A stretch of DNA of 63,994 nucleotides, counting the filler, from Streblomastix strix (lineage: Eukaryota), in assembly GCA_008636045.1 (NCBI GenBank). It is 4 parts of 4 records of this genome, joined end to end, with 100 filler letters (N's around TTAATTAATTAA, not from the genome) between each part and the next. Parts side by side here need not be neighbours in the genome. Positions count along the whole stretch, not along the records: positions 32,317 to 48,366 come from SNRW01000879.1; 3 more parts are not named here. The stretch is one strand, 5' to 3'. The position numbers and the translations under genes were made by a program. Positions 1-63,994 of this stretch are shown piece by piece (positions within the stretch are counted from its first letter, which is position 1; each line of letters starts with the position of its first letter). Under the pieces are notes generated by a model, which was not told the origin of the DNA, did not search any database, and saw only the letters and a program-made list of their open reading frames with translations.

Positions 1-1
1 T

Positions 2-1630
2 TCTTACTGCGATAAATTCATTTCAATCAAAGATATAGATATGTGTCGACCTATGATATAATTACGCAAATTTGTATATCATAAACATCTTGCAATGACT
101 ATTTCTTATCAATATGTTTATAAAATTTTACGGAACAATATGAATGGCAGAAATTTGTACGTTATATACAGAGATAATATATCTGGATTAACGCAAATAA
201 ACAAATTTAAATACAATTTTTCATATAAAACAGTTCATTCATTCGATTTGCTCTATATTATCTCGCACATAATATGTCTTGATTTCAATTCCTTTTATCC
301 TTCTATATTGAATTCAAATTCGCATATTCTTGTTTCGTACAAAAATCATAAGATATATATGCCTGGGGATGTTACTGCAGTAATTAAAGGCGAATAAAAT
401 GCAAAATAAATAATTTATAACGAATATAGATTCTAAAGCGATGAGGATTTCTTGTAAAATATGGTTTAATTGTTCATTAAAGTTGTCAACATTCATATTC
501 CAGATGAATTTATTAATGAATTTATAGATTTTCCTGTAATTTGGCGAAATCTTAAGATAACAATGAATATGCAAACTGTCGGGGAATATACTTACAAAAA
601 TATGATTGAACGTCACATGGCATGCGATAAAGAAGAACCAAAATAGTTTTTGTTATCGTCGACGCATAATGAATTCATGACTTTTAACAACTATAACTTA
701 AGGTTTCATATAAATAGATGCCATCTTGAAATTGATGAAATACAATAAGTCACAAGATACAGTAAAAATACTTCATATCACGAATTCGTCAATGAAACTC
801 ATAAGCTTAGTTGTGATGCATTAGCAGCAGGAATTAAAATCTAGAATTAATGTATACAATAAAACTTAATGCTTCATTTTGTTTTGACGCATTGAATACT
901 GAGAAATTTTAAGATATTAGGATATGCAATAGATAAAAACTTGGACTGTGCTATATACTTAATACATTTATGTCAGAATGATATTTATCTGATAATTTAT
1001 CAGAGGTTGTGTTAGAAAAGAAGAAATGTTAATGCTCAACACCGTTATAAGTGGCTTATTTCGTGATGGATAATTCCAAATATTTCTATCTTAATACTAT
1101 CCATAATTTTCTAGTTCTATGTATTGACATGAATAAAATACATGTAATTTACGATGAAATAGATAGTATATGCTTAGGAATAGCTGATTAAAATTCGCCA
1201 ATTCTGAACTAAAACTTATGGAATAAATTATATCCTTAAATTTTCCCAATGTCCTATTAAATTCACGAAAAAAAAAATTAATTGGTTGGAACATTTAACA
1301 GCAAGTAAAAATATGCTTTACTTTAGCCACTAAGTGTTATTATTTAGATACATATGATAACGTCGAAATTATGAAGCTAAAGGGGGTTAACTAGAAGTTA
1401 AATCCAAATATTTCTAAAAATTCCTTTATCATAAATATTTAAGATGATTATCACACGGAAGTAACACGGAAATCCGTAATTAAAAAATAAGTTTTAATGT
1501 CAGAAGTAATATCAAATCGTGTTGACATAAGCGGAATTAACACAAAACAGTAGTTTTTAAAAATTAATCATGCGCACCTATCTTAAATGGAATTAACGCT
1601 GATAAATTTTTTGTTTTCTCGATTGGGATA
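2..1630 (+). pseudogene. Protein-primed family B DNA polymerase (pPolB), C-terminal half, frameshifted
   Basis: Motif A ICLDFNSFYPS (~275-305), motif B-like KLNASFCFD (~862-890), degenerate motif C IHVIYDEIDS (~1140-1170), then LATKCYY and KLKGVN. Collinear with the intact pPolB at 43330-48366. Confidence 0.9.
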
Positions 1631-1721
1631 AAGATGCGAAGCATCGTTGATGAAACGCATTGAATGTTCAGCTTTTAAACTATTAATTATTATCTTAAAT
1701 TATTTTTGCATAAACTTATAA

Positions 1722-2933
1722 ATGAACGCTAAAACATAGGAAAAAGTGTCATAATGGATAGAATATATCGTATATCATAATATGAATTAAATGAAACATT
1801 AGGAATTTGATAAGAGTTTGAATAAATAAAATTTCTGCGAAGCAGCAACGAGTACTCATAGTAACAGAAAATTTAATGAAAAAATGATTGAGAAATTGTA
1901 TAAATAATACATATAAAACATGATTAATCAAGTGTTTCAAAATTACTAAACAAACCGAGGTTGCATAGTGAAAAACAATGCGTCTGATATAGGAAAACAC
2001 ATTGAATTATCTATTAAAATCGAAAGATAAATAATATATAAAAAGATACATTGCGAAAAACCTCAAAAAGTATAAGAAACTCCTAACGATTATTAAATAA
2101 AACCATTATATAAGCTAAATCTCCTATATTATTCTCCATACTTCAGATCTTGGAATATAGATTTGATATTTTCAATAGACGAACATATCATTCGTGCCAA
2201 TCCAATATATGTCCTCTGCATAAATATTAACACAAAATATCTCGTAGTTTTCCCATTAAGAGATAAATCAGCAGGTTAAATCAAGAATATTTTGTAAATA
2301 TTTATTAAGAATTATAATGTTACGAATGTCGGAGGTGATGGCTAGAAAGAATTTAACGGAAATATATTGAAAACATTCCGTTTAGAGATTAATATTACTT
2401 CATTCTTTACCGATTCTAAATTCACAAATCATAATAGAGTCGTAGATTCTGTAATCAGAACTATTCGCAATGGATTTGGCAATGATTCTGGGAAGTTTGC
2501 TGATAATTATTTAATGCGATAAATGGTATAAATATATAATTAGACTCTTCATTCTGCCTATAACAATAAAATTACACCGTAATAAGCCAATTTTAATCAT
2601 GATATTGAAAGAATTTACATAAGATAATAGTAAAATTAATTCTTTGAAATCAAAAAATAACAAAAGAAATAAGGGCTTATGTCATTCTCTCCAGGAAATA
2701 TTTTTATGATTCATATTGATTATTCTAAAACAGGACATCAATTCTTTAAATAAAGAAGAAATTTCAAAGAATTAGCTGAATTCATAAGATATTCAAATGG
2801 AAATGTAGCCGCCAAGTTATTAAAACCATATTCTGATGTAAATATTATAGAATTACCTGTATAATATTGCAAATTGGTTGCAAAAGAAATAAGTTAATTA
2901 GATTAAAAATATAAATAATATTTCAAAATATGA
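1722..2933 (+). CDS. rve/retroviral-type integrase with D-D(35)-D triad, 403 aa, open frame
   Basis: Single open frame ATG 1722 to TGA 2933 when TAA/TAG=Gln. Motifs: SWNIDL (D 2160), VGGDGQKEF (D 2337), NHNRVVDSVIRTIR (D 2445), YNQTLHSAYNNKITP (integrase YNxxxHS...TP motif). Confidence 0.85.
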
Positions 2934-2944
2934 GATCTGCTAAA

Positions 2945-3337
2945 ATGGAAATTGTCATTTTATAAATTATGCAAATTAAAATGTAAAATTCTGCAACTTT
3001 GTTCACATGTCAAAGCGTCGTTGATGTAAACAGGTAATCATCGTGATTTAAATACAAAACAGAAGAAAAGGCCCATAAAGCTGCTGAAATTAGCCGTAAA
3101 CGTGCACGTGCAAAGGAATTACTAAAGATGAGAGTACATCGGTAATTTGCACCTGATTCTTAACAATATTTTATTAATAGATTGCGAAAATTGATTGTAA
3201 TCAATGAAGTCACCCTTGCTTTAATACATTAAATCGTAGATAAGTACGATGAAAAATATAAAAAAATAGTGGAATTTGCTAATATTATAGACTTAAAAGA
3301 AGTTGTTTAATAAAAATAAGATATAATTGAAGAATGA
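2945..3337 (+). pseudogene. Small basic helical protein of element A, one internal TGA
   Basis: KYKTEEKAHKAAEISRKRAR...LRKLIVIN...IVDKY. A similar ORF (KYSSSEEADKFAAE...LQKIIITN...IIDRY) follows the integrase in element C. Confidence 0.6.
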
Positions 3338-3369
3338 AATTAGTTTTAGATATATTTTTCACCATAAAT

Positions 3370-3992
3370 CTGTTTCATTAAATCGTATTTCTGGAATTTC
3401 TTCTTACGGTTCGGGATTCTCAGCTTAATATGGAAATTATGGTTGACGTTATGATTCTTTAACTTACTTCTTTTACTTAAATATCTTTATTTTATCCTTA
3501 TATTTTTCAATCTTCTTTGATAAATCTTTATGTTGTTATTTAATAAATGCGTATTCAGTTCGCAAACGTACAAATTCTTCAAGATTAACTTATGGTGAAG
3601 TACAATTTATTTATGGTTTTTTAATTGTTTCTATGGAGTTGGATTTGGAGTTTTCACGGGTTTCAGGCGATAGTTTTTTCATTATCTTCATCATCGCTGT
3701 ATAACTGCTCACTTTATCGAAATTTACATTCGCTTTGTTAGAATTCATCATTGGCGTCATCATCAAAATCACTTTCAACTTGACGTTTTGCAGCACGTTT
3801 TGGTTTTACTTAACCACCACCTCGTGCATATAATAGCTTAGTTTGTCAAGCTTAAATCAATATTTTTGGTTATTTCTTTCCTTCGTCGTATATTTTTATC
3901 TTATTCTTTGCTTTCATGATGTATCCATCATTGAAGCACACAATTGATGTACCGTTTTCCATGAGATTCTTGAGTGTTTATGCTTGATTCAT
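3370..3992 (-). pseudogene. Hypothetical viral protein, frameshifted
   Basis: Minus-strand ATG at 3992 (MNQAQTLKNLMENGTSIVCFNDGYIMKAK), followed by acidic and charged segments in shifted frames. Confidence 0.45.
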
Positions 3993-4079
3993 CTTGATAT
4001 CTGTTTTGATTTTATTTAAACTCACAACTCTAAGTTGCAAGCAAATTAAAACGTTTGCAAAATCGTGACAACAAACTAA

Positions 4080-5050
4080 ATGAATCAAATTAGAGTTCGT
4101 AAAAACAAACATGCAAATCCTGTTATGAAAAAATTATCTGAAGAAGATATGTCGAGATTATAAGCCATTGATGGCGCGATAACAAATGGTTTTAGGAAAC
4201 AATTTAAATCCCGTAGCTTTAAGTTTCACGGAACTAGCTCCAATTTATATTTTCATATGAACTGACTGGCTCATCTGTGCAAACACCACTTCAGTCCAGG
4301 GATTTAATAATTGACGAATAAGAGACTCCGCAAGCTCGTCGCCAAATCGGAAACAATTTGGAGGAAGAACAAGGAATTTAGAATGAAAAACTAAGGAGAA
4401 AGGCTTATAATATTCATAAATATAAAGAAGTTCCACGTGAAACTGCTTAAGTTGGACCAGAATAAATTGTTAAAGATACATGTTTATCTCATCTTAACTT
4501 AGAAATATGGAAATTTATCATAGTTATTGGGTAGCGCACGGTTGATTCGCGTAAGAAAGGGGAAGATTTCATATTCAATTCAGATAAAAACATCAAGCTC
4601 TAGGCCCTTATAACATAAAAAAAAGAGAATGATATTAAGATTATTATGGAAGAACCATTGATGAGATATAACAGTTGCACATCTGAAAAATACAAGAAGA
4701 AAGAAATTATAAGAATCAAGAATGTTCTCTTCTAGAATGTATCTATTTCTAACAATGATAAAGTTTTATGGAATAGTAAAGAGAAGCTATATCGGGTCAA
4801 CAAAGACTTCGTTAAATTATCTGACAAGCTAGAATCAGATATTGGTCCTGATGATTTTTGATAGATTCATAGCTATGAAATTGTTTATTTTTGTTGGAAA
4901 CTAATATAAGAAGAGTAGCAAATAAGTGATCTTGAAGATCAATCAAAAGAAGAACTATAATAAATGAAATCAGAATATGAGAAGATGAAAAAATAATAAT
5001 TAGAAATAGAATCACTATAGAAGTTGTAAAAATAAATAACTTAATAAATA
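4080..5050 (+). pseudogene. One or two hypothetical viral proteins, degenerate
   Basis: MNQIRVRKNKHANPVMKKLSEEDMSRLQAIDGAITNGFRK from 4080. Coding-like composition continues to ~5050 with TGA/frameshift breaks. No family recognised. Confidence 0.4.
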
Positions 5051-5099
5051 GATAATGAAATAATAAAATATTTTACTTATTTTAGTTAATTCTTTAAGA

Positions 5100-5650
5100 A
5101 ATTATCAACTTCTGATTTATCGCATTTAGTAACACTAGATACAGCATAAATTATTACTGGGATTAAGATATTTACATAACATACCGCAGCTAATAAAATC
5201 ATTAAATAAGGTTGAACAAATTTTCAGATTCTTCTGGTTAATAGAGATACTATTGATAAAGATTAATTAGATTATGAACGTATTGAGAATGCTAGTACTA
5301 GACCAATCATTTTTGGAATGTATCAACAATTAATATGGGGTACATTATCAACATAAAATAGTAGAGTATATATATCACTGTAAGTATATCATTCAGATCA
5401 TAATACTGTATGCATATCTGCATATACATTATTCTCCATCATTAACGAAGATGTAAAACCAAAATTCACAGGAACACCACGAAATTTACCTTTAAATGTT
5501 GTTATGTTTGCGACTAAAAATTTTGGTTGTCTAATATGCTGGAATGATACTATTCCTATTGATTGTCATATTGATCCTGATGGACATGTAAGAATTAATA
5601 CAACGTGTTAGATTAGTTTATCTGATGGTTTTTTGCGTTTAAGTTCGTGA
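5100..5650 (+). pseudogene. Fiber/spike-like protein C-terminus
   Basis: LVTLDTAQIITGIKIF and FQILLVN resemble the phage tail-fiber repeat (xDTAQTITGxKTF), followed by a beta-rich knob-like domain (CHIDPDGHVRIN). One internal TGA. Confidence 0.55.
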
Positions 5651-6047
5651 TATATATGCTACTTATAATTAATTAGCTAATTGATAAATTTTAAAATAAA
5701 TTGAACTTTTCGAGTTTTTCAATTTTAATTATGATTATAATAAATTTTAAGATTCAATAACTTTAAATTCAGAATGTATATTCACATTTTAGCGAGTTCT
5801 TCGTCTTATTTTTCAATTGCTTCTTTAACGAAATCCTCTATTTATTCATTTGAATACTTGGACGAATAGAAATAACTTACTTAATTATTTGGTTTCTCGG
5901 TATTTTCCGTCTTATTTTTGTTTCTCCTTCGATAAACAAATTAGAATATATAGACGATTATATTCAACGGTACAAAAATTTCATCAATATAATTCTATAA
6001 TTACTTTTATATTGAAATTATTTATACTAGATATTTAGGAATTGATA

Positions 6048-7217
6048 ATGAAATTACGGATACCAAGAAATTTACATTATAAAATATAGAATTAATAATT
6101 AATATTAACAGATTCATTTGGCTACTAACTAAAGCAACTTGTTCCAATAGATAATCTGCATAACATTAGAAGAGATATAATCAGTAACATTCGACGATAA
6201 CTCTATGTTAGATGAATACAAAACAAAGCCATTAACCAGAAATTTATTATTCTTAATCAATAGGAAACATTATATTGCTGGCGCTGTTGGTTCAGGGAAA
6301 ACTACATTATTAAGCAAATTAATTGTAATATACAAATAAAAAATTAATCCTTTGATTTTATATTTCTCCAACTTTGGTGTTGCTGAGACTATGACATTGA
6401 ATCTTAACTCGAAGAATATTATTTTAACCAACATAACTTATGAGGAAACAATGTATTTCTTACCATAATTTGATGAGTTCAAGTATTCGGTAAAAGAACT
6501 CTATACTTATTGAAAATTACGTGAACTAAACATATCTTACAATTCAGATTATATATAAAGAATGATGGAAAGAATTATTCAAAATAATCCAATTAAGGAG
6601 AATCTAACACGCCTTGCATCGGCATCTATCGAAAAATAAATGGAGAAAACAAAAGATTATGCAAGAAATACTGCTAAGATATTTGAATAAGAATGTATTG
6701 ATAAAATAACGAAATACGGTGTTCCGACAATGATTATGAGACTTACTGTCCCAGCAGTTACTCATAATGTATATTTCGAAAGGAAATTATCCATTTCATA
6801 AGAATATGGTGATGAAGAATTAAAAATTACAAAATCTCGAAACTATTTCATAGTTCGCTGCAGAATTCACTGATAATTTTTGGTGATATTGGAAGTAATA
6901 CAGACATTTAAAAACTTTCATCAGGATTAGCGAAGATAATAACTCATTTAGTTTCCGACTGTAGACATAGCAAAAATACTGAGTTTTTTGTTGCGTAACG
7001 CCCAAGTTACTTTTTCAAAACTGCAAGAATATTATCTCATGTTATGTGTTTGGATGTTAATCTTAGCGAAAGTGATTTAAAGCGATCTTATGATGAAAAT
7101 TCTATTTAGGATCTAGACTTTGATGAATTTATATTAATATATGGCACTCTTAACAAAAATGAATTCATAGTGCATAATAAGTGGTTGAGTAAATATATGA
7201 TCTTAAAGAATGAATGA
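6048..7217 (+). pseudogene. A32/FtsK-HerA family DNA packaging ATPase
   Basis: Walker A IAGAVGSGKTT (6274-6306), degenerate Walker B LIIFGD (~6870-6888), A32-type CRHSKNTEFFVAQ. Contains frameshifts and an internal TGA. Confidence 0.85.
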
Positions 7218-7330
7218 TAAAAATTTGCATAATGACTTATTTTTGCATAATTCGAAAGAATTACGTTGGCAAAAACATTGAGTTAACAAAGGATATAGGT
7301 GATACGTTCTTTAATTTAATTTGATTTTCA

Positions 7331-8160
7331 ATGATTGACAAAATTTCAGAGGAAATCATCAAGTTCCAGTAGTTAATTATCAGGAAGTGAATATTAATTG
7401 ACAGTTGATGACTAAAACTCATTAATATATGCACTAATAGATAATGCTTAGAATTATGCTATGAAACTGGAAACTAACTGCGAAATGACATTGAAAAATA
7501 TAAATTAATTAAATAATGAATTCTAAGCAAAACTATCTACATTAGAATAAGACGTTAATGCAATATAATTAACATTGGGAACTGCATCTTAAGATAGTGG
7601 TGGTTTATAATAATAAATTAATGTAATTAATTAAGAACTGAATAAATAGACACATTTTAGAGGATACTATTTATTGAACGCATATATATAATAATTAGAA
7701 AACTTTGCCAATGGTGATTTTGCATTATCTGCTGAAAGTGGAACAGTACAGATATATGATTAGAATTGGTATAATAGTGAAGATATAGTTCCTGATTAAG
7801 TAACTCCTGCAAGTGATTCTACTCCATTTGCTGATAGTGGAACTGGAGTTGCAGGAACTTCAAATGAGTATTCTAGAAGATATCATAAGCATCCACTATA
7901 AGTAACCACATCATTACAAGGTAAAGGTACTTCTATTGGTAATATCTGCTCACCTAATACTTATGTTAGATCTGATCATTAACATCTCATTCAGACTCCA
8001 GATTCAATACAACCAGCTGATAAATCAGATGGATCATATAGTACAGTTGATTTTTATGCTTGAAATGATCATTCTCATCCTATTAATGTCTAAACAAATG
8101 CTTCAATTGTACCTGTATTTAATGGAGTTGGAAATAATGGAACTTCAGCTTAATATCTTT
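7331..8160 (+). pseudogene. Fiber-like protein with (A/S)RxDHxHP repeats, 3' truncated
   Basis: Coiled-coil start, then VPDQVTPASDSTPFADSGTGVAGTSNEYSRRYHKHP, TYVRSDHQH, FYA*NDHSHP: His-pair repeats like those of phage tail fibers. Confidence 0.65.
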
Positions 8161-8268
8161 GAGCCAAAATTCTTCAATCTAGAAAAGAATCAGATAATAA
8201 TTATAGTATGTTTTCTTGTTTGTGCGTTTGTTTAAATAACAAAACGTACACATTGTTTTAAATTATAA

Positions 8269-10241
8269 ACGAGTCATACCAATATAAGTTTCTCAGCAAG
8301 CGACTACATATAAAAGTTAACAAAAACATAACATTCCGACTATATATCAACGTATTCAGCAATGTCAGAAGTATTAAGATAAGCATCGATTCATCAATAT
8401 AGTTTTACACTGTGTCGACAAGAATTCTTTGATCAGCCAATATTTCGGATGAGAAGTGATGGACAAAGATACACTCGTGCTCCACTTGGTGCAAGAGGTA
8501 ATGCAACATGTTCAATGGTATAATCATGTTAAGTTAACAGGCAAATAACAATTCCTAAAAATAGTTTAGCTTTATAACTTAATGTAAGGGCATCACCAGA
8601 GGTAACAATTGATGCTCCAGCAATAGCAAGAGCAAGAGTAAATTTCAATGGATTAAATAATCCATAAGCAGACTGGCCTCGAACTATGTAAATTGGAGCT
8701 GGAGACGCGTTGTAGCCATTAAGTGGTGATGAACGAATAATGTTTTAGATTGAATATTCAACAGCTTGTGGACCATTCCAATAAATAGCAATCTGTAAAG
8801 ATAACACAAAACTATGGGAAACTTCAATTTATGCAAGAGAATAAGCTGCGATTGCTGCAAATTCATTATCAGATTAATGTACTAATAATTCTGTGAGCGT
8901 AACACAATTAGAATCAATAGGTAGAGGTAGAAGACACTACAGAATTTTCATTAAATTTCCTTTTTCAAAATTCGGAATTGTAACCAATGCTTTTAATTAT
9001 TTAATTCCAGATGATATAAACTATTGCCGGAGTATTTGATCTGAATCAGTTAAATCCAATTTACAGTACATTTCCAGTTTTAACACGTAACTTCGCATCA
9101 TAATAATTATAATTATGGAAATAAAATTTCTTATAAGACCTGAAAATTGTATGGTTAAATAAGTCTGATACTTATATGAATGAGTATCTTGCATATTAAA
9201 TGATTCCACCAGAGAAATCAGACTTAATTTACTTATTAAATATAGCTGCAACTGCATATCGTTAATTTTCTGTAAGACTTTTTAATATGCAAGGAAAACC
9301 AAATACTAAAAGAAGACCATCTAATTCTATCAGTTCAATTAATGATACAAGATTTACTAAGTTAGACATTAATAATGTATATTTCAACATGAAAAACGAA
9401 GAAGCAATCATTAATATGATAAGAGTTCCAAAAAAATGAATATTTCAAAGTAAATTACAAATACATAATCAAGTAACTTCCCTTTTATTGGATTTACAGC
9501 AAATGGTGGTTAAATGCGGAGTATAATGTCATATTCTAACATAAAAGCAATGCATATTACATTTGCAATGAATTAGTATACAACTTGGATGTTTCCAGTG
9601 TTACTATAGAAGTTTAATTTAGTAATTGATCAGCGAAATACTATTCCATAAGAATATGTATCGTTGAATTCCATGGTTACAGGGTAAATGTTCGAGTGTT
9701 TTGTTAAGTAAGACTTAGTTTCTGCACCATCTGATTTGTATTGTTCACTGAATTTCCAGATTCGATCTATAAATAACTCAGATGGAAATTATTATGGAAA
9801 AATGGGCACTAGTTATATTAATAGAGAGAATATTTTCTATAATACAACGTTAATTTAAGAAAGCAAAGCAGTAAAAATACATTATCCTCATAAATTTATG
9901 CTTATATGGAAGATTGCAACGGATGATTCATTCATGCGCGGATATAATTCATCAAAAATGTGTGAAATAACTAATATACAAGTCACATTAAAAGGGAATT
10001 TAAATCCAGGAATAGTTGACGCTGAACAGTTAAATTAACTCCAGTTGAGATTTAAAACAATCTTATATAATTTATTGCAATAAGATCAATCTCTACTCCA
10101 ACAAATGCTTAGATTTCACCGTAAATGCTTTATATCTGTGATGCAACTGTTAGATTTACATTCGTTGATGCTCCTGATCCATAGGTTTTAAACTTTGAAA
10201 TCATAGGCGAGATTGGCGGAACAATGGTTAGAAATGTATGA
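8269..10241 (+). pseudogene. Probable double jelly-roll major capsid protein
   Basis: About 650 codons, beta-rich (STACGPFQQIAICKDNTKLWETSIYAREQA...YICDATVRFTF...EIIGEIGG), downstream of the ATPase and fiber. The likely start is mutated (ACG at 8269) and there are at least two frameshifts. The fold is inferred from size and context. Confidence 0.6.
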
Positions 10242-10300
10242 GTATAAAAATAATAAAAACACTATTAATTTATTTTTGCAAATTAGGAAATCATTACAAC

Positions 10301-11170
10301 ATGGAAAAATAAACATAAAAACATTAATTTCACGATTTTTAATAGTTAATGCTGATCATATTTTACTAATATTAAGCTAAATGAATATTAAGATTGACCG
10401 AACGAAGTTTGGCGACGAAAAATGCAGTCATACGGTCTGAATTTCCAACAACAAGCTATCATACATATCAATATATTGCGATATTATTTTTCTTCCAAGA
10501 TTATCAAATAAAATGAATACAACACTCTAATTTTAACCTATCATACATTATTAAGATAACATATTTTAACCCCATAATACAGATGCACCAGTAAGATTTT
10601 ATTTATAGCATACATTTTAGAAACTTTATCCGCCTATTCTTTATAATGTAATTCCTTACAATAAATTTGAGACTGTTATGATCAGCATCTGAGGATATTA
10701 TTAGAATTTGCATACGAAAGTGCATAAAAAAGGAGTATCACGCTCTTAACTCTAGTTATCATATTAAGTTTTGTAATTCCAAGTTTCAAGATCTATAAAT
10801 TTAACAGATGATATTTTATTTATAATAGGATTTGCACTGTTTTCTGATAATCCTTCAAATAAGTCTAAAGCACCAGTTAATTACACACATATATTTGGTG
10901 ATAAGATGATGCGTTATGGATACCAAAACTTAAAGTTTTCAGAAAGAATTACTCCCTAAATAGAGAATTATGAAAGAACATCAGGAATATATTACCCATT
11001 ATACTATTATCGGTTGATAAAAATGTATATTTACATCCATTATTCAGCATTTAAACCAGGAAATGAAGATATGATTCTGATTGGGAATGTATTTATGCTG
11101 CTAATGTTGGATTATATGGTTATTTATTAAACATTTATTATTTACTTAAGAATCTCTTAAATTTAAGAAT
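10301..11170 (+). pseudogene. Hypothetical structural protein, candidate minor capsid/penton
   Basis: About 290 codons, aromatic and beta-rich, directly after the putative MCP, frameshifted. Assigned by position only. Confidence 0.3.
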
Positions 11171-11199
11171 TATCATAAATGTTATACTGTTTCCCGAGC

Positions 11200-11898
11200 A
11201 AATATCTTATTTTTTACACTTTATACTTACGCTGTTGTTATGAATGGCTCAACCGTAGTTAAATAGTTATTGGTTGAGGGCGAATATTTTCGAATTATGC
11301 CAAATAATCGATAATAACATTCATTGCTTGCGTTGAAATAATTATAAAGAAATAAATAATTAAGAAGATTTATGAAGTAAATTGAATAAGATACAATATC
11401 AATACCTTCATTAATATTAAAAGAGAATTTCCAATCTAATAACTTCTGACTATGCTCGTTCGCAGCATTGTTAAAACATATTGCACCATGATTACTTGTG
11501 CTAATTGTTCTGAAGTAATATTCTTAAGTATCAATGAACGAATTTATCTAAGTTTATGTTACGCAAATCAATAATGGTGAATACAAATATCCCTTATAAT
11601 TAGTTTCATTTGTATTTTTATTATTAATTGTTGTGTTGAAGTTAATTCTGATCTTAGGAATCTCAGTAATAGCAGTTAATTTATAAGTTCCATCACTGAA
11701 AACTGTTTATTCATAAGATTTTCTACCAGGAGATGATGTTAAGTTGTGTTCTATTTCAAGATAGTCTTGATTCAGATAATAAGTAATATTAATAGGCATA
11801 TTGTTAAGAGAAATAACTTAAAATGAACTGCATCCACTAGGGTTAGATATTATCAATTAAACATAGTCAGAATCAGAGTCAGAACAGATGATTTACAT
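11200..11898 (-). pseudogene. Hypothetical beta-rich viral protein (alternative penton candidate)
   Basis: Minus-strand frame FQVISLNNMPINITYYLNQDYLEIEHN...IPKIRINFN, with a frameshift near the ATG at 11898. Confidence 0.4.
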
Positions 11899-12409
11899 CT
11901 TTAAAGATGATACAACACGCTTTATTTATAAAAATAAACTATAATGCTTTAAATCATCTGTTATTAAGGAATGAAATAAGTTTCAAAGATGCTTCTTATT
12001 CACAAACATCTCATGCAAGCTTATTGACTTTTTAAATTATTCCATTTTAAGTCGCTTATTATATTATCTTAAGATGAATCTTAACTCATTTTCTGAATCT
12101 GATTTAGTGGTAGCACATAATATTGAGTTTAAAAAATTAGAATAAACATGAAATTCTTAAACTGTTATGTACATTTATCTTTTCGAGTAATCAAAACGTA
12201 AACATTTCTTAAAAATAATTCTTACCACTTAATGTAACGATTTATACAATATGTAATTTGCAGGAAGAAATTGTAATCAATATATTAAATTTCAAAATTG
12301 TTTACGATTTAGCAACGAACTTGCGCAGTTTCATCATTGCAATTTTAGTTAATATCGACAAACTTTGTTTGTAGCAACTTTCAAGTTGCGTTTGTTTATA
12401 TCTAAAAGT

Positions 12410-13420
12410 AATGCCAAAGAAAGGAAAAAGATACATTCAAGTGAGGAATCAAGTGATTTTTTGTCAGAGCATACAAGTAATTCAGAATAAAGATAATATA
12501 TGCGATCAAAAAAAGGGTAAAGATAAATAAATAAGTAGAAGTAAGATCCTACAGCCGTATCAAAAATACTTGATATAATGCTAGCTAAAGGAAAAAAATT
12601 ATGGAAAGGAATGTCAGACGCAGAAAAACACGCTATGGAATAAGAAATTATTATAGCTGATTCTTCAATAAGACCTGTTGACGCATTTGCTGGTGAGTAT
12701 GGATTAAAGGATCGCAAAGCGCGTCGAATAGTTTTTGGCGCAAGATTTCCCAACAGTTTATTGTAAGATTTATACGAGACAGAGTTCAGAGTAACTAGGG
12801 AAGATAGGTTAAAATAAGAAAAATATGTTGAAAATACTGGTAGATTTGAGGAAAACATTAATGTTAGAACTGATCAACCATCCATGAATTTAGGATCGCG
12901 TAAACCAATTAGAACAGAAGAATAATAATTGAATGATATTATGAACTTTGGAAATCCTAGATAGAATTAAAAAGAAAACTAGTAGTTAAATTTGTTGTAT
13001 CCTACGGAATCTTAAGAAGATTTTGGTTAAAGTTCAATATTTTAAAATTAATCACCAGAACAAACTGTTACATAAGAGAAGATAACTGAAAGATAACGTT
13101 AAGCAATTTAGAAAGACATTCATAAATAAGAAAATTTAAATATAGTCTATGGTATTGGTGCTTTAAACTGGAGTAGACTACCAATCAATGATATTCACAA
13201 TAGAAATCCTTTTGAAACCCATAAGACGGGCTACAAATACGGTGTATTAGCAAATATTTAAGCGTATTTAAAGATAGACGCTACAGTTGGAAGTAAGAAA
13301 CAAACAAAAATGAAGAAAAATTTCATTCTATCATCATAATTAATATCCAAGTCAACTGTTCAAGATAAATTAGCTTAAAAACTCTACGGAAAACTCATGA
13401 AAAAGAAAGTTAAGAAATGA
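12410..13420 (+). pseudogene. Hypothetical viral protein with basic termini
   Basis: MPKKGKR start with an early frameshift, then a long open frame (KKLWKGMSDAEK...KLYGKLMKKKVKK) to TGA 13420. Confidence 0.55.
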
Positions 13421-14704
13421 AAAATCCACCCTCAATAACCACCGTTAAAAAACCACTCTTCAAAGAAGTTTTCCGAGCGTAGATTGGCAAACATTTAGTT
13501 CGCAAGTTGCGAAGCAATCTTTATTGTGAAATACTAAAAATTCATAAATATTATTTTTGAAATTCTATTTTAAAATCATACCCCCCAAAAACCCTATTTT
13601 TGGAAATAAAAGACAAAAATAGCAGAAAGTCCTTAAATTTTAGAACGTGCATGGTATTTCATTATCCCGACCATCGTCCCTCATCCTCTTTCCTCAAATC
13701 ACCTCCTCCACCTCCATCACCTCCGTTATTACGATTTTATAAATCCCCCAATTACCACATTTAATTTTTAACCTTTTCTTACATTAATTTCTATAACTTT
13801 TCATTAATTCCCTAATTAATAATTAATTTCATAATAATTCATACTTGCCGTGAATGGCGCCATTTCTCCCTTCTTCTATTCATATCAAGATATTTGTACA
13901 TAAAGATATGTATGAAATTTAGATACCAATATTTAGCGTTATTCAATAAAAAGAATGCAACTTACAAAAGCAACTAGAAAGATAAGTGATGATACATTCA
14001 ATTATGATGATGAAGTTATTGATGAAGCATAATATAAGGTTAGTTAATCACCTAGACAGTTCAAATGTAATAAACCTCTTCAAGAAGCCGTATTGACACT
14101 AAACAATAGCAAGTTTTGGTGTCACAATTTTGCATATTACATTCTCTAATAATATATTGATATGGATAGGGTTCATTTCTGTCATATAGATACTGATTCA
14201 ATGTATTTAGCTATTGCAGATTCCTAAATAGAAGTGTAAAAATAAAAATTGAGACGTGACATTAAAGATTAAGAGTTCTTTGACTAACACAATAAAGAGT
14301 GGCCTCCATGGGACAATTGTACTATTGCCGAAGAGAAGAAATTAATGAGTATCACAACCGAATCATAAGGAGAAAATATCGTTTGTCTCGCACCGAAATG
14401 ATATAGTCTATACAATGGAAATGAATAAAATGATGACATAGTATCATTAGTGAATCGGATGAAAGATGTAAGTGAAAAGACGGCTAATCTAACAACTAAT
14501 GACTATATTAAATGCTTGAATGAGTGAATTAACATTAATGAGACTACAAACAATTAATAGATAAAAATGGGGGGTAATATCTATGATTAGTACTGAAAAT
14601 TCAGCATTCACATGAGTTCATTATAAGATGGATGTATTAGCTAACGGATATTGCGAACCATTTATGTATAGAATTAGTGCATATCATTACTTAATTGAAT
14701 AATG

Positions 14705-14877
14705 ATAAATGATATTGATGATTATTTTTTTAACACAGACAACTATTTTATTCACGCTATTTATACCCAAAAACCTTATGACCAATGTAAGTTTTCATTT
14801 TGCTGTAGGGTTTATTGTTACAAATAGCGTGAATAAAATAGTAGTCTGTGGAAAAAAAAATATTCATCAAATTTATG
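14705..14877. repeat. Long imperfect inverted repeat (hairpin) right after the pPolB stop
   Basis: CACAGACAACTATTTTATTCACGCTATTT (14734-14762) pairs with AAATAGCGTGAATAAAATAGTAGTCTGTG (14822-14850) with one mismatch. Pairing extends imperfectly inward and outward. Confidence 0.85.
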
Positions 14878-14970
14878 AAATTGTCACCAGTCGTGGAGAT
14901 TATTGAGTTTTGTAGGTATTGTCACCAGCTGTGGAGATTATGGGTACAAATAGCGCGGTTAAATTAGGCA

Positions 14971-15059
14971 TTAGTATTGATAGTGATTTGGTGTGGAGAT
15001 TATGGTTAGAAATATCGCGGCTAAATTAAAGCCCTGTGGTGCAGTCCATATATATTATT
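14971..15059. repeat. Right terminal inverted repeat of element B
   Basis: Ungapped reverse-complement match to 42237-42325: 61/77 identities by manual count, plus an identical outer 12 nt (AATAATATATAT). Confidence 0.8.
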
Positions 15060-15432
15060 TTTTATGTTATATAGAAATTAATAAGACTATTCACATAATA
15101 ATAAGCAATAAAATTTAGTACATTTAAACTTAAATAATAAACAATTCACGATAAAACTTAGATTTAACGCAAATATATTTGTTTGAGTAATTTATTCTTA
15201 ATTATAAGCAAACATTTTATATAAATTATTCAAATAAGTGTATATTTGAGTAATGAGATAATATTTGTAGAATTAAGCAAATTTTATTATGTCTGTATCG
15301 AATAATTAGATTAATTTCTTTTATTGTCCAATACGTAAATTGATTAAGTAATGATCATATTTATAATGATTAAATGAATTGTATATCGATTTAATTCATT
15401 GTAGTTTAATATTATTTAATATTAATATAAAG

Positions 15433-16066
15433 ATGAAATGTTATGAAAATTCTCTTGAAAAATATTCTCCTTGTAACTCAGCGCCTGCTTGAATAGTATT
15501 AATGTAGAATACAGAAGAAGACTCAAAACCAATATTAAATACTCTTCACAATAGTTGGACGCAATATGCGCTTCGTCCTTGCGTTGGATAACAAGCCAAA
15601 CAAGATTCAAGCGTTGGGCCACAGTGCGCTTGGGATACGTATCAGCAATTGTATTAATTTTCGACATAAATCGGATAAGTACTAATGAATATAGGATGCA
15701 AGATTGGAGAAAACATTGGAGTGATATCAAGGCCGTGCAAAGAAAAGCTTGCTGTGAGCTGTGCCTGCCTTGCACACAGCTTCTGCTTTGTAAATATTCC
15801 ACTAAATCATACACCTGATGCATTTATCTAGATGATTTAACTTTCAAAATGCCGGGTGTTTTTCTTATCAGCGAGCTTACTTGGGTCTCTGAAAGAAAAA
15901 CTTAAATAATCGCCAATGCTACGTGTTGTGTTTGTATTCGATGACTAAAAATATGAATAAATTCACTGAGTAACATCTGAAACTCTCCTCTCACTTCAAA
16001 AAATCATAGAAAATGAAAATAATAGTGATCTTAAGATTATTTCTCTTCAATCATTACTTACTTCTT
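15433..16066 (+). pseudogene. Long-chain acyl-CoA synthetase-like N-terminus (host), two in-frame TGA, cut by contig end
   Basis: QYALRPCVG...WDTYQQLYQFSTQIGQVLMNIGCKIGENIGVISRPCKEKLAVSCAC matches the LACS N-terminal pattern (WxTY...GxGL..G...G..VGI.S.N..EW). TGA at 15490 and 15967. Confidence 0.65.
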
Positions 16067-16166
16067 NNNNNNNNNNNNNNNNNNNNNNNNNNNNNNNNNN
16101 NNNNNNNNNNTTAATTAATTAANNNNNNNNNNNNNNNNNNNNNNNNNNNNNNNNNNNNNNNNNNNN
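16067..16166. other. Artificial contig spacer
   Basis: N44-TTAATTAATTAA-N44. Confidence 0.99.
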
Positions 16167-16429
16167 ATTATGTTTGACGATTTAAGTTTCAATGGAATAA
16201 AGCCAAATTCAATTAAATTGGAAAAATAAATTCCAAACAAAAATGCTTAAACCGGCAAAAAAATATAAATTAATTAACTTTACAAATATGGGAATTTCGA
16301 TGATCCGGAAACAGAATTTATTGAAAAAAATGATCCAGATTTTGAATTTGGATTCCAATTTTGAGCCTGCGCAAGCGACTTTGTCGCTGAACACTTCGTG
16401 TGAAGCTCGCCGCGACGAAGTGGAAGTTA

Positions 16430-17610
16430 AATAACAAAAATAATTGCAAACAAATTACAAAAAAAAACTGTAAATAAACTACAAAAATAATTGTAAACAA
16501 ATTACAAAAAAATTTGTTAACATATTTAGCTGTTTAAGCTCAATAGTTTGTGTCGAGCATTAAAAATTTGCTGACTTCGGTTCAAAACCGGCAAACAACA
16601 TATTTTTCTAAAATATGTTTTCAAAAAATTTTGTTTTTCAACTCCATGTTGAAATACATAATTAATGATCGAAAAACGTAATTTTTTGAAATTTTGCTCG
16701 TCTGGAGAAGATTTGAAAAATTTGCAAAAAAAAAATTTGTCAAACAATTACAAAAAAAAATTTGTCAAACAATTACAATAAAATTTGCTCATTAATCATG
16801 TTTAACATTTTATTTTTAACATTCATCACCAAATTATTAATATATTTTACTCAAATAATTTTTTAAGATGCTCGCCGTGGAAAACGGTACAATTTTTTAT
16901 TTTGCGCCTTTTGCGCCTCCTTTATTACCATATATTATCAAACGACAAATTTTATTTTATTTCATTTATTATCGTTAAATAAGATACTTTTTAATATATT
17001 TTATAATTATATTATAGCAATACAAAAAATAAAATATAAAAACTCACTTTTTTCTGCAGGTTTACTTTTATTTTTAACAATGCCAGCAAAATCAACCCCA
17101 AATACCGATATGTCAAAACAATACCATATTTAAAACACCCCCAGATTGAACGATGACGCGCAGAGATGGCTGTTTGCAACTCAACTTTACAAAACAAGAA
17201 CATTTTTGTAATTTCCAGCTCAAAACTGCTCTGCAAACACAGTTAAACATGCAAAACAGCTCCGCCAACACTATTTTTTTTATTTTTTTTCAAGATTTCA
17301 TCAAAGGGGCGATCGGCGTCCTTCCTATATTATTGAAATTTGGTTAATTTTTGCACTACCAAGAACGAAACATGCTTAATTTTTTGTCTGCCAGATGAAA
17401 TCGCTCGTTGAAACACGTTTTCAGACGTTATGTAAAATGAGCTCTTCAAAACTCTTATCGCTCGTTGATTTACTAAACTAGACGCTAAAAACCATGTCTA
17501 CCAATTTGATGACATCATTTTTGATGTCTAACATGCAAATCGCTCGTTGATTTACATTGGTAGACGAAAAATTAAGTGTTGGTGCAGTGCCCGTCTTTCC
17601 TATATTATTG
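16430..17610. repeat. Non-coding region with short tandem and dispersed repeats
   Basis: About 23-25 bp AAACAATTACAAAAAAA-type units at 16430-16520 and 16720-16790. ATCGCTCGTTGA three times (17400, 17457, 17539). TTCCTATATTATTG twice (~17322, ~17597). Confidence 0.6.
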
Positions 17611-18272
17611 CTCAAAATAGGTATTGAGACAAACAAATCAAGAGTTTTTATCTAAATAATCTTTTAAAAAAAAATTGATTATTAATTATTTTAAATATTT
17701 TTTTCTAAAGAAAATCAAAATACCCACTTAAAACAGCATAACAATTTTTTTTCAATAATAAAACGTCGATTTTAGGACATAAACCCAAATATCCTTAATT
17801 ATTTCAATTTAATGTGCAATATTAACATATTTTTATTATATTATAATAAAAATAAAGGAAAATAATGAATGTAGTAGCGAGTGTAACTTATTTTTTATTA
17901 TTGCAAGAAAAAACATGTTTTTTTCATTATTTTGTAATCAATTGCTTTAATCAATTATTCTTTAAATTGATATAAAATAACAATATTTTATTTAAATATA
18001 TATTTTCTTATTATATGTTACAATCTACATTAAATTGAATTATTAAAACTCGAACACACATTTTCTCAATAATTCAGTCACAATTCAATAATTTAAAAAA
18101 AATATATATATACAAAAATTTTATTTTAATAACATTAACCAATTAAATTATTAAATTATTGAATATTATGAATTAAGGATATAAACTTATTTCAAAATTA
18201 TTGATTACACGACATTGCAATAATTATAATTAATTCTATTTATTTTTATTCGATCTTCATAGTTTTAAGACA

Positions 18273-18840
18273 ATGCTGGTAGATTTTGAAGATGGATCAA
18301 CAGGGCCATAACGGTTTGATCGAATTTAAGGGAGTGGAATTCTGGGAGCACCTTAACGATGTTTGTAATTATAGACTCATATAACCACATTTAAAATTTG
18401 CTATTTTTTTATTACACTATATTTATTGGATGACATTGAACTTAGCTGTTGAAGGCTATATTATTTTTGCTGGTCGAATCCACGAAGAAGCATAAGAAGA
18501 TTAAGTCAAAGATTTCTTTAGTGAATTTGGTAAAGTCTAGAATATAAATACTAATATTGACAGAAAGACTGGATATCTGAAGGGTTACGCCCTCATTGAA
18601 TATGCTACGCTTGAAGAAGCTCAAAGAGCTATCACGGAAGGGAATGGGAAAGAACTTTTGGAACGCGCAATTACTGTTGATTTTGCCTTTCGATCTGGGC
18701 CAGATACACCTGTTCATGAATCATCACAATATGGAATGAGGACCGTATAAGATTAAAGTACAGCAGTTAAACGGAAAGATAAAGAAGGAGATGACGTTGA
18801 AGATGAAACAGGGAAAAAAGAGTTTCCAACAGAGGACTGA
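18273..18840 (+). CDS. RBM8A: Exon junction complex RNA-binding protein Y14
   Basis: Exons 18273-18360 and 18446-18840 (GT-AG intron) restore the signature PQRSVEGY (Q=TAA). RRM with IDRKTGYLKGYALIEY and ITVDFAF. Confidence 0.95.
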
Positions 18841-18899
18841 ATGAATTTTAGGAAAAATAAAATAAAATAATTCAATTTTTTTTATTAATATTCAATTAA

Positions 18900-21800
18900 T
18901 CAATTTTATTTTGAGTCATTATCATCTGATCTTCTCTGATCTTGAGGTGTGGATTACTACTTTTGAATTTCTTGTTAATGAAAAATTTATAATTCAGTAG
19001 AATTTTGCTATTAAGATTTAGGTAGTAATGTAGTATGTTTGAGTGGCCCCAATGCCATTTTTTGAATTTCTGGTTATTTATTCACTCGTTATATTCTCTT
19101 TTATTCTCTTAATTTCATTAAATCATCGAATAATTCCTTTTCTTCTTGTTATTTATTTAAAAATGATTCCATTTTATTATGCTTTAGATCAGGATTCTTT
19201 TGTATTTAGGGTTATTATAGATTATTATTAAATTAAGGAGATTTTTATATGGTTGAAATAGATCTATCAGATGAAGGAAACTCAAAAAATTGAGAAAATG
19301 GAAAGAAAGGTTTAAATCGTGGATATGCAGATCCAGTAAAAGTTTGTGCAACTAAAGCTTTTATTTCCTTCGTATCTTCAATCAAACTTTCATTAGTATT
19401 ATTATCTGTTTTTAATTTATTATTATTTTTCTTTAATGTTCTTCCTTTTCCTGTATTCATTTCACTTTTAATTTTTATGCTATCGCCAATCCATTCCATA
19501 TCTTATTCTGGTTGTAATAATAGTTATTTTCTTAATTAATCTGTTCTTAAACCTCTTGCATATCCAGAAGAAGGATATTATTATTTTAATTACTACTATT
19601 TATTAAGTTATTTTAGAATAGAGTTTTCTTATATAATCACAGAAGGCTGATTTTAATCCCCGATGAGAAGTTTACCGTTTGGATATAATAAATCTTTTAT
19701 TTCTATTTTTGGTCTTAAAGGTTATTGATATAATAATTCTGATGTATTATAGTTAGAATAACCAATTTAATCTATTTCTTATTTTTCATCCTTTTAATTA
19801 TTGTAGTGTGAAGAATGTGTTTGATTTTATAATGTACCGTTTTGCTATTATTAAGATTATTATTCTTTATTATTAATATTATTAGAATGAAGAAGTTAAG
19901 GTTAAGGAGGATGAATAATATCAATAAATTAAGGAGAAGCAATATATGGTTGAGGTAAATATTATTTTAATTAACCTTAAGAATCTAATTGTACTTCATA
20001 AAAATCTCTTTATTATGAATGAGGATTAAAATATTATGATCGCTTCATCATCCCATGTGAAGTGGGTCTTTATTTATTTTATTCATTTACTCCATTGGAA
20101 GAACCGATATTATTATCTTCAAATGGATCACCTTCTGTTATAGTACTTCTTCCCTAATCTGCAGATTTGCTTCTTTTTGCTTTTTAAATATTTTCTGAAT
20201 ATAAATTGGTATTGCTTTGCGATTTAGAAGGATTTGGTAGAATTGGTTTAAGTGAATTAAATAATTATTCATAAAACTAATTTGATTTTATCATTTGAGT
20301 GTTTTATTGAACTTGAATTATCTCTGCTGTACTTTAAACATATTTAAGTTTTTTACTTTAATTATGCTATGACTTATCATTTATAATAGTGTCATCCATA
20401 TCAATTTCTTCAACATTCTATATTCCATCTAGATTAGAATTGTTAAATGAACAAGAAATTTAAGAAGGAGACTGAATAAATTAAGAATTATTTAAAATAT
20501 CTTATTAATATATTTTTGTTCTTTATACATTTAAGAATGGTCTAATGCCTTTTGTCTTGATTATTCTTTATTACGATTGTTATTAAGTAGGAATTGAGAC
20601 TGGATTTTTTATTATTCTATTTGGAGCACCTTTATATATCTTTGGCTATTCTTATCTATTTTAATTATAACCATCTTCTTCTTATTTATGCTCAATACTT
20701 AATTATTGTTCCATTTATTACTCAAGGTCAATATTTTAATCTGGAGATGATATTTCTATGTCAATTATTTTCTATTTATCAGTATTTATATAATAAGTAT
20801 CTTAATTATTTTAATTAAATTTATTTTCTTTTAATAGTTCTTAATCATTTTATTACATTTTTATTTTATTTTTTTGTTCTTTCTTTTTCTTATTATTAAT
20901 TAATTTATCTCCTTCTTTTAACATTTTCATTCTATCTTTATAATTAATTATTTTCTAACTGTTGTTCATTAATGCAATATTATTTTATTAATACAATAAT
21001 GGAGTAGAAATGTTATTAATTTGCTATTCTTCTGATGATATAATTTAAGTTCTATTTATTTACTACTCTAATTATTTTTATTCTTATTCTTTTTAAATTT
21101 ATTATTAATCACTAATCTAACTTGATAATATTTCTTAATTTGGTGAAATATTAGGAGATTATATACTTGGAAGTCCCTTTATTAATTTGGGTTATTATTC
21201 AATGTTTTATTAATCAATAAGTTATTCATAATGTTAATTCTTTTATTAATCTTATTTCTATTATTATAAAATAGGAATTGATATATTCTATTCAGTAAAC
21301 ATTTAAGGTAGTGGAGGGATTCCAAGTAAATTTGAGAAAATCTTTTATCCAATAGCCAATGAAAATATTTTAGTTTCATCTGGTTTAAAATATTGTTATT
21401 ATTATTAAAATGATTATGTTTCATTTGATTATAATGATTGCTATTAATTTTATATATTATTATTAATACTAATCATTGGAGTTTATAATTCTCTTCTTAT
21501 TTGTGAAGTAATTATTTAATTTGTATTATTTAACTATTATTCCTATGAAGAAGGATCTATCAGTTAAGTGTTACCCTTTTATATTCCTTGTTATAATAAT
21601 GGAGCATTTTTATTTTAATTGTTATTATCTTTTTCATTTTCTTTATTAAAATCCATGGAATTCCAAACTTCAGAATATTTAATTTTCATTGGGATTTTTT
21701 AGCTCATATATTAATTATATTCTAGCCCAATATTATATTTAGAAGAATATTAACTATTAATGGTTGATAATTTTGTATTTAATGTATTCATACTTCTTTA

Positions 21801-24629
21801 TTTGTTAAATTATTTCATTAATGATGATTATAATTACGAATTGGATTATTGATTATTTTTATTGGACATAAATGAAGATATAAAGGGGTATTTGTTCTTC
21901 TTTATTTGTTAATTATTTTTAAATATTTTATCATGAATGTAAGTAGGAGGTTCTCTTGTCCAAATAACAGGATCTTTATCTTATCTCAAAGAAATGGACT
22001 AAGAATTTATTTTATTTTAATTTGATTCATATAATGAATTCAAATGTATAGTTTTTACTGATAGTAATGGCAATTTAGATTATTTCTTTTAATGCAATTA
22101 AGATAAAGATTATTTATTTATTTCTCAACTAAAATTAGTTAAAATTTATTTTGTATTCAAGTCAATATCGGGATTATCATTTATTTCTCCAATCTCCAAT
22201 TCAAATTCATCTTCATGATTTTATTCATTTTCATCATCTAAATTATCTTCACTATTATTTTTATTTCCTTTCTTTTACTTCATAAATCCGTTCCATTAAT
22301 CTTACAAATTTTATCCCAATAATTGTTTTCTTTTATTATGTTATTATTCTTCATCCATATTATATTTATTTCTGTTTATTATTGAAGATTTTGATCATAT
22401 TTATTTTCTCACAGTTACTTTCATAACTTTCTTTTATAGCAATTATTTTAATTTTTCTTATATTTTTCTCTCAATCTTTGACAATTTTCTTAAATTATTA
22501 AATGGAAGATTTTCATTTTGAAATAAATAAGGGAGATTTGATTTTAAATCTTTTATTTCATTCATTTATTATTCTTTTCCAGATGTATGCCCACTTGGCA
22601 TAATAATTTGATCTACAAGTTATTTATCTGCTTCTAATTAATCCAATTACTAATATTTAACAGCAGTATAACCATCTAACGGACACGTATCACTAACTCT
22701 AAGCAATAAATCAATACAAAATGAATGGAATACGTGTTTACATTTATACATTACTCTTTTTTATTCACTAAGTCCAATTGGAGATCCACAAATTCCACAT
22801 TTACAAGACCACTTTTATTTCTATTTTAGTAATTGTTTATATAATCTTTATTCTTTAATCTATCTTTTTATTTCTTAATTTTCTTTTTCTTTCTATAGCT
22901 ATTCTTCTTCTAAATAATTCTAATATTTAAATATGTCATTTTCATTATCATTATTACTAATAAATCCTTAATCAAGTTATTATTTTTTATCTTATTATTC
23001 TTTATTTATTAGTTTATTTTTCTAAATATTCTATTTTCTAGAATATTCAATATTACTATTGTTATTATTTATTAATTTGCTTTTCTTTTGCTATGAAAAT
23101 ATATCATTTAAACTACTTTAGTCATCAATAACATCATTTTCATATTGTCTTTCATATTCTAAATCATCAGATTCTATTTCAGATTCATATTTATCTTCTT
23201 CATTAATTTCATTTTTTAATTAAAACTAAGATTAATTATTAATAACTTATAATTCATTTAATGCATCTCTAATCTTATTTTATTTTTATATAATGTCTTT
23301 TATTTATTCATTTTTTAATCCAAATATTAATTCAATCAACTTCTTAGATAAACCAAAAATTCTTTTTAATTATTATTATTAAGTTTACTTTTATAAATCG
23401 GACTATGGAGAAGATTGTGTACTTATTAATAAAGAATCTTATTAACTTTATTATTAATTTTAATCATCACATAATAATTCTTACGTTTATTCCAGTTTGT
23501 TTAATAAAGATGCAGATTATATATAAACTAACTTTTCACTAAATAAAAGAGGCCTAGGAACTGCTTATTCAAAATCATAACAAACAAATTAATGTTGAAG
23601 TTGTTCATTTGGAATATCAATTCCATTAAATATATTCTATTCTCCTTCCATAATATAATGAAACCCATTTTTATAACACTCTACACACATATCAATACCT
23701 TCACAATTACTACATTAAATTCTTGGTCCAACAATAGGATTCATTTAACATGACTAACATTTAATATTTTAATGAATAAATGGAGTGATATATTTTTGTT
23801 TAATATTATTATCCTTATCTAAATTAGTTTCTTAATCAGTAATTTTATTTTCTTCACTATTTTTCTTTGAATCTTTCTTTTTATGCCAAAATGCATTTTA
23901 GTAACAACTTGGAAATGCCTCAAGATCACCAAAGATACAATCGCATGTTGGACAAACAGTTTCTTTTCCAATTTTCTTGTGATGTCTGGACCAAAATATA
24001 TAACACGATGAATGGATGGCTGATCCACAATTTGATTTACACTATACCACAACTTCACCACTTTTCAATTGATTCCTACAAACTAAAAATTGGAAAGGGA
24101 AATAAGACATATTATAAAAAGAATATTTTAAATACTGGGACAAATTGTTAGAGCAGTTGTGAAATAGTTAACTGAAGTATGAATATTAAGAATAGAAGTT
24201 GAATATAGCCTATCTAAAGGCAATCCTGTAATAGTACTAAGTTCATTATCCGTAAATCCCTGTTAATAACACAATGGGTCAAAAATTTAAATTCCTGTAT
24301 TAATAAATTCATATATAAATCATTGGAATACTAAAAAGAGACATACCAAATACTCTGTGTACTACAAACAATAAATGAATACATGATAATCATATCGAAA
24401 CCCCACATGAACAATAATTTATATGCCCCATTTTCACAGTAAATTTCTTTTAAATGTTTAAATCTTTTAGAATATAAGTGAAGACATCTATCTTTTCTAT
24501 TAGCAGAAGACCAGCTGTTGCTGCCAGTTGCATTATTGTCTATGTTGATTTATCTGGTTCCTCAACAAAAGGTACCTCTCTATAATCGGCAGTTAATTTA
24601 AGATTGATGTGTAGATTGGATTTTTCCAT
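18900..24629 (-). CDS. ZSWIM2/MEX-like E3 ligase (SWIM-RING-ZZ-RING) with long Q/N-rich tail, at least three in-frame TGA, possibly a pseudogene
   Basis: SWIM CSC...CIH (~24375-24413), RING CPIC...CGSAIHSSC...CPTC, ZZ HQNIKCQSCQMNPIVGPRIQCSNCEGIDMCVECY, RING-H2 CGIC...CKHVFHSFC...CPLDG. Two GT-AG introns near the 5' end. Terminal TGA at 18900-18902. Confidence 0.8.
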
Positions 24630-25699
24630 TTCTATAAAATATTACAAAAAATATAAAAGGTTTATTTATTTATAAGTCATTTCGTGATTTATTATTATTG
24701 GCATCAAGGATTGATCAAGAAATTTTCAAATTTAAATTCTTTTCTATTTGGTTCTAATTAATTATACAAATAATGAGACTTTAGTATTTATTACATATAT
24801 GATATAATTATATATAATTATAATTTTGTAATATATTAAGCGTATTTATAAAACAAGAAGCTAATTCACTAACCATGATTTTTTTTGGGGATATCAAATT
24901 GACCCAGAGGGGTTTGGCTAGGTGGGTTGGTCAGAGTTCTGTGGATAAGAAAAAATATATGATATATCAAAAATAAAGTTTTACCTTATGCTGAAAAAAT
25001 TGAAAAAAAGAAAAAATTTGTTAAAATCTTAATAACAGCAATATATAATTTGAATTATGTGTATATTTGTTACTGTTTAGTTATAATTAAAGTATATTAA
25101 ATCATTAATTAAGTTAGAAATTAAATAAAACTTGTGTTAAACGAAATTTTACCCAAATTGCTTATGATAGCCGATTTTATTCTTTAATTTACTAAAATTT
25201 GCATTTATTAAATATAATAAAATCAAATGAATAGCAAACATATCGTAAATCTTCTTATCCAAGAATAAATTCAAAAAATGCAAAAAAACAAGAAATATGA
25301 CAAGATGTTGCTTCTAATTATTATTTTCTTTATTTAGAATTTTATCTTTTCATTATTAACACTTAAAAATATTCGTTGAATTGCATTTATATAAATTATC
25401 ATATTTTGACTTTATCATGCCACATGTAGAATTTTAATTAGTAATTAATTCATAATAAAATGATTAAATAAACTTTGATTTTTAAATTTTATTTCATTTT
25501 GAATTAATATTTTAAATACAACTTGAAAAATAAGTAATAATAATTTTATTAAATCAATGCCACTTTTCATATATCAAAATTGATTGTTAAATATTCCAAA
25601 TATCATTATATCTCTTTATACATATTTTAAATATTTTAGCAATAAAATCTAGACGCTCATATAATAATTTTATTTGTTAATTTTTTTTTAGATTTAGAT

Positions 25700-32216
<6,517 letters not shown>

Positions 32217-32316
32217 NNNNNNNNNNNNNNNNNNNNNNNNNNNNNNNNNNNNNNNNNNNNTTAATTAATTAANNNNNNNNNNNNNNNNNNNNNNNNNNNN
32301 NNNNNNNNNNNNNNNN
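32217..32316. other. Artificial contig spacer
   Basis: N44-TTAATTAATTAA-N44. Confidence 0.99.
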
Positions 32317-32719
32317 TGAAAATACCTTATTTTTGAGATTTTGAAAAGTGTTACAATTTATATTATTATATAATATATATATAAACATATATACACATAT
32401 AATATATTTATATAATTATTAGAACATGGATCTGAGAAATAAAAAAATTAATAGATTTTTTATAAAAAAAATAATAATATTTTTTTAAGTTTTTAATAAA
32501 TTCTCAATCCTCAGTTTATCAATTGGATTTATGTTTTGTATGAAAAATGTAAATATTCAAATGTGTGATACTTATATATAAATAATTTAATTCATATTTG
32601 GATACTCGAAAAGATAAGTCCAGGATACGGATTTTTTCACCACCCTATAATTTGCATAATAAGAGTAACAAATTAAATATTAAAGAAATTATATGAAAGA
32701 TAGATCGAAATAATTAATT

Positions 32720-35700
32720 ATGAAGAAATTTTCAAAATAAGAATAACATCATGAACGTTAATTTTAACACAATAATGATATACATAACAGTTAAACATTA
32801 GAAAACTTTCATAAAACACCTGATATATACTTAGATAGTATGTTCAAAACAAATGAAGAAGAGATTGATAAGATGCATTAAAAATATATAAATAGACAAT
32901 TCAATTAAACATAAGAAAATAATGTTATATAACTCTATGCGATGCAGCTGATGAAGTTAAATTTAATGTGATAAAGAATAGAACTCCTTAATGGCATGAC
33001 GAAAATACTTCAATACTAACATTCTCAGTTAATAACAACATCGATCCAAGAGAGAAACTTATAAAGTCATATTATAAGAACCTAGCTAATCTAAATAAAA
33101 TTGAAACATATTTTGATTAAATTTATTGACAAGTGTAGCGTTCTGCATTTAAAATAAGAGCCGAATTTGGTACAATAATTGAAACATCTGAATATGATGG
33201 AAATGAGTAAAGGATTAGCTATAAATACATACTTCTAGTAGATTCAAATACATAAAGAAGCGTTCCATTAATTATAAAATCATAAGAAAATATAGAACGT
33301 AATAAACATTATATGTATGATGTTATTGCAAGAATTTAAGAGAGGAAATAAGAAGATATTTATTAAAAATTATTGCAAGATTATCAATAATGATATGGAT
33401 TTATAAATTTTCATTAGCTGATGCAACTATCCCTTCATTTTAGAAACACATCAAACGAAGAAAAGTTTACTATATAGAATGCAAATAGAATCTATCTTTC
33501 TTTTCTGCTTAAAGCTTTATTACAATGCCTAACTCAAATGAAAAAAATGATGGAATGGTAATTCTAGAAGAGCTGAAAGAAAAAGAATATTTAAAAGAAT
33601 TTTTGGAAATAAATTTTATGATCCGTATTAAGGCTTCAATTTTGTTACAGAGATTGATGAATTCATTGATAAAGAATAAATTAATGTGCATGTATTTACG
33701 CATTTAGATAATGATTAATTTCCTATTTTTTACGCTATCTATCCTTATAATTGTGACGCATCAGAAAGAGACTTTAATGGGCTTCTCATAAATAATGGGA
33801 TAATTGCTCAAATTTCATATGTTTCTGATGTCTAGGCATAAACTGGATATCATTATTATTAAATAAGTAAGTTATAAGCGTTTAATACATCAAATCCTAA
33901 TATAAATAGAGATATGATGAGATAAATGGAAAAATGTAAGAAAAATAATGGTTAGATTGTTAAAATGCTATCGTAGAGAAATTTGCTAGACTATTCTTTT
34001 CAAACATACTAAATAATATTAGTTACAGATATCTATTTCTGAATAGTAAAAAGATTGAATTTAAATCAACTGAATATAATAATATTTAGAATATAAAATC
34101 ATTTCAGATATTTGTAACGTAAAATTTTTGTGAAGATTCAATGTTTGAATCTTCTTTCATTCCTTATTGCATTGCATCAACAGTAAAGAACAAATCTAAT
34201 ATCCGTTCATTCCGCTATGATATTCGATAGGCTAACTTTTTGGATTAATAGTTAAATTAGGTATTTGAAGAAGCGAAGTAAATAAATAAAGATAATAAAT
34301 CTGAATACGAAAGTATACCACAACTTTTTGAAGTTCCAGTAATAGGTTTAAATTCAACTAAGTTTGATGTATCATTAGTGGTTAAGAATTTGAAATCAAA
34401 GAATTGGAGAATCATTAAGCATATAGCTAGTGGAACCGTTACTAAATTGATAATTGTTAGACATAATGAAACACATTTTTAGTTAAGATTCGTTGATGCA
34501 ATGATCTATTGTAATAAGATGGGGTTTAAGAAAGTTATTCTAGATATTGAAAGCGCATCAATGCAAAAAGGTAAATTTCTTCACTAATATATCAATTCTA
34601 ATAACTATACTACTGAAATTAATAAATCGGAATCATTTTATGGAGAAATTTTCGAGAATAAATTAAAGATTAAATCAAAAAATTAAGAGAAATATAAAAA
34701 GAATCTATTCAAAGCAGCAAAGTTAGCAATTAGATGTGATTAAGCAAGGTCTTATAATATACAGAACTCACGTGTTATGATAAAGCCTTTAGATAATTTA
34801 ATCAAAATGATAATAAAATATAAGATAGATATGCCTGCTATATTTAGTATGTCTTAATGCGCAATGCTATAAAATATTCTAGTGAATACGATGACTTTAA
34901 AATGAATGGATATTATAATATAGATGATTCTGATGAATATATTAATATAACTACGTTATTGGACTACTAAGGTTGAAAGTTATATTAAATAAGTTATAGA
35001 AAAAGAATCGAGATTCAAATAATAATGAAACCATTGATGATTATGAATATTTTAAAGAATTATTCGAAAAATAACGATGTTATATCTGTAATAGTAAGTT
35101 TTCAAGGAAAAATCGTCCTACGTTAGATTGAATCTATATGGAATTGTGCCATCCGTAAAATAATGTACTTCCAAGCTGTTCGAATTTTAATAAGAATAAG
35201 TGTGATAGAAATGAAAAATAAAAGAAACAAAGGATATAATTAAGGAAAAATTGTTTAATGAAACAATTACCAATATCATTAACAAATTAAGATGCTTATT
35301 AAATAATTAGAAAAGATATTACAGGTGGATTGAATAAAGTGTTGCATCAATATAATGTTGCGGGAGATACAAGGATCAATCATCTAGAATAGTCAGATAA
35401 AAAATATATTCAATTTATTCAGAAAATGTAATGACACATGCGATTTAGCTAGATTTTGATAGTTAATATGCATCAATAATGAATTCATAAATGCATCCAT
35501 TCATCCTATTCATTTGTCATAAGATGTGTATGTGTGGATAAGTATTTGAATATACAATTGATTTGTATAGATGTAATGGCACAATTTACAATTAAAATAG
35601 ATTTACAGAAAATGAAGAAACATGCTAATCTATTCCATTATTCATAGCATAAGTTCGTCGATTCATTGAAGATAATTATATTATTATAGCATTAATTTCC

Positions 35701-36815
35701 TTCCAATTATCAGAAATATTAATTTAATGACTAATGAAGAAACTATTGGAATATATATATATATATATATATAAATCTAGATGATAATAACTCTCCAGGA
35801 GATAAAATAGAAAGAAAGTTAACAAATATAGTCGATATGCATAACGAATTAATTTCAATCTAATATTATTATTTATGGTTATTGATAAATAACATTCATT
35901 TTATTATTATAGTTGAGAATTATTCGGTTATTTCATTCAGTAAAATTGATAAATTTAATTGATTCGGTAAAGATTTTATGCCGTAGTGTGGTGATGCTAA
36001 AGCGTAGAAGAATGATGGGGTTGCAAAATTCTGTGAACTAATTTTAAATTCAGATTTTGAAGGAATTTAATTGAATAATGAAAAATATAGAAATATTAGA
36101 TTATATGATGATGAACACACATTCTAATTGATTCATTTTAATCGTACTATAATGATACAGAAATTGCAGATAAATTACATGCAGTTTAAGTGGATTCTGA
36201 ATATTGTAGGTGTAATAACTGTTTGTAAGTAGGATATTTCACATTAGATTCTGCAAAGTATTTATATATTAATTTCATATATAATTTCTTGTGCAAAGTG
36301 TTCGATTAAACGAAGATGCATATTGTTTAATTGAATACCGATAGTTTGACATATTCTATAAGTGGTGATAAAAATAGAGATCCTGAATAATTATTTGATG
36401 CAATAATTAAAGATATTGATTTCTATTATAAAATAAAAGATTCTTCCTAAATGAATATAATTAGAGAAAGATATTAGGTGTACTCATTGAAAAATAAGGA
36501 TTAAATTGCATTGCATTAAGTCCTAAGAATTATATCATAAATGATGAGTGCGGTGATGTATCACTAGTGGTTAAAAGTATTATTTTTAGATAGAATCCTT
36601 AGATAAATGAATAGACATTTGTGGATAATATTAAATCAGGAATTGAAATGAAAATAATTAATATAATACTCGCATAAAAGAATAAAATAATGAGCAAGTT
36701 GCCTATGATTAAAAATGGTATATCAGGATCTTTGACTAAAATGATAATATCAGAGAATCAATCTTGTTGTCCATAAATGAATAATATGAAAGCCTCAGAT
36801 TATTAAATTAAATAG
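32720..36815 (+). pseudogene. Full-length pPolB with HNH insertion, heavily decayed
   Basis: ExoII GLNSTKFD (~34345), HNH remnant CYICNSKF...PTLD*I (~35078-35135), motif A LDFDSQYAS (~35450), motif B remnant ELILNSDF (~36035), motif C LNTDSL (~36330), ALSPKNY (~36513). Confidence 0.9.
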
Positions 36816-36936
36816 TAATTCTATTATTTTTATTTTATCGAAAACAGAAAATAAAAGAAACAATATAACGAGGTTAATGTACAAAATAATGATATATAAT
36901 GAATAAATGCAACACGATCTATTAGTGATTTATCGA

Positions 36937-38620
36937 TGCAACCATAACTAATGCTTGAAAGATTAGATAAATTAGAGGCAAAATTAAAAACAAAAATTAG
37001 TAAATAGCGATAATAATCTAAGTTGGAATGACTAAAATAGAATATTAATAACAGAATAATAGATTCATATATTGAAAATATATCATAAAATAGAATATAT
37101 AACGTATAAGAGGATTTTTATGAAGCTTGAAATAATTATATGGAAAATCTAGAAGAGAAATTCGAGAAGATTAACCATTGAATGATTTATTATTATCTAT
37201 TGAAACGGCATTTGAATCAATATTTATACGATTATGCACTAATGTTACTTTTGCTATTGAAGCTTTTGAATCATTGCACAAAAAATGGAAAGGTATTTGG
37301 AAAATTATCTATGAAGCAGGTATCAAATATGCATATGAATCAAAATTTTGTAGATGATCTACTATTGATACACTTAGTTATTTTTGAAGTTGAAATATAA
37401 AGTGCTGGTGATATAGATTATACAGATTATAGAATGATTCTGATTATAGAATATCTTGGTCAGATTCATTAGCCAATGACATTATCTGTATTCATTAGAA
37501 ATATGCGCATAACTAGAAGTAAAAATGAAACATAAGAATAAAAGAAAATGCAGATATAAATAAATATGAAAGTAAGTTAATAGAATAGAGAAATTAGATA
37601 TATTGAACAGAAATATAGAAATATAATGTATCAAAGCGTTAATTATTACTTAAATATCTTCAATCAACTCTTAAATTAGAGAATTGGACAGTAATTAATT
37701 CTCACTAACTAATATAGAACAAAGAAAAAATATGCTTTATAAAATTAAATATAAAATTATTAATTGAAGCCTTTAAAGAGATTTCAAAGACCATACTTTA
37801 GTCCAAAGTTAGGATCATATGAAATTGATCTTGCATTCTCATACGATACAATCAAACATAGAGAATAAATATACTTATTTGCAATTAATATTATTATAAA
37901 ATATCTAGTATTTATATATCAATAATTGATAAGTCTGCAATTCAATTAAAAAATATTTTAATTAAATTATTTAATTCATAATATGTTAATAATATTAGAT
38001 CGGATGGAGAAATAGCATTGATAGATAAGGTAATTAAGAAATTCAGCTAAGATAATAATAAATCTTTATATTTCAATTCATCTCTATTTACAAACCATAA
38101 TAAAGCAGTGGATGGAGTTATTTGAATAATTAGAAAAGGATTTTGAGAGGATAATAGTTCGATGGCTAATTATAATTTAATGAAATATATGGTTGTGATA
38201 TACAATAACAATAAAAAAGTCGCATTCAATAATAAATATACTCCGTAATAAGTTCATTAATCCAGAGATTTAAAAGACATATTGATACGATATTAATTGA
38301 AATAATTGGATATAATTAAACAATAATAATAGTCAAAACATCTATAAGAATTCAATATTGGAAATATAACTATGATACATCTTGATAATGGAAGAATAAA
38401 AATAAAAACTTCAATAATAAGAAGAAATTTCAATGAATTAGCAACACTCATCACTTATAAGAATGGGAATGAGATATGTAAATTATTAAAATCAAATGAA
38501 CCAATCAGTTATGTAGAGCTATTTATACATTATTCTAAATTCATTAGTGATGATATAAATTCGTTACCGGCAAATTATAAAAGTTAATTTAATATAAAAA
38601 ATTGAGATATTTATAAAAAG
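36937..38620 (+). pseudogene. rve integrase with D-D(35)-D triad and N-terminal extension
   Basis: GSYEIDL (D 37827), NIRSDGE (D 38003), NHNKAVDGVI (D 38111), YNNNKKVAFNNKYTP, and a C-terminal RRNFNELA...NGN shared with the element A integrase. Start is approximate. Confidence 0.8.
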
Positions 38621-38627
38621 TAAATAC

Positions 38628-39039
38628 ATGCAATCATTGAAACAAAACAAACCCGTAAAATATTAGTAAAGAAACCAGTTCTGTAATTTATTGAAAAATA
38701 ATCTAGTCCAATTGATGACGTCCTTCATGCACAATTAATCGTTCAGACTCCTATTAATAATACTCCTTTTATTTAAGTTAAATCGGAACAGAAAAAAAAG
38801 AATCTAGTGGTAGAATTAAAAAGTATAGTAGCTCTGAAGAAGCTGATAAATTTGCTGCAGAGTAACATCAACATGTTTAATAAAAATATATAATCTATCG
38901 ATAAGATTTTAGAACAAAAGCCAATGATTTGGAATTAATTTTGATTCGACATCTTCAGAAAATTATTATAACTAACGTATAGGATTTAATTAAAATTTGC
39001 GCAATAATTGATCGTTATAACTAATCAAATAATCAATGA
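38628..39039 (+). pseudogene. Small helical protein homologous to 2945-3337
   Basis: KYSSSEEADKFAAE...HLQKIIITNVQDLIKICAIIDRY, in the same position after the integrase. Confidence 0.55.
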
Positions 39040-39229
39040 ATTCACTTTACGCAAAACTAATGATTTTATGATTTATTTTGCAACTAAAATGAGTGGTAAT
39101 GGAGTGCATTAATGAATGCGTAAAAATCGCATATATCAATGAGATTATTTATCCAAGAGCATCGAATGCATTGAATTAAAAAATGTATTTCATTTCATAT
39201 GTGCTGAAGCTACTCGAAATAACATTAAA

Positions 39230-39804
39230 TTTTCCAAGTTCATCGAGTGCATTTTATGCATTGAATTATATGATCTACACAAAAGTTATTGCCAAATTAT
39301 ACATAATGCCATTAGATTTCTGCTATATATCCTATACTAATATTCCATGTCTCTAATTAATAATATTAACTCATGTATGTTAATGACGCCATATTCAATT
39401 TCAAAAGCTTCGACTCGATGCATAGGGACATTTAACATTAATTCATCATGATTGTAGAATAGGATTCAATAAATTCAATCACTACAATAATTATCTTAAA
39501 AGTGCATTAATTATTTTTTGAGCAATACATTCAATTGCCATAATGGCTGCACACAAAATGACCTATATTATTATATTCATTAGCCTATCAAATTAATACG
39601 GTGTATAAAAAGCAGAAATCTAATGGCAAAATAGTTAATATAGCAGCAATTTCATATATCAGCTTATGATTCAATGCACTCAAAGCATTCGATGAACATG
39701 GATAATTCACTTCATTTATCCACAGCGTTAGCACGTCACATTAGCTATAATTCTTCGTCTCGATGTACATGGACATTTAACATTAATTCTTCATAGTTGT
39801 AGAA
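39230..39804. repeat. Interleaved inverted and direct repeats in a non-coding interval
   Basis: Inverted arms ~39233-39330 and ~39603-39702, including a perfect 18 bp pair (39307-39324 / 39611-39628). Direct repeat of ~52 bp at 39408-39459 and 39753-39804. Confidence 0.85.
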
Positions 39805-39819
39805 CAAAAATAAATTCCA

Positions 39820-42236
39820 TTAATTTTATACATATTCATTTCCATCATTCCGTATCTTTTACTCAATTTATTCTTTAATCTCATCAGCTTCTTCATCTAA
39901 GATATTTTTATAAATTGATATCATTTTTTCTTTCAGTTAACTGATAATTTAACGTATTCCATCAGTTGGATTCTATGTTCTTTCATATGTATTTTTGATC
40001 GCTAATTAAAAATTTTTTAATTTCATATCAAATAGTTTCCAACCATCAAAAATATTGCAAGTAACTCCACCTCTAAATGATTTGAAATGAGTGGTAATTA
40101 TTTCATCAACAGGTGAGATTGATGCACGGATTATTTCTTACTTTGCTTAGGTCATTGAGATGTTTCTTAGAATAAGCTAAGAAATATCTTTAGCCATAAA
40201 GAATTAGAATAAATTTTAGAAAATATCTTCATTATAACTATTGCACAAATTAGTGAAGTATGTTGTTTATCCAAGATGAACTGAATTATATTTGCATACA
40301 ACACATCGTCTATTATTATTCTCTATTTTTAATGGAAAGATATTATTTGTAACGATTAATATATTTATTGTGTTCTCTACTTTATGCTTAGGAACATATT
40401 TCTTATATATCTCAAATAAACATTAAGTATATATTAATTTAATACATCCATATTTAACATTCTCGATTCTCCAAAATTCTTCATTTCATTAGCAATTGCC
40501 AACATCTTATTCTCAATAGCAGTATTGAATTTATTTACTAAGTTGTTGATATCAGTTACAGTTTTAGATGAATTTCCAGCAAAAAATTTGCATGGAACAT
40601 TAGTGAATAAATTCTTACTAATACTTCATAACCTTTGAAGTATAATCGATGTTTCAATATTTTTCCAACATTCTACACAATAAATGAAAACCAATTTAAT
40701 AAATATTTATAAATCAATTCATCATTCGCTGCAATAGTGTCTTTTACTGATCCAAAAAATTATTCTATTTTTATCTAATTCGTTTCTTCAAACTATATAT
40801 ATTTGAATCCCTACAATATATTGAATATATCTTGATTGTTACTAATGAATTTCATACCAATCTTCTCATATAATGAATGAAAATATTCTAATGCATCAAT
40901 TGCGGTGATATGCTTCATTCGATCTTTTCACAATCTAATTGAACGCAATTAATCATTTAAAATAGTCTTAAATTAATAATTCATAGTAATTTTTTCAATC
41001 GTACAATCGTATTTTGAATGATGTAACATCATCTGTTTTAACAAAATGCAACTTTACTTACCTTAAATAAACCTTATACAACTTAGTCTAATTTATTTTT
41101 CATATTTTCATTTAATGCTTTACTGGATATACTTATTAATGTGAATGAAACTTTTAAATCAATTTCATATTTCTCAATTTATTTAACTGTATCCAAAATT
41201 TTCTATCATTTTCTAATTTCATAATTCTTTTTCAATAATAATTTAATAGTCTATTCAGATTAATCATTATGATGACATCTTAAGATATTTGTTAGAATCC
41301 TTGAATTAGTTTTGTGCTCACCATCGCTCATGGCTTATTCAAAATTCTTATCAACATTTGCAGATAGCTTATTATATTAGAATATATAATTAATTCCTTA
41401 TAATCTAATCTATTCATTAATGATTCCATATAATCTACAGAATATACTTAAAGGAGATACTTCCAAATTTATTGGTAAAGGAAAATTATGAATTTCTAGG
41501 TTCTTCAATCCATTAACACATCTTTATGCAAATTAATCATTTATTTATTTAATACTTCAATCATCTGAAATTTATTTACCAAATTTTCTATCATGCTGCT
41601 ATTATACATATTCTTGATGTAATTTCTCAATATCGACATTCAATTTATCAAGAATATCTCGTAAATTCGCTAAAATAGATTAATTTTTCCAACTATTAAT
41701 CGCTTCGTATTTGAGTGACTTTCATTTATTATTCTTTTTTCGAATTGATATATTTGGAGCAACAACTCAATTCTAAACTGTTTCTTTAATAACTTTTCTA
41801 TTTTCTATTTTATATAAATTCATTTATGCAAACACATCAATATCAAAATTCTCTCTTATGATTATTTTTATATTATGATTGGATAATAATCTATAATAAT
41901 TTCTATTGCAATATATGTGTAATCCATCTTGTGCAGTTTTAACTAATCCTACATTAACAGGATGCATATTATTTATTATATTTTATCATATTTATCAGTA
42001 TCTTCTATTAGTAATTTCTTGTTAATATCAAAGTCAATAACGCATAGATTATCGTCATCCATTAATGATAGATCAACTAATTTGCCTGAAATTTATGATT
42101 TATTACCTTCTTATTATCCTATTTTTGTGTAGTTCACTGTTTTAATCATTGCGTCCTTTGCATGTTCAATAACTGTTTTATCATCTTATAATTGCACATA
42201 CAATTCTCCTAATGGTTATATTGATTCAACAAAAAG
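39820..42236 (-). pseudogene. AEP primase-polymerase fused to a D5-like SF3 helicase
   Basis: LCVIDFDIN (DxD), VGLVKTAQDGLHIYCNR (His motif), VVAPN. Then NWFSFIVQN, a decayed Walker A, KFNTAIENKMLAIANE, TNNIFPLKIENNRRCVV. Frameshifted, and the 5' end abuts the element B TIR. Confidence 0.85.
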
Positions 42237-42325
42237 AATAATATATATGGACGGAACCAGAGAGCACTAATTCTGCCGCGTTATTTGTAACCATAATCTC
42301 CGCGCCAAATGACTTTTATTACTAA
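42237..42325. repeat. Left terminal inverted repeat of element B
   Basis: AATAATATATAT-GGACGGAACCAGAGAGC...GTAACCATAATCTCCGCGCCAAAT, the reverse complement of 14971-15059. Confidence 0.8.
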
Positions 42326-42328
42326 GCT

Positions 42329-42572
42329 CAATTCATCAATGTGATGCACTTATGATGTGGATAATTCTATGTAAATGTCTATGACTCAAATTATCACAAT
42401 TCATCAATGTGATATACAAATGATATTGACAATTCTATGTAAATATCTATGAATCAAATGAACACAATTCATCAATGTGATGCACTTATGATGTGGATAA
42501 TTCTACGTAAATGTCTATGACTCAAATGAACCAAATTCATCAATGTTATGTGTAAATGATATGGATTATTAT
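42329..42572. repeat. 68-bp subterminal tandem repeat, ~3.6 copies
   Basis: Units start at 42329, 42397, 42465 and 42533 (xAATTCATCAATGT...). Units 1 and 3 are nearly identical, giving an alternating A-B-A-B pattern. Confidence 0.92.
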
Positions 42573-42884
42573 TTAAAAATTATTCAAAAATATTAAAAAT
42601 TATTTGAAAATTTAACGAATTATTTTCAAAATTTATGAAAAAATTTAACAATTTTAACTACTAATTTCTTCACTGACTAATAGACCAATTATATCAATTA
42701 CTTATATATATAGTCTATATCACTACTTACATCACTAATATGTATAGTAATTATAATAGTGTCGTAGGGTTGTGTGTTAAAATAGTATGAAATAAATTGT
42801 TAAAATTTTTCAAATAATTTCAAATGTGGGTATACTTTATATATATCAATAATTAAAAATATTATAGATAAAAATAATAAATAA

Positions 42885-43253
42885 TCAATTGCTCGAAGAG
42901 TCAGAATTCAAAGCATTTATGCTATCAACTTTCTTCGGAAAGCCAGATTCGCTGACTGATTTGGAATCAGAATTTTCATTAACACTTTCACTCTAATCAC
43001 TTAACTAATTTATCGCTTATGGTGATAATTCATATTGTTTACAACGGTATAACCGATGTTATGAAATATGATAAACATTTATTTGATTATTTTTATGTAA
43101 AAATTTAAATTCTGGTATAGTAATATATTTATTCGATGTGAACGCTCTTACTGTAGATAATAATTCATAGTTCTTTTTTAAAAATTTACGTAATTCTTTA
43201 ACTGATTTGATTGATGGTATTTATATTAATAGAGACTTTAATTCCTATGTCAT
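42885..43253 (-). CDS. 122-aa hypothetical protein of element B
   Basis: Open frame MTQELKSLLIQIPSIKSVKELRKFLKKNYELL...DSSSN then TGA. Divergent from pPolB across a 76-bp gap. Confidence 0.7.
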
Positions 43254-43329
43254 TTATTAAAAAATAAAAATATCAAATTGCGCCAAAATCTCGCAAAAGA
43301 ATTTATTCAGTTTTTTACCTTTTCATAAA

Positions 43330-46300
43330 ATGGCAGAGAAATACAGGATGAGTAAATAATAGATTTAAAACCTACTAGATCAATTATAAGTTCAATATTT
43401 ACCTAATTATACTTCAGTTGAATTAAGAAATATGCTAACAAATGAATTGCATCGTTTGAATTATTAAGGTCATATAACTATTACAACTGAAATTGTAGCT
43501 TTTGTAAATCAAATTGTTGCTACAAGAAATGAACAACAGTAATAATAATTAGAATAAGTTGATCAATAACAATAACCTTAATTACAGCCATTAATTGAAC
43601 CAGTTAATGAATAGTAATAATAATTGAATAATGATTAACAATAACCTCAATTAACTACAAGTATTGATGATATCATAAACGATTTGAATTAATCTGACAA
43701 TTCAGATGAAGATCTATTCAGTCCTGATAAATACGGAGCTAATTACAAATAAAAATTTGAAGAAAGTGGTAGAAGATAGCGTATGTAATAATTGATACAA
43801 GCATAACAATAAATCACTAACTAGATACATTAATCGCAAAAGTCATTATAATCAATAAATGATATTTTAAGAGAAGAATTTGATTTGGAAGAATAGATTC
43901 AATAGCCAAAAGAGATTAATGAGAATTATAAGTAATTACTAGCTGATCAATAATTGAAACATTAATAAGAATTAGATTAATAAGAATAGTTACATCAATA
44001 AGAGATACAAGAATTGAAGGATAAATTAGAGAAATAGAATAAAGCAGCTATACTAATCCAAAAACATTATATAAGGCACTTAGCATAATAACTAATGAAG
44101 TAGTCAGTAAATGCTGCTAAAGTGATTTAAGGCAAATAGCGAACGCATAAGCTGTACGAAAAATTAGAATAGATAATCATCAATTAAAGATATAAGAGAT
44201 AGGGTGAAAAACCATTTAGACTACTCAGCTATTTGGAAGCAAAATTAGGAGCTAAAGAATTCAATAGAAGGGTTAAAAAGCTTAATGATGAGTATTATGG
44301 ATTACATAAGGATCATTTTAATGAACCAAATATAACAAAAACACAATAATTAAATAAAAATAGAGAACTCGAATAGAAAGAATTAGTTATCTTCACTCCA
44401 TAGAATTTATCAGCTTATTATGCCGCATTAGCTCAGGCACGCAAGAGATATTAAGAAAAGAATGAAGTCAATATTGAAGGTCTATCTGATGAGTTAATGA
44501 GGTCAAAAGATATACTCAATAAAGAACCATATATCTAATACTATTACAATCATTTCTATGACATATAGCAACTGAAAGTTAAAATCGACTTAGTATATGA
44601 GTTAGAGAAATCTAAACCCTATAAAGTATACATTGATTTTGGATCTATCTGGTAGAAAAAGAAACAAGTCTACAAGCATTAACAAACATTAGATGAGTAT
44701 CATTACACTCACACAGGTCCAAGTGCTGATAACAGTTACAAGGCTCTATCTAATACAGTAGTTCGAGATAAACAAACTAATGACTATTTCAAACAGAAAG
44801 ATGTTGACTTACTATCAGATTATTAAGACACAACTCATGAAGATTCAGCAACATTAAAGGTAGCAATATATTCGGTTTTGATTATTGTTTATAGACTACC
44901 ATTAGGGACTAAAATGGATAAAATATGTTAACACTTTAATAAGGAAGGTATTACTAGGGATATCGATTGTGAATACAATATTTGTTGGTTTTTAGTCGCA
45001 TCATTTGCTTTATATCCTGAGATTGATAATAATAAGAGTAGAGTTAGTGATGCTATTAAACTATTTCTCTAATACCATGACATTAATCCCTCTAGTAAAT
45101 TAAATAAGGTTAATAAATAATTATTCGAATAATATAAAGGATTCAATTTAGTTACTGATCTTGAAAGATATCAACAAATATCCAAACTAAATGTAATTAC
45201 ATACACATGTAATGAGATGAAACATAAAATCAACAGTAGAGATGTTGAATAATTCAGTAAATTTGAAGAATATATTATTGACAAGGACAATCTAACTGTT
45301 AATGTATTATTAGTGTCATTGTCATTTGTTGATGAAATCCATGCGATGTATATTAGTGATATAGATAAAGTTATTAATGGAAAACTCTGTCCACGCAACT
45401 GTTAGATGATATTTAATATTAAGAACTAACATTATAAGTGCGATCTTGTAAGGCATTTGAAATATTGTTAGGGTACTGAGACAGCCAAATAAGTTAAATT
45501 AGATCATTTATCAAAACCATATTATCCACATATATCAAATAATAAGTTACTCTAGAAATTAGTAGCAACAGCCTAATAAGAACTGTTAACTGCTACATTT
45601 AATTACATTACATTTGATTTTGAAACAGTAGAGAATATAATTAATGGTGTGGATAACTTAATTGCTTAATTAGAGCCGTTATCTGTAGCATTAGCAGCAA
45701 CAATAAATGACTAAATTACGACGTTATATTTTGATTTACGAAATGGAATTGATTTTATTGAATAATGGATAAGTTAATTGTTTGAAGTTGCTATTAAAGT
45801 TAATGAAGCTAATTAATCGAATATGCATGATATAACAATTGATGATAAGCATTACATTCCATATAAACCCCAAGTGTCTGTTACTGGATTCAATTCTAAG
45901 AAGTTCGATATGAATTTGTTACTCAAACATCTAATTAAAAATAAGACTAAAATTTAATATATGGGATCAACAACTTAAGCTAAATAGACTGTAGTATCAC
46001 ATTAGGATTATGAATTTGACTTGAGATTTATCGATATTTTATCATTCATTCCACCAAACAACACATTAAAGTAGTTTGTTGAGAAATTTGGTACTAAAGG
46101 TATAAAATTAACAAAGGGTATATTTCCACATGGTTCATTCAATTATGAAAACTATAAATAGGTGTTAGGGCTAACAACTCCATTTACTAAAGATGATTTC
46201 TATAACAAACTTAATAATAAGAATATTAGTGACGAAGATTATGAATAGTATTGTAATGATTCAATCAATTTTGAAAGTAGATGGGAGTATTTAAAGCATT

Positions 46301-48366
46301 ATAATATCAGGGATGTTACTTGTATGATTAACCCAATCAATCATCTTATTCGAATTACATGGGAAGAGAAAGTTGATATGTTAGGGTGTATATCATTAGC
46401 TCAAATTGCTAGTTAAATTAAATACAAGTACTGTTATGATAAATTCGATATCAATGCAAGTTATAATATAGTTAATGGATTTGAATAATTTGAAGTCACT
46501 TAATACTGGTGGAATAACAAAGTCAAAGAATATATTAATCAAGATGAGTTCGCTAAGAGGGATACAACCAATAATGTTACTGAGGATGATTTTGAATGGA
46601 TTAGAGATAAAGTAGCTAATAAAACATGCCATCTATGCCACAACAAATTCACTAAAGAAAACAAACCTACTTTAGACAGAATTGATAATTCAATTGGTCA
46701 CATAAAATAGAACTGTTAACTAGCTTGTTAAATATGTAACACAGTTAAGGCTTATAAAGATAATGATATTAGTAAATTAAAGATATAATTAATGAAATAT
46801 GCTATCCATGAACATCTGCCTATGACCATTAATAATGAGTCTGTATATAATATGTTAAAGGAATGTATGTAAGGTGGACAGTCTAATGTGTATCATTAAT
46901 GCAATTTGAAAGGTATCACACACATCAACAAGCTTAGATATAACCACGTTACTAAAACAATAGCATCATATGATAATTAGTATGTTGTTACTCACATCCT
47001 TGATTTAGATTTCAACTCTCTCTATCCAAGTGTATTTAGTGGAATAGTCAACAAAAATAACCCTTACACAAATAATCGAATATATCAAGCTGGTGGATTA
47101 ACTAACTATTTCAAGCGCACATCTAATAATTCAAAATAGAAAGCTCGTGATATAATTATGAGCTCAGATCGATACGCTGACAAAGGGTAACTGTTCTGTG
47201 TTCGTATTAATGGTCATATTGATGAAAAACATATTAATTCACACATAAATTTAGCACCGATATGGAGGAAATTAACATATAACAATTCAATTGAATAGAT
47301 TGGAGAATTTATGTACAATAAGATGAAATCATAGGGATTAACTGTTAACAAACCTACTACAAAACTAATATCATTGCTATCAACGCACAATCAATAAATG
47401 TGTTTCACTAGTTATATTTTTTGGTTTTTGATTGACTATTGTAATTTAATTATTGATGACATTGATTCAATAGCCATATTTGATAAACACCTAGGTTTTG
47501 AATCATTTGCATGTACAATGATGGCTAAGAGATAGGATGCAATTAGCCAACACAATGATACAAAATCGCTATACTACAAATAGATTCTAAATAGTGCTTT
47601 TGGAGGAGAAGGATAAAATAATGCGAAATTTGATAAGATTTAATTCAACAATGCTAGACAGGCATCGCTCAAGTAATTGAAACAAGATCATAAGGCAACA
47701 AGAAAATTAAGTGATGATATATACAATTCTGATGGAAGCCTTAGTGAAGAGGCATAATATATGGTTAGTGAGTCACCTAGATAATTTAAGTGTAATAAGC
47801 CATTGCAAGAAGCTGTGTTCACTCTAGACAATTGCAAGTTTTGGTATCTAAATTTCGTATATAACTTTCTCTATAAATGTGTTGATATGGATAGTGTTCA
47901 CTTCTGTAATATGGATACTGACTCAATGTATTTAGCTATTGCAGGATCATAAATTGAAGGTTATAAATAAGGATTGAAGTATGTAATCAAAGACTAACTA
48001 TTCTATGACTAACACTATAAAGAATGGTTGCCTTGGGGCAATTGCACTGTTGCTGAAGAGAAGAAATTAATGGGGATTACAACTAAGTCAAAGGGTGAAA
48101 ATATCGTTTGTCTTGCACCTAAATGTTAAAGTCTATACAATGGAAACGAACAAAATGATGACATAGTTTCATTAGTGAATCGCATGAAAGGAGTCAGTGA
48201 AAAGGATGCTAATCTAACAACTAATGACTATATTAAATGCTTGATTGAAGGATGTAATATCAATGTGACAACTAATAATTTATAGATGAAAATGGGAGTA
48301 ATGTCCATGATTAGTATGGAAAAATCATCACTTACTGGAATTCATAATAAAATGGTTGTATTATCT
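43330..48366 (+). CDS. Giant pPolB (>1679 aa): Q-rich coiled coil, two IQ-like motifs, probable terminal-protein and OTU-like protease region, Zn finger, exonuclease, HNH insert, polymerase
   Basis: One frame from ATG 43330 to the contig end. ExoI FDFET (45613), ExoII GFNSKKFD, ExoIII YNIRDV, HNH 46627-46749, motif A DFNSLYPS (47008), motif B KQILNSAFG (47578), motif C DTDS (47914). Confidence 0.95.
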
Positions 48367-48466
48367 NNNNNNNNNNNNNNNNNNNNNNNNNNNNNNNNNN
48401 NNNNNNNNNNTTAATTAATTAANNNNNNNNNNNNNNNNNNNNNNNNNNNNNNNNNNNNNNNNNNNN
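48367..48466. other. Artificial contig spacer
   Basis: N44-TTAATTAATTAA-N44. Confidence 0.99.
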
Positions 48467-49545
48467 AATTTGAGAAGAAGTAATATAAATAATATTGGTA
48501 AAAGAAAGGCAAAGAATATAAAGAAGAAGAATTTGAAGCAAGTTCTGGACTTATTGGAGTATTGATTGATTCAGGAGAACGAGAATATGTAGAGAAATAT
48601 TAGAAGATATTTGATGAAAAAGTTCTCCCATTTATTTCTCCTTGCCATCATAAGTCATTTGTGAATAATAAAGAGTAAAATGAGGAGATCAATAAAGAAG
48701 AGAATATAAAGAAGAAAGATGAGGAAGAAATTGATGCATAACTTGATGCGAATAAGAAGATAGAGAAAGACAAAAATGAAGAGAAATAAGAAGAAGGTAT
48801 ATTGGATGAAGCTTAAGAAAGAAAACAGGCAGATGAAAAACTTGCAAATGCATTGGTGAATATCCCTTCATCTTAATATTGGACCGTTATACAGGCTGTT
48901 CGTGTTTCTCTTCCATCTCTTACTAGCACTTCTCAATCATCATCATCATCTTCTTCTTCTTCTTCCATTGATTAGTAGAACCTTCAATCAGATCTTCAAG
49001 AAGCATCAGTTATTGAAATCAAAAGACATTCGTCACTATTAAATATTTATCAGTGTACATCTATGAATGCTACCCCTCAAATAAGGAATTTAGCAATGTC
49101 TGCGTTATTCAGATTTACATCTTAACCGATTTTTGAAGCCAATCTTAAATTGTTGTTGGAAGAAAATGCTGAATATGGAATTCGCTTGTAAGATGTTCAT
49201 CATGCAGCGTATTATTTGTCTCTTTAAAGCACATCTGGACAGGCGACACAGCTCTGGAGATGGTTGGTTCAGAAGGATCTGAGTGGTGCATATATAAACT
49301 TCTCTAAATTGTTGAAGCGTCTTGATGGAATGCGCCTCCTCAAATACTTCCTTGAAAGTGCATCAGAGTATGTAGTTCTTCAGAGTGATGCAGAAATTAG
49401 GGAAGCGGAGGTATTTTTGCTAGCTCATAGCAAAAGCATTCTCGCATCAACAGCCTCCATCATTTTGGATTAGTTGCAATAAAACAAAGAGCTCTGGGAA
49501 TCTCATGGTGACTTTGTCTTGAATTGGCTCGATTCACTTAATTGA
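48467..49545 (+). CDS. M1 aminopeptidase ERAP1-like C-terminal domain (3' end only)
   Basis: RNLAMSAL...GIRLQDV...QLWRWL...EAEVFL...QNKELWESHGDFVLNWL then TGA follows the helical C-terminal pattern of M1 aminopeptidases. The catalytic domain is not in the window. Confidence 0.6.
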
Positions 49546-49714
49546 TCATAATTATACAACAATAAGTTAAAATTATGCCATGGTACCGTTAAACAACCGC
49601 ACTTTAATAAAAATACGTTGAACTCGTTATATATTGCAATATTCTACAATTTATTGAATAATGAATTAATTTTATTTATAATTCATAATGTTGATATAAA
49701 ATTTTGAATAGGCA

Positions 49715-50791
49715 ATGGAAATACTATCACCTGGTGAAGCGTTGTTTGTCAGACAAAGAATCATGAGCGGTATGCGCTGTGATGGTCGAGAGTTATTGGA
49801 GCTACGACCAGTATCTGTAGAAATTGACGTTTTAAAAAATTGTTTAGCTTCGTCTAGAATAAGAATAGGCTCACGCGGCGAAGGAACTGAGGTTCTTGTT
49901 GGGCTAAAAGGAGAAACATATAGGGTTCCTAAAAAAAAAGATGAAGAAAGAACCCTGTAAACTATTTACCCTCCGGTGGAAGTGTCAGTCAATTTTTTAC
50001 CAGGAGTAGAAGCTGCTATACTCACTCCAAGTATGCGTGTGCAAACGCTTGATAGTAGATATACTGAACTATCAGGGATAGAAAACAATACATTGCCATT
50101 TGGATCATCATAATAGAGCATTGATGGTGTAGTCAGTGATGTAAGCATATCAGCTGATACAGCCCCAGGTATCAGTAGCACTTCTAGTACATAAGATGTT
50201 GAGACTATGCTTTAATCACATTTTAATGCTATATTCAATTCTGATCGAGTTAATCGTTCTGAGGATAAGAAAGGCCCTTTGGCAATTGATGAAATGGACT
50301 GCGAATGGAAATTGTTTGCAGATGTTGTTGTAGTAGAATATGCTGGCTCGCTTATAGAAGCAACTTCTATGGGTATCTATGCTTCACTTAGTACACTTCG
50401 TTTGCCTGTTCCTGTAATTAATCCAGAAGAAAAAAATAATACAGAGGAAGAAGAAGGAGAATCATTTATTCTTTCTCCTTTTGCAAGAGTAGATCATATT
50501 CCAATCTCAGTATCATGTTTTGTAATGAATTCAGACAAAGGAACTCATTCAGATCCACTGATTTATATTGATGCTGACACAAAGGAAGAAGCTTGTGCAT
50601 CTGCTAAACTCTTATATAGTACAGCATAAAATGGAGAAATATACTATGCAGAGAAGGTTCATGGTGATGGCTGTGTTAGTTTGAAGACATTTAGTGTGGC
50701 ACGAAGAGTTTCTCGGGAAAAGGCGCAGATTCTTGCAAGTAAAATTAACTAGGCACTTCACCAACGAACTGGAGAGGGATCGACTCATTGA
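49715..50791 (+). CDS. EXOSC7: Exosome complex RNase PH subunit RRP42
   Basis: LSPGEALFV...GMRCDGRELLELRPV...SSRIRIG...TEVLVGLKGE, WKLFADVVVVEYAGSL, IDADTKEEAC. Intronless, 358 aa with TAA/TAG=Gln. Confidence 0.88.
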
Positions 50792-50891
50792 TTACAAAAA
50801 ATTAAATGAACAAATATAATATCACTTCATGCACTTCATCAATATATTGGGCAAAAATAAGCAAAAGTTTTTATCTTAATTTATTAGTTAA

Positions 50892-53425
50892 TCATTTGTT
50901 AGGTTCGAGTCTAGCTAACTTTTCTTTGAAGAATTATTTAGCATTTCGAACTTTCTCAGGTGAAATGTTGTGAATAGCATCAATTGGCTGAAATGAAAAT
51001 AGATTGAAGTCAAGTGGGATATTGATTAAAGGAGAAAGATAAGGAGGATGTTGCAATTATTTGATTAAGTTACTTTTATTTTCATCATTGAGTCCGTTAA
51101 TATCCAATTATGCTAGAATGTCATCTACAGTTGCATTTTCAAAAATAAAATTCTATTATTCAATATTAACTTAATCTAATTCTTATTATTTATTCCTCTA
51201 ATCAATAGAAATAGACTCATCAGGTATTTCTTCAATTAGTAATTTGCTCTTTTTTAGAATTTCTTTCTTTTGCTAAATATTTTCTTTATCTTAGGTTGAT
51301 GGAAAAGGTGGAATGGATTCATGAAATGAAGAGAAGCAAGTTCGATGATCAGCAAATCCTTCATTAATAATATTTCCATGTTAGTGAATATCTTTTGTTT
51401 TATTCTATTATTCTAAATATGGTAAATGTTACGAAAATAAAACATGAGCAATTGAGCATCCAGATAATGAATAACATGTGTGATAAAGATCCGTATGCGT
51501 AGATGGCTTATCTTTCAGACCACCTGTCCTATCCTGGCAGCATCCTAATGCATATGAAAGAAGTCCTTATGGTTAAAATATTGGACGAATTCGAGGTAAT
51601 TAAAAGTTGAGAGAGAGTTGTTATTATTAAAGATTTAGTGATTAATTTAATTCATCAAAATGAGATTTCACTTGATCATATCTATACATTTTAACATGAC
51701 GATAGGCGGCGAGTTGTTGTTTTTCTTTCTATAGACCTAATTTTGAAGATGTATCTTTTGCCTTATCTTTATCTTTTTCTTCTAAATTTGTTTCTGGCAA
51801 TGAATTTTCAATCAAGAGATTGGAATTTTCGATTGAAAGATTGGAATTATCATCCGATTCATCTGAGTTATTACTATCATAATCAACATATTTATTGTCT
51901 TATTTCTATCCCTCAACATGACTAACATTTTAAGGAATATCGTCCAATGAATTACTTTCATTTCTAGAGAAAAGTAAACTAGTATGTTTTTAATTTTATT
52001 TATTCTTCTTCTTTTTTTGCAAGTTTTGATCTATTTTAATTTAATTTTCTTATTCAACCCAAATATTATAATTATTTCCTCCTTATGATCCAGAGTCTGC
52101 ATCTATTCCAGATTCTTCTCTTTTTCTCCTTTAGTTAAGTTCAGATTCAATTCTCTCTTTTGTAGTTTTAGAATTAATCATTGCATGGAATCTTGTAAAT
52201 TGTGGCTAATTTGTAATATTTTTATCTTTTAATTAAGTTATGCTTTGAAAATCATGCTTCTAAATTTATTAATCTTAATCTATATTTTCCTTCAATTCAT
52301 TTGATTTCAACTATTTAATAAATTCAGTATCTTTGACCAATTATTCAAATAATCCAGCAATTGCACATCCAGCACCTTACCAGAATGAATAACATGTATC
52401 AACAAGCTTTCCTGTTCTTCCACTAAATCCACCTTCTTCTGATCCTTATTATTTAACTAGCCAACGAATCAGTGAAGGTAAATCAAACCCAAGAAAATAT
52501 CCATTTCCATCTTTTAAAGATAAATTTCTATCAATAAAATTCTATCTATCAAAATCATCAAGCCCAGCTAATATCAATTGTGATGCTAATGCGCAATATG
52601 TATATCCACCATGCGCTTCATTCCCAGGTATACCAGCTATTCCTCCTTCGTGAGTCTAACAACGAGATATCAATGCAGATGTTCCAGATGTGATCTCATC
52701 ATCTAAAAGGCCACATAATGAAAGCACTGATAAAGATCCATATATAATACGAGTATCACACTCACTTAGAAATGGTCGTTCAGCAAAAAATAATCCTTTA
52801 TATGAATAATTAGTGTTTGACTTTGGTAATTGTGCCCAATGAGGAATTTGCTATTAATAATTCGTTTTATTTTCTTCTCCAAAATGGTTTCTTCCCAGAA
52901 AGTTTCGAAGTTTTTATAGATCAATTACATCCAATGCTTCTGGGGAATTGAGAATTGTAAGTGCATGTATGCATGCATATGTTGAAAGTACGTGCGATGA
53001 ATAATGAGAATTGCCTCCAAATCCACCAAATTCATTTTATAATCTGGCAATAGATGCAATTAGATATCTCATTAATGGAGAATCTCGACGAACAGAAGCA
53101 CCCATACATTCAAGAGAATGCAACGTCCAAAAGAAAACCTTGATAATTATAATTAAACAAATTAAATTTAAAAACTAATGAAAAATTGCTATACCCAAGC
53201 ACGTGATGCATCCAAGCGTTGCATTGATTTTGGTAGGCCTATCATACTCTTACACAAAAATTTAATGTGCATCAAACGGTTTAATTCAACTCCGTTGGGT
53301 TCTCTAGCAAGTTCCTCTGTTCTTTTTCTTGAAATGTTACTGCGTGTACTCAAAATTTCGCGGAGTGAGTGGGGAAAATTTTCTGTAAAATCACTATTAT
53401 TTCTCTTAAATCGACTCGCTTTCAT
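50892..53425 (-). CDS. FNTB: Protein farnesyltransferase subunit beta with long low-complexity insertions
   Basis: LDASRAW|VFFW (intron 53194-53139), ECDTR, CQTHEGG, EAHGGYTYC, GRTGKLVDTCYSFWQG, GGLKDKP, DLYHTCYSLSG. Confidence 0.93.
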
Positions 53426-53750
53426 ATACAAATATATTATATTTACAACTATGATAAAATAAGTCTGCTTTAATAAAAATAAGTGAATAAATATAAGCAG
53501 ATGGGCAAAAATTCGAAAAATTGTTTGTGCACATGTTTTAGCAGAAACCAGTATAAAATTTTGTTTTATATGAAAACAAATCAAACAATAAAATTTGATT
53601 ATGAATAATTACTAACAATATTTACTAATTAGGTCTCCCTATAATGTACAATTTGAGTTGATACTCATTATTGAATTTATTATTATTCAAAAAATAAATA
53701 AAAATGAACGATTAATGAAAAAATTACTTTAATAATTCAATCTATGCTTA

Positions 53751-56700
53751 TCACCAAATCCAAGTCATTCTAACTCCGCAGTATATACAGCGTGGTCGTA
53801 TTCCAGCAGCACTCAATTAATGCGACTCGTTTGTTGGATCTTATTGATCTTTCTCCTGCTTCCATTCCTCGTAGCATTCTCCAGCTGATCTAAATATTTC
53901 AGCAATCTCTATGGTTACTGGTCTCACAACCGATTTATTATTGCAAATAGGGCAGCTCCAACATGAAGAATCTCCAGCCAGACCCAATGTGTGCATACAT
54001 CTATTAATAACATGGCATGAGCTAGGTTGCGTATATCCAAAATTATCTGCAGTGTGCAATGTACCACCACTACATTAGGCTGTACATATATCTGTGAATG
54101 AAACAGGCTTATTACAAAATGGGCATAACTCTTTGTATGTCAAAATACCTGGAGATGAAACTTATTCCTTATAATCTGTTGCTGGAGATGGTGATGATAT
54201 TAAATTTGAATTGGAGATGTTTTATATAAATTATGTAGCATATTATAATTATTTAATCTTCAATTCTTCTTCTCTCTTCTTCTGCTTCTCAGCAAATTGT
54301 CTAATAAAGAGGATCCAAACTACTAAACGAACAATGAACCCCGAAAAAAATGGCTTTGCCAATTCATGTCCTTTGGCTTACAATGAACTGATGCCAATTT
54401 CTTAAGCAACTTCACATGGATCAATTAATTATGAATTAATATTATTTTTAACAAGGTTTTATGCCAAATTATGATTGTATTTGTTATGATTAATAAGTTT
54501 ATCTTCTGCTTCAATGGTAAGTTTAGAAAATCTCCAAATATTATTAGTTTCAGTATATGAATTTTATTAATTACTAATAAATTCAGTAGTTTCTTAGAAT
54601 TATTGATCAATTTAATCATCTTTGTCAATATTTATTTTTTCTTTTTCAATTCTATTTCCTATTTCATTTTTATCTTCTCCATCTCCTTCTTATTCTTACA
54701 ATTTATTTTGATCCTTTAAATTTCTTCCTTTACATAATCCTGAATAACACGAAGTAACAAAAGCTACAGAAAGAATTGTCATATTTGCTTCAGTTCTGGC
54801 ATTTCTTTCATTCCCTGAAATAATACGAAGTGATGTTGATAATTACAAAAGCCTTATTGCAGCATATTTGGCAGAACAAGGAAGCGCTAAATCGCTGGAG
54901 TTAATAAACATTTATATTTATTATTTTGATTATATATCTTTTATTAATTGAGTTTGTTTTAAAGGAAGATTTGAGAAATAATTAGCAAAATTAGTTTATT
55001 AATTGTTTTAACTTTGATTTTCTTATTCTTTTTATTCATTTAATGATTCAATATTTCCCCTTATCTCTTTTCCTTTCTCTTTCTATCTATTCTCATAATC
55101 TTTCTGTTATTATTAATCTACACAAGATCCATCAGTAATTTTGACTGGAAAAGGTATTACTATTTCAAATTAATAATGATTAATATACACATGACAAAAA
55201 AGTTAATAAATAAGAAGATTAATATAAATATTTATTATTATAATACATATTTATTAAGCAAACTTTATCTCACAATTTCAGGCACATCAAATTCCAATTT
55301 TTTTTTCTTCCAAATCTCAAAGTCTATATTTTTCTTCTTTTCATACTAAAATTATTATTTCCTTCTTAATTACGAATCTAAATTAAGTTATCCTTCATCT
55401 TAGTTAACACATTAATCTTCATTATCACCCGTTTGTTCTTCAATATCCATCATCCAATCGTCAGAAAATGTATTAATGTCATTTTCATCCCCATAAATTT
55501 AATTTTCTTTCTCTTATAAATTATTATTCACAAATTAATTATTATTTATGTTTTTTATAATTGGTTGCTATTGTAATAATTAATCATACTGCTAAGATTG
55601 TTATTATAATAATTATTCTCCAATATCTTCCCTTCTTTTTTCACTGTGAAATTATTACAAAGATTTTTATAATGATTAAGGAATTAATGTCATTTATTAA
55701 TTTATTGATTATTATTATGAAGATGAAGGTAAAGAATTAATTTAGTTCTAATTCAAGTCAGGAAAGAAGTGAAGGAATGATTATTAATTTTAAACTTCTT
55801 AATGTGGAATTAAAGATATTGTCTATTATTGTGTTTATAGTCCTTATTATGTAAAAGATTAAATAGAACCAAAAGAATTATTATTCATATTATTAATAAG
55901 GGGAGGAGAAAGAAATAATGTTTATTATTATGTGGGAATTAATTTATCAATATCAATTGACTAAGGAGTTTATGGAATTGGAGAATAAGATAAAGAAGAA
56001 GAAGATATTTATGGATTTAAATTAGTTTATATGGGAGAATATTATGACGATGTATATGATAAATCAGATGCCGCTAAACTTTAAGGAATTAATGTGTCCT
56101 AATCTTTTTCCATTTCTTTGCTATTCTTCACTTTTTCTTAATTATTATTCTTGTTATTTGTTCTATTCCACTCTTCTTTTATTTCCCTTTCATATAATAA
56201 CTTCAAATTCTTTAATAATCCATCTGCAATTATATCCAGCATATTTATAATCTTTTATAAAATTGTCTAAATTTCATTTCTTTATTATTTTTTCTCTTTT
56301 ATTATTTTGTCAAACTTTCCTTTCTTTTAATCATAAATATATTCTATTTCATAGTCATTATTCTAAATAAATCCAAATCCTAAATTAATTCCAGAATTAA
56401 AACGAGACAAGAAAGAAGAATTAACTTATTTCTTTGTATTAGAGATTGGTTTATCTGAATATTTGTCGACAATTGTATATAACAGAGTTAATAAATGAGA
56501 TGGAAATGGGTGAAATGAAAGAGATACTAATGTGCTTAGAATGAACTAGAAATCAGATATGTTTGAAGGAGGTTAATTTTGTTGTCCAAATTTATTTCTT
56601 TTGCCATAAACTATTCTTCGAATAATTGCATCATGAATTAATTACGATATTTTAGGCGAAGATCGATACTATGTAGAATGTAATTATGAAGATTAATTTT

Positions 56701-59700
56701 AGATTGGTTTTTATTAATTAATAAATAATGAATTTCGAGTGATTTATTCTTTCTCTTCAATCTCTTTATTAACCAATAATTTATTAGGAAGAGTGCTTAT
56801 GATTTTAATAACTGACACTCTACTGGCTCTATTTCCCAATCTTTCCATTTATTCAGATGAAAGGAATGAAACTAATAATCCATTTGTAGATGAAACAATT
56901 CCATATAGAGATGATGGAGTTTGTGATGATTAAAATGAATTCTAAGATGATTAAGAAGAATTGTTCGCTTAATCTGTTGCTAGAAGTGAAGAGCTTGATG
57001 AAGCTATTTATTATTTTATTTCACATCTATATGAAATAGGATTGCTAAGTATAGAACTATTGAATGGTAATTATTTCTATTTCTTTATTTATTATTATTT
57101 TTAATTTTCCTTATTATTATTATTATCCTTTTCCATTAATTAATCTTCTTTTTCTTTTCCCCCTAACTATTTAGTTTTATTATTACCCCAAATGTCTTTT
57201 TCATTCTCTTATCCAATATTCTTATCCAATATAATATTTCTCTATTTCATTTCTTCATTCATTCTTACATCCCAAACGCATTCACTCCCATCAACAGATA
57301 CAGAATGTAATCCTCTAATTGAAAAACATACTCCTGAGACCAATGATTAATGAACTGTGTTGTTGTGTGAGAAAGAAAGAAGAAGTGGAAATGTATGAGA
57401 AGATTATTATTATGATGATGATGAAATGATTTATTGTTCAGGATGATCTGAAATTGATCGATTGAATTAATTCATTTGAAATGTATCTGAATGAAGTGAA
57501 AATAAAATTTAGTACATATTTTCTTTGTGAGTCTTATTAATTTTGTCTTCTTCATTCTCCCATAATCTAATCAAATATAAAGAAACTCCATTTCCTCTTC
57601 CAGCTGCTAATAGAATATCTGATTAAGGAAGAGATAAATGAAGTAGTGAAAATAATGAAGATGAAGGAATTGAAAATTATTATTAAGATTTTTATTAAGA
57701 TTATTATTAAGATTATTATTAAGATTATTATTAAGATTCATCTAATTATTATGGTTATTAATCGTTTTAAAATTATGGTCCTTCCACTTATTTCTACATC
57801 AATTCTTATTCTTATTCTTTTCTCTTTCTCAATTATTAATATTTTGATTCTTAAACTAATAATTTCACTTCAATATTATCACTTTCTGATTATAGTGAAA
57901 GAGAAGAATAATTAACAATAGGATCGTTTTCTATTTGTTGCTCATCTTCTTTACTATCTTTTCTTTCTTCCAGTTCACTTATTCTATTTTCTCTCTTATT
58001 AATATATTCATTTCTACATATATTATTTTTGTTGTATATATCACTATTACAAATTGACAATGAAACAACTGGACGAAGATCAGGTTTCTGATTAAATAAG
58101 AATTGATGTAAAGAATAAAGATAATAAAAATAAAATAATAAAAATACACACTTATATTCTCTTCACAATTCCTGTATGAGTCAGAATTACAATGGATCCA
58201 TCACTTCCTCCAGCTGCAACACATTTCTCTCCTTTAATTAAAAAATATAATAAATGAAAATGTGAATAAAAATAAAAATGACTAATTTTTTCAAATTATT
58301 CATTATTTTCCAATTAATTTCTAATCAAAATGGCTGATTTTCATACCCCAATCTATTCTCGTAACACTAATATCATTAAAAAACTAATATTCATTTAAAT
58401 ATTCTACTATATAATCTCTATTTAATAAACAATACAAATAAAAGAATGCAAAAAGTAAAGGAGAAAATTTCATTATAAAATTTAATTCTTCTTTTCATTA
58501 TTTCTCTTCATACTGAGTCCCCTTAATTTTCCCAACAGCCCAAAGAATACCTTTTCCATCCATTGTTCCCATTAATAGTTATGCTGAATTGACTGAGTAA
58601 AATCAATGAATAAAAAAAATACATAAATGAAAGGTTATATTGTAATATAAAGGTTATATTGTAATATAAAAAAGTATGATGTACATACATGAATTCAACC
58701 ATTTATTATTCTATTAGTTATTATTCTCATCATCAGATTGATTATCTTCTTTTTCATTTTCTTATTATTATTTCTATTTATTTATAATCTAGTCCTCATC
58801 CTCATCTTTTTATTCAACTTCATTCTTATCCTTCTCCATTTATTTACCTCTTCCTCTTCCTCTTCTTCTTCCCCTTATTCCTCTTCCTCTATTAAATATA
58901 ATCTATTCTTTCTCTCTCATATTATCATTATATTCTTGTTACTATTTCTCTTATTATTTATTTTCATCTTCAGCTCTTTTAATTTATCTTTGTTATTCAA
59001 TTTCATTTTATTGGATGAGTAACTTTTCAACATCAATTCCAATAGAAATACTTGACCTGAAAATTTAAATTTGAATAAAATAAATAAAAAAAACTAAATA
59101 AAAAAGTGCCTTGCTTTAGACCAAGCAACAGATGTTGCATATAATCTGTTTGATCTCAATCTAAAATCCTCCGATGTTAACTAAGAATAATTTATAATAA
59201 TGAAATATTAAATAACATTAATAAAGAAATATTAATATTTATTTATATAATAATTAATGAATATTTTTACAAATATAACATTTTCCATTCTATTAGCAAA
59301 TTCTGGTTTCACTTTCTTGTACCAAAGTTTTGAGATGGAAGTTAACTAAAATTAAATAAATGCAATAATTACATATTCACCTTCTAATTAAATAATCTTT
59401 AATTAATAACCTTTGTCCAATTTGAACTCATCGGTTATTAAGTAGGTCCAAAGAGAGAAAGAAATCCAGCATCTGAACAAACAGCTAAAATTGAACTAGC
59501 ATTTGCACCTAATCCTGATGGTGACCATGCAAAACATAAAACAGAGACTTCTTTGGAGAATCTAAATTATGAAAAATAAAGAATTAAATATTAAATAGAA
59601 AAGAAAAAATATGAATTAAAACCGAGAGAAAAAGTCAAGAGGAGCATCATCTAATATTTCGTAAATGAAAGAGAAAAGAATAATTATTGCAAATAAAGTA

Positions 59701-59953
59701 TAAAGTTCACCTCCTTTAATTAACTTGCCAACATTAAATGGATTTTCATAATCAATTTCCACAGAACCTCGACAAATATTCAATAGAGGTGGATGCTGAT
59801 GAAATTTAAATAAAAATTGTGTTTATAAAAAAATTAACATACAAATATATTTATTATGTTCTAAGCAGCTATACCAAGTTAGTTGTCTTCACTCCATTAT
59901 AATGTTGATGAGGTATCTGCTGCAGCAAAAGTACGAAACGAAAGAGAGGTCAT
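53751..59953 (-). CDS. TFIIIC 90 kDa (delta) subunit-like WD40 protein with C-terminal Zn fingers, multi-intron
   Basis: N-terminal LQWSEDNQLGIAA and FAWSPSGLG...ILAVCSDAGFLSLW. C-terminal ELCPFCNKPVSFTDICTAQC...RCMHTL...CPIC...RCIYCG, matching the GTF3C4 architecture. Large Q-rich insertions. Confidence 0.68.
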
Positions 59954-60028
59954 TTATTTCAAGTCTTGAATAAAGTATTAGAAGAGAATATAAAAAGTAA
60001 ATTAAAAGTAAAATTTAAACACAACATT

Positions 60029-60477
60029 AGAAAATTAATAATAATAAATATAATATATTATACAGTGCAAATTAAAACGCAAATAATTAGCGCTTTTAGT
60101 GAAAAATATATTTGTGTTGTGTTCTTGGACTGTGATATTGGGGGGAATGTTAAATGTGGTGTTATTTTTAGGATGAATATATTTTTGTTTAATTGATTGG
60201 TTAAACATATATTATACTATTCAAATTAAAACAAAAAAGCCAATTTTCTTGAATTTTTTTAATAATCTTATAGAGTCTTTCCAATGTTAAATATTTATGT
60301 TCAAATTATTCGCGCGGTGAATATGTGAGAAAATAAATATGTTTCATAAAAATACTATTTGTAGTCTAATAAATATCGAGGTACATTAATGATTTAATCA
60401 ATTCTGATTGGTATTTGTTTCTTATTCCTATTCTTATTTATTGACAATGGATACGTGTGGTGATGAGTAAATATGCA
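60029..60477. repeat. Direct repeat copy 1 (~450 bp)
   Basis: Near-identical to 63547-63994 (about ten differences by eye). Confidence 0.95.
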
Positions 60478-60585
60478 AATGAATAGATGTGTTGTGAAGT
60501 TGTCAAGAACAACAGTATCGAGCGAAGTGAAGTGAAAGTGTAGTGGAAATGGAAATGGAAATGGAAATGGAAATTGAAATGGGAA

Positions 60586-60784
60586 TCATTCGTGATAGTA
60601 AGGATAAACTTCGAAGTCCTGATAAAGTATTCGACCTTCGAAGTCATAATGCAGAGGCCTGTAGCAATGCTCACAGAAAAAGAAAGGATCCTCAGTAGCC
60701 ATTCTATCGTTATAAGTTACATATCGAGCAGGAAATATATCACAGATTTTACTTTTTCTTCTTCAATTCTTTAATTGAAGAAAA
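60586..60784 (-). pseudogene. SNAPC3: Orphan last exon of SNAPc subunit SNAP50 (C-terminal Zn finger)
   Basis: LKN*RRKSKICDIFPARYVTYNDRMATEDPFFFCEHCYRPLHYDFEGRILYQDFEVYPYYHE then TGA. Preceded by a TTTAG acceptor. Internal TGA at 60763-60765, and the first Cys is replaced by Ser. Confidence 0.85.
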
Positions 60785-60961
60785 CTAAATTATCATATAA
60801 ATTTTGTAATTTGGATGAAAATAAAATAGATATTTATAAAATATGTATAATGATATAGGAAAACAATGTTTTATTATAGAATTAACATTTAAAAATAAAA
60901 ATTAATACAAGATGTTTATCAATGAATAATAAAGATATTAATAGTATATTTTGGATAAAAA

Positions 60962-63520
<2,559 letters not shown>

Positions 63521-63546
63521 TAGAATAAGCTTAATTAAATTAAATC

Positions 63547-63994
63547 AGAAAATTAATAATAATAAATATAATATATTATACAGTGCAAATTAAAACGCAA
63601 ATAATTCGCGCTTTTAGTGAAAAATATATTTGTGTTGTGTTCTTGGACTGTGATATTTGGGAGAATGTTAAATGTGGTGTTATTTTTAGGCTGAATATAT
63701 TTTTGTTTAATTGATTGATTAAACATATATTATACTATTCAAATTAAAACAAAAAAGTCAATTTTCTTGAATTTTTTAATAATCTTATGGAGTCTTTCCA
63801 ATGTTAAATATTTATGTTCAAATTATTCGCGCTGTGAATATGTGAGAAAATAAATATGTTTCATAACAATACTATTTGTAGTCTAATAAATATCGAGGTA
63901 CATTAATGATTTAATCAATTCTGATTGGTATTTGTTTCTTATTCCTATTCTTATTTATTGACAATGGATACGTGTGGTGATGAGTAAATATGCA
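63547..63994. repeat. Direct repeat copy 2, runs off the window
   Basis: Near-identical to 60029-60477. Confidence 0.95.

What the first reader, a model, noticed from the sequence alone, without database searches (positions are those of the whole stretch)
42237..48366. Candidate new minimal mobile element: TIR - small ORF - giant pPolB with HNH nuclease - TIR, without integrase or capsid
Seen: a TIR at 42237-42325 is followed by 68-bp repeats, a 122-aa ORF and one >1679-codon pPolB. A second copy on another contig (13965-15059) shows the pPolB stop followed within ~350 bp by a hairpin and the reverse complement of the same TIR (61/77 identical, ungapped, plus an identical outer 12 nt). Inference: joining the copies gives a ~6.5 kb unit with no room for integrase, ATPase or capsid. 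Known: Polintons are usually 15-20 kb with an rve integrase and morphogenetic genes, while linear plasmids have pPolB and TIRs but are normally episomal. Here both copies are integrated. It could be a self-replicating element that integrates using its own HNH domain, or a satellite mobilised in trans by elements A/C.
Basis: partly seen in the sequence, partly recalled or inferred. Interest (0 to 1): 0.9.

Follow-up and report, generated by a model that had tools for sequence, protein, structure and literature searches.

The report
One-enzyme mini-Polinton in a termite-gut protist
A termite-gut protist carries many inserted copies of a DNA element, inferred from overlapping pieces to be about 6.4 kb long with one large self-priming DNA polymerase gene between inverted ends, which likely is a stripped-down virus-like transposon that copies itself but borrows its way into chromosomes.

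Summary
Largely confirmed, and extended. Under code 6 the polymerase at 43330-48366 is open for 1679 codons, to the contig end. Models show terminal-protein-like, OTU-protease-like and phi29-like polymerase parts; the inserted motif is HNH-type. Close relatives are Streblomastix strix proteins (71-89%).

The terminus at 42237 is real: 32 public contigs leave the sequence there into unrelated flanks, and it cuts a primase-helicase gene at that base (10 of 18 homologs align from 42236). A separate 1702-nt contig shows the polymerase 3' end only 108 nt from an inverted copy of the left end. A near-complete relative sits on a 6375-nt contig; the predicted unit is about 6.44 kb. So there is no room for an integrase or capsid. 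No single molecule with both ends, and no target-site duplication, was seen.

The HNH is not special to this element: 25 of 25 spanning relatives carry it, including gene-rich ones, and it is published for other Polintons. Self-integration by HNH is therefore weak. Best reading: a replication-only Polinton derivative, likely integrated by helper Polinton integrases. Host end-joining, as with fungal linear plasmids, is the main rival. The 122-aa ORF is unproven.

The parts
42237..42325 (+). Left terminus and outer TIR of copy B1; begins with a doubled AAT triplet
   Evidence: 73/89 identical to the B2 right end; 32 contigs with unrelated flanks loose before 42237
42329..42560 (+). 68-bp subterminal tandem repeats (3 full, 1 partial); part of the TIR in B1-like copies
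   Evidence: the inverted copy after the polymerase in an X4 contig includes 42395-42502
42885..43253 (-). 122-aa ORF divergent from the polymerase; coding status unproven
   Evidence: no Pfam hit; no hit; one 84-aa S. strix hit at E 1e-4; several contigs skip 42878-42965, which holds its 3' end
43330..48366 (+). Protein-primed family B polymerase polyprotein, cut by the contig end about 20 codons before its stop
44521..44904 (+). Terminal-protein-like domain (aa about 398-525; little-finger/PAD-like fold)
   Evidence: model; Z 5.7-6.5 to Pol kappa, eta and IV little finger (middling scores); same analogy as in PMC11161782
44914..45360 (+). vOTU-like cysteine protease domain (Cys about aa 552, His about aa 671)
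   Evidence: top hits are OTU domains, Z 8.3; Cys invariant and His at least 90% conserved in alignment A3
46624..46752 (+). HNH-type nuclease insertion within the polymerase
   Evidence: motif; best PDB sequence hit PacI at E 0.023, weak; Pfam HNH in 2 of 24 aligned relatives
39829..42236 (-). Target site: decayed primase-helicase gene (PF19263 homologs) next to decayed element C, cut at 42236 by B1
   Evidence: 10 of 18 homologs align from exactly 42236 at their residues 90-148
13876..14670 (+). Copy B2: 5'-truncated, decayed polymerase end, with an inverted 54-nt piece at the break
   Evidence: differences from B1 by codon position 32/29/71, p = 4e-6
14715..14870 (.). Imperfect palindrome (hairpin) after the B2 polymerase; too long to fit in the X4 contig's right arm, so not general
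14971..15059 (-). Right terminus and outer TIR of B2

Best explanation
This is a multi-copy, chromosomally inserted element of a Streblomastix-type oxymonad, inferred to be about 6.4 kb with one large polymerase gene between inverted repeats, and most likely a Polinton reduced to its replication module that is predicted to copy itself and would rely on the integrase of co-resident full Polintons to insert. Steps: (1) Shown: exact terminus, many unrelated flanks, insertion into another mobile gene, inverted end just after the polymerase. (2) Inferred by joining pieces of different copies: the unit length and the absence of other large genes. (3) Predicted from fold and literature: the terminal-protein domain primes at the doubled-AAT ends, the OTU-like domain cuts it free, and the polymerase copies a linear extrachromosomal form. 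(4) Inferred: origin by loss of integrase, ATPase and capsid genes from a Metamonada Polinton, with the HNH inherited rather than newly gained. (5) Untested: integration in trans by a helper integrase. B1 itself is probably a decaying copy.
For: Terminus: 32 X1 contigs are loose before 42237, median 254 nt, consensus agreement 0.43, so the flanks are unrelated. 10 of 18 primase-helicase homologs align from exactly 42236 and none extends past it.

Right end: one X4 contig (1702 nt, depth 59.8) holds polymerase 47745-48365 at record 1080-1699 on one strand and left-end 42395-42502 at record 864-971 on the other, 108 nt apart. It continues through the terminal motif into a flank of at least 255 loose letters. 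One X1 contig has a 42565/48363 opposite-strand joint with a short side of 33 nt. B2 has the same order.

Left arm: it is shared by many X1 contigs; one covers 43173-43472 across the polymerase ATG at depth 264.

Length: the predicted unit is 6438 nt. P0046 (1653 aa, aligning from B1 residue 35) lies on a 6375-nt contig, leaving 1311 nt against 1338 nt predicted for both arms.

Family: 19 annotated proteins in 9 clusters at 71-100%, one of them the window's own. They form one clade with support 1.0 and 100. Third codon positions differ most between B1 and B2.

Domains: phi29 polymerase at E 9e-15; OTU at Z 8.3.

Polinton origin: relatives lie next to an A32 ATPase (L006) or an integrase-like gene (L003; A and C in this window). 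The doubled AAT end parallels the doubled AGT end of vertebrate Mavericks (PMC8097293).
Against: No single record spans both ends, and no whole genome was available, so the unit is joined from different copies. P0046's contig is known by length only.

The linking contigs come from one sample (X1 = X4) that may be the source of the assembly. The two other studies hold pieces of the element, but no TIR-polymerase joint was listed for them (tables cut).

No target-site duplication was seen. No TIR similarity to A or C was found in the window, though their ends could not be located. 340 loose-end rows were not shown, so the share of trimmed ends is unknown. Fungal linear plasmids integrate whole without an integrase (PMC1864894), so exact ends do not prove a helper.

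The tree is unrooted and the positions of A and C are unstable, so the direction of gene loss is inferred. The gene next to the polymerase in A, C and L003 has no Pfam integrase hit; calling it an integrase rests on my recall of the DDE motif layout. B1 has 64 private substitutions, including in conserved motifs.
Confidence: 0.5

Rival explanations
1. Same 6.4-kb architecture, but it is a nuclear linear plasmid (invertron) derived from a Polinton. It would persist mainly outside chromosomes and be captured at DNA breaks by host repair, with no integrase involved.
For: The gene content matches linear plasmids, which arose from polintons by losing the capsid module (PMC11161782). pAL2-1 and kalilo plasmids integrate without an integrase, and half of the pAL2-1 copies were complete (PMC1864894). 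B2 is truncated with an inverted piece at the break.
Against: At least 32 junctions fall on one base. Contigs cannot show free ends, so an episomal form is neither seen nor excluded. Integrase-like genes occur in the two neighbouring decayed elements.
Confidence: 0.25
2. An autonomous one-gene transposon: the polymerase's own HNH domain cuts host DNA, and the replicated linear element is joined in at the cut.
For: The HNH motif is well kept in most B copies. It is the only endonuclease-type domain found in the unit, and the family spread to many sites.
Against: The same HNH is in 25 of 25 non-B relatives spanning the region, including ATPase-bearing L006 and decayed C. It is also in integrase-bearing nematode and oomycete Polintons (10.1101/2023.08.22.554363). 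Its presence therefore needs no integration role. The 32 flanks share no consensus in the 30 letters shown. HNH nucleases cut but do not do strand transfer (established knowledge).
Confidence: 0.1
3. B-type polymerases mostly belong to ordinary gene-rich Polintons, and the short unit is an illusion from joining different copies or a minority deletion product.
For: No molecule with both ends was seen. Distant relatives are in gene-rich settings, and 0 of 9 with both polymerase flanks show a TIR pair. Two TIR subfamilies exist.
Against: The TIR lies 1.09 kb upstream of the polymerase in B1, and the left arm is shared by many contigs. The TIR follows the polymerase in B2, in an X4 contig and in an X1 contig. 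The 6375-nt contig of P0046 fits the predicted arms within 30 nt.
Confidence: 0.15

Closest known systems
Polintons/Mavericks, Metamonada group (T. vaginalis Mavericks; S. strix endogenous viruses in PMC10120064)
   Same: TIRs, chromosomal insertion, a doubled-triplet end motif, and a terminal protein-vOTU-exonuclease-polymerase polyprotein. The polymerase core is 35-45% identical to relatives, several of them in gene-rich settings. Host code 6 is used, as reported for S. strix EVEs.
   Different: About 6.4 kb against 13-25 kb (10.1101/2023.08.22.554363) or about 10-28 kb in T. vaginalis (PMC12289875). No room for integrase, ATPase, protease or capsid genes.
Nematode/oomycete pPolB2 Polintons with an HNH insertion (10.1101/2023.08.22.554363)
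   Same: HNH inserted in the polymerase; PacI is the nearest solved relative in both cases.
   Different: Those elements are full Polintons. The paper calls the HNH unique to oomycete and nematode pPolB2, whereas it is general in this metamonad-associated clade. Whether the two insertions share an origin was not tested.
Fungal linear plasmids (cytoplasmic pGKL type; mitochondrial pAL2-1 and kalilo)
   Same: Capsid-less, integrase-less, with TIRs and a pPolB. Cytoplasmic ones share the terminal protein-vOTU layout (PMC11161782); mitochondrial ones integrate whole (PMC1864894).
   Different: B sits in many chromosomal sites and has no RNA polymerase gene (their RNA polymerases are recalled, not checked). 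No free form has been shown.
Transpovirons
   Same: Linear, capsid-less elements with a polinton-derived replication protein that depend on a larger virus (PMC11161782).
   Different: Their protein lacks the exonuclease and carries a helicase, and they parasitise mimivirids. B keeps a full exonuclease-polymerase and sits in host chromosomes.

Membership tests
Polinton/Maverick | Protein-primed family B polymerase with terminal-protein and vOTU domains | tested here: met
   phi29 polymerase E 9e-15; OTU Z 8.3 and little-finger-like Z about 6.5, the latter middling; motifs
Polinton/Maverick | Terminal inverted repeats (100-1500 bp) | tested here: met
   about 200-270 bp from an X4 contig; shown across different copies, not in one molecule
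Polinton/Maverick | Retrovirus-like integrase within the element ('by definition', start of the abstract of PMC5499653) | tested here: not met
   left arm 1093 nt with no match to the L003 integrase-like protein; right arm about 245 nt; rests on joined copies
Polinton/Maverick | Capsid, packaging ATPase and protease genes; 13-25 kb length | tested here: not met
   unit about 6.44 kb, of which 5.1 kb is the polymerase; longest other open frame is 196 codons
Polinton/Maverick | 5-8 bp target-site duplication | not testable with these tools
   no copy with both flanks was available
Non-autonomous Polinton derivative (helper-integrated) | Terminal sequence shared with an integrase-encoding family in the same genome | tested here: inconclusive
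   only the two B ends match in the window; the ends of A and C could not be located
Linear plasmid (invertron) | pPolB plus TIRs, without capsid or integrase | tested here: met
Linear plasmid (invertron) | Free linear DNA with 5'-bound terminal protein | not testable with these tools
   only contigs were available, and they cannot show molecule ends
HNH-bearing pPolB | Two CxxC pairs around a DR..N..H..N core inserted in the polymerase | tested here: met
   PacI E 0.023; Pfam HNH in 2 of 24 aligned relatives but not in B1 itself; activity untested

The most novel reading that the evidence does not exclude
The smallest self-synthesizing transposon: one polyprotein primes, processes and copies the element, and its HNH domain opens the host chromosome for insertion, with no integrase from any source.
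Probability: 0.1. Interest if true: 0.9.

Novelty: new variant of a known kind. Interest (0 to 1): 0.66.

Why it matters
Current models derive cytoplasmic linear plasmids from polintons by loss of the capsid module (PMC11161782). This element looks like an independent, nuclear case of such reduction that also lost the integrase, yet it spread to dozens of chromosomal sites.

At least two surveys could not have seen it: one required five core genes within 20 kb (10.1101/2023.08.22.554363), and one started from capsid genes (PMC10120064). Similar polymerase-only elements may be overlooked elsewhere.

It offers a one-gene system for asking whether the pPolB polyprotein is enough for Polinton replication, what the HNH insertion does, and whether Polinton integrases act in trans.

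Tried and rejected
Whole genome: none held, so no assembly-wide BLAST.

Collections: viral contigs gave nothing with the protein, with the alignment (563 pattern hits, 0 relatives) or with a TIR motif. The metagenome scan covered 14 of 64 parts and returned only distant relatives. L022 (E 3e-4, in a bacterial chromosome) was dropped as spurious.

Expression: no RNA holder was listed, which says nothing about expression.

Pfam: no family for the B1 polymerase or the small ORF.

Capsid gene in A: a two-sequence profile from putative capsid genes of L002 and L006 found none in A or C. Those two had no Pfam hit either, so a capsid gene in A is not shown here.

TIR pairs in distant relatives: 0 of 9 loci with both flanks (L020 scored 66 against a null maximum of 64, in low-complexity sequence).

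Trees: a full IQ-TREE run timed out. FastTree on 39 rows and a fast IQ-TREE on 22 of the 39 rows were used instead.

Depth: the TIR core is deeper than the polymerase in X1, but I did not use this as evidence because the tool warns that contig depth is not copy number.

Hairpins: B1's left arm does not fold notably (z 0.1 and -2.3). The B2 hairpin was rejected as a general feature.

Other searches: no tRNA in the window. Three look-ups of earlier findings were empty. Literature searches showed no report of this element or of a pPolB-only nuclear element. The library lacks most subscription papers, and Repbase was not searched.
Full report
SETTING. The window is four contigs joined by N-linkers, with GC mostly 20-30%. 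Long frames appear only under code 6. The closest named homologs of the polymerase are Streblomastix strix proteins at 71-89% identity, and the best-holding run is a termite-gut metagenome. The host is therefore inferred to be this oxymonad. No whole genome was held. I call the copy at 42237-48366 B1 and the one at 13876-15059 B2.

OBSERVATION. B1's first 89 bases match the reverse complement of B2's end without gaps: 73 of 89 identical, the first 16 of 16, score 117 against 33 +/- 4 in 30 shuffles. The motif occurs nowhere else in the window. Three full 68-bp repeats and a partial one follow. The polymerase frame 43330-48366 is open for 1679 codons and is cut by the contig end; relatives run about 20 residues further. 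B2 is an 81%-identical, 5'-truncated piece with two in-frame stops, followed by a strong hairpin and the TIR.

THE END IS A REAL ELEMENT END. In run X1, 32 contigs leave the sequence before 42237 into flanks of median 254 nt that agree at only 0.43 (909 contigs laid, 340 loose-end rows not shown). Independently, the DNA left of 42237 is a primase-helicase gene on the minus strand. Of 18 homologs, 10 align from exactly 42236 at their residues 90-148. Two more start within 15 nt, six are annotated from an internal Met, and none aligns past 42236. B1 is thus an insertion into another mobile gene.

THE UNIT IS SHORT. One X4 contig (1702 nt, depth 59.8) carries polymerase 47745-48365 at record 1080-1699 on the minus strand and left-end 42395-42502 at record 864-971 on the plus strand. 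It continues through the terminal motif into unrelated flank. Only 108 nt separate the two blocks, about 63 of them the end of the gene. An X1 contig shows a like joint, 42565/48363, with a short side of 33 nt. The left arm is shared by many X1 contigs, one of which crosses the polymerase ATG at depth 264. The sum is 1093 + 5100 + about 245 = 6438 nt. The near-complete relative P0046 lies on a 6375-nt contig, leaving 1311 nt for arms predicted at 1338 nt. Limits: no record spans both ends, P0046's DNA was not seen, and X1 and X4 are one sample that may be the source of the assembly. X2 and X3 (other studies) hold pieces across the element but no listed end-to-polymerase joint.

THE PROTEIN. 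Residues 761-1679 model well (pLDDT 83) and match phi29 polymerase (E 9e-15) and viral pPolBs. Residues 381-760 (pLDDT 73) hold a little-finger-like domain (Z 5.7-6.5, middling) and an OTU-like domain (top hit Z 8.3) with conserved Cys and His. This is the terminal protein-vOTU layout described in PMC11161782. Exonuclease and polymerase motifs are intact across most of 12 family members. B1 has 64 private changes and an altered KxY motif, so it is probably decaying. B1 and B2 differ at 32, 29 and 71 sites by codon position (p = 4e-6), which indicates past selection on the protein. The HNH motif is present (best PDB sequence hit PacI, E 0.023). It occurs in all 34 of 39 rows that span it, 25 of them outside the B family, and is degenerate in C. 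It is therefore clade-wide. The 122-aa ORF has no Pfam hit and one 84-aa S. strix match. A single frame of that length stays open by chance about 2.6% of the time, and there are many possible frames. Several contigs skip its 3' end. It remains unproven.

RELATIVES. B proteins (19 members in 9 clusters) form one clade with support 1.0 and 100. P0015 is their sister. A and C are only 33-34% identical and unstably placed (unrooted). Distant relatives in metagenomes and genome bins often have further genes beside the polymerase: an A32 ATPase in L006 and an integrase-like gene in L003 that also matches A and C. The integrase label is from recalled motif layout, with no Pfam hit. None of 9 loci with both flanks has a TIR pair around the polymerase. 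The short form is so far confined to the B family, and B is not a recent deletion of A or C.

MECHANISM. Shown: exact ends, many sites, inverted repeats and the domain set. Inferred: protein-primed replication of a linear copy from the doubled-AAT ends (compare the doubled AGT of vertebrate Mavericks, PMC8097293), with vOTU releasing the terminal protein. Integration is the open step. I favour a helper Polinton integrase (0.5) because the junctions are exact and the ends are Polinton-like. Capsid-bearing elements are also abundant in S. strix: PMC10120064 reports them, and its Table S1 row gives 820, which I read as capsid-gene hits although the header was not shown. Host end-joining of a plasmid-like form (0.25) has precedent in pAL2-1 and kalilo (PMC1864894). 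Own-HNH integration (0.1) is weak because integrase-bearing Polintons keep the same domain. An illusion from joined copies (0.15) is not excluded without long reads.

COMPARISON AND NOVELTY. The element replicates like a Polinton or linear plasmid but fails Polinton membership on integrase, capsid module and size. Plasmid membership needs a free form that I could not test. Nine literature searches showed no description of it.

Papers seen as passages only: PMC10120064 (plus a term search of its three supplements, one cut when stored), 10.1101/2023.08.22.554363, PMC11161782, PMC12289875, 10.64898/2026.06.19.733378, PMC6431247, PMC1864894 and PMC8097293. PMC5499653 was seen only as the start of its abstract in a listing. 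Unread supplements (T. vaginalis Maverick classes; the bioRxiv tables) and Repbase could hold similar short elements.

VERDICT. Real, and a new variant of a known kind; interest 0.66.

Noticed in passing
window 1-13400: Decayed element A: polymerase 3' half (8-1562) and an integrase-like gene (2112-2924, 30% to the L003 protein), followed by further broken genes. A capsid gene was not demonstrated.
   Followed up: partly
window 33000-42236: Decayed element C: frameshifted HNH-bearing polymerase (about 33040-36800), integrase-like gene (37776-38578) and the primase-helicase that B1 interrupts. B1 has no frameshift over 5 kb, so it is probably the younger insertion.
   Followed up: partly
window 13876-13929: The B2 copy is 5'-truncated, with a 54-nt inverted piece of its own polymerase at the break. 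Unexplained.
   Followed up: no
P0015, P0051: A second S. strix polymerase family (51% in the core) is sister to B (support 0.999 and 99.9). Its element structure is unknown.
   Followed up: partly
P0021: A 1978-aa relative whose C-terminal extension has, by eye, a primase-like motif, suggesting a polymerase-primase fusion.
   Followed up: no
L017-L021: Relatives of this eukaryotic-type polymerase (best segments 32-41% identical) sit in bacterial genome bins, probably as misbinned gut-protist DNA.
   Followed up: no
L005:4690-5370: A polymerase fragment lies at the end of a contig whose other ORF looks, by eye, like a vertebrate Eph-receptor exon. Possibly chimeric or contaminated.
   Followed up: no
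L009:3164-3303, L011:10221-10308, L016:3884-3956: Imperfect palindromes of 70-140 bp, like the B2 hairpin, occur in three related loci.
   Followed up: no
window 60026-60477 and 63544-63994: A 452-bp direct repeat at 97.6% identity in the fourth contig.
   Followed up: no
window 22398-24242, 49658-50788, 50895-53285, 61892-62941: Ordinary host genes: ZZ/RING finger protein, RNase PH exosome subunit, prenyltransferase and kinase.
   Followed up: no
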